A DNA stretch of 64,000 bases from Rhynchopus sp. YZ270_cl-10 (Eukaryota): assembly GCA_964035575.1 (NCBI GenBank), contig OZ037836.1, forward strand, positions 1,860,001 to 1,924,000, written 5' to 3'. Every line of letters begins with the position of its first letter. Position 1 is the first letter of the stretch. Of the stretch, positions 1 through 64,000 are shown one piece after another. The notes beneath the pieces were generated by a model. The model made no database searches and was not told where the DNA came from. It saw nothing but the letters and a program-made list of their open reading frames with translations. A program made the position numbers and the translations under genes.

Positions 1-121
1 CGTTACGTTGGGAAACTGCTTTATGCTTGTTCATGCATCACACCTGTGCTTTGTCAAGGCAACATAGAAGGTCTGAACGAACATCCCCTGCCTCAAAACA
101 CCTGAAACAGAGAGACACAAA

Positions 122-973
122 ATGGAAATATGTGTGAAGAGCTTTGACGGAGAGAAGTACACAGTCGATGTGGGTGTGGATGATACAACTGCGGACATAC
201 GGCGGAAGGTGGCGTCTGCAGCAGAGTTGTGCGAAGACGGCTTTGACATGAGCTTCGGAGGGAAGCTGCTGGCCGAAGGAGACGACACGACACAGCTGAG
301 TGCTGGGGACACAGTTGTGCTGACGAAGACGAAGTCGCAGAAGGACGACGCCATTGCAGCTCTTCGTGACTTGGGTGAGACAGCGCTGACGACACAGAAG
401 TTCAAAGGTCTGGAAGATCCCAAGCTGATTCATTTGTTTCTGCAGGCGGAGGTTGTTACTGAGATCCCCCACTACTTCTTGGAAGGTACCACATTCTCAG
501 AACTTGATCTCAGTGGTGTGCCAGGTGTGACTGCAGTAGGTTACTCCGTCCTCTACAACTGCACCTCATTGCACACTCTTGATTTATCTGGGTGGAACAA
601 TGTGACGCACATCCGGCCCTATTTCGTCTCCAACTGCAGCGCATTGAAAACCCTTGACTTATCTGGGTGGAACAATGTAACGACTGTCGGATCCGGATTC
701 CTCTCCAACTGCAGTGCGTTGACGACACTGGACTTATCTGGGTGGAACAATGTGACGCAGATTGGGAGCTACTTCTTCTTCAACTGCACTTCGTTGGACA
801 CACTTGACTTGTCTGGGTGGACGAGTGTTACGCAGATTTATCCACACTTCCTGGAAGGATGCAACATACGGACAAGCAGCATCAATGTCACCGGATCGAG
901 CAGTGTTGTGACGAAATATGTGCACAGCCGTAAGGTAGAGGACGATACCAAACACAAATGTGTGTGCATGTGA
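122..973 (+). CDS. UBL-LRR protein, type A (N-terminal ubiquitin-like domain, 5 x 25-aa BspA-like LRRs, C-terminal CaaX CVCM)
   Basis: Intact 283-aa ORF; MEICVKSFDGEKYTVDV...FGGKLLAE resembles a ubiquitin fold; repeats LxxLDLSGWxNVTxIGxxFLxxC; ends KHKCVCM. Confidence 0.9.
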   Translation: MEICVKSFDGEKYTVDVGVDDTTADIRRKVASAAELCEDGFDMSFGGKLLAEGDDTTQLSAGDTVVLTKTKSQKDDAIAALRDLGETALTTQKFKGLEDPKLIHLFLQAEVVTEIPHYFLEGTTFSELDLSGVPGVTAVGYSVLYNCTSLHTLDLSGWNNVTHIRPYFVSNCSALKTLDLSGWNNVTTVGSGFLSNCSALTTLDLSGWNNVTQIGSYFFFNCTSLDTLDLSGWTSVTQIYPHFLEGCNIRTSSINVTGSSSVVTKYVHSRKVEDDTKHKCVCM

Positions 974-1518
974 GGCACTGTCTGCTCATGCAAGACAACA
1001 CCAAACCTCTTCTTCTTTTCAGCGCACACTCTGCAGTGGGAAATGATCCGAACTACTGTGCACTGATTTTCCGAAAGTCGGAATCTCTGACAAAACGTCG
1101 TCATACCGTCATGAACACAGGCTTGGCAATATCTGATACATCAACCGTGCAGCTTTCTTCCGGACCTCAACCACAGCTAGATACGCGGCGCCTGCCGAGT
1201 TAACATCGATCTGAGCGAGCTGGGCTCACTAAGATATCTTGCCCGTGGCCAACAGCTCTACAACCTGGGTGCTAATGACCCACCCCTGCACCTACGGACA
1301 ACACTGATCCACTCTAACCTGCAGGTGTCCTGCGGGACGTCTTATACTGGAGCTGAGCTGCGCCTGCACCCGCAGAACAACGACTTCGAATGTGTAAACA
1401 ACAAATACAAGCTACTCCACAGAGTTGAGGACAACGCGTTGTCAAGTACAAATAGCATTCGGGTGACATTGAGTACATATCCTGCAGCAGCAGGTGCTTT
1501 TTGACACAGCAACAAAAA

Positions 1519-1566
1519 TAGTGGAGTTCATCCTCGGGTGTCTACACTAAAACAAACCAAGTTTTC
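1519..1566 (+). repeat. ~47-bp dispersed hairpin repeat (TAGTGGAG...CACTA-A-rich-AAGTTTTC)
   Basis: Other copies at 10770-10809 (partial), 22245-22938 (split by a MITE), 37965-38011, 49306-49352, 54408-54436 (partial). Confidence 0.75.
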
Positions 1567-2520
1567 AAAAATGCTCGAGAGACTCGTTCCTCTTTGCTTG
1601 TTGCTCAAAAGACTATAAACGGGGGGGAAAAAAGTAAAAGTTGTTTGTTGTTCGCTTCCACCACTTTTTTTTTTTTTCTTCTTCTTCGACTTGATTTACG
1701 ATATGGTTGTGTTTGCCTGAAGTACAGAAAGTGTCGTGGAGCACAGGGGGGGAAAGAGGGGGAAACAAGCGGGGAGCGGGATACGCAGACGCGCGAATTT
1801 TCACGAGGGTCTCGAGCATTTTGTCAAATACTACGTGTTTACTAAAAATAATAAAACCTACATTCTCGAACTTTTCTACTTACGTGATTTTCATTGGACG
1901 CATCCCCGGGGAGCACAAGCAAAGGGTAATGAAAGGGAACAATGAAGATTAAACAAGCTAGAAAAGAGACAGTATATATTTCCGAACACACACATACACA
2001 CTACTCAAATCATTCAATCCGAAAGAGCCCAATCATTTCGGTTTTGTATTATTTCCTTACAAACCTTACACGTACCGCTTCGTATGTTTGTATACAAAAA
2101 AAAATATAAGAAATCTGCTTCCTTTCGTTTTGGTCCCCTACCTCACCTGCATATTCTTTACTCGACCTTGAAGATGGTAAGTCTGGCGACTCACAAAAGT
2201 ATTTACAGTAATCTGTAAAGGACGTCTTATTTCAGCTAACTTACTCGTGCGCAAAAAACGATGCTTCTGGGCGTCGTTATGCTTGCGTGAGCCCCTTACA
2301 GGGCAAAACAGTCGGGAAGACACGGTGGTGAAAATCACCAAAAACCTGTTGGAGAAAAGCGTAGGTCCCCCGAATGGGGTAGGCTTAGAAAGCCTCTTCA
2401 CAGGAAACTGCTTTGTGCTTGCTCATGCATCACACCTGTGCTTTGTCAAGGCAACATAGAAAGTCTGAACCAGCAACCCCTGCCCTACCCAAAACACCTG
2501 AAACAGAGAAACACAAAACC

Positions 2521-2541
2521 ATGGAAATATGTGTGAAGAGC
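2521..2541 (+). pseudogene. 5' stub of a type A UBL-LRR gene (MEICVKS) with its duplicated upstream region
   Basis: 2403-2541 matches 11-142; homology stops after codon 7 and transposon-like sequence follows. Confidence 0.8.
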
Positions 2542-2617
2542 GGCAAGGACCCCACAGAAGTATATTTCCCCCCGGTTATGGTCGTAATTGAAAGATTTGC
2601 GCCACGTCTTGCCTAGG

Positions 2618-3268
2618 GGCAGAGATTTTTTTGTGGGGGGGTGGGGGGGGGTTCGACCCCCCTTGGGGGGTTTTTCAGACGTGTCCAGGGGGGGTGGAGA
2701 AAAAAAAAATCCGGGGGCCGAAAAATTTCCAGGGGGGGTGGCCCGGCATGCACCCACACTCGCCATGGGGCCATATTCAGCCTCGTTCCTCGTGAACAAA
2801 GTGACTCCGTGCAGCCAGAACGCGACTCAATTAGTCAAGCGCCGAAGGAAAAGGAAGCATGCAGCATGGCGAAAGACAAAAAGTAGCGTACCGTGCGCCT
2901 GCGGCGCAAGCTTGCAACCCACCCTTCCCATGACATAGTTTGGCGGTAAAAATGTGTAATTTTAAGCGCAAATTTTTGAAATGTTGCGTACCGTGGCTTC
3001 GCCAGGAACCTATGGGTGCCATGACCGCCGTTTCTTTTGTAAATGTACTGAGGTTACTGATAATTCGTGTGCCCCGTCTGCCTGGTGTAAATATCAGTGA
3101 AGTGCCGAACTCCGCAGTTGGACAACCACGGAATTCTCACATTCCGCCGGAGGCCCCCAACTTGAGCTAAGGTGGGGACCCGGGCGCGCGAAGCGCGCCC
3201 GGGCTCGGCTGACAAATTTTCGACCCCCCTTGAGGCCTGAAAAACCGGATCGAAAAATAAACTCTGCC
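2618..3268. mobile_element. MITE with GGCAGAG termini and 4-bp TSD (TAGG), beside an orphan hAT-like right end (AAAACCCTG ending 3404)
   Basis: TAGG at 2614-2617 and 3269-3272; GGCAGAG/CTCTGCC ends; internal 2790-3183 is an inverted homolog of 27172-27673. Confidence 0.6.
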
Positions 3269-4197
3269 TAGGGGGAAAAAAAAGAAGAAAAAAAAAACAT
3301 TTCCCACTAACCGTTGGGGGTACCGCGGTACCCCCAAAAATCGAGTTTTTCCCCCAAATTTTTCCTTGGGGGTACCGGCGGTACCCCCCATAGCGAAAAC
3401 CCTGCTTTTATTTATTGTTTCATTAGAAAAAGAATGTATAATACTATATGAATTGTTGGGAAATAAAACCTGGAACGGTATTCTGCCCAAAGTCTGAGGG
3501 AAACTCAATACGTCATTTTGCGAAGACTTCTTTCCTGTTGGTGCGTGGGGTGTCTGCAACGTCTTGTCAATGTACTTCGTACATATTCACACAATAGCCC
3601 CGACTCCCACAGCCCCACCTCCACCAATGCTTTCCTCCACGCACTCCGTGCCTTCTTCCCACCATGATTGCCTCCTTCAGTGTTCTGATGTCCTCTCCTC
3701 CTCCCACAACCCCACCACACAACAGAGCAACACAAAAAAGAAGACAAAATGGACGTAACCATCAAGGGGTACGACGACAACTTGTTCATGATCGAGGTGG
3801 GTGTGGATGACACAACGGAGACGATGCGGCAGAAGGTGGCGTCTGCAGTGGGGTTGGCTGAGGACAGCTTCCACATGGGCTTCGGAGGGAAGGACGAAGG
3901 AGACGACATCACGCAGCTGAGTGCTGGAGACACAATCATCCTCACGAAAGCTACGAAGTACGCAGCCCGAGCAGAGCTTCATGCGTTGGGTGAGACGGAC
4001 ATCACTGCAGAGCGGTTGGGGGAGGTGGAGGATCCTGAGGTGGCGTGTTTGCTTCTGCAGGCGGAGGTTGCGACTGTCATTCCGGATGACTTCTTGTCGG
4101 GTTCATCATTAACGAGACTTGATCTGAGTGCTGTGTCGTGTGTGACGGAGGTTGGTGATACGTTTCTGTGCGATTGCACACTGTTGACAAGCATCGA

Positions 4198-4288
4198 GGG
4201 GACAAAAACGTGAGGTGGCAGCCCCCCGGCATTTTTGCCCTGGCGTCCCCGGCTATAATCTCTTTTTTGAGTGAACGAAGGCCACGCG
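4198..4288 (+). ncRNA. Putative HDV-like self-cleaving ribozyme
   Basis: P1 GGGGAC/GTCCCC(4245-4250); P2 GTGGC/GCCAC; P3 GCC/GGC; P1.1 CC/GG(4251-4252); short P4 CTC/GAG; J4/2 CGAA(4276-4279); first P1 base is the first base of the insertion. Confidence 0.75.
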
Positions 4289-4809
4289 TGGGATGGTTGC
4301 ATTGCACTTTTGCAAACCCGGGCACATGATACTGGAGGGTCCAAAGCAACTGGAGGAGGTGTATGCTGGGCTTTTTGTGCCCTCAGGGATTTAAGCGACC
4401 CTGCACCTACTTTACGACCATGCAGAGCTTTTGCTTTTCTTTTCTTTGCTTTTCTTTGCTTTTTGTAGGTGCTAACCTGCGGCAGTGGTTTGCATCAGTT
4501 GGGTGTTCCACTCACCGCAGTTTAGAGAATTAGGAGATGCCAGTCATTCGTTCCTCCCATTGGAATGACTGGTGGTTTTATTGTTGTTTATTTCTTTTGA
4601 CGCTGCCAGAGTGCGGACCTTGACCTGGCTTATATACTAACCTAGGCCACCAGCGGTGGTATACGGCCCCTGTTCACTTAGGTGTCGCTTCTTTGTTGGG
4701 TATAAGTCAGCAAATGGGATCAAGCCACTCTCTGGCACACCGTGGTGCCATCCTTCCCTTTTGCTGGTTTTTCTTTTTGCGGGGGTGGATCACGTTTTTC
4801 AAGTTTAAT
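4198..4809 (+). mobile_element. Non-coding retroposon-like insertion, family 1 (612 bp, 18-bp TSD)
   Basis: ACTGTTGACAAGCATCGA at 4180-4197 and 4810-4827; no TIR; no long ORF; ribozyme-like 5' head. Confidence 0.9.
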
Positions 4810-7319
4810 ACTGTTGACAAGCATCGACCTGTCTGGGTTGAGCAATGTGACTCGCATCGGTAGCGACGTTCTCTGCGACTGCAAAGGTTTAACCACTCTG
4901 GATCTTTCAGCACTCAGCAACGTGACGCGCATCGGTAGCTGCTTTCTCTACGGCTGCGAAGGTTTAACCACTCTGGATATTTCTCCACTCAGCAACGTGA
5001 CAGAATTCGGTAACCACTTTCTCAACGACTGCGAAGGCTTGACCACTCTGGATCTTTCGCCACTCAGCAACGTGACAGAAGTCGGTGACTACTTTCTCAA
5101 CGACTGCGAAGGCTTGACCACTCTGGATCTTTCGCCACTCAGCAACGTGACAGAATTCGGTAACCACTTTCTCAAGAACTGCGAAGGTTTAACCACTCTG
5201 GATCTTTCGCCACTCAGCAACTTGACGCACATCGGTATCGGCTTTCTCTACTACTGCGAAGGCTTGACCACTCTGGATCTTTCGCCACTCAGCAACGTGA
5301 CAGAAGTCGGTAACCACTTTCTCAAGAACTGCAAAGGCTTGACCACTCTGGATCTTTCGCCACTCAGCAACGTGACAGAAGTCGGTGACTACTTTCTCTC
5401 CGACTGCAACGGTTTAACCACTCTGGATCTTTCACCACTCAGCAGGGTCAAGTTTATTGGTGCGTACTTTCTTACGAACTGCACTTCGTTGAAGAGTATT
5501 CACCTTACCGGCTGCAGCAGTGCTGTGTCCGACACAGTAGTGAAGTGCGAGCTGAGCAACCTTGTGGTTGAAGCACGTCCGCAACGCAGCAGAGACGAAT
5601 CCCCCTAGCAAGCACACAAACGGCAGAGACACGCACAATGACGATGAGGTGTGCTGCATAACGGGATTCCTCAAGTCGCTCTTCCAACGAAAGCAGACAT
5701 GGTGGCAGTTTAGTGAGGACACATCAGTTGGAAAATGTTTGTTTAATGTTGATGAGGGTGGCATCGGTTTGTAATGTGGTCCACGTTTTGTGGGAATTGT
5801 CAAGATCTTGATCACAAAGATGAAGATTTGGGCTGTGTAAAATGTTTGGCTTGTTTGCCTTGTCGGGTGTGTGCACTGTATGTGAAACAACTGTGGATCT
5901 GCAGGTACGTGCTCTGTTGTTTATTCTGTGTTTTGGTTTTGTTATATTTTTACGCTTTTTTACGTTTGTAGAAGAAGGGACCTTGCGAACATTCTTTCGC
6001 AGGTGGGTACAAGCTGTCACCGTGGCACTCACTTCCCATCTCAACAATTCTCCTTGAAAGAAAAAATACGTTGTTTTATATTTTTGTTGCATGTATCTTC
6101 CAGTCCTGTGGCTGCCTGGAATAACGGGATGCATGCAACCCTGCAGTGCCATCAGCCATCTTGAGTTCACGAGATTACTGTGAACTCCGCTGCAGTTGCT
6201 GTGGTACATTTTACTGTTTCCTCAGTCCGATAAATTTTTTATTACGGTGCAGAAGAGGCAGTAGGGCAGACCAACTACCAAAGGTGGGGTCTGCGCTAGA
6301 GGGAAGGGGTTACGTTTTCAGGGTGTGTGCACTGTACGTGAGACAACTGACGTGCTCTGTTGTTTATCCAGGATCACGAACCTATGTCATTTGAAAGCAT
6401 ATTCGGGGATGGTACATGGGGACAGGAAGGGTAACAAACAAGGTGGTCGCCCTTCTTTATTAGCACGCCATATGTTAGGGTTTTGTGCATTGCTTCTTTC
6501 ATTAGTTTTGCAGTCAGGCCAGCTTACTGCATGGGAGGGCTGCCACATCCAGGGGTGAGATGTGCTGCCTGCAAATGACTTCTCGAGTCTGCGAAGTGCA
6601 TTTATACATTTTGCATCTCCATAACGATACACCTGCCCAGCTCAACCGACTCCCCCGACAACTCATGTGTAACTGTTCGACGAGAGAAACCATAAATGTG
6701 TTCCTTCCCATCCCTCCACCTTTTCACTGTCCTCTTGGTTCACCTTTCCTATTGGTCGGAAGTGCCAAAATAGGGTCGATAATTTTTGGATTGGAAAGAG
6801 CGGTCGCGAAAAAGCCCAAATAAGGCGTTTTCGTTTTCGTTTTTAAATTTTCTAATTTTTTAGTTTTTATGATTACAATGCAATGCTAAAAGGAAATTGA
6901 ACACCGTACCCACAAGAGAGGCCGCTTCCAGACTTCGGGCGGTTTTGAACACTACCCCTTCCTTAGTGGGTGATTTTCCGGCAACAAAAAACCACCAAAA
7001 AGCAAATTATAAAATGACACCCCCCACTGTCGAGGACATGTTAATATGGGGATCACCACAAAAACAAAACAAAAGACCTGTCCCCTTGTAACTGTTTGTT
7101 GTCTCTTGCGTACTCTCACCCCCAATTGTAAACACCTTGCACAAAACAGAGAGACACAAAACCATGGAAATATGTGTGAAGAGCTTTGACGGAGAGAAGT
7201 ACACAGTCGATGTGGGTGTGGATGATACAACTGCGGACATACGGCGGAAGGTGGCGTCTGCAGCAGAGTTGTGCGAAGACGGCTTTGACATGAGCTTCGG
7301 AGGGAAGCTGCTGGCCGAA

Positions 7320-7411
7320 CCCGGCGACGGACCGCCCCCCATAGCACATTTTTGCGGTGCACGGGCGTATCGGGATTAGTATCTTTTTTTCGAGAGAACC
7401 GAAGAGCGGCC
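7320..7411 (+). ncRNA. Putative HDV-like ribozyme (family 2 head)
   Basis: P1 CCCGGCG/CGT(AT)CGGG; P2 GG(A)CCGC/GCGGCC; P3 CCC/GGG; P1.1 AT/AT; J4/2 CGAA; L3 holds a GCAC/GTGC hairpin. Confidence 0.62.
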
Positions 7412-7940
7412 AGGTCCTGGACAAGTACGTTGTGCTTTTAGACCTACAAACTGTCTGGGGTGGTGGGACCTCGGTGCGAAGGGTGCTTCCCGGGACCCCA
7501 ATATCCTACCGCAATTATGGATCAGGATCCGAGTACACCATGTAAGCATGAACTATGCAGGGTACTCTAAGCCGATCACTTCCACAACTCCCAGATCCCA
7601 AGACCTCCACGGGGGGCAGGCCTCCACGGTAACCCGCGACCGCCGACACCTTAGCTCCGTACTGCCTCTGTCTGTAACCTGCCGGTCCCCCACTTACCTA
7701 CGTTTTTATGTGGTGTCTTTTTACGACGGTGGACCAAGGGGCTTTGCAGTGCAGTCAACGCCGACGGAGCGAGACTCGATTGTGACCGGGTGAAAAGGGA
7801 ACCTTAGCCAGCGCTAACCAGCGGCAGTTTTGACTCAGGGAAGGAGTTTCTCACCGCAGACTGGCGACACACCCCCACTTTTTCGGGGTGGCTCACATGT
7901 GGGACGGGGTGTTCCATCCTATTTTTCAAAAAACGTACAC
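7320..7940 (+). mobile_element. Non-coding retroposon-like insertion, family 2, full length (621 bp, 19-bp TSD)
   Basis: AGGGAAGCTGCTGGCCGAA at 7301-7319 and 7941-7959; closely similar to 13636-14239. Confidence 0.92.
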
Positions 7941-8085
7941 AGGGAAGCTGCTGGCCGAAGGAGACGACACGACGCAGCTGAGTGCTGGGGACACAGTTGT
8001 GCTGAAGAAGACGAAGTCGCAGAAGGACGACGCCATTGCAGCTCTTCGTGACTTGGGTGAGACAAGGCTGACGTCAGAGAGGTTC

Positions 8086-8453
8086 GCAGGGTACTCTAAG
8101 CCGATCACTTCCACAACTCCCAGATCCCAAGACCTCCACGGGGGGCAGGCATCCACGACACCTTAGCTCCGTACTGCCTCTGTCTGTAACCTGCCGGTCC
8201 CCCACCTACCTACGCTTTTTGTGGTGTCTTTTTACGACGGTGGACCAAGGGGCTTTGCAGTGCAGTCAACGCCGACGGAGCGAGACTCGATTGTGACCGG
8301 GTGAAAAGGGAACCTTAGCCAGCGCTAACCAGCGGCAGTTTTGACTCAGGGAGGAGTTTCTCACCGCAGACTGGCGACACACCCCCATTTTACAGGGTGG
8401 CTGCATTCCTCTTCGGAACGGGGTGTTCCATCCTATTTTTAAAAACGTTTATA
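8086..8453 (+). mobile_element. 5'-truncated family 2 retroposon (368 bp, 13-bp TSD)
   Basis: GTCAGAGAGGTTC at 8073-8085 and 8454-8466; matches only the 3' part (from 7557) of the full-length copy. 5' truncation with a TSD is typical of target-primed reverse transcription. Confidence 0.9.
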
Positions 8454-9812
8454 GTCAGAGAGGTTCAAAGGTCTGGATGATCCCAAGCTGATTCATTTGT
8501 TTCTGCGGGCGGAGGTTGTGACTGAGATCCCCTCCAACTGCTTGAGAGATGGCACGTTCTCAGAACTTGATCTCAGTGGTGTGCCAGGTGTGACTGCAGT
8601 AGGCCACTCCTTTCTCCGCTGCACCTCATTGCACACTGCTGACTTATCTGGGTGGAGCAATGTGACACTCCTAGAGGGTTTCTTTCTCTACAGCTGCAGC
8701 GCATTGACCACCCTTGACTTGTCTGGGTGGAATAATGTGACGCAACTTGGGAACTCTTTTCTCCGCGAGTGCAGCGCATTGAAAACACTTGACTTATCTG
8801 GGTTGGCGACTGTTCAGCACATTAGGGAAGACTTCCTGTATGGATGCAACATACCCACAAGCAGCATCAACGTCACCGGATCGAGCAGTGTTGTGTCAGA
8901 ATATGTGAACATAGCGGTAGCTTCGTGGACGATACCAAGCACCAATGTGTGTGCATGTGAGGTATGTGCATCTTTCGAGAGGCTAGGTGCTCATTGCGAT
9001 GTTCAGCGAACGAATTTTACATTGCACGTTGCACTTTGCCCCTACCAAAACTAACGTCGCTTTTTGACCATTATTGTTTATGCTTTCCCAACCCTCAACG
9101 TTACAAAGACGAGAGGAAAAAGAGAAATTGGTGATGTTTTTATACTCAGTTCTTTGCATCCTCGCATGCGTACAGTGATACAATCAAGCATGTTGTCGCA
9201 GCCAGTATTTTTGTGCACTTTTGCACTATTTTAACCGACGTATTTTTGTGCTTTTTTTTTGCACGACCATTCTGTGCTAAGACATAAGCCTGCTCGGTAC
9301 CCCCCGCACAACTTGCTGTTTGTGCCCATTCATCGTTCAAGGTTTCGTTCTTTGGTTCCAAAGTGGAAACAAAACAGCGTCATTTACCCCTTCATTTGTG
9401 TAGTCAGCTTTTTGTGTTTTTTTGTGTTGTGAGAGAAATGTGCAGGGTTGGACCCCTGTAGTCATGATAAAAGCCATGACGCCATTGAGCGACTCATAGG
9501 CGCATGAGTGATATACGTTGTCGCTGTGGTATCCCGCCTCGCAGAGGAAGGTGTTTTTGACACAGCAACTTCGTGAGTTAGTATCGGTCTGTGAATCAAA
9601 TTGGAAACGGCGTGTTTTGCGCTTCATATCGCAGAGGATAGAGAAACTGAAAAGTCATGAAAATGAAATACCCCCGTGTGCCCCACTAATTTGTTGATCG
9701 CATCCAATCAAAAGCAAAAGAAAAGACCTCTCCCCTTGCAACTGTTTGTTGTCTCTTGCGTACTCTTACCCCCAATTGAAAACACCTGCACAAAACAGAG
9801 AGACACAAAACC

Positions 9813-10745
9813 ATGGAAATATGTGTGAAGAGCTTTGACGGAGAGAAGTACACAGTCGAGGTGGGTGTGGATGATACAACTGCGGACATACGGCGGAAGG
9901 TGGCGTCTGCAGCAGAGTTGTGCGAAGACGGCTTTGACATGAGCTTCGGAGAGAAGGTGCTGGCCGAAGGAGACGACATCACGCAGCTGAGTGCTGGGGA
10001 CACAGTTGTGCTGACGAAGACGAAGTCGCAGAAGGACGACGCCATTGCAGCTCTTCGTGACTTGGGTGAGACAAGGCTGACGACACAGAGGTTCGAAGAT
10101 CTTGCAGATCCCAAGCTGGTTCATTTGTTTCTGCAGGCGGAGGTTGTTACTGAGATTCCCTTCAACTGCTTGAGAGATGGCACGTTCGAAGAACTTGATC
10201 TCAGTGGTGTGCCAGGTGTGCTTGAAGTCCAGGAATATTTCCTCGCAGACTGCAGGTCATTGCACACTGCTGATTTATCTGAGTGGAGCAATGTGACACG
10301 CACTGGGAGCAGTTTCCTCTCCCACTGCACCTCATTGACCACACTGGATATTTCTGGGTGGCACAATGTGACGCAGATGGGAAGGTGCTTTCTCTTCAAC
10401 TGCTGCGCATTGCAAACCCTTGACTTGTCTAAGTGGAACTATGTGACGCGGGTTGATGACTACTTTCTCTGCAACTGCAAGCGATTGACCGCTCTGGATA
10501 TTTCTGGGTGGAACAATGTGACGCATGTTGGGAACTATTTTCTCGGCAACTGCACTTCATTGAGAACACAAACACTTGACTTATCTGGGTTGACGACTGT
10601 TCAGCACATTGGGACAGACTTCCTGCATGGATGCTACATACCCACAAGCAGCATCAACGTAACCGGATCGAGCAGTGTTGTGACGAAATATGTGCAGACC
10701 CGTTGCCTCGTGGACATAATCAAGCACCAATGTGTGTGCATGTGA
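9813..10745 (+). CDS. UBL-LRR type A protein (6 LRRs, CaaX CVCM)
   Basis: Intact 310-aa ORF paralogous to 122-973. Confidence 0.9.
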   Translation: MEICVKSFDGEKYTVEVGVDDTTADIRRKVASAAELCEDGFDMSFGEKVLAEGDDITQLSAGDTVVLTKTKSQKDDAIAALRDLGETRLTTQRFEDLADPKLVHLFLQAEVVTEIPFNCLRDGTFEELDLSGVPGVLEVQEYFLADCRSLHTADLSEWSNVTRTGSSFLSHCTSLTTLDISGWHNVTQMGRCFLFNCCALQTLDLSKWNYVTRVDDYFLCNCKRLTALDISGWNNVTHVGNYFLGNCTSLRTQTLDLSGLTTVQHIGTDFLHGCYIPTSSINVTGSSSVVTKYVQTRCLVDIIKHQCVCM

Positions 10746-11697
10746 GTCATGTGCATCTTTCGACACATTGCACATCCTCGGGTGTCCACACTAATACAAC
10801 GAAGCTTTCAAAAACAAAACAAAGACCTCTCCCCTAACTGTTTGTTTTCTCTTGCACACCACACATACCTAAACACGAAGTTGCTTCCTTTCTCTGCAGA
10901 CAAACACACATGTCTTGTGGAAACCTTTTGAGTGTACCTCTTCTCGAAGTACGACAACAACGTGTCTTTGCAACATGAGGCTGTCTACCTCCACCATCTT
11001 TTCTCACCGCCCTGTCACCCTGTCACCCTTTTTTCTCCTTGTCGCATACGCGAATTTTCCTGGAACCGCAGGAAAAAGACTGGGGAGTGTTGGTGTGTCC
11101 GTGATGCCACAGAGCCGACTCGTTGAGTGCCTCACAAAACCTCAAATTGCTTCTTCTTTGCTTTTATTTATTGTCTTCGCGCTTTATCATTGTTGTTGGG
11201 AAATAAAACCTGGAACAGTATTCTGCCCAAAGTCTGAGGGAAACTCAATACGTCATTTTGCGAAGACTTCTTTCCTGTTGGTGCGTGGGGTGTCTGCAAC
11301 GTCTTGTCAATGTACTTCGTACATGTTCACACAATAGCCCCAACTCCCACAGCCCCACCCCCACCAATGCTTTCCTCCACGCACTCCGTGCCTTCTTCCC
11401 ACCATGATTGCCTCCTTCAGTGTTCTGATGTCCTCTCCTACTCCCACAACCCCACCACACAACAGAGCAACACAGAAAAAACGACAAAATGGACGTAACC
11501 ATCAAGGGGTACGACGACAACTTGTTCATGATCGAGGTGGGTGTGGATGACACAACGGAGACGATGCGGCAGAAGGTGGCGTCTGCAGTGGGGTTGGCTG
11601 AGGACAGCTTCCACATGGGCTTCGGAGGGAAGGACGAAGGAGACGACATCACGCAGCTGAGTGCTGGTGACACAATCATCCTCACGAAAACTAAGAA

Positions 11698-11771
11698 GGG
11701 GGCAATTAACGTCTGACCAACCGCCAAGTGGGGCCCCTGGACGCCGTGTTCGCATGGTACTGAGTCAGCGT
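11698..11771 (+). ncRNA. Putative HDV-like ribozyme (family 3 head)
   Basis: P1 GGGGGC/GCCCCT with G1.U wobble; P2 ACG(T)CTGA/TCAGCGT; P3 CCA/TGG; L3 ACCGCCAAG; P1.1 CC/GG; P4 GCCGTG-TTCG-CATGGT; J4/2 CTGA with C at 11760. Confidence 0.8.
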
Positions 11772-13550
11772 GGGCGGCCGCCTCTCCAATGATGGATTCG
11801 CTCGGGACCGGAGGAGGAACAAGCCGATGTGGGAACCCTGGTTATTAATACAACATCACAGTCAATTTCGGGCAGATCACCAGCTTATGTAGGCTACGCA
11901 AACCCCTTCGAGGGGTTTCAAGGATCTGTTACCTGTGCGGTGACTGGGAGTGTGTTGATGCCGATGAGGGGATCCCAGGTACAAGAAGGAAGCGTTGCCG
12001 GTGTCTCTACTGGTGACGGAATATTGTTGCTGTTCCTGTGTTGTCGTTTGACCGCATGGGAACGTTTTGTTGCTTTGTTGGTGCGTACACTGTATGTGAA
12101 ACAACTGTGGATCAGCAGGTACGTGCTCTTGTGTATTCAGTGTGGTGTGTTGTAGTTTTGTTCAGTTCAGTTCAGTTTTCATCTTTTTGCCGTAGTAGAA
12201 TTCTTGTGTTATGTGTTTAACCTCAGGCTGTGTACACCGTAGTGAAACATCTGTGGATCTGCAGGTGCGTGCTCTGTCGTTAATTCAGTGTGGCATGTTG
12301 TAGTTTTTGGTCTGTTTTTACGTTTTTATACGTTAGTAGAAGAAGGGATCTGCGAACATTCATTCGCAGGTGGGTACAAGTTGTCGCCGTGGCATTCAGC
12401 TACGGTGCAGAAGAAGTAGTAGGGCAGACCAACGTCTGTGCTAGAAGGAAGAGGTTAAACTTTCAGGGTGTATGCATTGTACGTGAAACAACTGTGGATC
12501 TGCAGGTACATGCTCTGCTGTTTTTCCAATGTGTTTATTTTTGTTCTATTTTCACGTGCTTTGGTACGTTGATAGATGAAGGAGTTGTCGCCGTGGCTCA
12601 GCTACGGTGCAGAAGAGGCAGTAGGGCAGACCAACGTCTGTGCTAGAAGGAAGAGGTTAAGCTTTCAGGGTGTATGCACTGTACGTGAAACAACTGTGGA
12701 TCTGCAGGTACATGCTCTGTTGTTTTTCCAATCTGTTTGTTTTTGTTCTATTTTCACGTGCTTTGGTACGTTGAAGATGAAGGAGTTGTCGCCGTGGCGT
12801 CCAGCTACGGTGCAGATGAGGCAGTAGGGCAGACCAACTACCAAATGTAGGGTCTGTGCTACGCGGAAAGGCTGGTACTTGAGTTTGTTCACTGTTTGTT
12901 GTAACTCCTTCCCTGCCGGCACTCCCTTACTTGTAAGGAAGAAGTTACAACTTTCTCTGTACAAATCAGGGGAATTTTGTGTGGCCGTCTGCCATATTGT
13001 GTGGACATGTTAGCTGACGGTGCTGCTGTTTCTTTTACAGCAACACTGCTCTTGCTGTTGATTTTTCTTTTTCATTTTTACTTTTTAATGTTTCGAAAAA
13101 CGGAGGTTAATGTTTCCGGTTCGGGCCTGGACTCCGACCCCTACTTTTGCTGACGCGTACGAACGGTCGTGAACCGTCCCCATTCTCTTACGGTGCGGGC
13201 AACGCGGTAACGGTGGCTAGGAAGAAGGGAATCACCCAGAACCACTAATCGCAGCCTGACAGGCACCGAACCTCGGGTGAGAATCCCCTCCTGTCAGCCC
13301 TGTTCGAAGTACCTATTTTGTTTGACCTTCTTGTCTTTTTGACTTTTTGACTTTTCTTTTATGCTATCGAACAGTGCACCCCCAGTAGTGTTGGCATGCA
13401 TACCTGGGCTGGTCGGCTTGCCGATCTGTTCCAGGGACTGGGGTAAAGTGCCATTAAACGCAGCAGGTACCTGTGTTTTTTGGGGGTCTTTTGGTTGGGA
13501 AGGCCACAGAAAGAAGGCCCGGCCTGCCAGAGACCTAAAACGGACCCCTA
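11699..13550 (+). mobile_element. Non-coding retroposon-like insertion, family 3 (~1852 bp, 18-19-bp TSD)
   Basis: CCTCACGAAAACTAAGAAG at 11680-11698 and 13551-13569; contains ~202-bp tandem repeats at about 12397-12860; no RT ORF. Confidence 0.9.
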
Positions 13551-13635
13551 CCTCACGAAAACTAAGAAGTACTCAGCCCGAGCAGAGCTTCACGCGTTGG
13601 GTGAGACGGACATCACTGCACAGAGGTTGGAGGAG

Positions 13636-14239
13636 CCCGACGGCGGACCGCCCCCCATAGCACATTTTTGCGGTGCACGGGCGTACGGGATTAGTATCTT
13701 TTTTTCGAGAGAACCCAAGAGCGGCCAGGTCCTGGACAAGTACGTTGTGCTTTTAGACCTACAAACTGTCTGGGGTGGTGGGACCTCGGGGCGAAGGGTG
13801 CTTCCCGGGACCCCAATATCCTACCACAAGGAGCTCGAGTCGTGCATGGAATGCAGGGTACTCTGAGCCGATTACTTCCACAAAACTCCCAGATCCCAAG
13901 ACCTCCACGGGGGGCAGGCCTCCACGGCAACCCGCGACCGCCGACACCTTAGCTCCGTACTGCCTCTGTCTGTAACCTGCCGGTCCCCCACCTACCTACG
14001 CTTTTTGTGGTGTCTTTTTACGACGGTGGACCAAGGGGCTTTGCAGTGCAGTCAACGCCGACGGAGCGAGACTCGATTGTGACCGGGTGAAAAGGGAACC
14101 TTAGCCAGCGCTAACCAGCGGCAGTTTTGACTCAGGGAGGAGTTTCTCACCGCAGACTGGCGACACACCCCCACTTTTTCGGGGTGGCTGCATTCCTCTT
14201 CGGAACGGGGTGTTCCATCCTATTTTTAAAAACGTTTAT
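13636..14239 (+). mobile_element. Family 2 retroposon, full length (604 bp, 19-bp TSD), ribozyme-like head at 13636-13726
   Basis: TGCACAGAGGTTGGAGGAG at 13617-13635 and 14240-14258; P1 CCCGACG/CGT(A)CGGG. Confidence 0.92.
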
Positions 14240-15747
14240 TGCACAGAGGTTGGAGGAGGTGGAGGATCCTGAGGTGGCGTGTTTGCTTCTGCAGGCGGAG
14301 GTTGCGACTGTCATTCCGGATGACTTCTTGTCGGGTTCATCATTAACGAGACTTGATCTGAGTGCTGTGTCGTGTGTGACGGAGGTTGGTGATAGGTTTC
14401 TGTACAGTTGTACAACGTTGACAAGCATCGACCTGTCAGGGTTGAGCAATGTGACGCGCATCGGTGGCTCCTTTCTCTACTACTGCGAAGGTTTAACCAC
14501 TCTGGATCTTTCACCACTCAGCAACGTGACAGAAGTCGGTGGCTGCTTTCTCTCCGACTGCGAAGGTTTAACCACTCTGGATCTTACACCACTCAGCAAC
14601 TTGACAAAAATCGGTAACTCCTTTCTCTACGGCTGCAAAGGCTTGACCACTCTGGATCTTTCGCCACTCAGCAACGTGACAGAAATCGATGGCAACTTTC
14701 TCAGCTGCACAGGCTTAACCACTCTGGATCTTTCACCACTCAGCAACTTGACGCGTATTGGTAGCTACTTTCTCTACGGCTGCAAAGGTTTAACCACTCT
14801 GGATCTTTCACCACTCAGCAGGGTTAAGGTTGTTGGTTCGCACTTTCTTACGAACTGCACTTCGTTGAAGAGTATTCACCTTACCGGCTGCAGCAGTGCT
14901 GTGTCCGACGCAGTAGTGAAGTGCGAGCTGAGCAAGCTTGTGGTTGAAGCACGTCCGAAACGCAGCAGAGACGAATCCCCCGAGCAAGCACACAAACGGC
15001 AGAGAGCCGCACAATGACGATGAGGTGTGCTGGTGGGAGGGTATAAAGGGAAGGACTGGAAGGGTTTCAGCCTCAGAATTGGCAAGGTTCGCGGTACCAA
15101 GTGGTGGCTCACGTGCCATTTGTGTTTGAGGAAGCCTGCTATGTAGCACAGCACCAAAAGCAAAGCAGCTGTGCTGCGGTCAACGAAAGCAGACATGGTG
15201 GCAGTTTAGTGAGGACACATCAGTTAGCAAATGTTTGTTTAATGTTGATGAGGGTAGCATCGGTTTGTAATGTGGTCCACGTTTTTGTGGGAATTGTCAG
15301 GATCTTGATCACAACGATGAAGATTTGGGCTGTGTAAAATGTTTGTCTTGTTTGCCTTGTCGGGTGTGTGCACTGTATGTGAAACAACTGTGGATCTGCA
15401 GGTACGTGCTCTGTTGTTTATTCAGTGTGGTGTGTTGTGGTTTTGTTATGTTTTTACGCTTTTTTACTAACAAGAAGAAAACCGACGCAGGATCTTTTCT
15501 TGGAACTGTTTTATTCTCCTCACCCCAACAACAACATCACATTCAGAAAAACACTGTTTTTTCGTTTTTTTTCGCTTTCTTTTCGTCTTCCTCACACTTT
15601 GTTACTACGAAGAAAATTTTTTTCGTTCGCGCTTTTTTACGTTTGTAGAAGAAGGGACCTTGCGAACATTCTTTCGCAGGTGGGTACAAGCTGTCACCGT
15701 GGCACTCACTCAACAATTCTCCTTGAAAGAAAAAATACGTTGTTTTA

Positions 15748-17319
15748 GGGGGATCCGTAAATAGACCGGCAACGACCAGACACGTAATTAGTGTGTATAG
15801 CCGGTCTTTAGGGTCCGTAAAAAGACCGGCTCTTAAGGATTACCGGCTATAAGGGCCGGTCCTACCCACCCTCGAAAAAGACCGGCAGACCGGGTGTACA
15901 ATTGTACACACAAAAAATATCCGATTTTTTGGAAAAAACCAAAGGGGGACCCTTTGGTCGTCGAAATTCCCCAGCCAAAATTGGTCGCAAAATCGGCCGA
16001 TTTTTCAAAAATCTCAAAAAAAAAAAATCCCAAAAATTTTTTTTCACAAGTGTTTTTGAGGCCTGCTCACTACACCCTAGGCACCCTCCTGGGACCAAAA
16101 AGTCAAAAAAAGCAAGAATTGAGCTGTTTTGAGCATCTAGAGTTTATTCCCCAGCCATTTTCTGCACCACCAGTGCACTTTGTATGGGCCAGCGCCTTGT
16201 CAAAAAATCGAAAAATCTCAAAAAAAAAATTTTTTTTTTCGGGAAAATTTCGACCCCTGAGTTGGGTTTTTGGGCAGCAAAAAGTGCAAAAAAACGCAAA
16301 AATCGGGTGTTTTGACGATCTGGGGGTAAACCATATGCATTATGCACCTTATGCATTACTACAGGGCCCACAATTTCGGCTTTTCCTTAGCAAATTCCGC
16401 CACAATTTTTTTTTTTTTTCGATTTTGGCAAAGGCAAATCTCAGGCAAAAAGAAATCACCCCGATAATGGGTCCTTGGGTGTCCAAAGATGCCAAAAACA
16501 CAAAAAAAATTGATGTTTTGACCATCGGTGGGCACCTAAAACGCACTTTTCTGCCCAAAAAATGAATATCGATTTTTCTTAGCGTTCTTATAGCCGTGAT
16601 TTTTCAGTTTTTTTTCGCAAAGGTGAAAAAAAAATTCACCCAAAATAGTGGGTCCTTGGGAGACCAAAAACGCAAAAAAACGCAACATTTTGGTGTTTTG
16701 ACCCTTCAGAAGCACCCAAAACGCACTTTTGTGTACCAAAACACGCATATTTCACATTTCCTTAGCAATTCCTTTCACAAGTACAAGGCGATTTTTGACC
16801 AGACAAAAAAAATTTTATTGCCCAAAAACGGGCGTGGTAGGCACCCGAAGTCATAAAATGGCCCAAAGAATCCAAAAAACCTCAGAAATACATGTTCGTG
16901 AATAAACATTTGCAAGTCAAAATTCAACCACAATACGGTCATTTTGTGCATACCCTGTAGTAGTGGCTAGAGAGCACGCATGCAGACCTGTTCCTTGCAA
17001 TTTCCAGTGTTGTGTTTATCAATGCATGCATCCAGAGGACCTCTGGTTTGCGGAATCGTAGGCACTCCTGAGCAAAAATGAAGTCGGTTTTTGACCCAAA
17101 ATCGGGGTGTGTGGGCCTAATTTGCTCCAAATTTGGCCGAAAATTGGGATTTTTCTGAAAATTTCATTGTGCTCAGCAAAAATCCTTGCTTTTTTGAAGA
17201 ATTTTCCAAAAAATATGCTATACCCCCTATGACTGGACCCAACTCCCCTCACCCTTTTTTTTTTTCACCCAAAAGGGCCGGAAATTTTACACACGAATAC
17301 ACAAACTTACGGACCCCCC
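15748..17319. mobile_element. Non-autonomous PIF/Harbinger-like element (TTA TSD, 13-bp TIR GGGGG[A/G]TCCGTAA)
   Basis: TTA at 15745-15747 and 17320-17322; empty site in the paralog near 6075 (TGTTTTATATTTTTG). Confidence 0.85.
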
Positions 17320-18832
17320 TTATATTTTTGTTGCATGTATCTTCCAGTCCTGTGGCTGCCTGGAATAACTGGATGCATGCAACCCTGCAGTGCCATCAGC
17401 CATCTTGAGTTCACGAGATTACTGTGAACTCCGCTGCAGTTGCTGTGTTACATTTTACTGTTTCCTCAGTCCGATAACTTTTTTATTACGGTGCAGAAGA
17501 GGCAGTAGGGCAGACCAACTACCAAAGGTGGTCTGCGCTAGAGGGAAGGGGTTACGTTTTTAGGGTGTGTGCACTGTACGTGAGACAACTGACGTGCTCT
17601 GTTGTTTATCCAGGATCACGAACCTATGTCATTTGAAAGCATATTCGGGGATGGTACATGGGGACAGGAAGGGTAACAAACAAGGTGGTCGCCCTTCTTT
17701 ATTAGCACGCCATATGTTAGGGTTTTGTGCATTGCTTCTTTCATTAGTTTTGCAGTCAGGCCAGCTTACTGCGTGGGAGGGCTGCCACATCCAGGGGTGA
17801 GATGTGCTGCCTGCAAATGACTTCTCGAGTCTGCGAAGTGCATTTATACATTTTGCATCTCCATAACGATACACCTGCCCAGCTCAACCGACTCCCCCGA
17901 CAACTCATGTGTAACTGTTCGACGAGAGAAACCATAACTGTGTTCCTTCCCATCCCTCCACCTTTTCACTGTCCTCTTCGTCCATCTTTCCTATTGGTCG
18001 GAAGTGCCAAAATAGGGTCGATAATTTTTGGATTGGAAAGAGCGGTCGCGAAAAAGCCCAAATAAGGCGTTTTCGTTTTCGTTTTCGTTTTTAAATTTTC
18101 TAATTTTTTAGTTTTTATGATTACAATGCAATGCTAAAAGGAAATTAAACACCGTACCCAGAAGATGGCCGCTTCCAGACTTCGGGCGGTTCGGACTGAG
18201 TGTGGGGACGCGTTCAAGAATTAAACTCTTCCCCCCAAACCCCCTTTCGTCTCTAGTTTTCTTTATCCAAACGTCAAGTGGATGCGTAATAATTTTTGCA
18301 TTTTAGTTTTCATTTTTGAATTTGCTATTAATTTAATAAAGATACGATACCCACCCTATTCAAACCCAAACCTTTGTATTTCAGTGTGATCTGTGGTGAG
18401 GACGTGTTCCAACTTTTCAACGTCTTCCATTATTATTCTGACCCTGTGGATGATCTCAAGTACACCTGCCACGCAGAAAGCAGCCATCCACAAAGTCATT
18501 AACCTGTCAGAGTCCCACGTCAAGAGGGCCTTCCCCACCTCCCGCATGGGGCCATTGTCGGATGCGTTGTCCTACGTTATCCCGTACCTGTTTTGTCGTT
18601 GTTTCTTCTTGCCCCACCCAAACCACCTGCACAAAACAGATTTGACTCAACAGCAACCACCACAGTACACTGATCCTTGCCTAGACGTCTTTCTCACTGT
18701 CTCTCCATCCCCTTTTAAATAGTTGATAAAAAAAAGTGGAGATTGCGCAATACTGTGGCAACACAAACCGAGGCAACTGCACTACTCCAAGAATTTTTCA
18801 GAAAAAAACAGAACTCAGTCAGTCTAGGATAA

Positions 18833-20620
18833 ATGAACTGCCTCGATGCTGTACTATCGCTGGACGGGTCGTTGTGCGCGAAGGAACGCAAAAAGCGCTC
18901 GATTGTGCTGTTCTTCGCTTTGGCTGGGATTGTCTTTCTTGTTGCTGGGGTGGGCGCACGCATGGGGAAGCCGATTCCCGCAGCTATCCTTGCTGTGTAC
19001 ATCACGTCATTTGTCGTGGTGCTGTACCTCCTTGGATGTGTTCTGTGCAAAAGGGAGCTGAGCCACAACCTAATTGTCACTGTCTTGTACACTGCTAGCG
19101 TGGGCTTCTACGTAATGGACCTGAACGCGCGGACCGTGGGCATCCAAATGTGGCCTCTGCTCGTCATCGTTGTTGATTTGTTCTTGGTTCTCGAGGTGCC
19201 CGGGCAGTACACAACCGGGTTGGTGGCGTTCACTGTCTTCTGGTTGATTTTGATGGCTGTAGAAGAAAGCTTTCGTTTCGGGATCTTCGACCTCCCAGGG
19301 CTGAACGAGCAGCACGGTGAGTTTGGGAGAAGAGCGCACTTTCTTGCAAGAATGGACTGTGAGACGCTGCCTTGCCCAGTAGATTTCCCCCCAAGAACAC
19401 TGTACACCGCACTCTCCGTTTTTGTAATCGACTTCATGGCAACCCGAGGCTTCGCGAGGGAGGTGTTGAAGGATCAGGTGTCCATGGAGAAGACGATCAA
19501 CACTGTGCAGGTCATTGCCTCGATGCTGGCACAGTATGACGTGGAGGGGGTGGCCAGCCTGCTGACGACACACGAGGCCGACCTCCCTGCTGCCATGACC
19601 GAAGCACTTCGGCACTTAGAAGAGAACCTACGCCTCTACAAAGCGTACCTCCCGATGACGTGCCTGCCCTTTCCCACTCATGAAGTGGCGCGCGGCGATG
19701 TTTTCGACCGTGGATTATCCTGTTCACGGTCGTCCTCGCTCGCTTCCTCCTTATCCATCCAGCATCTTGTTTCGAGTCCTCGAGCCCTCGCATTGCCGCA
19801 GATAGGCTTGAGTGCCGTCAAGGCAACGTTGTTAACGATAAATATAAAAGACACATATGCGATCTTGGAGGATGGAGGCACCCATTTTGCGGCGTTGTTC
19901 ACGATGTTGCTGCAGCGTGTCATTGATGCGAGCGAATCGCAGAGGGGGATGGTCGATGTGTTTGTCGGCGACAGAGTACATTGCTCATTCAACACTACCC
20001 GGGTCTGCGCCAACCATGCGACATCAGCTCTGCACGCAGTATCAGCAGTGCTCGGAAATTCGATGGCAGTTGACGTCAATATGGGTGTCGCAACAGGAAA
20101 CGTGCTGCGTGGTGATATGGGATGTGACGGAATGCGTCGCTTCAGCATGGTAGGTCCTCTGGTGCGTGATGTGCACGGCATGGAGAGGGCAGGGCGTACG
20201 CTTGGGTGTACCGTCGTGTGTAATAGGATATGCTTTTCAGATGCAGAGTGTGAGCATCAGTTACGTCTGTTGCCGTGCAGGGTGGAGGTGGACAGCGGGT
20301 GTGAGAAGGAGCACATTGCCGAGCTGCTTGAAACCTCCAACGACAACGACCCCGACGCAGACGAATGGATGTACATGATAGGCGGCCGCAGTGATTGGGA
20401 CACATACAACGCAGTGGTGCGGAAGTACCTCAAAGGCAAGGCGTCTGCGCAGGACGTCATCGACGCTGCCTCTCAGGGTGTCTGTGCACAGAAACCCCTC
20501 AACGTTGTGCCCGGGTCGGTAAAAGGGGACCTCCTCTGTCTGCCGGTGCGCACAGCGCGTACCTCACGGTATTCCACACTGGATGCGTCAGTGTCGTTTC
20601 TTCGCACGACAACTGAGTAG
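18833..20620 (+). CDS. Multi-pass membrane protein with a degenerate class III adenylyl/guanylyl cyclase-like domain (copy 1)
   Basis: 595 aa; about 6 hydrophobic segments, then YKAYLP, TLLTINIKD, VFVGDRVHCSFN, MGVATGNVLRGDMG, EWMY. Confidence 0.85.
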   Translation: MNCLDAVLSLDGSLCAKERKKRSIVLFFALAGIVFLVAGVGARMGKPIPAAILAVYITSFVVVLYLLGCVLCKRELSHNLIVTVLYTASVGFYVMDLNARTVGIQMWPLLVIVVDLFLVLEVPGQYTTGLVAFTVFWLILMAVEESFRFGIFDLPGLNEQHGEFGRRAHFLARMDCETLPCPVDFPPRTLYTALSVFVIDFMATRGFAREVLKDQVSMEKTINTVQVIASMLAQYDVEGVASLLTTHEADLPAAMTEALRHLEENLRLYKAYLPMTCLPFPTHEVARGDVFDRGLSCSRSSSLASSLSIQHLVSSPRALALPQIGLSAVKATLLTINIKDTYAILEDGGTHFAALFTMLLQRVIDASESQRGMVDVFVGDRVHCSFNTTRVCANHATSALHAVSAVLGNSMAVDVNMGVATGNVLRGDMGCDGMRRFSMVGPLVRDVHGMERAGRTLGCTVVCNRICFSDAECEHQLRLLPCRVEVDSGCEKEHIAELLETSNDNDPDADEWMYMIGGRSDWDTYNAVVRKYLKGKASAQDVIDAASQGVCAQKPLNVVPGSVKGDLLCLPVRTARTSRYSTLDASVSFLRTTTE

Positions 20621-20636
20621 AAAAAAATGGAATCAG

Positions 20637-21407
20637 CAGTGTTTTTTCTACGGGGGTTGGAGGGGGGCGGTTTACACCCCTGGGTTTTTTTGGATTTTTA
20701 TTGGGATTACTGGGGGGTTTAAAGATCACCACAGGTGGTCGAAAGTGCCAAATTTTGGTTTTAACGGCCTCAAATCGTCGAAATTAGCCGGTCAATAGGG
20801 GTTGAAGTATGCTTGTGCGAGAGAAGCAACGAGTCTGCCTGTGGCAGTTGATGTGATGGTGTTGGTGACCAATGTCGAGCGAGCTTTTTCTGTGCTGAAG
20901 CTCATCATGACCCCACTGCGGAACCGACTCCGACAGGACACACTTGACATGTTGATCCGAATCAAGATGGAAGGTACGGAACAGCCAGGAGACGACTTTA
21001 TTGAGAAGGTCGTCGACAGGTTTGTGAAAATATCGCCGCAGGGAGGAAGGAGAGTGAATTTCTGACATCAGTTTACTTAACACCATTATTGTTTTTGTGT
21101 CTTCGTGTGGCGTCCTGCGAACCGCAGAAGTTGTGTACTCTGTTCTGTTCGTGTTAGTTTCACCCCCGCCTTAAGCGCATGTTGCACGGTCCCATGTACA
21201 GCTCACCTAAGGACCCCCAGCACCCCTCCCTGATGCCTTTTCATCAACCTCCCCCCAAGAAAAAGCCCACACTACTTGACTCATAAGCCCTGTGACTTGC
21301 AGGGAGACGCGCGCGAAGCGCGCAGGCGAGCGTTCTCACCGGGGAAAAACTTTTTTTTTTTACCGCCCCCTCGAAAATGAAAAACCCAAATCCTAGAAAA
21401 AACCCTG
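20637..21407 (+). mobile_element. Deleted hAT-type element carrying a C-terminal dimerisation-domain remnant
   Basis: TIR CAGTGTTTTTTCTA / TAGAAAAAACCCTG; 20802-21065 encodes VERAFSVLKLIMTPLRNRL; flanks AATCAG/AATCAT; absent downstream of copy 2. Confidence 0.8.
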
Positions 21408-22288
21408 AATCATGATAAAAAAAAAGTACACGTTTGCCACTGAGTTTGTCTTCACTAATTTACTTTTTGTTGTGTGTTTTTGTTTGGAAGCGGCAACGCA
21501 TCGAGATGACGGGTGAGGGAACTGCACGAGACACTTTTTTGACAGCATTGGACAGCCATTTTGGGCTTTCTTTGCGAAAGGGGGCGTGAGGATGGGGAAA
21601 TCCGGGGAGTTTGGGTACTCTACAAAAAAGTGAGAAACAAAATCATGATACCTGCGAGCAGTGGATTATACAGAAAGCAAGGGGGGGATATATAAAGCCC
21701 TGCCTACTAGTAAACCAATACTACAGGTGTCAATAGCTATCTGCACCCACACAGGAAAAACGGGAAACGAAACAGGGGGTGAGAGTTTGTTGGTTTGTAC
21801 GTTTCTACCCAAATCAAAACCACATAGATGGTTTGCATTGCCTCTTGCAAAGAGCGACGACAAGGCAAAGAACTCACTCTTTTACAAGGGAATAAGGGTT
21901 CAATTTTTGCAACAACTTTTTCTTTTCTCTATTACCTGTGTCCCGAATAAGGAATACGTTGAAGGAGCATTTGAACAAGAGAAAACAAAAAGCTTGCGTT
22001 TCTTTTTATCTAACAATCTCCGCCCAAAACGTAAAACACCACCGTTCAAAATCAGAAATAGCTATTTTTTACCGACCAGAAAAGTCGTTTTCTTGATGAG
22101 TGTTTTCTGAGTGCACAACGTGCACAAACTCGATGCACATAACATAGATCTATTTTTCAAAAACACAGCAGAGATTTACACCACTGTAGCAACACAACCG
22201 AGGCAACTACACTACCCCAAGAATTTATCAAAAAAAAAAAAAAATAGTGGAGCACACTCTAGGGTGGCTACACTAATACAACCAAGTT

Positions 22289-22927
22289 CAGGGTATTAGG
22301 GTGGTTAAAAAAACTGGTTTTGAAAACCAGTTTTTCCAAAAACTGGTTTTCAAAAAAAAAAAAAAAAACAGAGAAATCTGGAGGGGAAAAAAAAACCGAC
22401 ACTTTTCACCAGGCCTTTCTGTAAATGTCGTCCCCAGATTAGGGCGGACTCGATTTTTTTCCCCGCATTTTCCCCCCGCCTGGTAGAACCGTGGTTGAAC
22501 CACGGGAGTGCCATTTGGGAAATGGCTGTTCCTTGATTTTTTTTTGCCTGCGGCGCCATTTTTCATTTTTTGCTCCGCAAAAAAGGGTTCGTTTGAGTGG
22601 CTCTGTGGTGTAAAAAGCTAGATTTTTACACCGTACCCTCAAAATTTTTCGCCTGCGGCGCCATTTTATATTATTTTTTTGCCCCGCAAAAAAGAAAATA
22701 CAGTCCCTCTGTTCCCAATGTCTACCCTGGGTCAGCAGCGCCGAAAAATATTTTGAATCTGGATTCCTGGATAAGACACTGACCCCACCCCCGAAAAACC
22801 CGAAAAAGGTGACTGTGTCCGTCAACGGTGGAGGTTTTCGCCAGAAACACTAGTTTTTGCCGCCCAGGAGAGAAAACCAGAAAAACCAGTTTTTTCCGGG
22901 ATTTTGGATTTTCACCCTAATACCCTG
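22289..22927. mobile_element. hAT-type MITE (639 bp, 15-bp TIR CAGGGTATTAGGGTG, 8-bp TSD ACCAAGTT)
   Basis: TSD at 22281-22288 and 22928-22935; perfect TIR. Confidence 0.9.
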
Positions 22928-22980
22928 ACCAAGTTTTCAAAAAAAAAAAAAAAAAACAGAACTCAGTCAGTCTAGGATAA

Positions 22981-24768
22981 ATGAACTGCCTCGATGCTGT
23001 ACTATCGCTGGACGGGTCGTTGTGCGCGAAGGAACGCAAAAAGCGCTCGATTGTGCTGTTCTTCGCTTTGGCTGGGATTGTCTTTCTTGTTGCTGGGGTG
23101 GGCGCACGCATGGGGAAGCCGATTCCCGCAGCTATCCTTGCTGTGTACATCACGTCATTTGTCGTGGTGCTGTACCTCCTTGGATGTGTTCTGTGCAAAA
23201 GGGAGCTGAGCCACAACCTAATTGTCACTGTATTGTACACTGTTAGTGTTGGCTTCTTCATAGTCGACCTGAACGCGCGGACCGTGGGCATCCAAACGTG
23301 GCCCCTCCTCGTCGTTGTTGTTGATTTGTTCTTGGTTCTGGAGGTGCCCGGGCAGTACACAACCGGGTTGGTGGCGTTCACTGTCTTCTGGTTGATTTTG
23401 ATGGCTGTAGAAGAAAGCTTTCGTTTCGGGATCTTCGACCTCCCAGGGCTGAATGAGCAGCACGGTGAGTTTGGGAGAAGAGCGCACTTTCTTGCAAGAA
23501 TGGACTGCGAGACGCTGCCGTGCCCGGTAAACTTCCCCCCAAGAACGTTGTTCACCGCACTGTCCGTTTTTGTAGTGGACTTCATGGCAACCCGAGGCTT
23601 CGCGAGGGAGGTGCTGAAGGAGCAGGCATCCATGGAGAAGACGATCAACACTGTGCAGGTCATTGCCTCGATGCTGGCACAGTATGACGTGGAGGGGGTG
23701 GCCAGCCTGCTGACGACACACGAGGCCGACCTCCCTGCTGCCATGACCGAAGCGCTTCGGCACCTAGAAGAGAACCTGCGCCTCTACAAAGCGTACCTCC
23801 CGATGACGTGCCTGCCCTTTCCCACTCATGAAGTGGCGCGCGGCGATGTTTTCGACCGTGGATTATCCTGTTCACGGTCGTCCTCGCTCGCTTCCTCCTT
23901 ATCCATCCAGCATCTTGTTTCGAGTCCTCGAGCCCTCGCATTGCCTCAGCTAGGCTTGAGTGCCGTCAAGGCAACGTTGTTAACGATAAATATAAAAGAC
24001 ACATATGCGATCTTGGAGGATGGAGGCACCCATTTTGCGGCGTTGTTCACGATGTTGCTGCAGCGTGTCATTGATGCGAGCGAATCGCAGAGGGGGATGG
24101 TCGATGTGTTTGTCGGCGACAGAGTACATTGCTCATTCAACACTACCCGGGTCTGCGCCAACCATGCGACATCAGCTCTGCACGCAGTATCAGCAGTGCT
24201 CGGAAATTCGATGGCAGTTGACGTCAATATGGGTGTCGCAACAGGAAACGTGCTGCGTGGTGATATGGGATGTGACGGAATGCGTCGCTTCAGCATGGTA
24301 GGTCCTCTGGTGCGTGATGTGCACGGCATGGAGAGGGCAGGGCGTACGCTTGGGTGTACCGTCGTGTGTAATAGGATATGCTTTTCAGATGCAGAGTGTG
24401 AGCATCAGTTACGTCTGTTGCCGTGCAGGGTGGAGGTGGACAGCGGGTGTGAGAAGGAGCACATTGCCGAGCTGCTTGAAACCTCCAACGACAACGACCC
24501 CGACGCAGACGAATGGATGTACATGATAGGCGGCCGCAGTGATTGGGACACATACAACGCAGTGGTGCGGAAGTACCTCAAAGGCAAGGCGTCTGCGCAG
24601 GACGTCATCGACGCTGCCTCTCAGGGTGTCTGTGCACAGAAACCCCTCAACGTTGTGCCCGGGTCGGTAAAAGGGGACCTCCTCTGTCTGCCGGTGCGCA
24701 CGGCGTGTACCTCACGGTATTCCACACTGGATGCGTCAGTGTCGGTCGTTTCTTCGCACGACAACTGA
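22981..24768 (+). CDS. Membrane cyclase-like protein (copy 2, tandem paralog of 18833-20620)
   Basis: 595 aa; near-identical to copy 1; different last residues due to a 4-bp indel. Confidence 0.85.
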   Translation: MNCLDAVLSLDGSLCAKERKKRSIVLFFALAGIVFLVAGVGARMGKPIPAAILAVYITSFVVVLYLLGCVLCKRELSHNLIVTVLYTVSVGFFIVDLNARTVGIQTWPLLVVVVDLFLVLEVPGQYTTGLVAFTVFWLILMAVEESFRFGIFDLPGLNEQHGEFGRRAHFLARMDCETLPCPVNFPPRTLFTALSVFVVDFMATRGFAREVLKEQASMEKTINTVQVIASMLAQYDVEGVASLLTTHEADLPAAMTEALRHLEENLRLYKAYLPMTCLPFPTHEVARGDVFDRGLSCSRSSSLASSLSIQHLVSSPRALALPQLGLSAVKATLLTINIKDTYAILEDGGTHFAALFTMLLQRVIDASESQRGMVDVFVGDRVHCSFNTTRVCANHATSALHAVSAVLGNSMAVDVNMGVATGNVLRGDMGCDGMRRFSMVGPLVRDVHGMERAGRTLGCTVVCNRICFSDAECEHQLRLLPCRVEVDSGCEKEHIAELLETSNDNDPDADEWMYMIGGRSDWDTYNAVVRKYLKGKASAQDVIDAASQGVCAQKPLNVVPGSVKGDLLCLPVRTACTSRYSTLDASVSVVSSHDN

Positions 24769-24786
24769 GGGTTTTTGAAAATGGGT

Positions 24787-26059
24787 CAGTCCATAAACCA
24801 CCCCCCCCAAAAGGTAACCTGGGGTCCTTATTTTTATTTCATCTGGGTTCTACTGGGACTTTCTCCCCGATTTTTTTTTTAATGAACTCAGAGTTAAGTT
24901 TCTGGGTTCAATAAAAAAAACGACGAGCAAAAAGTCCAATTGGAAATATGATGGATACCCCCCGAGAGCAAAATAAACCAACGGTAAAAATTGGTACCCT
25001 TGGTTTCCTATAGGTTCCTATAGGAAACCTACATTTTCCCATAATTTCCCACACAACTTACTTGACAACAGGATGAAAACAAATACAAAAATGGCAAAAG
25101 TGAGTAAAACCGTGCAAGGGGCACTGGACTTTGCTAGGGCTCTGGGGGAAACGCAGTTCTCAGGGGAGAGACTCGCAAGGAGGTTCTTGCCTACGCGAAG
25201 GCACGCAGTTGTTACCGTAGGGGTTTCCGGGAAGACGTGTGGTTCAAAGCTTTATGGAAAGCGAGAGGAATATCCCTCATCCTTCACAGGAAGAACACCA
25301 CCCGTGAGGGACGCGCGGTCCAACTGTATTTCTGCAGTAACCTGGATGAGTGTGTGGGTGCCATCAGAAGGTACGGAGGGGTGAACAACGCGTATTTACC
25401 CCTTACAGCAAGGAGAATGGCAGCGGCGTCGTTGTCCGTGCCTCCAAACACGCGGAAGGCTTGTGCAAAACGTACCTTCTGATGGCACCCACACACTCAT
25501 CCAGGTTACTGCAGAAATACAGTTGGACCGCGCGTCCCTCACGGGTGGTGTTCTTCCTGTGAAGGATGAGGGATATTCCTCTCGCTTTCCATAAAGCTTT
25601 GAACCACACGTCTTCCCGGAAACCCCTACGGTAACAACTGCGTGCCTTCGCGTAGGCAAGAACCTCCTTGCGAGTCTCTCCCCTGAGAACTGCGTTTCCC
25701 CCAGAGCCCTAGCAAAGTCCAGTGCCCCTTGCACGGTTTTACTCACTTTTGCCATTTTTGTATTTGTTTTCATCCTGTTGTCAAGTAAGTTGTGTGGGAA
25801 ATTATGGGAAAATGTAGGTTTCCTATAGGAACCTATAGGAAACCAAGGGTACCAATTTTTACCGTTGGTTTATTTTGCTCTCGGGGGGTATCCATCATAT
25901 TTCCAATTGGACTTTTTGCTCGTCGTTTTTTTTATTGAACCCAGAAACTTAACTCTGAGTTCATTAAAAAAAAAATCGGGGAGAAAGTCCCAGTAGAACC
26001 CAGATGAAATAAAAATAAGGACCCCAGGTTACCTTTTGGGGGGGGTGGTTTATGGACTG
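24787..26059. mobile_element. Foldback/palindromic element: 589-bp inverted arms and a 95-bp spacer
   Basis: Arms at 24787-25375 and 25471-26059; mirrored ORFs 25073(+) and 25773(-) share their first ~100 aa; CAGT...ACTG termini; absent after cyclase copy 1. Confidence 0.9.
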
Positions 26060-26113
26060 TGCCAAATAGAAAAAAAAAAATGGAGTAAAAAAAAAAAAAA
26101 AAGTACACGTTTG

Positions 26114-28726
26114 CAGGGTTCTATACAGCATTCCGCCCACGAGGGGCTGGCTCGGTCAGAATCGGTTTGACTCGGTCAGCCCAAAAAAAAATTTTCCCCC
26201 CTCCACAGGGAATTATATCATACATTCCATGGTTCTCCGTATAGAAAAGCCTGTTTTTGGAGCCACTTTAAAGTGATAAAAAATCCGCCAAAAAAATCGT
26301 GCGACCCCGGAATTTTTTCAGATCGATCCGGAAATTCACTGCCGCCCATTTTTGGGGGTCAACAATTCACGACTTAAGTCGTAAATGGAACTGTCCGTGG
26401 ACACATGGTTTTTATAAAATTTTTCCCCCGATTTTTTTCCCGATTTTTATTTATTTGGAAAGATCGGTTACGAAAACGTTCAATTCCGGGGTCGCACGAT
26501 TTTTTTTATGCCTCTGTGGCTGGTTAGGTGATTTTTGGCTGTGGTACCCCCTTTGGGAACATTTCTATGCAGGTTTCTTAAGGACTTCCTTAAGAAAACC
26601 TCCTCTTTGGGTCGCAACACAGTGGCGTTTGTAAATTGATTTCTTTTTGGATAAAGTTTTCGGTTTTTGTTTCCTTGGATTTATTTTTTACAAATCCTTC
26701 AATTCGGACACATTTTTTATCCCGGAAACACACTCCACGGTACGCAACTTTTGGTGGAGCCGACCCCCTTTTATGCACCGAAATCCCTATACGTTACTGT
26801 ATAAAGACCCGTGGAGCCACTTTAAAATGACTTCTACTCCACGAAAGTGGTCGATTTTTTTTATGGTGAAAAGCGGGGAGCTCGGAAATTCACTGCCGCT
26901 GGTTTTCAGGGGGGAAAAATTACATGTCACACACCCACCTCACCGAGAGCCAAAACAGAAATACGCTCGCCTTGATATTTTTTTTTGAAAAAAAATTTTT
27001 TTTTCTGGATTTTTATTTCGTTGGATCCGGCCGTTTCGAAACGTTCAATTGCGGGGTCGGACGATCAAAAATATGCATCTCACATTTCTGAGTGCAAAAT
27101 ATGAAAAAGTATACGGAGAACCATGGAATGTATGATATAGGTTTTGGGGTTTTTCGCTGAAACTCGTCGAGCCCGGGTCCCCAACCCAGCTCAAGTTGGG
27201 GGCCTCCGGCGGAAAGTGAGAATTCCTCGGTTATCCAACTGCGGAGTTCGGCACTTCATTGAAGCAATTCGTGCACCAGGCACAAGTGTGTCTGTAGCCT
27301 CAGTACATTTATAACAAAGAAAGGGCGGGCACGGCACCCAAAGCGAAGCCACGGTACGCAACATTTCTAAAAAAAAGTTGACACAAAACGGCACTGTCGC
27401 TGGTAATTGTGGTCAGCTTCCGTAATTTTACTCCCCTGTTTTTCTAAAACGAAAGTTTCTGGCGAATCCACGGTACGCAACATTTCTAAAAATTGCGCTT
27501 AAAATTGCACATTTTTACTGCAAAAGTATATCATGGGAAGGGTGGGTTGCAATCTTGCGCCGCAGGCGCACGGTACGCTACTTTTATTATTTCGCCATGC
27601 TGCATGCTTCCTTTTCCTTCGGCGTTTGACCAATTGAGTCGCGTTTTGGCTGTGACGGGTCACTTTGTTCATGAGGCCATTTCTGGTCACTCTCAGAGGC
27701 TAGTGTGAGGTACCAAAATTTCCACCCCAAGACTTGGAAAAAAAATCTGAGATTTATAAAAAAAAAAAAAAAAAAACGGCTGACCCAGAGCTCGCGCTAA
27801 AGTCCATCCCTCATCCCGGGATTTTTGGGGGTTTTGGTAGGAACGTTTTTTTTTTGCAGTACGGGGATTTCATTAAGAAACCAGAAGTTCTAATATTGTT
27901 GAGTAAGACCACCACATAGTGGACTTGCATATACATGTGACCCCGCCGTGGAACGCAATTGGCTCGGAAAGTCAAAAGAAAGAGGAGAAAAAAGAAAAGG
28001 AAAAAAAAAAAAAAAGTTGGTTACCGTGCGCCTGCGGCGCTGCCTGTTCCCTTCCAGTTTCTACAGGCAAACACTTGCCCCCTTTACCTTACACTGACGG
28101 GTTTTGACCAAAACCAAGAACTTGTCCATTTCGGCAAATTGACCCCACCACAGAACGGACGAATTCCGGAAATGCAAATGCCGGTGTTTTCGCGCATTTT
28201 CATGTTGCAAGACGTTCAGGATCAGGGAGAGAAAATCTGGTTGTGGGATTTACATTGGCCCTCTTTACCCACATGGATTTTGACCAAAACCAAAAAATTG
28301 GCCATTTCGGCAAAGTGACCCCACCACAGCGCGGACGGATTCCGGAAATTCCAATCGCGGTATGTTTTGGGGCTGAAAACCCACTGATTTTCAGGAGAAA
28401 AATTGCTTCCAAATCTCGGAATTTTCCGAATTTTCCTGAAAATGACCCTTGTTTACGAGTATGGGTTCATATTTTGCGAAAATTTAAGTCACTAAAATTT
28501 TGTCCATTTTTCCGTATATACCCCACCACAAGCCGGGATTGGCCCGGAAATGCCACAAAACGGGGTTTCCGGGCCTCCCCAGCTAACCTTTTCAAGGAAC
28601 GTTTTTCCGTACCCGAAATCCATTTTTTCCCCATTTTTTCCCATAATTAGCGCGACCACTGGGCTGACCGAGTCAACGTCTGACTCGGTCAGACCGACCG
28701 AGTGACCGGACCTGTATAGAACCCTG
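26114..28726. mobile_element. hAT-like non-autonomous element with 15-bp TIR CAGGGTTCTATACAG and 6-bp TSD CGTTTG
   Basis: TSD at 26108-26113 and 28727-28732; empty site GTACACGTTTGCCACTGAG at 21426. Confidence 0.88.
26216..27137. mobile_element. Nested TA/TATA-flanked TIR element
   Basis: 30-bp inverted repeat TATATCATACATTCCATGGTTCTCCGTATA at 26214-26243 and 27110-27139. Confidence 0.8.
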
Positions 28727-29224
28727 CGTTTGCCACTGAGTTTGTCTTCACTAATTTACTTTTTGTTGTGTGTTTTTGTTTGGAAGCGGCAACGCATCGA
28801 GATGACGGGTGAGGGAACTGCACGAGACACTTTTTTGACAGCATTGGACAGCCATTTTGGGCTTTCTTTGCGAAAGGGGGCGTGAGGATGGGGAAATCCG
28901 GGGAGTTTGGGTACTCTACAAAAAAGTGAGAAACAAAATCATGATACCTGCGAGCAGTGGATTATACAGAAAGCAAGGGGGGGATATATAAAGCCCTGCC
29001 TACTAGTAAACCAATACTACAGGTGTCAATAGCTATCTGCACCCACACAGGAAAAACGGGAAACGAAACAGGGGGTGAGAGTTTGTTGGTTTGTACGTTT
29101 CTACCCAAATCAAAACCACATAGATGGTTTGCATTGCCTCTTGCAAAGAGCGACGACAAGGCAAAGAACTCACTCTTTTACAAGGGAATAAGGGTTCAAT
29201 TTTTGCAACAGCTTTTTCTTTTCT

Positions 29225-30450
29225 TTTTTCAACCTACCTTCCTTCACCCCCCCTGTAAGGGTAACCGTAGGTGAAGTAAGGTATAGTATTGAAATCGATG
29301 TGGGGGGGGAGTAAAGGGTCAATTTTACAAAACCAGATTTTGAGGAAAAGTTTGGCCAAAAATGGGCCCCACGTATAAGCAACCGGGCTCATATTTCTCA
29401 AAATTTAAGTGGTCAAAAAATTGTCCAATTTTCGAGATTGACCCCACCACTGCACGGGCGGAGCCCAAAAATGCAAATAAGGACCCTTTTTCAACCTACC
29501 TTCCTTCACCCCCCCTGTAAGGGTAACCGTAGGTGAAGTAAGGTATAGTATTGAAATCGATGTGGGGGGGGAGTAAAGGGTCAATTTTACAAAACCAGAT
29601 TTTGAGGAAAAGTTTGGCCAAAAATGGGCCCCACGTATAAGCAACCGGGCTCATATTTCTCAAAATTTAAGTGGTCAAAAAATTGTCCAATTTTCGAGAT
29701 TGACCCCACCACTGCACGGGCGGAGCCCAAAAATGCAAATAAGGACCCTTTTTAATTTGTTCTCTTGAAATATGTAATTTCATATTTTCGCGAAAAAAAA
29801 TAAGACTGATCCTACAAGGGTTGAAGGAAGGTGGTTGAAAATTACAATAACAACAAGAACAAGTAATTGCTAAGAAAACAAACGGGTGTGCTGTGGAAAA
29901 CTCCGCGCGATTTTCGAAACCACCATAGCATCCTGGCGATTTGCTGTAGGTGCTGATGTGCCTGGTGTGATCGACGTGTTGTCGTCTGTGCATTCTGTGC
30001 TTCTTCCACACTGCTCCAACGACGACGACACTGCGTGGGACCCTGTGGACAAAAACGAGCTGGAACACGCCGAGCCTGCCGAGCCGACGTCCAACAACGC
30101 TATCGATCAGATGGTGCTGGATGAAGAGGACAGCCCCCCTTCTTGAACGTTTCATCAGATGCAGGCGTCCAGTGGGTCTGGCAGCGTACGAAGAGCGTTA
30201 ACATACCTGCTGAAGAGCAGAGTGCTGGGTGTTTGAATGAAAGTTGTTGTTTTTGCTTGAGCAGAGTGCTGGGTGTGTTGTAGATAATTTCTATAGGGTG
30301 GAGTTCCACAGCACACCCCGTTTTTTTTCCCGATAGCAATTACTTGTTTTCAGTTGCAAAAAAAAAAAAACAAAAAAATAAAGACAAAAAAAGAGGAGAC
30401 GACGCTGGTGGACAAAACTCCATCTTTTGATTGAAATAATATCTTAATCA
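29225..30450. mobile_element. Composite insertion: TIR element 29226-29841 with a 262-bp tandem duplication, plus an inverted-repeat element 29858-30348
   Basis: Absent from the paralogous site near 21920; flanked by CTTTTCT; inverted termini TTTTCAACC(T)ACCTTCCTTCA and AACAAGTAATTGCTA...GTGTGCTGTGGAA. Confidence 0.7.
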
Positions 30451-30798
30451 CTTTTCTCTATTACCTGTGTCCCGAATAAGGAATACGTTGAAGGAGCACT
30501 TGAACAAGAGAAAACAAAAAGCTTGCGTTTCTTTTTATCTAACAATCTCCGCCCAAAACGTAAAACACCACCGTTCAAAATCAGAAATAGCTATTTTTTA
30601 CCGACCAGAAAAAGTCGTTTTCTTGACGAGTGTTTTTCTGAGTGCACAACGTGCGCAAACTCGATGCTCATAACATAGATCTATTTTTCAAAAACACAGC
30701 AGAGATTTGCACAAAACTGTAGCAACACAAACCGAGGCAACTACACTACTCCAATAATTTATCAAAAAAAAGAGGGGCAAAAAGAATTATAGGTCAAT

Positions 30799-33700
30799 GG
30801 AGGTACCCTAACTGTTCGGTCCAATTCGGTGTAATTCGGTCCATTTCGTTTTTTTTTTTTTTCGCAAAGGGAAATTTCAGGGTCCTAGCTTGGTTTTGAA
30901 AAAAAATGCCAAATCTGGGTCAGAATTTTTTTTTTGGGTCAGCAGAGGTTTTGGGCCTTGGGGGGCTTGTCTTGGCTTTTTTGGGTTTTCCGAGCTCTAC
31001 CCTCACTGTGGTGGGGTCATTTCAGAAAAATGGACAAGTTCTTGACTGATACAAATTTTGGTCACTACGACTCGTGAGTTGTTCACAACGTTAAATGGAA
31101 CGCTACTACAACCTTAAAAATCACTCCCGTTCATAGATCACCCAACACAAAATATATAAAATGGCGCCGCAGGCGAAAAAAATTACGGTACGGTGAAAAA
31201 ATGTAGCTTTTTACACCACAGAGTCACTCTACGAACCCTTTTTTGCGGAGCAAAAAAGGGAAAATGGCGCCGCAGGCAAAAAAAAAATTGGGTCCAGCCC
31301 TGGACGGTGCCGGATTTTTTTGTCGATATTTTTTTCTTACCCAGAAAAGGTGGTGGGCCCCCCAAAGAGGGGGGAAAAATCAGAATTTCCCAATTTCCAA
31401 ATTAATTAATTCCCTTTTTTTTTTTTTTCGTGGGTCGCGACCCAGGCACTTGGGTCAGCTTGACCCACTGACCCAGGCAAGCTAGGACTCTGGGAAATTT
31501 CCCCTTGTACCAGAAAAACCGAAAAAAACGAAATGAAAACCGAAAAAAACCGAAATGTTAGGGTACCTTTTTTGGTCGATTTCGTTTTTTTTCCAAAGGG
31601 GGGACCCTTTGGTCGCCGAAATTCCCCAGCCAAATTTGGTCGCAAAATCGGCCGATTTTTCAAAAATCTCAAAAAAAAAAATTTTTTTTTCACAAGTGTT
31701 TTTGAGGCCTGCTCACTACACCCTAGGCACCCTTCTGAGACCAAAAAGTCCAAAAAAGCATGAATTGGGCTGTTTTGAGCATCTAGAGTTTATTCCCCAG
31801 CCATTTTCTGTACCACCAGTGCATTTTGTATGGGCCAGCGCCTTGTCAAAAAATCGAAAAATCTCAAAAAAAAAAAATCCAAATTTTTTTTTTCACAAGT
31901 GTTTTTGAGGCCTGCTCACTACACCCTAGGCACCCTTCTGAGACCAAAAAGTCAAAAAAAGCATGAATTGGGCTGTTTTGAGCATCTAGAGTTTATTCCC
32001 CAGCCATTTTCTGTACCACCAGTGCACTTTGTATGGGCCAGCGCCTTGTCGAAAAATCGAAAAATCTCAAAAAAAAAAATTTTTTTTTCGGGAAAATTTC
32101 GACCACTGAGGTGGGTCTTTGGGCACCAAAAAATGCAAAAAAAATGCAAAAATCGGGTGTTTTGACCATCTGTGGTTACACAAAACACACTTCTGTGTAC
32201 AAGCCTACACCAATACAGTGGTAATACAAGGCGATTTTTGACCAAAAAAAATTTTTGGGGAATAGTCAGTTATACCCTACCCTTTTTTTGAAATGGTCAG
32301 AGATACCCGAAAATAAGTTCAGATATACCCGAAAACCAGAAATAGGGCATAACTGACTATATCTGAACTTATTTTCGGGTATATCTGAACTTTTTTCGGG
32401 TATCTCTGAACTTATTTGGGGTACCCACTTATTTGGGGGTACCCCCTTTGATTTTTTGCCCAGTGGGTGAGTGACCCACCATGAGGGAATGCGACAGCAG
32501 AGACAGTATTGAAGCAGCATGGTATGATTTTCACCCCTCTACCCCACACACAGTTACTTTTAGTGGGGGTAAATACCCGCAAACCCGCAAACCCTTATAC
32601 ATGGTCCCTCGCTTCGCTTGGGAACCATTAGTGCAGCAGGAAACTCTCTGTAGCGTGAAAAAAGGCTACCTTATTTCGCGGAAATACATAGTTATTACCA
32701 CTTTTTTCATTAACCTCACCCTTCCCGACTACTGCGTTTGTACACCATACTTAATCACACCCCACATTTACACTCATCACAGGATCGTGAAATCTGAACT
32801 GCATCCGTGATTGCGATGAGCGCCGCTCTCCGACATTCAACAACTCAAAATACAAGGCTTCACCCAAATCAATCTATTCTAGATTTGTTTGTGGACGAAG
32901 ACCTGGGGGTGGGAACACTTTGTCAGTCACTGCTATAGCCATTAACCCAGGGAGCATAGCTAGTGCAAGAAATTCGACTTTGGAAACCTTCCGGAAAGTC
33001 TGTCCTCTGCTTACGGAGGACGAGGCACAAGAAAATATTGCGTTCCCCCAGAAAACCAGTGCACATTTCACACTCCTTGTGGGTGGTCTTGTTGCCTTTT
33101 TTGTCAAGTAATTTTGGCCCAGGCATGCTCTCGAAGCATGACAATTTAGTGTGTATGGGGCAGGGTGTTGTTTTGTTCTGAATTCTCTTTGTTATAACAT
33201 CTAAGTCAATCGCGGGTGGTGGTTTGTGTAGCGTGAGGCACTCTTTTTAGCAAACTTCCTGCGGCTGCTAAAGTGTTATTTCTTCGGATTTAACAACGTA
33301 CAGCGTAACATAGTGGTTTCGCCTGGTCGACACAACCTTTGATAGATATGGGATAACCAACCCCCTTCGACCCCTCGTGGGTTCACTGAACAAGCCCTAG
33401 TGGTAGTTAAACGCGATTGACATTTACATTCCTAGAGATGAAAGAACAAGATAACACTTCTGTACCCGCGCATCAAAATTGTGGAAAACTTTGCACCCCA
33501 AACACCCTCAACAACGCCCGCCAAAAGGCGCCCCTTGTTGCTGGGAGTTGGTTCTCATGATACCTGCACAGCGGGCATTCCTCTGAGTCCAACGCATGTT
33601 TGGCCTGTCTGCGGCGTTGTACTTCAGGTGCACGAAGACAGGGTCTGGTGGTAAATTTTGCGTAGTACTGCGACGTGGTACTGCGTGGGTCTGGGAACCT

Positions 33701-35040
33701 GGGTACCTGGGTACAGGAAATTTGTTGTGGAAGACATCAACCACCATGCATTGAGGAGGGTAAGACAGTGGTCGCAGTTTCTACCTGATAGCATTACAAC
33801 ATTTAACTTCTCCACGGGGGTCTTGGGCCGTTCACTCGGTTCTACCTTGACTACCGGAAGATATTCTTGAGGCCTTTCTGGTCTCTAGTATATCCGGTCT
33901 TCCCGAACGGAGGCACACTTTGTGTGTTACTACGACCTGGCAATCTCCAGCAGTAGGTTAAGTAATCTTTCTTGTAAATTGTTGGAACATTATCTCCTCA
34001 GTGCATGAATGCCCCACGTGACTGGACACTTTTGTGTTTGTCATGTGGAGCTGTGGTTGCTCTTTCACGACTTTTTTCCTGTTCCTGGGTACCTGTTCCT
34101 GGACCTGGGTATCTGGGTATCTGGGTATCTGGGTATCTGGGTATCTGGGTATCTGGGTATCTGGGCATCTGGGTATACCCGAAAACCAACTTTTTTGGGG
34201 TGCCCGAAAAAAGTTGGCGATATGGTCAGACATGCCCGAAAATAAGTTGAGAAATGGTCAGAGATACCCGAAATACCCGAAAATAAGTTCAGATATTGGT
34301 CAGTTATGCCCTATTTTTGAAAATGGGGCATCTCTGACCAATATCTGAACTTATTTTCGGGTATCTCTGACCAATATCTGAACTTATTTTCGGGTATCTC
34401 TGACCATTTCAAAAAAAGGGTAGGGCATAACTGACTATTCCCCAAAAAATTTTTTTTTCGCCCAAAATCGGGCGTGGTACGTCATAAAATGGCCCAAAAA
34501 ATCCAAGGAAAACCTTCGATTGGGCAAATTATGAAAAAAATTTTCAAGTCAAATTTTCAACCAAAATACGGTCATTTTGTTCACACAGTGATTCTACGTC
34601 ATGCTAGCTTCCTGTGCAGAACTCCAGCAATTCACCAATGCCGGCATCTATCTTTCCATTATCGCCATTGCACTTCGTTCACGCCATTGCACTTCGGTCA
34701 TTTTGTGCATACCCTGTGACTGTGGTGGCTAGAGAACACGCACATGCAGACCCGTTCCTTGCAATTTCCAGTGTTGTGTTTATATTTATGGTTTTTGACC
34801 CAAAATCGGGGTGGGTGGGCCATAATTTGCTCCAAATTTGGCCGAAAATTGGGATTTTTCTGAAAATTTTCATTGTGCCCAGCAAAAATCCTTGATTTTT
34901 TGAAGAATTTTCCAAAAAATATGCTATACCCCCTATGACTGGACCCAACTCCCCTCACCCTTTTTTTCCCCTAAAAAAGCCCCCAAAATTCCTACCATTT
35001 TTACCATTTTTACCATTTTTGACCAATTTAGGGTACCTCC
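30799..35040. mobile_element. Large non-autonomous TIR element (13-bp TIR GGAGGTACCCTAA, 3-bp TSD AAT; Harbinger-like)
   Basis: AAT at 30796-30798 and 35041-35043; internal 31593-32250 and 34450-34970 homologous to the 15748 element. Confidence 0.75.
32257..34443. mobile_element. Nested Mutator-like element (~70-bp TIR starting GGGGAATAGTCAGTT, ~11-bp TSD AAAAAATTTTT), containing a (CTGGGTAT)n array at about 34105-34176
   Basis: Long TIRs directly visible; the TSD is low complexity, so its length is uncertain. Confidence 0.75.
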
Positions 35041-35714
35041 AATTGTCTATTTTGTTCCCACCCAGCGTGTTCCTGCACGATAACGACGGTGGTCCAGATG
35101 TGTGTACACGCGAGGCATATTCGCTAAAGGTCGTTTTTTCTTTTGTACGAGTATGCAACACGTCTGGAAATGAATGACGCGTTCTTCGGTTGCCATGAGT
35201 CTTACCGTTTCCCCTTCCCCCCTTTTGTGCTCCACCTCTCCCCCGTACTTCAGGACGCGGGTTTTCGGGGTATTTCGGGACTTTTGGGGTTTGAAAAAAA
35301 CCCCATGGATGGATGCGATCAACAAACAACAAACAACAAATAAATAAAGAAGGGGGAGTATTTCATTTTGTGTGGGGATGCGTTCAAGAATTAAACTCTT
35401 CCCCCCAAACCCCCTTTCATCTCTAGTTTTATTTATCCAAACGTCGAGTGGATGCGTAATAATTTCGACTGAGATGTGTTTTAGCACGTTTCAACTACTC
35501 TTTTTTTCTTCTTCACAAGATGACCGAAGTACGAAGCTAACGACGACATACACTTTTCTTTTCTACGTTTTGCAAAACACACACCATACAAAGAAAGATG
35601 GGATCATTTTTGTTGATCCCTCACCATATACTATCAATTTATTGATTGCATAATATTATGATGAAAATACTTTTCTCTTTTTCTCAACAGATGGGAACAT
35701 TGTTGCTCCCTATA

Positions 35715-35887
35715 CGTACACTCGAGGCGAGTCGTATGCGCGAATCATTCTCGCATTCTCGCATGCGAGAATCATTCTCTCTCACGTAGAAGGATTTTGG
35801 TCGTGCGAGAGTGAGAATTGTGCGAGATTTTTTTGTCAGACCAGAATTGTGCGAGAATGCGAGAATGCGACTCGCATCGAGTGTACG
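35715..35887. mobile_element. 173-bp MITE with 6-bp TSD CCTATA
   Basis: TIR CGTACACTCGA[G/T]GCGAGTCG; CCTATA at 35709-35714 and 35888-35893. Confidence 0.75.
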
Positions 35888-36937
35888 CCTATACCCATAA
35901 TTTTCAATTTATTGAATGCATATTGCAATTCTTGTTCTTCTTCAAAAGCTATACCATAAAACTGCTTTCCCCCCCCGCCGCGGTTTTGGATTTTCAAAGT
36001 TACCGAATAATAAAACCATTTGGACCCCCTATTAATGTATTTCCCCCCGTTTTGAGTACCGTGGCTATCTGCGGACAGTAGTACAATCAAACAAATTTTT
36101 TTCCCCGTTTTGAACAGTTGCTTACACCTTGTAAACAATATCCTATTCCCCCACAAAATCTCTGTGTCATAATAAAAAAACCTCCCCACGAATTGCCCTG
36201 CTTCCACTTCGGTGTACCGGCGGTGGAGTCATCACGAATACCCGTTTCCACGTTGTATTTTGATGTCAGAAATGTGCAAGAAAAAATATAACATGTAAAA
36301 ACTGCATTTTTGCTGTAAAAAAACCCCCCTACTGATTTGTCTTTTCCTCTTATGTTGAACAAGATAAAACAATAAGCTCGCGTTTCTTTTATCGAACAGA
36401 TTTTATTCTCCGCCCCGTACCCAAAACGTAAGCACCACTTTGAATCAGAAAAAATATTTTCCTCTCCTTTTTTCTTCCACACGCGCTGGTTTTTGTATCT
36501 CGCTAATTTTTATCAAAAAGCTTTCTTTTGTTGTGAATAGGTAGGGCAATGGAAGACGTGCATCCAACTCTCTTGCCGTGCACGTCGCTTGCGAGAGAAC
36601 GTACGGCAGCACATCACACAACTGCTTTACTGGTCGCCTCGTGTCGTCTCAGTGGGAACAGCGATCTGCCGTTCTTGTTTCCTTCTTCCCGTTCTGCACG
36701 TCTTCTTGATTGTGCAGACCATATTGCGCAAGATCTCAAAATGTCCTGTTTTTTTGTTGTGTGTTTCTCACATCACAGCCTTGCTAGCATACAGTTCTGC
36801 ACACAGAGGTGTCCCCTTTGTCTTACACCTCTATCGTCTCAGTGGCAACATGTCTGCCTTCTTCTTGTCTCCTTCCCGTTAAGTGAGTTGTGTTTCTTCT
36901 TGCCCCACCCAAAACACCTGAAACAGAGAGACTCAAA

Positions 36938-37933
36938 ATGGAAATATGTGCGAAGGGATTTGACGGAGAGAAGTACACAGTCGAGGTGGGTGTGGATGAT
37001 ACAACTGCGGACATACGGCGGAAGGTGGCGTCTGCAGCAGAGTTGTGCGAAGACGGCTTTGACATGAGCTTCGGAGAGAAGCTGCTGGCCGAAGGAGACG
37101 ACATCACGCAGCTGAGTGCTGGGGACACAGTTGTGCTGACGAAGACGAAGTCGCAGAAGGACGACGCCATTGCAGCTCTTCGTGACTTGGGTGAGACAAG
37201 GCTGACGTCAGAGAGGTTCAGAGGTCTGGAAGATACCAAGCTGGTGCATTTGTTTCTGCAGGCGGAGGTTGTTACTGAGATCCCTCATGAATTCTTGCTA
37301 CTTGGCACATTCTCAGAACTTGATCTCAGTGGTGTGCCAGGTGTGAGTGTAGTCAGTAATTCTGTCCTCGCCTACTGCAGGTCATTGCGCACTGTTGATT
37401 TATCTGGGTGGAGCAATGTGACGCAGGTTGGGGATGGCTTTCTCACCCGCTGCACCTCATTGACAACCGTTGACTTGTTTGGGTGGAACAACCTGAGAAC
37501 AGTTGGTGAACAGTTCCTCTCCAGATGCAGCGCATTGACCACCCTTGACTTATCTGGGTGGAACAATGTGACGCAGATTGAGGAGGACTTCCTCTCCGAC
37601 TGCGTCGCGTTGACCACCCTTGACTTGTCTGGGTGGAGCAATGTGACGCAGATTAAGGGCCACTTCCTCTCCAACTGCACTGCGTTGAGAACCCTTTCCC
37701 TTTCGGGGTGGCACAGTGTGATGCACGTTGGATTCTGCTTCCTGTTCAACTGCAAAGCATTGCGAACTGTTGACTTATCTGGGTGGACGAGTGTGACGCA
37801 GATTCATCCACCCTTCGTGTACCGATGCAAAATACCTACAAGCAGCATTAACGTCACCGGATCGAGCAGTCTTTTGTCAGTGCATCTTCACAGCCGTAGC
37901 TTCATGGACAAAACGAAATGTCTGTGCGCGTGA
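36938..37933 (+). CDS. UBL-LRR type A protein (7 LRRs, CaaX-like CLCA)
   Basis: ATG at 36938 by homology to paralogs; intact ORF. Confidence 0.88.
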   Translation: MEICAKGFDGEKYTVEVGVDDTTADIRRKVASAAELCEDGFDMSFGEKLLAEGDDITQLSAGDTVVLTKTKSQKDDAIAALRDLGETRLTSERFRGLEDTKLVHLFLQAEVVTEIPHEFLLLGTFSELDLSGVPGVSVVSNSVLAYCRSLRTVDLSGWSNVTQVGDGFLTRCTSLTTVDLFGWNNLRTVGEQFLSRCSALTTLDLSGWNNVTQIEEDFLSDCVALTTLDLSGWSNVTQIKGHFLSNCTALRTLSLSGWHSVMHVGFCFLFNCKALRTVDLSGWTSVTQIHPPFVYRCKIPTSSINVTGSSSLLSVHLHSRSFMDKTKCLCA

Positions 37934-38344
37934 TTTTACCAGGCCAAGTTCAAAAAAGAAAACATAGTGGAGCACATCCTCGGGTGTCCACACTAATACA
38001 AGGAAGCTTTCAAAAACAAATCAAAAGACCTCTCCCCTTGACTGTTTGTTGTCTCTTGCACACCGCCCACCCCCCTTTTATTAAGTGCTCCTTAAGAGCA
38101 GGATCTTTATTCGGCTGTCTTGTGGGAAAACAAAAACAGCCGACACTTTCAAGTTTCATGCTTTCCATTTTCCTATTTTTTGAGGACCTTTGTGTCTACT
38201 CTTGGGCTCTGCCCTGTTCACTCGCCGTTACTAGGAGCAGCGCTGTTGCTTTCTTTTCCTGCGCTGACTGTACGTATCCACTTACTTGTTTTGTTGTTTC
38301 TTCTTGCCCCACCCAAAACACCTGAAACAGAGAGACACAAAACC

Positions 38345-39472
38345 ATGGAAATATGTGTGAAGAGCTTTGACGGAGAGAAGTACACAGTCGAGGTGGGTGT
38401 GGATGATACAACTGCGGACATACGGCGGAAGGTGGCGTCTGCAGCAGAGTTGCGCGAAGACGGCTTTGACATGAGCTTCGGAGAGAAGCTGCTGGCCGAA
38501 GGAGACGACACGACGCAGCTGAGTGCTGGGGACACAGTTGTGCTGACGAATAACTCACAGAAGTACAACGCCATTGCAGCTCTTCGTGACTTGGGTGAGA
38601 CAGCGCTGACGTCAGAGAGGTTCAAAGGTCTTGCAGATCCGAATCTGGTTCATTTGTTTCTGCAGGCGGAAGTTGTTACTGAGCTACCCAATGCATTCTT
38701 GGCAGGTAGTCCGTTCTCAGAACTTGATCTCAGTGGTGTGCCAGGTGTGACTGCCATAGGCTTCTCCTTCCTCTACGACTGCACCTCATTGCACACTGCT
38801 GATTTATCTGGGTGGAGCAATGTGACGCAAATAGGGAGTCAATGCTTTTACAGGTGCACTTCGTTGACCGCACTTGACTTGTCCGGGTGGAACAGCGTGA
38901 GGCAAGTAGGACAGTGCTTCATCTCCCACTGCAGATCGCTGACCACGCTTGCCTTGCCCGGGTGGAGGAATGTATCGCAAATTGAGTTCTCCTTCCTCTC
39001 CAACTGCAGCGCATTGCACACACTGGACTTATCTGGGTGGAGCAGTGTGACGCAAATAGGGGACCGCTTCCTCTACAACTGCAATTCGTTGACCACACTT
39101 GATGTATCTGGGTGGAGCAACGTGACGCACGTTGGATCTGACTTCCTCTCCTGCTGCCGCGCACTGACCGAGTTGGACCTCTCCACGTGGAAGGATGTCA
39201 CGCAGGTCGGCAACAGCTTCGTATCCGGCTGCAAATCGCTGAAAAGACTCAACTTATCTGGGTGGAAAAATGTAACCCACATTCCAGACGACTTCGTCAC
39301 CTATTGTAAGAAGTTGAGAACACTAGACTTATCTGGGTGGGCGAGTGTGACGCATGTTGGGCGAGGGGTGCTCTATGATGCTAACTTACAATGCAGCATC
39401 AACGTCACCGGATCGAGCAGTGTTGTGTCAAAATATGTACACAGCATCAAGCCCAAATGTGTGTGCATGTGA
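38345..39472 (+). CDS. UBL-LRR type A protein (9 LRRs, CaaX CVCM)
   Basis: ATG at 38345 by homology; intact ORF. Confidence 0.9.
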   Translation: MEICVKSFDGEKYTVEVGVDDTTADIRRKVASAAELREDGFDMSFGEKLLAEGDDTTQLSAGDTVVLTNNSQKYNAIAALRDLGETALTSERFKGLADPNLVHLFLQAEVVTELPNAFLAGSPFSELDLSGVPGVTAIGFSFLYDCTSLHTADLSGWSNVTQIGSQCFYRCTSLTALDLSGWNSVRQVGQCFISHCRSLTTLALPGWRNVSQIEFSFLSNCSALHTLDLSGWSSVTQIGDRFLYNCNSLTTLDVSGWSNVTHVGSDFLSCCRALTELDLSTWKDVTQVGNSFVSGCKSLKRLNLSGWKNVTHIPDDFVTYCKKLRTLDLSGWASVTHVGRGVLYDANLQCSINVTGSSSVVSKYVHSIKPKCVCM

Positions 39473-39637
39473 GGCACGTGAATCCTTTAGGATGCATGCA
39501 GGGAGCTGGGCACAACGGCTTCGCCGTGGAAGAGCTTGATATGCACGCCAATGAAGTGCTCTCTGGGATTCGATGTCCAAACCAAACAAAAATTGAAACC
39601 GCACTCCATTCTTTTCCTTTTTTTTATGTTTCCCCCA

Positions 39638-40370
39638 CAGGGCGTTCGCCCCGGGGCGAAAAATATTTTTTTTCGTTAAAAAAATCTTTTCCTGAAAAAA
39701 TGACATTTTATTTCGCCCCAGGGCTTCGCCCCACCGGGGCGAAACCCTGTATAAATAAATAAATAAATAAAAAAAAAAAGGGGGGAAAAAAAAAATGAGA
39801 GAGAGATTTCTCCCCCCCAACCTGTCGACCCCCCCGGAGGGGGGGTCGCAGAGGGGGTGTCCACTGTACTCAAAATCATCCGCAAACCCGCCTGCCGTGA
39901 AAGTAAGTTTCCCCAGCACTCCCGCTCGCTCCTCAATCCTGCAGTCTGCTGAAGGTGTCCCGTACCCCCTGTTATAGAAGGTGTCACTACTCGTGTCAAC
40001 TCTACCTTCAACGGCAGAGAGACGTTTTAGTTGATTGAAAATAATCAAACTAAGGATGAAGTCTCATATGACAGATGCCTCTCTCTTGTACATCTGTTTG
40101 ATTAAACAGCACAAAGAGACCCTCAGTGAGGGGGGGATTGATGAAATTCTCCATCGTTTTGCTGGTTTTAGTGCTGGGGAAGGGATCACGCGCAAATCGC
40201 AATTTTTTTTCGACCACTCAGTACCGGGGATTCACCCCCACGAACTAGCTTCTCTCCGGCGGGAAAATTTTTTTTGACCTATTTTAAGCACTAGTAAAAA
40301 AGCAAAAATTTCGGGTTTTTTGGCATTTCGCCACGATCAGGAAAAAACGATGGCGATAGCGAACGCCCTG
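39638..40370 (+). mobile_element. Deleted hAT element (TIR CAGGGCGTTCGC, 8-bp TSD TTCCCCCA) with a decayed dimerisation-domain remnant
   Basis: TSD at 39630-39637 and 40371-40378; STAERRFS*LKIIKLRMKSHM near 40008-40070. Confidence 0.85.
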
Positions 40371-40411
40371 TTCCCCCACCCCCACCCCCGCAAACAATAA
40401 TGCAAATAAAT

Positions 40412-41383
40412 GGTGCTATCCGGGGGGGCGGCGTTTTGCAAAGTTTCACAAAGTTTCACAAAATGTCACAAAATTTCAATCCTATGCACAACGTGTCACA
40501 ACGTTTCACAACTTTTCACAACTTTTCACAACTTTTCACAACTTTTCACAACTTTTCACAACTTTTCACAACTACCGTAAAAATATTTATTCTGGGCTGT
40601 AATTATTCTGAGACAGAAGTATACTGGACCGGAACAAAACTGGAACACTTGGGGTTTTTGGGGGTGTCCCAGTTTTGTTCCGGCCCAGAACAGTTCTGTT
40701 GGGGTAGAATTTTTATCCCCATTCCCACCCCACCCAGGTGCATAGTGCATCTTTGGGCAAAAAAAAATTCGTCGCACTCCTCGTTTTTTTTGACAAGGCA
40801 CGGATACCCCCCCAAAACAATGCTGGTACGGAACAAAACTGGAACAATCGACGATTTTTTGGGGTGTTCCAGTTTTGTTCCGGCCCAGAATAAATATTTT
40901 TACGGTATGTACACACACCGTTGTGAAAAGTTGTGAAGAGTTGTGAAGAGTTGTGATTTTGATTGAAATTTTGTGAAATTTTGTGAAAAGTTGTGATTTT
41001 GATTGAAATTTTGTGAAATTTTGTGAAAAGTTGTGAAAAGTTGTGATTTTAATTGAAAATTGTGAAAAGTTGTGAAATTTGTGAAAAGTTGTGAAAGCTG
41101 TGAAAAGTTGTGAAAAGTTGTGATTTTGATTGAAATTTTGTGAAAAGTTGTGCTTTTAATTGAAATTTTGCGACAAGGTGTGAAAGCTGTGAAAAGTTGT
41201 GAAAGCTGTGAAAAGTTGTGAAAAGTTGTGATTTTGATTGAAATTTTTGTGCAAAGTTGTGCTTTTAATTGAAATTTTGTGACAAGGTGTGAAAGTTGTG
41301 AAAAGTTGTGAAAGCTGTGAAAAGTTGTGATTTTGATTGAAATTTTGTGAAACTTTGCAAAACGCCGCCCCCCGGATAGCACC
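40412..41383. mobile_element. Foldback-like element: ~40-bp TIR followed by inverted arrays of ~10-bp TTTTCACAAC units
   Basis: GGTGCTATCCGGGGGGGCGGCGTTTTGCAAAGTTTCACAA at both ends, inverted; arrays at 40443-40572 and 40921-41352. Confidence 0.85.
40575..40905. mobile_element. Nested Tc1/mariner-type MITE (TA TSD)
   Basis: TA-CCGTAAAAATATTTATTCTGGGC...GCCCAGAATAAATATTTTTACGG-TA. Confidence 0.8.
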
Positions 41384-41611
41384 AATAAAAAGCAATAAAG
41401 ACAATAGTGAGAGGTCGTGAACCGCACACCCCCTCGTTTCGTTTCAAAAACGAAACCTCCGTTCTTTCCCACCTCCACGTTACCCCCTCCTACGTGCACT
41501 ACCTTATCCCTCAGACCCGTTCGTTGCATCACACCACTCACATTCCACCCCCCCCTATTCAACCAAAACTCTGACCCTCTTTTTTAAAAAAACCCTTTCC
41601 AACTTTCCATT

Positions 41612-44600
41612 ATGTGGGTTCTCTCTGCTGCCCTGGTGGGCGCGCTGCTTGCTGGAGAACCTGAATGTTCGACCTTTCTACGAAACTGTGTCTACACTAG
41701 GGCTGGTGTGGGCTTTGGTGACAATGCCCTAGATCTGGCACTGGGAAGAGACATGACACTGCCCCCTGGACCTGCCCTCAGCAGTATGTGCAGCAAGAGC
41801 AACTGGGCACAGCGCGACACATGCCGTGTGGACTGTCCCCTGAAGCTTGTGGTGACAGAGCCTGCGGCGTACCAGATGGCGGTGTGTCTCGAGGATTCGT
41901 TGTTCGAACCGTTTGTGGCGTCGTCTCATCTGTCTAAGGGGCATGCGGTGCTGGACAGGGTGATGGACATTGTGTTGGTGGGCAGCCCTGCGTCGCCGGC
42001 CTCGCACGGTGCGTGCACCCCGATGGACTTTATGATGTCGCGTGCGTCGTTTGCGGGGAAGATCGCGTTCTACCAACGTGGCGGGTGCATCCTCTTCCTG
42101 AAGGCAGTGATGGCAAGGATGTTCGGTGCTGCAGCAGGCGTGATGATGAACATCGCCCCTCATGTGTCGGTGGCGCAGCAGCGGATGAACCGTTTGGTGG
42201 GTCTCTCGGCCATGAGTGAAGGCTTCCCTGCAACGTCCGCGGCAAGACACGAGGGCACTCTGCTGTTAAACGCGCTCGCAGCGGGTGTGCGGCTGAAGGG
42301 GAAGTTCACACTGACGTGCCCACCCTTCGGTGTTGTCCCGCCGCCAACATCCCCACCCGTCAGCGATAGTTGCCCACATCCCGGACTCATCGGGAAGTGC
42401 AACCACATGGTGGCTGCTGAGGACAGGCTGTGCAGCAAGTGTTCGATGCAGCTGACACACACGGCGTACCCCTCGCTGCGTGCGTGTCTGTGGGGGAACA
42501 GTCTGCTTCCGCGCCTGCCAGCGACCCTGCTGTGGACACAGCACGCACCGCCCACACAGCTCGCGGTTGCGTATGTGGTTGGGAGCTCGTCCATGGGATG
42601 CTCCCCTGCAGACTACGCAGGGCTGGGTGGGAAGGTTGTGATGCTGGCGTTCCCGGCAGCGTGCCTGCCTTCGGAAGGTGTGCATGCTGCGCAGGGTGCT
42701 GGTGTTGCGGGGGTCATTCTGCTGACGCCAAAGGCGAGTCTTGTGACGCAGGTTGTGGACGGAACGTCGCAGTTCATCAGCATTCCTGTGCACAGTGTGG
42801 AGCCACAGCATTGGCAGGCGATTGACCATGCCTTCCGGAACGGTGGTGTGCCGCTGGTGGGGACTGCTGCCGGTGTGTCTGCCTTTGAGATGAATGTGTC
42901 TGCTGTGGACGGAACAGCAGCCCCGCAGGTGGACGTGGCAACACCGCCACCGCTAGCGGTCCTCGCCACAAGCGCGGCGGAGTTGGAGGCAAGTGGTCTG
43001 CAGTTCACAGCTGGTGTGGTGGTGGCGTTCTTTCTTGCTGTGGTGCTGTTGGCGGCGTGTCTGTTCGTGATCTACAAGCAGAAAAAGGAGGCTGTGGACC
43101 TGCCTGCGAACGGGGATAAGGGCTTCGAGATCCCGTTGAGCGCAGCGTCGATGGGTCTGTCGCTGTCGTTGCTGCTGCTGGTGGCGATTGTGGCCTTCTC
43201 GCTGACGTTCATGGCAGGCCAGGATGCGAAGAACACTGCTGTGGCGGACGGGGAGGAGGCCTCTGCACAGAACTACAGAAACGCTGTTGCGAACGTGCGC
43301 GTCATATCAAACCAGAACAGGCTGAACGTGCTTGGGCAGGTCACCTCGAGCCTCAACAACCTATTGGACGAGGGCGAGAACATGGCTAACTCGGTCACCG
43401 CGTTGTACCTGAATGCAGACTACACCTGGACCTCGATGTTTTCGAAGTACCTGGAGTTTATCAATCTTCTGGTGCGCATTCCTCTGTGGAGTCCTGCTGT
43501 CGTCACGAAGCGTGGCTTCTTCTTCGCCAAGGCAACGCGCACTCGCGACGTGCTCAACGGCGTCAGCGTCGCGGACACAAACGACGGTTTTCTGACTGGC
43601 GCCTACGGTACGGACTACGACCCAGTCAGCATGACGACGTATGTGCTCTCACCGGTCGACGTTCACGATGCCATGTACTGGAACCGCCTTGGAACGGAGT
43701 ACGGCGACGCCTTCGCATTCACGGACGCACTGCCCATGGGCACGATGAAGTACCACCTGTGCACAAAGACCGCCATCCAGGAGCGTGGTACAGAGGGCGT
43801 CTACGTGCACCCACTCTCAGTGTACACACCACTGTACAACCGACACAGAGAACACTTGGGTTACGTGCAGACGGACCTGAAGCTCGAATCGATAGCAGAT
43901 GCAGTCAGGGAGGCCACGAGCAGGCAGGCGTCCCTCGAGAACATGACCACAGTGGTGTTCGAGGCCGGCACCAACAACATTGTGTCCACCACAGCCTACA
44001 GCGAGGCCTTCCCCTACGTGCAGTTCTACATCGCTGTGTACTACGCGGGGCTGCAGCTGTACAAACTTGACGAGATCCCCTCAGTACCGCTTGTGGCCTT
44101 GTCGCACGCTCTGAGAGGCAGGGACGAGATCTCGGAAGTGGTCGACCAGAGAGACTCCTTCGTGCCCCCTGTGCACAAGAACGAAGTGCTGAACCTTGCA
44201 GTGCGTGCAGGCGTTGTACGGGACTCGGCACAGGTGGAGTACAAAACCGAGATGCGTGGTTTGTGCGCCGCAACAGGCACCTGTATCGGAACAGATGGGA
44301 CAGACGCCGTCATGCGGTTCTACGGTGACAACGTTCTGAACGTCTACAAGAACAACACTATCGACTCACCTGATGTCGCAGCCTCACGCATCAGTGCACC
44401 AGGTGCTCCGTGGGTCAGTAAGTATCATCAGTACAACTTCGTGATGGCCGTCTCAGGCACGACAGGCAGCACGCCTGCTGAGCAGTGTGTCTACAAGCCG
44501 TCGGTGTTGGCAGGCGTGCCCGATAAGTGCAACCTGAAACGTCCGTTCCTGGAAGAAAGCTACACAGTGAACGCACGCTTCCGCCCAGATGCAGACATCG

Positions 44601-47530
44601 ACCCGCTTGACAACCAGCAGCGACTCTTCGGCGATGCGTGGGGCGGCCCTGGGCTGCTGCGTTTGTACGCTTCGGGCATCATGACTATGAACGTTGTTTC
44701 GTACGGTTGCCAAACAGAGCCGCTCTCTGCGCCTCTCAAGGGAGGTGTGTGGCACAGTGTGGCAGCCGTGCTGGACAGGAGGGCAGGCACGTGCATGACA
44801 TACATCGACGGAAAGCACCACTCCACAGGACGCATCAGCAACCCCGAAGGGAAGGGCCCATACGGCGATGTATCGGGCGGCCTTCCCTACGTCGTAGGGC
44901 AGAACTTCAAAGGGGCTATGTCGTCGCTGACTGTGTGGGAGATGCCGCTTGCGCCTGAGGAGATTGCGACCCTGCACAGGACACGTGGTGTGCTGGAGCG
45001 GCATGTCCCTCGGAAGAGGTGGCTGACAGACGTGCGCAGGTTTGTGCGGAACACAACAACGTCGCGTGAGATCAACTGGCGGATTGGCGTGATGGTGCCT
45101 GAGGAGGATGTGATGCGCGACATCGACGCCAACAACGCTGCGACGCTGAAGAACCTCGACGTGCAGACCGAGAACCTGGACAGGAAGCTGCAGCAGAAGT
45201 CGTACGAGGTGATTCTGATTGTGGTGGTGCTGGTGCTGTTCTCTGTGCTTGTGTTCCTGCTGTTCAACAACGCGCTGACGCAGCCCTTTGCACGCGTTGC
45301 AGTTGTGATGACGGAGGTGGCAGTCATGCGCATTGACGAGGTGCCGGACCTGTCGTCGAGGCTGCTTGAGATGAACGCAATCCACCGTGCCATGATCCTC
45401 ATGTGTCGCAACCTCAAGGAGTACAGGTCCTACATGCCGCAGTCTGTCTTGGCTGAAACAACGGACGACGAGGCATACGAGTCAGAACCACAAACAGGAA
45501 CAGCCTCATCTGCAGGGAGCGACAAGAACAGCTTGGCCAGCGGGTCGCACAGCAAAAGCGGCAAGGTTACCGATTCGAGCAAAATCGTGAATGAGATTGG
45601 TGCCAAGCGTGGTGCAATGGCACTGTCCCTGACAAAGAAGCGTGTGTCCTTCACACTGGTGAACATCTGCGACTGGCACGGCAGGGTGTCCAACCTCAAT
45701 GAGCAACGCACGCTCTCGCTCCACTCCAACATCGTGCAGACCGTTCTTGGCACCTTTGCGACGACGAAGGGCATCAGCGAAATGTTCTCCGGCGACCGCT
45801 TCCTGTGTGGCTACAACGGAGCGAAGCAGCTTGGGAGCCACCGCATGGCTGCGTGCGACGCTGCATGCCGCATTGCCGAGGCAATGAGGACAGAGGACTT
45901 GAAGATATCATGCGCAGTTGCGTCAGGTGATGCACGTGTCGGAAACATGGGTTGCGACGACATGAAGCGCTACTCGTACATCACACCTGTCCTTACGTGG
46001 TGCTATGCACTGGAGCGGTACGCTCGCACGAATAACGTTGCCATGCTGTGCGACACGTGGGTGGCGCAGGATGCGTCTGCTGAGTACACACTCAAGCTTG
46101 CGGGCACTGTAGAGTTCAAGAAGCGCTATGCAAAGCCGATTGTGCTGCACGAGCTCATCTGCAAGAAGGCTGCTGCAGCGGAGGACGAGTGGATGTACCA
46201 GATGGACGCTGCAGACAAGGCGGATCCGTACTCGAAGTGGAACGCCTTTGTGGAGAAGGTCACTGCCAAGGACTACGAGGTATGCACACTACCCTCTTAC
46301 CTGGCCACCTTTGTGTGTCTTCCAAAAACCAAAAAGCGTTGTGTGTGACGTTTTGAAGGAAGGAAAAATAAAATCCTAAAAACATGGTACTCCACCTATC
46401 ATGAGGTCCAAGGACTATGCGGTATGCACAGTGTGGGAATGCTGAGCTAATTGGCAGGTATCCCTCTGCTAAGGCTAAATATCTCCCGGAGACCGATAGC
46501 GAACACAGTACAGTGATGGAAAGAAGAAAAGAACTTTGAAAAGAGAGTTAAAAGTCCCTGAAGCCGATGAGTGATAAGAGTTAGAGGCCCGTTCAAACCT
46601 GCTGCCAAACTTGGTAGTAGGACGTCAGGTCGTATTCGCGGCACCTACCTTGTCTTTGCGTTGCACTGGCAAAAGGCAGACTGAGTGATAAGACTCCCCT
46701 CTACCCCTCTGACCTCACCTCCACCACAACTAGCAAGGGGCGCTTTGCTCCGTAGGGGGGGGCTATTGTTCGTATATGTACCGTTGTACCCAAAACACAA
46801 CTGGCCATACCATGCAACTGGTTATGCGTACACACCTACACTGTGCATCCCACGCGCCTATGTCGCCGAAGGCCACCTCAATTTCTGAACAAGATAAAAC
46901 AATAAGTCTGGTGTTGCTGAATGGGGAGGGGCGGAAAAAGTGCTGAAATGTGCGGAAAAAAGTGCGAATCAGCCCCCTTCAGCCACAATAAGCTGTTTCT
47001 CTTATCGAACAGATTGGAAAGTACTAATGGAAGTGAAGAACAAACAACCTTATTTTTTTTCTCCCTTGTTTCGAGTGCGAAACGTTTCTCCATGTATTGC
47101 ACGGGAAACAATATGACAAACAGGTGCAGGGTGGTTCCGTGCATATCATAGAACCTGGCACCTTGTGTGTCTCCCAAAAACCAAAAGCGTTGTGTGTGTA
47201 GTTTTGAAGGAAGGAAAAATAAAATCCCAGTGCCCTGCGTCCGCCGATGCACGGTGAGGCGCTTGCACATTTCAACGGCTCCTTTTTTTTCCTTTCCCCG
47301 TTTATAGTATTTTGAGCAGCAAGCAGAAGAGTAGCGAGTCTCGTGAGAACTACCACCCCCCACACACCACACCACGACAGGGTGCCGCAGCGAGCGTCGA
47401 AGGAGCCACGGAGATAGACGTTAAGTACGCGCCTGCAGATGCAGAAGGAGGTCAGACGTGTATCTTCGCAAGGCTGTTGAAGTGCTACAACGACAAGGCG
47501 TACTCCCCGGAGACTATTGTGATGCATTAG
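41612..47530 (+). CDS. ~1605-aa receptor-type cyclase-like protein: signal peptide, two PA-like domains, 2 TM, extracellular region with LamG-like domain, TM, HAMP-like linker, degenerate class III cyclase; exons 41612-46279 and 47381-47530
   Basis: GKIAFYQRGGC..KA..A..GAAAG (PA); GVWHSVAAV..YIDG..FKGAMSSLTVW (LamG); FSGDRFLCGYN, VASGDARVGNMG, EWMY (cyclase-like); phase-0 junction KDYE/GAAASVEG..MH*. Confidence 0.85.
46280..47380 (+). other. GT-AG intron (1101 bp)
   Basis: Donor GAG|GTATGC; acceptor CCCCCACACACCACACCACGACAG|GGT; the downstream 49 codons have the gene's codon style. Confidence 0.75.
46431..46575 (+). pseudogene. Fragment of LSU (28S-type) rRNA 5' domain inside the intron
   Basis: CTAAGGCTAAATA...GAGACCGATAGCGAAC..GTAC.GTGA.GGAAAG..GAAAAGAACTTTGAAAAGAGAGTTAAA matches the conserved LSU block between D1 and D2; may extend into D2 to about 46680. 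Confidence 0.85.
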
Positions 47531-48156
47531 TTGTGCATTCATTGCACCATTGCCTGCCTTGGCACAAATACGGGGGGGAAATAAAGTAAAAAATGCTAAG
47601 TGCTCAGCACCTTTTTCATTCCCGGATGCAGTTTTTGGTCCAGCCCACGAACTGGATTTTTCTTTTCTTTTCTAATTTCTTTTATTCACTTCTTTTCTGT
47701 AAAGTATTATTTGGTGTGCCACCTCCCTTTGCGCTCCTGTTGTACCAACAGATGTGGGGTGTATGAGGGGGGTTTAGGACTTCAAAACTACCTTCCAGAT
47801 TACACTTTTTACGCAGATTTTTTCTTCTTCCTTCAGACAGCACTTTTCTTGGTGGCTTGATCAAAGCCTCAAACTCCGAGGTGGTGAACTTTTGTTGTCA
47901 TCATGCGACGCAGGCCAGTCACAATGTGCAAACATTGCTGAGGAGCGCCGAACATGGCGGACGAGTCAAGGGGACCCACTAGTCGTGTGGTGCTGGTCCA
48001 AATGACCAGTGTGTGTGTTTTTTTTTTTGTGTTATCAAGCCTTTACGAATAGAAATGGAAAACGACGGATGGTGCGTGCCCGCTTTAGCGTATTGTTTTT
48101 CCACTAACATCACTCACATTCATCAGTGAAAAACACAAACCTTTTGCGGTGCGATA

Positions 48157-48808
48157 CCGGCCGCGTACATATTACGTCGCGTACTAATTAAGTCGGTTAG
48201 GGCAAATGCCGACTTAATTAGTACGCGACGTAATAAGTGTGCGACGTAATTAATTTTTGGAAGAAAAACAAAATCTACGTACAAGGTGAGTGGGAAGGGT
48301 TTCTGGGATTTCTCTTGGTGTTGGCGTGTTGTCCCTCGGCCCTTTACAAGGTTACATTGGGCAGAGATTGCAGCATGCAAACGTTTTTTAATGTTTGTTG
48401 AAATATGAATGAATGACTCAAATTGCGGATTTGGGGAACTCATTGGCACTTCCCACTCTTCTTGCGCATACGGAGGTACTAGACGCACTGTGGCAGAGTT
48501 CTCACCGATTTCTTCCATCTTACCCTGTGTCGTCTACACGCGCCGCGTGTTGGGTTTGCTCTCCTCCTCGTTCACACGATCTGCGATGGCCTTCGGGATT
48601 GTGTGGGTTTGGTGGTATCCCCCCAGTGATGTGCCCACACCAGCTGTGTTCCAACATGATTACCCCCACTTTTTTTTTCACCTTACGGTGTGTACTAATT
48701 ACGTCGCTTTTTTGGGCGCCCGAGGGCCCCAAAAAAGCGACTTAATTAGTACGCGACGTAATAAGTACCCCCCGTAATAAATACGCGACGTAATATGTAC
48801 GCGGCCGG
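48157..48808 (-). mobile_element. Internally deleted Tc1/mariner-type element (27-bp TIR, TA TSD)
   Basis: TA-CCGGCCGCGTACATATTACGTCGCGTA inverted at both ends; minus-strand NIKKRLHAAISAQ resembles a Tc1 transposase C-terminus. Confidence 0.8.
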
Positions 48809-49716
48809 TAAACGAAAAAGTGTTTTCTTTATTTCATTTAACTGTTATATCCTGAAGTCGTTTTCTATTTTTTTTTTTTTTTTTTGATAAAACAACTTGT
48901 TGTCAATTCTAAAAAGATTGGAGGCAGCGCTTGCAGGCCACAACAAAACAGATTGAAACAAGAAGCGTACAAACAAAAGACCCGATATTTTTTTTTAGGA
49001 CCACTAGTTTAGCGCTAGTCATTACGACCAGTTGTTCCACAAGTAGTCCCCCTGACTCGTCCGTTGTGTATGTTTGTTTCTTTCCCTCTTTCCTCCGTGT
49101 TCCTCCTATTCTCTTTTTCTTTTTGGGTTTACTGTCTACAAAGTTTAGAAAAACAAAACCCAAAAGAAACAATTAACGAACACACCCTTCCCCCCAAAAA
49201 AGAACTCCCCTGCGCGCAAACTTTTGAAAAAAAGAAAAAAGTACAGTACCCGAATTCTCCCACCTGGTGGGAATACTCGGCGATTGTCGACACAACAAAA
49301 AAGAATAGTGGAGTTCATCCTCGGGTGTCTACACTAAAACAACCAAGTTTTCAAAGAAAAAAGTTTCCTGTCATAAGAGTTGCTCCTTTAAGGGTTCAGG
49401 GCGGTCTACGTCTGGACCTTCCGTAGTACAAAAAGGCTTTGGCCAACATTGAGTACAGACCCTCATTGTCCACTTAGGTTTTTGCATTTTTAATTTGTTT
49501 TATTGTTTGCGGGGGTGAAGAAACACCACAACGAAACGTAGGAGTGCGGCGTCAATTTTGCCCGGTACGCTTTTATTTTGTCAAACTTCTAAATGAATGT
49601 ACGACCGCATGGTTGGGGGGGTCTACCCCCACTGTGCACCAGTCATTGTACCAAAGGTACATTGTCAAAAAAAGAGGGCTTTTTTGTATTTCAAGTCAAT
49701 TTTTCCCCCCAGCAAT

Positions 49717-50687
49717 GGGGTGGCATCAAAACAAAAAACGCGGACAATGTCCGCGTTTTTGGGGAATTTCAGACCCCCCCCTTCCCCCCCCCAAAACGCG
49801 GACATTTTTTGTTTTTTTTTCCCCTATTTTTTGCTGGTTTTTGGGTGACGGGGTGCAAATTCGTGACCCAAAACACAGTTTTTTTGGCATTTCCGGAATC
49901 CGTCCAGAAAGTGGTGGGGTCAATCTCGAAAATTGGACAATTTTTTGACCACTTAAATTTTTGAAAATATGAGCCCGGTCACTAATACGTGGGGCCCATT
50001 TTCGGCCAAAAAATGCTGCTGAAAAAAATTTTCAGGTGAAAATTTTTCAGCCCCAAAACATGCCGCGATTGGCATTTCCGGGATCTGTCCGCGCTGTGGT
50101 GGGGTCAATTTGCCGAAATGGCCAAGTTCTTGGTTTTGGTCAAAATGAGTGTAAGGTAAAGGGGCCAAGGTAAATCCCACAACCCAGATTTTCTCTCTCT
50201 GATGCTGAAACCATGAAAATGTGCAAAAACACCGGCATTTGCATTTCCGGAATCCGTCCGTTCTGTGGTGGGGTCAATTTGCCAAAATGGACAAGTTCTT
50301 GATTTTGGTCAAAACCCGTCAGTGTAAGGTAAAGGGGTCCAAGTGTTTGCCTGTAGAAGCACATGGTAGCAGGGGTTTAAGGGCCCCCCATTCGTGTACA
50401 TTTTGCAAAAAAACGCGGGCATCTTGTATTTTTTATTTTGCCCGAAAACACCGGCATTTGCATTTCCTGAATCCGCCGGTTCTGTGGTGGGGTCAATTTG
50501 CCGAAATGGACGAGTTTTTATAAATTTTGGTCAAAATCGTGTACGACCCCAGTGAAGAAAAAAATTTTCGAGGAAAAAAAAACCCCAAAATGTCCGCGTT
50601 TTCTGGAATTTCAGACCCCCCCCCCCCCCCCCCTCCCCCCCCCAAAAACGCGGACATTGTCCGCGTTTTTTGTTTTGATGCCACCCC
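49717..50687. mobile_element. MITE with ~48-bp TIR (GGGGTGGCATCAAAAC...) and AAT TSD
   Basis: AAT at 49714-49716 and 50688-50690; TIR contains the palindrome AAACGCGGACAATGTCCGCGTTT. Confidence 0.85.
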
Positions 50688-51028
50688 AATACAGTTACCC
50701 CTTTTTTTTACAGAAAAGGGTTTTTTCAGTATTTCTGTGTTTGTTCAAAAACGGCGAGCATGGGAAAGCACTCCCCAAGGCTTTTTTTTCCCTTCTTTTT
50801 TTTAGGTCGCTGAGCCAGGGTGTTTCCTAATTTGCTTCTGCTTCCGGGGATTTGGCCAGGGAAAAAATTATTTATTAGGACAAATACTTTGTGGTGGGAA
50901 ATGATTAAAACATCTGAGACTTGTAGTTTATTCCTTTCCCCTATTATTGTGCACTCACCTCATTTCTGTACTTCAGGCTAAGGGTTTTTTCCCCTTTTGA
51001 CATCCTTTTCTGGACGTTTTGGGGGTAG

Positions 51029-51069
<41 letters not shown>

Positions 51070-51384
51070 AAAGAAATGTTTTGTTTTTATTTGCATGTCA
51101 AAGGAAACAAAAAACCGAATTTAACCTTTATAAAACCCCTTGCCTGATAGTGCGTATGACGTGGGTAGCGTACCAACTAAACAAAAGATGAAAGGGGTTT
51201 TTATTATTTACACGTCCACTCGACGTTTGGATAAAGAAAACCAGAGACGAAAGGGGGTTTGGGGGGAAGAGTTTAATTCTTGAACGCATCCCCCACACTC
51301 AGTCACACAAAGTATGTTTGCTGTTCTGGATCGCTCATTCAAATAAAGCAGTTTTCGGGAATTTTTATTTTCACCGCTGTTGGG

Positions 51385-52520
51385 CCGTGCGCCTGCGGCG
51401 CTGCCTGTTCCCTGTTCTACAGGCAAACACTTGGCCCCTTTACCTTACACTGACGGGTTTTGACCAAAAGCAAGAACTTGTCCATTTTGGAAAATTGACC
51501 CCACCACACAACGGGCGGATTCCGGAAATGCAATTGCCGGGGTTTTCAGGCATTTTCATGTTTTCAGGATCAGGGAGAGAGAATCTGGGTTGTGGATTTA
51601 CCTGGCCCCCTTTACCTTAGGGTAGGCACACTTTTTTATTTGTTTAATGCTCGCGCGCGCGGAAAATTTTGAGATTCCAAAAAAAAAAACATGGAAGAAA
51701 AAAAAACATTGCCTTACGTCAACAGGTTATCTTGACTTTCCCTCCCGTCTTCCTCCACGGAAAAAAAATCAACCAAATATCTTCGAACACAGAATCCTCC
51801 ATATACGAGTGGGTCACATGATATAACTCTATCATGTGACCCCACCGTGGAGAGCAATCGGCTCGCGCATCAAAAGAAAGCAGAGAAAAGGGGAAAAGAA
51901 AAAGACAAAAGGTACCGTGCGCCTGCGGCGCTACCTGTTCCCAGTCAGGAACGCCACAATTTTATCCGAATGTGGATTTTCCAACCTGAAAATGACCCTT
52001 GTTTATGTGGATGGGTTCATATTTTGTGGAAATTTATGCCACTAAAATTTTGTCGGTTTTTCTGTATATCCCCCACCACAGAACGAGCGGATTCTGGAAA
52101 TGCCTATCGCGGCATGTTTGGGCTGAAAACCACTGTTTTTTCAAGGGAAAAAATTGCTTCCGGATGTCGGAATTTTCCGGAAAATTTCCAGAATTAGAAA
52201 ACAGCCTGGCTTCGATGTTTTATTTTTGCTGTGTCTCTGTGTGTGTGTTTTTTTTTCTGTGTGTGTTTTTTTCTGCGCGCGCGCGCGGAACTTTTTGGGA
52301 CCCGACCGAGCATTAAACAAAAAAAAAAGTGTGCCTACCCTTACACCCATTTTGACCAAAACCAAGAACTTGGCCATTTCGGCAAATTGACCCCACCACA
52401 GCACGGACGATTGCGGAAATGCCAATCGCGGCATGTTTTCGGGCTGAAAACCCACTTTTTTTCCAGGGAAAAAAATTGCTTCCGGATGTCGGAATTTTCC
52501 GGAAAATTTCCAGAATTAGG
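51385..52520. repeat. TE-derived modules homologous to 27930-28560 and, inverted, to 49880-50530; termini not resolved
   Basis: Shared CCGTGCGCCTGCGGCGC, TTGACCCCACCACA..CGGATTCCGGAAATG and CCTTACACTGACGGGTTTTGACC blocks. Confidence 0.65.
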
Positions 52521-54543
52521 AAACACCCTGTCACTGAGCGCGAGACTCACCTTATTTCTGTACTTCAGGCAAAAAGGGTATTTCCCACTATTGACATCCA
52601 TTTCTGGGTGTTTTGGGGGGAAAGAAACTGATAGTGCTTTATGACGTGGTGGTGAGCCAACTTAACAATATGAAAGGAGTTTGTATTATTTTTCAGGCAG
52701 TATTCACAACGTTATTGGAAAGATTAATCAGGCAAGCCCTGACAGGGACGCCCCGAACGCCCTCTAGATGTGAGTGAGAGTCACACTTAGTGTGGGAGTT
52801 TTTAGCCAGTATGTGTGTCCTGGCTGCGGTGGTGTCTGTACTTCCCCCTTTGCCTAGACGAGGCAATAGGTCACTTATAGGTGTAGTGTTCACCACACCC
52901 GAGCCCTACTGTGTTGGCTCATTAGGGATCGGGTGTGTACCTCTGTACAGTGACCACCTTTTGTTTCCCAGGGTAAGCTATTTGCGGCCAAGACCTTCAC
53001 AGGGTTTCTGGAGGAAGTGCCACGAAAGGGTGCAGTTTTAGGTCCAGCGACCACCTTAAAAAACAATTTTTTTTTTTTTATTTTCCCCTTTCACATTTTT
53101 ACAACAAGAAATATTAAAAAAAAAGATGGGTTGTTGTTGTTTTTTATACACTTCCCTAATGCTTTCAAATTTTATTTGAAAGTATATGAATTTGTTTTTA
53201 TTTTCCAATCATTGGCAAGAGAGGAAATAGAATCGACGGAAGGTGCCTGCAAATTGTTTTTCATACAGAGTTTTTTGTCTTATCACAACTCTGAAAAAGC
53301 GAAAACGCACAAAAAATTTGCAGAGTGTAATAATGAAAAAGGGTTCTTTTCTTCTTCTTCTTTTCGTTTCTTTCCTTTTTCTTCCTTTTGCCATATCCTG
53401 AAGCCAGATTCTATTTGCCCCAGGCAACAGGCAGCACAACACTCATCAATTGTTCGATAGCTCCACAGAGTGTCAGAATCCCCAAGAAGCGTTGTTTTGT
53501 GCTCCGCTATGCTCTCTCTCCCACACTGCAAAACCGGCAAATAACCCCAACCAGACCCGACTTACTGTTCCTTTCATTCATGGAAGCGGGGAGTAGAGCA
53601 GATCAGACGTAAATTATGAAATGGATGTAGGACTGCATTGGTTCTTGCACCCCGGTGTAGGGAGAAAAGGCCACCGTGGTTTAGTCAGGGGTAGCGCAGC
53701 TAGTCACATGGCTAAGTGTTTTACGACTAGTGGTTTTTAGTGCACTGCTCGTTATAGTATCATGGCTGGTAGCGCAAACTAGTCCAAATGACCACCTGGC
53801 ACTAGCCCCCTCGTAAATCGTGGTATTGTGTATGTAGCAAAAATGTGAAATCAGGTATACTTTTTCATATCAAGTCATTATTTTTTGGTCACGCACCAAG
53901 GTACACTGTCACGAGAGGGCTTTGTATTTCAAGTCAACCTTTTGCTCGAGGAACAGCACAGTTTGCATGCGAAGACGATTCTTGCGTGAGGAGCTGGGCT
54001 ACACCGTTCCGGGTGTGGTCCAATGAGGGACGTATGTGTGCTCACTTCGTCACGCATTGCGCGTCCAGGCAAACCACGGGGAGGGAGCCTCCGTTTTCTT
54101 TTGATATCTTGTGAAAAATGCCACTGGGGTTTTTGTTATTTATTTTCCTTCTTCTGGTTCTTGTCCTTTCTTTATGTATTTTAGTTGTCACTCATAACAG
54201 AGCAATGCACCCCCTCCCACGGGCTTCCCAATCCACTCTATTATCCCACAACCTTCCTTCACACCCCCTTGTAGGGTAGGGTTCCCCACCTCTCGCAGCC
54301 GTTGTCCCATCCGACCTGCGTTGTTGATTCTTTTTGCCTCACCCAAAACACCTGCACAAAGCAGAGAGACTCGTCTTTTGTTCTCCCCAAGTTCAGAAGG
54401 AAATCAGAGTGGAGCACATCCTCAGGTGTCCACACTGCAATGAGGGTAAACAAAAACAAAAGACCTCTCCCCTTGTAACTGTTTGTTGTCTCTTGCGCAC
54501 TTTCACCCCCAATTGGTAAACACCTGAAACAGAGAGACACAAA

Positions 54544-55830
54544 ATGGAAATATGTGTGAAGAGCTTTGACGGAGAGAAATACACAGTCGAGGTGGGTGTG
54601 GATGATACAACTGCGGACATACGGCGGAAGGTGGCGTCTGCAGCAGAGTTGCGCGAAGACGGCTTTGACATGAGCTTCGGAGAGAAGGTGCTGGCCGAAG
54701 GAGACGACACGACGCAGCTGAGTGCTGGGGACACAGTTGTGCTGACGAAGACGAAGTCGCAGAAGGACGACGCCATTGCAGCTCTTCGTGACTTGGGTGA
54801 GACAGCACTGACGACACAGAGGTTCAAAGGTCTGGAAGATCCCAAGCTGGTTCATTTGTTTCTGCAGGCGGAGGTTGTTACTGAGATACCCAATGAATTC
54901 TTGGAAGGTGGCACGTTCTCAGAACTTGATCTCAGCGATGTGTCAGGTGTGACTGCAATGCGCGACAATTGCCTGCACGACTGCATCTCATTGCATACTC
55001 TTGATTTGTCTGGGTGGCACAATGTGACGCACGTTGGATACAACTTCCTCTCCAACTGCAGCGCATTGCAAACACTTGACATCACTGGGTGGAGCAATGT
55101 AGCACATATTGACCACGCCTTCCTCTACAACTGCCGTGCCTTGACCGCACTGGACTTATCTGGGTGGAGCAATGTGACGCAGGTAGGGGACAACTTCATC
55201 TCCCACTGCAGATCGTTGACCACGCTTGCCTTGCCTGAGTGGAGGAATGTATCGCAAATTGATTTCTCCTTCCTCTCCAACTGCAGCGCATTGACCACAC
55301 TTGACTTATCTGGGTGGAACAATGTGACGCAGATTGGGAGGTACTTCCTCAGCTTCTGCAGCTCATTAACCACACTGGACTTGTCTGGGTGGAACAGTGT
55401 GACGCAAATTGGAAACTCCTTCCTCTCCAGCTGCAGCACATTGACGACACTTGACTTATCTGGGTGCAGCAATGTGACGCAGGTCGGAGCTGACTTCCTC
55501 ACCAACTGCAGCGCACTGACCGAGTTGGACCTCTCCACGTGGAAGGATGTCACGCAGGTTGGCAGCCGCTTCCTCTACGCCTGCAAGTCACTGAACAAGC
55601 TCAACTTATCTGGGTGGAAAAATGTAACCCACGTTGCAGACCAGTTCGTCAGCCACTGCAGCTCGTTGAGAACACTGGACTTATCTGGGTGGGCGAGTGT
55701 GACGCATGTTGGGCGAGGAGCACTTGACTGCTGCAACTTACGTAAATGCAGCATCAACGTCACCGGATCGAGCAGTGTTGTAAACAGCCTTGACAAGAAG
55801 AAGAACAAGCGCGATTGTGTGTGCATGTGA
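54544..55830 (+). CDS. UBL-LRR type A protein (11 LRRs, polybasic tract plus CaaX CVCM)
   Basis: Intact 428-aa ORF ending DKKKNKRDCVCM. Confidence 0.9.
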   Translation: MEICVKSFDGEKYTVEVGVDDTTADIRRKVASAAELREDGFDMSFGEKVLAEGDDTTQLSAGDTVVLTKTKSQKDDAIAALRDLGETALTTQRFKGLEDPKLVHLFLQAEVVTEIPNEFLEGGTFSELDLSDVSGVTAMRDNCLHDCISLHTLDLSGWHNVTHVGYNFLSNCSALQTLDITGWSNVAHIDHAFLYNCRALTALDLSGWSNVTQVGDNFISHCRSLTTLALPEWRNVSQIDFSFLSNCSALTTLDLSGWNNVTQIGRYFLSFCSSLTTLDLSGWNSVTQIGNSFLSSCSTLTTLDLSGCSNVTQVGADFLTNCSALTELDLSTWKDVTQVGSRFLYACKSLNKLNLSGWKNVTHVADQFVSHCSSLRTLDLSGWASVTHVGRGALDCCNLRKCSINVTGSSSVVNSLDKKKNKRDCVCM

Positions 55831-56567
55831 GGCCTGTAGATTTCGAGAGGCTAGCTGTTCATTAGCTTGTTCAAACAACGACCTTTTTTTGATGTGCAGC
55901 ACAGTAACGAGAACGTGTACTATGCTGCAGCAGGGCATCCATGTTTACGTGGGATGAAACAGAGGCTTAACATTTAATTTGCTTCAGCTCTCGTGTAACC
56001 GCACGTTAATTTAATTTTATTTTATTTTGATAAAACAATTGTTGTCGCTTCTAAAAAGCTTGGAGGCAGCGCTGCGAGGCAACCAAAACAGATTGAAACA
56101 GACGGAAGCTTGCTGGTTCTTTGAGTACTCATTTATCCACAGCAACCTTGCTGCAGTTCAACACAATTTTTTTCCACCTTTTTTGTTTCCCGCGTATGAC
56201 GTGGGTAGCGTACCAACTAAACAAAAGATGAAAGGGGTTTTTATTGGGACAAATACTTTGTGGTGGGAAATGATTAAAACATCTGAGACTAGTTTATTCC
56301 CTTCCCCTATTATTGTGCACTCACCTCATTTCCTCATTTCTGTACTAACGATGAAAAGGGGGTTTTATTATTTTTTTCAGTGACGTGACACTTGTGACAT
56401 ATCGTAGGAAATCTTTTAGTATGCGCGAAGACGATTCTTGTGCTCCTCACTTCACCCCCACACTATGTCAATACAACATGTTAGACCGTTTGGTCTGGGA
56501 GGGTTTGGGGTTTCTTCATTCTCTCAGTTCAATCTTGAACAATTTCGAGAGGAGTTTTATTTATTTT

Positions 56568-57269
56568 GAACAAGATAAAACAAAAAAGCTTGCGTTTCTT
56601 TTATCGAACAGATTTTATTCTCCGCCCCGTACCCAAAACGTAAACACCACTTTGAATCAGAAAAAATATTTTCTTTTCTTTTTTCTTCCACACGCGCTTG
56701 GTTTTTGTGTTTCATTGACTTTTATCAAAAAGCTTTCCCTCCCTCCACTCCCTGCTTTTTCTTCATAAAGTTGTGCCTTATTGGCTTGATTGCTTGTTTA
56801 GCTCTGTCTCTGTGCTGCTCGCGCATTGTCTGTTTCCCCTTGCGTTGCATGTTTTTCATGTTGTTTTCTCTCTGGTGCTACTGGCACACTGTTTTGTTTC
56901 TTCCTGTTGCACGAAAGCGGATGAGCTAATACTGGGTAACCCTGCTTGAGCAGAGTAAAAAATGTGTGATCTGGGGTGAGGAAGCGTTCCAACTTTTCAA
57001 CCTCTTCCCCAATTTACCTTTCGCGCTTTTTTACCCTCCCCCGTTTTAGAATCAACAGAGAGTGTACGTTAAGATTTCAAAGGGACATGCAATGCACAAA
57101 GAAAGCTTTTTGATAAAAAATTAGCGAGATACAAAAACCAGCGCGTGTGGAAGAAAAAAGGAGAGGAAGATTTTTTTCTGATTCAAAGTGGTGCTTACGT
57201 TTTGGGTACGGGGCGGAGAATAAAATCTGTTCGATAAAAGAAACACGAGCTTATTGTTTTATCTTGTTC
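56568..57269. repeat. Inverted pair of a ~170-bp dispersed repeat (56568-56737 +, 57101-57269 -); another copy at 36357-36527
   Basis: GAACAAGATAAAACAA..TATCGAACAGATTTTATTCTCCGCCCCGTACCCAAAACGTAA.. on both strands. Confidence 0.75.
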
Positions 57270-58171
57270 CTTTTGTACCCCCTTTTTCCCCCTCTCCCCC
57301 GCATAGACAGCCCCTCTACATCCATGTCTGTGCTCTACACCAGCTTCATGCTCACAGACAAGAAGTTTCTTCTGGTGTGGATGCATCAATGCAAAACAAG
57401 AACGATCAAAGGAAAGAGACACAAGCATACTTTTTTCGTTCACTAAGTGTTTCCGAGTGTATTACTTGTCAACACCCATTCTATTTTTGTTTGGAGTCAG
57501 GCACACCACATCGATTGCCCTTAGGGTACCCGCTGTGCTTTCGGTGACATAATTGTGACATATCTGGGGTGAGGAAGCGTTCAACCTCTTCCCCAATTTA
57601 CCTTTCACGCTTTTTTACCCTCCCCCGTTTTAGAATACGTTAAGATTTCCCATGGCAAGCCCTTAAAAAAAGGCTGGGGTATAAAAAAGCAACTAAGACT
57701 AGAGGCTAAAGAGGTCTGACTCACCGAGCGGTTGTGAACCGCCTCCGTTCTCTTTACGGTACGGAGCAACCACGCCTCTCACTCTTTGCATGAGCTTGGC
57801 TGAGATGCGTTTCAGCACGTTTCAACTATTCTTTTTTGTTTAGACAACGGGGCACGCGTGTGCACGTACGTATCAGTGGCCATGTGGGTGGTGTGGTGCT
57901 GTGCACTGTGCAAATACGTGCGTACGTACGCGACCAGTTCTCTGAACATCGGCGTACGTGTATGCCTCGCTGCATGACTGCCTACAGTGAGGCTAAGGGG
58001 GGGTAGCTGTTGTGAAGCCCTGTTCCTAAAATTAATTAGTCCGAGTACGCTTTCACAATGCTTTTGTATTTAAAGCCAACTTTTTGCATATAACGTTTAA
58101 CCCCAAAAAAAGTCTCCAGAAAACGTTTTCATTTTAAAAAAACAAATCAAAAGACCTTTTCCCCTCTAATA

Positions 58172-58736
58172 CCGTCTTTTGAAAAATTATGGACCAGAAA
58201 AATAGGTCCATAAAAAAAAAAAATCCCAAAAAGTCCATAATTGTTCTGGTCCATCATTGTTCTGGTCCATGTTATTTCTGGTCCATCTGTGTTAGGCTTT
58301 TTTTTTTTGAACTTGTCCATTTTCAGACCCATTCCGAGCTTTCGGTACCGCACGTTGGCGGGGCATCTCGGCTTATATGTGGCCCGGTAGACCCATTCCG
58401 GGCTTTCGGTACCGCACGTTGGCGGGGCATCTCGGCTTATATGTGGGCCCGGCAGACCCATTCCGAGCTTTCGGTACCGCACGTTGGCGGGGCATCTCGG
58501 CTTATATGTGGCCCGGTAGACCCATTCCGAGCTTTCTCCCCACAAGCGGTCGTCGCACGCGCTTCGCGCGCGCGACTCCCTGTCAAAATTCTGGACAAGT
58601 ACAAAAAAACCCCACACATATGTCGGACCAGAAAAATAGGTCCATAAAAAAAAAAATCCCAAAAGGTCCATGATTGTTCTGGTCCATCATTATTCTGGTC
58701 CATGTTATTTCTAGTCCATATTTTTTCAAAAGACGG
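58172..58736. mobile_element. Tc1/mariner-type MITE (TA TSD) with ~3.3 tandem copies of a ~65-bp unit (58325-58536)
   Basis: TA-CCGTCTTTTGAAAAA...TTTTTCAAAAGACGG-TA. Confidence 0.8.
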
Positions 58737-58872
58737 TATTTTCTTGTACCCGGCAGGAGACTAAGGGGAGTGGCTTGCAAGTTGTTGCAACTCCCACATC
58801 CCTTCGGACTGTTGGGATTTGGGTTCGAAAGCATGCACACCACACACACCTTGCAGAAGGCAACACACCACC

Positions 58873-61800
58873 ATGTTCGGCCCACGCGAGGAGGTGCAAG
58901 CATACGCAAAGCAGCACAGCATCCTGAAGCTGGTCGACGAGCTTGTGAACGAGCTGCTTCAGCATAAGCCGTGCGACCCGTTGGCGCACCTGGCGTGCTA
59001 CATCGACGGCCTGCGTGGGGCAGCGCCTGCGACGGACGTGGAGAAGAACAGGCTTGCGGCAGAAGGCAGCACTGCGGCGTGCGCAGAGGTGTCGCACCCC
59101 TCGAGCACATCATCATCGCTCGAAGCGGCGCTGGGGACACTCTGGGACGCGTGCAGACCCAACCACGCGACGTTCAAGGAGCGTTTTGAGGAGGACGTTT
59201 CGCAGGGCCTTCGAGATGTGCTTGCGACAGTCTTCGCGAAGGCTGGGAAGGCGAAGGGACAGGCCGGGAAGGGACAGGAGGCAAAGGACACACCTGTGCA
59301 GACACAACTGAAGTTCGATGCCTCGCCAGACGTGACGCAAGCAAATGCGGCACAAAGTGTGCAGCTGGTGGACCCCTACAGCGCCGAGTACAGACCCACG
59401 CAGAGTGTGTCGGAGGTGGTCGACGGGCTTGCAGACTGGTTCGGACCTGGACGGAAGCTGTGGCCGCGGAGTGCTGTGGACAGGGTGAAGCACAACTGCA
59501 CCTTCATGCAGCACAAGCACAACTACGGGGAGGCGGCGGAGGTAGTGGTGCCGCTCTTCATCTACTCGATTGCGATCATGACGGAGTACACGTGGGCCTT
59601 CTGGGTCTCCTCGGATGGGCACGGACGGTGGACGCCGTTCTCGTCTGCGCACGCAGTTGTGCTGGAGAAGGACTTCCTTGCGCACTGCACGAAGGACGGG
59701 GCACCCCTGTGCGGGGAGGACGAAGACCTGACACGACCACGGGGGCTGCCGCTTGCACCGCTGAACAGCACCATCACAGACGCAAGGCGTGCGCTTGCAA
59801 GGGTTGCGGAGGACACGAGGGGTGCGGGCACCACCCCCAGCAGGCAGCCGGCGAGTGGCGCCTTCGAGGTGCCCACGCAGATGCAGGTGGTGTTCTGCGA
59901 CGGGCGCATGGTGGGCGGCAGCAGCAGCGAGGGGGACGAACAGGGGCGTGGCTTTGCAGGGAAGGTTGGTGGGGTGTTTGCGGGCTGGGAGGGGCTCACG
60001 GTCTTTGTGAGCACGCCCTTCCTTGAGGGTTGCAAATGTCGTGGTGACACCACCACCACCACGGCCACTTCTACTGCTGCTGATACTGCTGCCACGACGG
60101 CCAAGGACGTGGCAAAGGAGTTCTACATAGCACGGTACAAACTGTCAGACGTGAGGGCAGAGTACGAGGATGCACACATGCAAGGCACGGCGGATGCGGA
60201 GACACTCGCGAGCCTGAAGAAACGTGTTGCGCTGCACCCGTACTCGGACTCGGTTGCGTGGCTTCCGGCCCCGTCCTGCATCTTTGAAGGCCTCCACACT
60301 GCGACGGCGGACGTGCAGCACACACAGACGATGTCTCTGTCTCTCGCACGACTGCCCCCACCCGGTGTGCTGGAGTACCTGCAAAGCAGACGCACCTGTG
60401 AGCACCTTGAGATTGCCGAGGGTGGTCTGCACTATCTCTGTTCGCAGGACGCGTTTGCGTGCCGTGCACGTGAGGAGAAGGTGCTGCTCGGAGGGAGGAA
60501 GGAGAAGGTGGCGGGGACAGACACAGCATACGTCCGCTGTGACGACAGCTGCTTCTTCTGTGCGGTGGGTGCGCTGAAGGACCGTTGTGTGCGCGAGAAG
60601 AACCAGCAGCAGTACGACAAAGGCTGCAAGGAAGACCTCGACGCACTGAGCACCAAGCACACACAAGACTACAGCTCGTTCCAAGCGCTCGTGGCGCACA
60701 AGGTCGCCATCGCCGTGCGTGAGGCTCCCGAAGGCCAGGCACCGACGCCGCTGACGATCCTGCACGCTCTCGACATCCAAGACGTGTACTGGTCCTCGGC
60801 AGGTGTGGCAGACTGGACACACGTGAAACCCCTGCACGCTTCGCTCTCTGGGAAGAACAAGTTCATTGCCGTACCTGGAGCAGACGGCCCACCGTGTGTG
60901 CTGTACAAATCCTGCTGCGAGTTCGCGGACCAGCCGTACTACGTCTTGAACGCGTCGATGCGTGATGCACAGAACAAGGCACACAAGACGCAGATCACAG
61001 TGACGCGCAAGGACAAGACGAGCGAGGTCTTCTGTGCACGCAGCGTCGCGTCGCTTGGGCAGGGTATGGGCACGCTCCGCGAGGTGGCACGCAAGCACGC
61101 GACCCTGAGGACCTGCCTCAGAGACCTGATGAAGCTGTCGCACCAGACGTGCTTCGAGTCTGAGACGAGCGGGACGTCGCTCTGGTACACGTCACGCGAC
61201 ATCATCGACGATAAGAAGAAGGACGACGCCCTGCCGCGAAGCGACGAGGACTACCTGGACCCTGTGCACTACAGCGGGCTTGGCTACTACCGGTACACGG
61301 CACGGTACGACAAGGAGGCACCGGAGTACATGGAACCAAGCACGGTGAAGGTGCAAATGGGGGACTGGGTGTCGAGGCAGGTGCGGCCGCTGCTGTTCTA
61401 CGTGAACGAGGGAATGAAGGAGATGTCGCCTGTGCTGTCGTACCGGGGGTGGCGGTGTGCGCCGGAGACAGAACAGAAGTGCTACCGCGGGCTTGGGAAC
61501 GCGCGCCTGCCCCCTGAGCTCTACGCAACGGGGAACGTGGTGGTGTGGTCTGCGTTCTCGTCGACGTCGACGGACCAGGGCATCTCGCAGTTCTACGCCA
61601 GCTCCGCGAGCGGGATGACGGCGTCGGTCTTCATTGTGACAGGGTCGTCTTGCAGGCTGATCGCACCCTGGAGTAGGTTCGGCCGTGAAGAGGAGTGGCT
61701 GTTCCCACTGAACTCAATGTTCAAGGTGGACTCGATGTTGACGGAGGACCAGCAGTCGATTCTCGGGAAGAAAGACTTCCAGCTGTTCGAGATCTCTGAG

Positions 61801-64000
61801 GTGGACGAGCTGTCGATGGAGAAGATCCGCATCCGCTGCTCCCTGGCAAGCGCACAGACGAAGGAGGTCGCGCGTGTGGTCTTCTCAGCAGTGTCTGCAG
61901 TGGACTCTGGGAACGGTGTTCTCGACCTTTCCCTGAAGAGCGCAAGCGAAGGCTGTGTGGATGTGAAGTGGGTGTACACAGTTGTGGTGAACTTCGACGC
62001 ACTCCAGCTGTCTCCTGTGATGACGAACAACAGCACGAAGCTTTGCACTGGCAAGGTGGCCGACAGCTGGAGCAGTTTCCTGTCCCAGGCTCATGAGCTG
62101 AATCGCTTCACACACGAGCACCCTTGTGTGATCTTTGACCAGTCCTCGGAGGAGGGGCGGGAGGTGCTGAACGCAGTGTCTTTGGTTCTCGGCCTGCGCC
62201 ACTCGAAAGCGCTCACGTTTGTTGAGGTGACGTGCCACCTGAAGCCCTCAAAGGCGAAGGTCCTCCGCAGCTTTCAGGAAGAGAATGCGAGCTACTACCA
62301 GCTGAAGGCGATGAACCCGACGGAGCAGTGGGAAGTGAGCATCGAGATGCGGCGTGAGGAGGGCCAGGAGGGGTTTGCTTTTCTCCATGCGGGTGCTGTG
62401 CTGCTGCACAAGATCATCGCGAAGCAGGTGCACCTGGTGAGGGTTGACATCCGCAACAACGGTGTCGGTGTCGAGGGTGCGGAGCTGCTTCTGCAGGCGC
62501 TGCGTGTCAACAGGCATGTTGTGCAGCTCAGCATCTGCGACACTGAGCAGCAAAAGCTCCAGACGCACCACAAGCCTCTGCAGGTGCGTGACACACACGC
62601 ATGCGACGCAGAGGACGGGGACGATGCACACCTGGGGGAGGTTGTGGCACAGCGCATGATGTACATCCAGCACGTCATCAACATCAGGTGTGCGCACAAC
62701 AGAGGCACCATTGTGGCGAGCACGTTCTCCGACCTGGGTGACACCTGGCCACAGTACGCCACGGAAGCGCTGTACGACGTGGACGTGGTGGACATGGCCT
62801 TCTCGGACCTGTTCGACACCCGCCAGCGTGAGTCCGTTCGCTTCATCCGGCTTCTGCAGAAGGAGGTTGACGCACAGCAGCACGCAGCACAGCAACAGGA
62901 GCTTGCTTTGAACAGGACGTACCCAAAGCTCCCAGGCGCGCTTGTTGCTGCTGCGTGCTTCTGCGACCCGTGCGACATTGAGCTGCTTCTGGACATGCAC
63001 TGCAACCCCTTCGAGACGGACGCGTTTGGCGAAACACCACAACTGAAGATGTGGCGCCGTCGCAACAGAGGCACAGACACTCATGTGATACACAGCCCTC
63101 TCTTGGACGGCCTGGTGCAGCGCCTTCACGTGTGTCTGGACAGGCTCCAGCCCGCAGTGTTCCGGTACGACGAGCCACTGTGGAAAGTGAAGAACTTTGC
63201 GCTGGAAGTGATGCGGATGGCAGACGACCGTGAACACATCTCTCTCGCAACTGAGCTGATCCACAACGTGCGCGTCAGCTGCGAAGCCTTGCTCGGGAGC
63301 GAGGCTGCCACGTTGTGCGTATCTGAGTGCGTCACGAACGTGGGGCGCATGATGCAGGACACCCTGGACGTCTGCAAGAAGTGCTCCGTCCTGGTGCTGC
63401 AGTGCCCTCTTGGCCGTCAGGAAGCAAGCCTCTTCTGTCTCAAGGTGTTTTGTTCGCGTGGGAACGAGCTCTTTCCCATTGTGCAGGCAACGGACGAGAT
63501 GCATGACATGACCGATATGCGCAGCACGGGGCGCAGGATGTGTCAAGGAATTGGAAATGCAAATCCTGACACGGAGCGTTACCAGAGTTTTACAAAATTA
63601 TGTAATTGGGATAGTCTTCAATGTAGGCATTGGTCTCGTCTTCCTGAGGAGAGAAAGCTTCCACGCAGAATGGACAAGAACGGAATACACTACTTCGAGC
63701 ACGAAGTTGCTTTGCAGGACACGGAACCATGGTCAGACATGCAAGAGGCAGACGTGTGCAGCACGCATCGCAGACTGTACGAAGACAGCTACGTTACAAA
63801 GCAGCAGTATCTGGACAAGGTGTGGAGCACAGCCGAGCAGGAGGCGAAGCAGATACGCAGGCAGAACGCTGACGGCTACTTTGTCTTCAAACACGACTGG
63901 GATGAAGACATGGAGGGTGGTGCGTGGGAGGACGGGAAGAAGGAGACACTGCCGACGCTTGTGGAGCAGTTGCGGCAGCCCTCTCTCAACCTGTACGACC
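58873..64000 (+). CDS. Large protein (>1709 aa, 3' end beyond window): D/D (RIIa/Dpy-30-like) motif, WWE-like segment, ARTC-type ADP-ribosyltransferase domain, RI-like LRR
   Basis: Missing from the ORF track, consistent with no stop before 64000 (spot-checked translations are open). MFGPREEVQAYAKQHSILKLVDELVNELLQHKPCDPLAHL; WAFWVSSDGHGRWTPF..VLEKDF (~59590); CYRG..WSAFSSTS..SRFGREEEWLF (61480-61705); VDIRNNGVGVEGAELLLQALRVN (~62445). Confidence 0.85.
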   Translation, partial: MFGPREEVQAYAKQHSILKLVDELVNELLQHKPCDPLAHLACYIDGLRGAAPATDVEKNRLAAEGSTAACAEVSHPSSTSSSLEAALGTLWDACRPNHATFKERFEEDVSQGLRDVLATVFAKAGKAKGQAGKGQEAKDTPVQTQLKFDASPDVTQANAAQSVQLVDPYSAEYRPTQSVSEVVDGLADWFGPGRKLWPRSAVDRVKHNCTFMQHKHNYGEAAEVVVPLFIYSIAIMTEYTWAFWVSSDGHGRWTPFSSAHAVVLEKDFLAHCTKDGAPLCGEDEDLTRPRGLPLAPLNSTITDARRALARVAEDTRGAGTTPSRQPASGAFEVPTQMQVVFCDGRMVGGSSSEGDEQGRGFAGKVGGVFAGWEGLTVFVSTPFLEGCKCRGDTTTTTATSTAADTAATTAKDVAKEFYIARYKLSDVRAEYEDAHMQGTADAETLASLKKRVALHPYSDSVAWLPAPSCIFEGLHTATADVQHTQTMSLSLARLPPPGVLEYLQSRRTCEHLEIAEGGLHYLCSQDAFACRAREEKVLLGGRKEKVAGTDTAYVRCDDSCFFCAVGALKDRCVREKNQQQYDKGCKEDLDALSTKHTQDYSSFQALVAHKVAIAVREAPEGQAPTPLTILHALDIQDVYWSSAGVADWTHVKPLHASLSGKNKFIAVPGADGPPCVLYKSCCEFADQPYYVLNASMRDAQNKAHKTQITVTRKDKTSEVFCARSVASLGQGMGTLREVARKHATLRTCLRDLMKLSHQTCFESETSGTSLWYTSRDIIDDKKKDDALPRSDEDYLDPVHYSGLGYYRYTARYDKEAPEYMEPSTVKVQMGDWVSRQVRPLLFYVNEGMKEMSPVLSYRGWRCAPETEQKCYRGLGNARLPPELYATGNVVVWSAFSSTSTDQGISQFYASSASGMTASVFIVTGSSCRLIAPWSRFGREEEWLFPLNSMFKVDSMLTEDQQSILGKKDFQLFEISEVDELSMEKIRIRCSLASAQTKEVARVVFSAVSAVDSGNGVLDLSLKSASEGCVDVKWVYTVVVNFDALQLSPVMTNNSTKLCTGKVADSWSSFLSQAHELNRFTHEHPCVIFDQSSEEGREVLNAVSLVLGLRHSKALTFVEVTCHLKPSKAKVLRSFQEENASYYQLKAMNPTEQWEVSIEMRREEGQEGFAFLHAGAVLLHKIIAKQVHLVRVDIRNNGVGVEGAELLLQALRVNRHVVQLSICDTEQQKLQTHHKPLQVRDTHACDAEDGDDAHLGEVVAQRMMYIQHVINIRCAHNRGTIVASTFSDLGDTWPQYATEALYDVDVVDMAFSDLFDTRQRESVRFIRLLQKEVDAQQHAAQQQELALNRTYPKLPGALVAAACFCDPCDIELLLDMHCNPFETDAFGETPQLKMWRRRNRGTDTHVIHSPLLDGLVQRLHVCLDRLQPAVFRYDEPLWKVKNFALEVMRMADDREHISLATELIHNVRVSCEALLGSEAATLCVSECVTNVGRMMQDTLDVCKKCSVLVLQCPLGRQEASLFCLKVFCSRGNELFPIVQATDEMHDMTDMRSTGRRMCQGIGNANPDTERYQSFTKLCNWDSLQCRHWSRLPEERKLPRRMDKNGIHYFEHEVALQDTEPWSDMQEADVCSTHRRLYEDSYVTKQQYLDKVWSTAEQEAKQIRRQNADGYFVFKHDWDEDMEGGAWEDGKKETLPTLVEQLRQPSLNLYD

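What the first reader, a model, noticed from the sequence alone, without database searches (positions are those of the whole stretch)
4180..14258. Three families of ribozyme-headed, non-coding retroposons inserted in sense inside one multicopy gene family
Seen: five insertions (4198-4809, 7320-7940, 8086-8453, 11699-13550, 13636-14239) with 13-19 bp TSDs, no TIRs, no coding capacity and no real poly(A) tail; one is 5'-truncated. All five lie within the first ~450 coding bases of UBL-LRR genes on the gene strand. I found no TSD-bounded copy in the much larger intergenic space or in other genes. In all four full-length copies the element starts at base 1 of an HDV-like nested double pseudoknot (P1, P2, P3, P1.1, P4, C-N-R-A J4/2). 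Known: R2, some RTE elements and the trypanosomatid L1Tc/ingi/SIDER clade use HDV-like ribozymes to free their 5' ends from host transcripts; ingi-clade TSDs are about 12 bp with poly(A) tails, unlike these. Inference: promoterless SINE-like parasites that use a redundant gene array as a haven, cut themselves out of the host RNA and, by cleaving it, switch off individual receptor paralogs.
Basis: partly seen in the sequence, partly recalled or inferred. Interest (0 to 1): 0.88.

Follow-up and report, generated by a model that had tools for sequence, protein, structure and literature searches.

The report
Ribozyme-headed retroposons targeting one gene family
Several families of small jumping elements, each beginning with a predicted self-cutting RNA, have landed again and again at their own fixed spots inside one large family of protein-coding genes, likely carried there by reverse-transcriptase elements such as the one found at one of those spots, a kind of targeting mostly known from RNA-gene arrays.

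Summary
All five insertions, their 13-19 bp TSDs and their sense orientation in UBL-LRR genes are real. An HDV-like descriptor fires at the first base of all four full-length copies (post hoc descriptor; 8 hits in 127,740 positions); cleavage is untested.

The larger result came from predicted proteins of paralogs. Each family has its own fixed site. B sits after T-x-x-R-L-x-x (47 of 51 proteins, hosts about 59% identical). C sits after L-T-K-x-x-K (20 of 20). A sits in the Asp codon of LRR repeats (11 of 11, three in later repeats). The C and A counts come from host-seeded searches. Four more families use the same three sites.

The C site also holds an autonomous LINE (2A motif, AP endonuclease, RT, CCHC) in several differently truncated copies. 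So this is site-specific retroposition into a protein-coding family, not a passive haven. The insertion itself breaks the reading frame, so cleavage is not needed to silence a paralog.

Closest precedent: RIME/ingi in trypanosome RHS genes. Several families dividing one coding family into separate sites, as in rDNA, did not turn up in my searches. New variant of a known kind.

The parts
4198..4809 (+). Family A retroposon, 612 bp, in the Asp codon of the first LRR repeat
   Evidence: TSD; an X4 contig starts exactly at 4198; same register in 11 of 11 A-tailed proteins
4180..4197 (+). TSD of A, first copy (second copy 4810-4827)
4198..4289 (+). Predicted HDV-like ribozyme of A: 6-bp P1, P3, L3 with extra hairpin, P1.1 CC/GG, candidate catalytic C4276
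   Evidence: activity untested
7320..7940 (+). B1, full-length B at a secondary site in the UBL domain; TSD 7301-7319 / 7941-7959
   Evidence: 1 of the 2 off-site B proteins
7320..7411 (+). Predicted HDV-like ribozyme of B1, candidate catalytic C7400; P1.1 A-U pairs, bulged P1
   Evidence: activity untested
8086..8453 (+). Bt, 5'-truncated B at the main B site; TSD 8073-8085 / 8454-8466
   Evidence: left TSD edge at the same base as B2's
11698..13550 (+). Family C retroposon, about 1.85 kb; TSD 11680-11698 / 13551-13569 (last base shared with the element)
   Evidence: same site in 20 of 20 C-tailed proteins
11698..11771 (+). Predicted HDV-like ribozyme of C: G.U first pair, P1.1 CC/GG, P4 with UUCG loop, candidate catalytic C11760
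   Evidence: activity untested
12070..12870 (+). C interior: repeated segments also found in intergenic DNA behind UBL-LRR genes (5855-6370, 15352-15708, 17487-17612)
   Evidence: origin (capture or relic) not resolved
13636..14239 (+). B2, full-length B at the main B site; TSD 13617-13635 / 14240-14258; candidate catalytic C13715
   Evidence: X10 contig starts exactly at 13636; empty-site contigs
14110..14155 (+). 50-nt motif shared by B and A (A 4471-4520), 76% identical
   Evidence: E 6e-4
3749..5608 (+). UBL-LRR gene broken by A (409 aa without it)
   Evidence: Pfam ubiquitin and LRR_5 on intact paralogs
7164..9054 (+). UBL-LRR gene broken by B1 and Bt (289 aa without them)
9813..10745 (+). 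Intact UBL-LRR paralog with all three sites empty
11489..15017 (+). UBL-LRR gene broken by C and B2 (344 aa without them)

Best explanation
A, B and C are non-coding retroposon families that each sit at their own fixed site in a large UBL-LRR gene family, begin with a predicted HDV-like ribozyme, and are likely copied in by site-specific LINEs, one of which (AP endonuclease plus RT) is found at the C site. Shown: fixed sites, many independent insertions in diverged paralogs, TSDs, 5' truncations, and the LINE at the C site. Inferred: the LINE endonuclease nicks the bottom strand at a fixed base and the top strand about 18-19 nt further on; its RT primes on the element's 3' end; the fixed polarity of the target puts every copy in sense; host read-through transcription carries the element and the ribozyme cuts it free at +1, which would explain the exact 5' ends. 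A and B likely use other LINEs that I did not find. The host gene is lost through the insertion itself.
For: TSDs. B at one site in 47 of 51 B-tailed proteins, 2 with too little context, 2 elsewhere (4 of the 47 placed by eye, 3 of the 51 are the window's own). With only the B peptide scored, 17 of 18 hits are at that site. C 20 of 20, A 11 of 11. Host UBL identity among carriers: median 59% (B), 67% (C), 59% (A); closest host lacks the family in 25 of 32, 17 of 18, 7 of 7. B needs 24 changes on a tree of 169 hosts, at least 8 forced by starred branches. P0307 is host UBL fused in frame at the C site to an RT (RVT_1 E 7e-20); its cluster holds two 1666-aa ORFs with Exo_endo_phos and RVT_1. Tails at the C site read as shifted frames of that ORF from different start points: runs of 42, 26, 18, 15, 14 codons against a null of at most 10. 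3'-end fusions at the C site share C's last few codons. Descriptor anchoring.
Against: No cleavage assay. The descriptor is post hoc, and Rfam finds no HDV family. Nested folds of the heads are no more stable than shuffles (z 0.2-2.0; the program cannot fold pseudoknots), and B's best nested fold competes with P1/P2. The LINE ORFs have no tblastn hit in A, B or C, so the C-LINE link rests on the shared site and a short shared 3' end. That P0316 and P0393 are one element is inferred. Head of the LINE-linked family E: P2 unresolved, descriptor 0 of 300 samples. A and C counts come from host-seeded searches and cannot show off-target copies. Gene calling favours in-gene copies. One B copy lies outside the family (P0239). 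B-type 3' ends with flanks unlike the laid stretch exist (11 and 8 contigs) and may be diverged paralogs or off-target. The tree has only 68 columns.
Confidence: 0.76

Rival explanations
1. A few old insertions were spread by duplication or gene conversion of the host genes; there is no targeting.
For: The family is large and duplicated in blocks. The B label is slightly clustered on the tree (24 changes against 29.7 shuffled, 1 of 500), so some copies may be inherited.
Against: Near-identical elements sit in hosts 47-100% identical, each junction keeping its own host sequence. Many different 5' truncation points and different families occur at one site, which one event cannot give.
Confidence: 0.04
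2. Insertion is near random and copies survive only in redundant genes.
For: P0239 and B1 are off the main site; searches are biased towards genes.
Against: Survival cannot fix the base: 47 of 51, 20 of 20, 11 of 11 at one register. Intergenic DNA in the window tolerates other insertions (15748-17320) yet holds no A or B copy.
Confidence: 0.05
3. Targeting is real, but the heads are relics or mainly internal promoters and do not cut (most likely for B).
For: B has a C at +1, a bulged P1, A-U P1.1 and a competing fold. Pr77 is also a promoter and one tested SIDER2 head was inactive.
Against: All pairings and C-N-R-A are present in three unlike sequences, exactly at the boundary. A and B differ in P1.1 (CC/GG against AT/AT) yet both pair. 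L1TcRz is active with a single-pair P1.1.
Confidence: 0.12
4. B behaves as an intron: its TSD supplies a GT..AG register, so splicing would restore the gene.
For: Both window copies at the main B site have one GT..AG register that removes element plus one TSD. Diplonemids have many introns, some non-canonical.
Against: A, C and B1 have no such register. The AG-GT is missing at this site in 2 of 8 window paralogs. About 12% chance per TSD by my estimate.
Confidence: 0.05

Closest known systems
[quoted passage not shown]
   Same: A LINE and its short non-autonomous partner insert at a hot spot in the 5' coding part of a large multigene family and turn members into pseudogenes.
   Different: Here three sites and at least seven families share one unrelated gene family; the LINE has no RNase H hit and seems to have an OTU-bearing ORF1, while ingi has RNase H and no ORF1; no poly(A) tail. 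That ingi also lies at many other loci is recalled.
NARTc, RIME, SIDER with Pr77/L1TcRz (PMC4035085 parts 1-2 of 7; PMC3383444 part 1 of 4; PMC3185411 passages)
   Same: Short non-coding retroposons whose first base is the +1 of an HDV-like ribozyme. B shares the order TAGTA-hairpin-GAA-C-N-AAG with the L1Tc primers printed (compared by eye; motif 2 hits, 0.03 expected).
   Different: A and B have a hairpin inserted in L3; A and C do not resemble Pr77; strict targets in coding sequence; SIDERs lie in 3' UTRs.
R2 and other target-specific non-LTR elements of rDNA, tRNA, snRNA, microsatellite, telomere and transposon repeats (PMC5035012, passages)
   Same: Fixed site in a multicopy locus, fixed bottom-strand cut with a looser top-strand cut, HDV-like head, several families sharing one array.
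   Different: The target is protein-coding and diverged; the LINE is APE-type. The paper's list of target types does not name protein-coding genes.
2A-bearing APE-type LINEs (Ingi, CR1, L2, Rex1, Crack; PMC3708506, passages)
   Same: P0393 has a DVEENPGP motif at residue 81, just before the APE domain.
   Different: Clade not determined here; it also has two C-terminal Cys/His repeats with no Pfam match.

Membership tests
Non-autonomous non-LTR retroposon | TSDs of variable length, no terminal repeats | tested here: met
   13-19 bp in 5 of 5
Non-autonomous non-LTR retroposon | 5'-truncated copies with intact 3' end | tested here: met
   Bt; P0180, P0140, P0151, P0166
Non-autonomous non-LTR retroposon | No coding capacity | tested here: met
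   0 Pfam families in 18 of 18 frames; no tblastn hit of the LINE ORFs
Non-autonomous non-LTR retroposon | 3' end shared with an autonomous LINE | tested here: inconclusive
HDV-like ribozyme | Nested double pseudoknot P1, P2, P3, P1.1, P4 in order, C-N-R-A in J4/2 | tested here: met
   4 of 4 full-length heads, post hoc descriptor; B deviates most
HDV-like ribozyme | Match to a curated Rfam HDV-like model | tested here: not met
HDV-like ribozyme | Mg-dependent self-cleavage 5' of +1 | not testable with these tools
   needs an in vitro assay
ingi/L1Tc clade | Pr77-like 5' hallmark | tested here: inconclusive
   B resembles it in the 3' half; A and C do not
ingi/L1Tc clade | APE + RT + RNase H in one ORF with N-terminal 2A | tested here: not met
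   2A, APE, RT present; no RNase H by Pfam at E 0.5 or by motif
ingi/L1Tc clade | Poly(A) tail | tested here: not met
   ends are short A/T-rich or C-rich stretches
ingi/L1Tc clade | RT phylogeny with ingi | not tested
R2-group (restriction-like endonuclease) elements | C-terminal restriction-like endonuclease, no APE | tested here: not met
   APE at the N-terminus, no such Pfam hit; holds for the C-site LINE only
Target-specific non-LTR retrotransposon | Independent copies at one site of a multicopy sequence | tested here: met
Target-specific non-LTR retrotransposon | Few copies off target genome-wide | tested here: inconclusive
   B: 17 of 18 on site in the element-only search; A, C and the LINE not testable without the assembly
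Spliceosomal intron / introner | GT/GC..AG register that restores the frame | tested here: inconclusive
   2 of 5 (Bt, B2), none for A, B1, C

The most novel reading that the evidence does not exclude
A protein-coding gene family serves as an rDNA-like niche, divided among at least three sequence-specific LINE lineages. Each reads its own roughly 20-bp coding target across paralogs only about 60% identical in protein, and each is parasitised by several ribozyme-headed non-coding families selected by their 3' ends. Together they knock out a large share of the family and may drive its turnover.
Probability: 0.55. Interest if true: 0.86.

Novelty: new variant of a known kind. Interest (0 to 1): 0.78.

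Why it matters
Target-specific non-LTR elements are listed for RNA genes, simple repeats and transposons; the one coding-gene precedent I found is the single RHS hot spot. Here several families divide one diverged coding family into three sites. That makes it testable how an APE-type LINE recognises a site and how a non-coding passenger picks its carrier. An intact 1666-aa ORF with a known target is in hand, of interest for site-directed insertion tools. The heads add unusual HDV-like variants (hairpin in L3, A-U P1.1). About half of the truncated UBL proteins retrieved (56 of 112) end in one of six element tails, so these elements are a major source of pseudogenes in this family.

Tried and rejected
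No genome held for the window. No RNA holder listed among 14 runs, so expression, cleavage and splicing could not be examined; X10 is only guessed to be RNA and was not used as such. JGI metagenomes: 0 matches to a B 3' pattern; 0 of 162 pattern hits confirmed for the UBL alignment. Rfam: no HDV family. Loose descriptor too permissive. Contig depth (A 3485, B 9952, C 3451-4406 against 41-157 for empty-site and short host pieces in X4) suggests tens of copies, but the tool warns depth is no copy number, so it is not used as a count. ESM Atlas gave no answer. No partner LINE for the A and B sites: 0 of 6 tails match the C-site LINE. Weak matches of A at 53354 (a T-rich run) and of C at 57725 (46 nt) were looked at and are not copies. 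The hit at 58334 lies in a 64-bp tandem repeat. Earlier findings of the scan: nothing in 4 look-ups. PMC118050 and PMC3308841 were not held. DNA transposon and LTR readings rejected: no terminal repeats, variable TSD, 5' truncations.

Full report
Observation. The five inserts and TSDs are as described: A 4198-4809, B1 7320-7940, Bt 8086-8453, C 11699-13550, B2 13636-14239, with exact repeats of 18, 19, 13, 19 and 19 bp. The hosts carry a ubiquitin-like domain and BspA-type LRRs (on intact paralogs). The window has 9 such gene starts; 3 carry these elements, and cutting them out restores frames of 409, 289 and 344 aa. B1, Bt and B2 are one family (91-94% identical); A and B share one 50-nt motif. 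No frame of A, B1 or C matches Pfam (0 of 18). No genome is held. The host is probably a diplonemid: this is my inference from recalled protein style and from a 28S rRNA fragment like the about 3600 described in D. papillatum; it was not tested.

Ribozyme heads. A loose descriptor hits the four starts among many chance hits. A stricter one, tuned after seeing the elements, gives 8 hits in 127,740 positions, five rows being the four starts; shuffled heads give 0, 0, 1 and 0 of 1000. C is the most canonical: it starts at G11698 with a G.U pair and has CC/GG in P1.1 and a UUCG-capped P4. A has CC/GG and C-G-A-A but an extra hairpin in L3. B has the same L3 hairpin, A-U pairs in P1.1, a bulged P1, and a 3' half laid out like L1Tc's Pr77 (primers compared by eye; motif). 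Against: no Rfam match, nested folds no better than shuffles, and a competing fold in B. Public contigs begin exactly at 4198 and 13636, which fits those boundaries. Cleavage is predicted, not shown.

Targeting. Gene callers translate broken paralogs into the first codons of an insert, so predicted proteins map insertion sites. A search with one intact gene gave 291 relatives, of which the 120 listed were examined. A search with the N-terminal 100 residues, limited to 53-175 aa, gave 112 proteins, all examined; 56 end in one of six recurring tails. Cluster members and a representatives search added more (408 proteins in all). They recur on one set of ENA contigs that includes the window's own proteins, so they likely come from one assembly and are not independent samples. 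B follows T-x-x-R-L/F-x-x in 47 of 51 proteins; 2 have too little context; 2 lie elsewhere (the window's B1, and P0239). In the window, Bt and B2 have their left TSD edge at the same base of two subfamilies. C follows L-T-K-x-x-K in 20 of 20. A falls in the Asp codon of L-x-x-L-D in 11 of 11, eight in the first repeat and three near codons 204, 256 and 308. Scoring only B's own peptide gave 18 hits of 18 candidates, 17 on site. Hosts of B carriers are 47-100% identical (median 59%) while the B part is 95-100% identical over the full-length matches. On a FastTree of 169 host domains (68 columns; 48 rows labelled 'other' left out) B needs 24 changes, C 15, A 7, D 6. Laid contigs show empty-site paralogs and B at the same junction in a diverged paralog. 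Further families use the same sites: D at the B site (7), E and F at the C site (4 and 3), G at the A site (2). Limits: A and C were found only through the host, and contigs with B-type 3' ends and unlike flanks (11 in X2, 8 in X4) could be distant paralogs or off-target copies.

The carrier. P0307 is a host UBL fused in frame, at the C site, to a 5'-truncated RT. Its cluster of 7 holds two 1666-aa ORFs with a 2A motif, AP endonuclease, RT, CCHC knuckle and two Cys/His repeats, without an RNase H or restriction-like hit. P0316 is a UBL fused at the same site to a long OTU-bearing ORF. Of 18 C-site tails tested (3 too short), five read as shifted frames of the RT ORF from different start points (runs of 42, 26, 18, 15, 14), two as shifted frames of P0316 (32, 24), one is borderline (12) and seven do not match; shuffled tails reach at most 10. 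So one LINE, or two, inserted at this site many times. Family E is the start of the P0316 element. From two frames it shows P1, P3 with a 7-nt L3, CC/GG, a long P4 and C-T-A-A by eye, but P2 is unresolved and the descriptor failed in 300 of 300 samples. Other elements at the C site end in C's last codons, and others share B's last 60-110 nt, so 3' end and site go together. The LINE ORFs do not match A, B or C. No carrier was found for the A and B sites (0 of 6 tails).

Mechanism. Shown: fixed sites, repeated insertion, TSDs, truncation, a LINE at one site. Inferred: target-primed reverse transcription from a fixed bottom-strand nick, sense orientation set by the target, release from host transcripts by the ribozyme, and choice of carrier by the 3' end. 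Gene loss needs no cleavage: stops follow within 4-76 codons. Rivals are scored above; the intron register in Bt and B2 is the one that RNA data could revive.

Known and new. Ribozyme-headed short retroposons are known in trypanosomatids (PMC4035085, parts 1-2 of 7; PMC3383444, part 1 of 4; PMC3185411, passages). RHS genes are a known hot spot for ingi and RIME (PMC7563717, passages). Target-specific elements are listed for RNA genes, repeats and transposons (PMC5035012, passages). 2A motifs before APE are known (PMC3708506, passages). The D. papillatum paper has no mention of a ribozyme in its main text and calls for a proper transposon survey (PMC10161547, passages); its supplement on repeats was not read and may bear on novelty. 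PMC12278014 (passages) and PMC12621601 (part 1 of 8) were also seen. Nine searches (listings only, apart from the papers named) showed no report of such elements in diplonemids or of several families dividing one coding family; Repbase and subscription journals were not searched.

Verdict. Real, and stronger than first reported on targeting; weaker on the regulatory story. New variant of a known kind, interest 0.78.

Noticed in passing
window 15748-17320: About 1.57-kb insertion with terminal inverted repeats in intergenic DNA, absent from the duplicate at 6076; likely a non-autonomous DNA transposon with a short T/A-rich TSD.
   Followed up: partly
window 2521-2700: UBL-LRR gene start cut at codon 7 by a different insertion without an HDV hit.
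   Followed up: no
window 46318-46614: 28S rRNA fragment (Rfam E 3e-16) between two imperfect copies of a 78-bp stretch (46299-46376, 47153-47227), at the end of a long ORF.
   Followed up: partly
window 41588-46348: 1586-aa ORF with PA and laminin-G-like domains and a cyclase-like C-terminus (label recalled); its last codons run into what looks like a GT intron near 46280.
   Followed up: no
window 18833-20620 and 22981-24768: Two 97.7% identical 595-aa membrane proteins with no Pfam hit; C-terminal part resembles that of the 41588 ORF by eye.
   Followed up: no
window 122-973, 9813-10745, 38345-39472, 54544-55830: One UBL-LRR subfamily ends in a CaaX-like motif (CVCM), the other in a basic tail.
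   Followed up: no
window 5855-6370, 15352-15708, 17487-17612: Intergenic segments behind UBL-LRR genes match C's interior and contain splice-site-like words; C may have captured host 3' DNA.
   Followed up: partly
proteins P0325, P0341, P0317, P0319: The same UBL occurs with B-box zinc fingers in front, or fused to unrelated C-terminal parts near the C site.
   Followed up: no
window 58324-58536: 64-bp tandem repeat; a relative lies upstream of the one off-target B copy, P0239.
   Followed up: partly
window 40411-41384 and 34251-34470: Long inverted arrangement of short TTGTGAAAAG-type repeats, and a perfect long hairpin matched by chance to MIR405.
   Followed up: no
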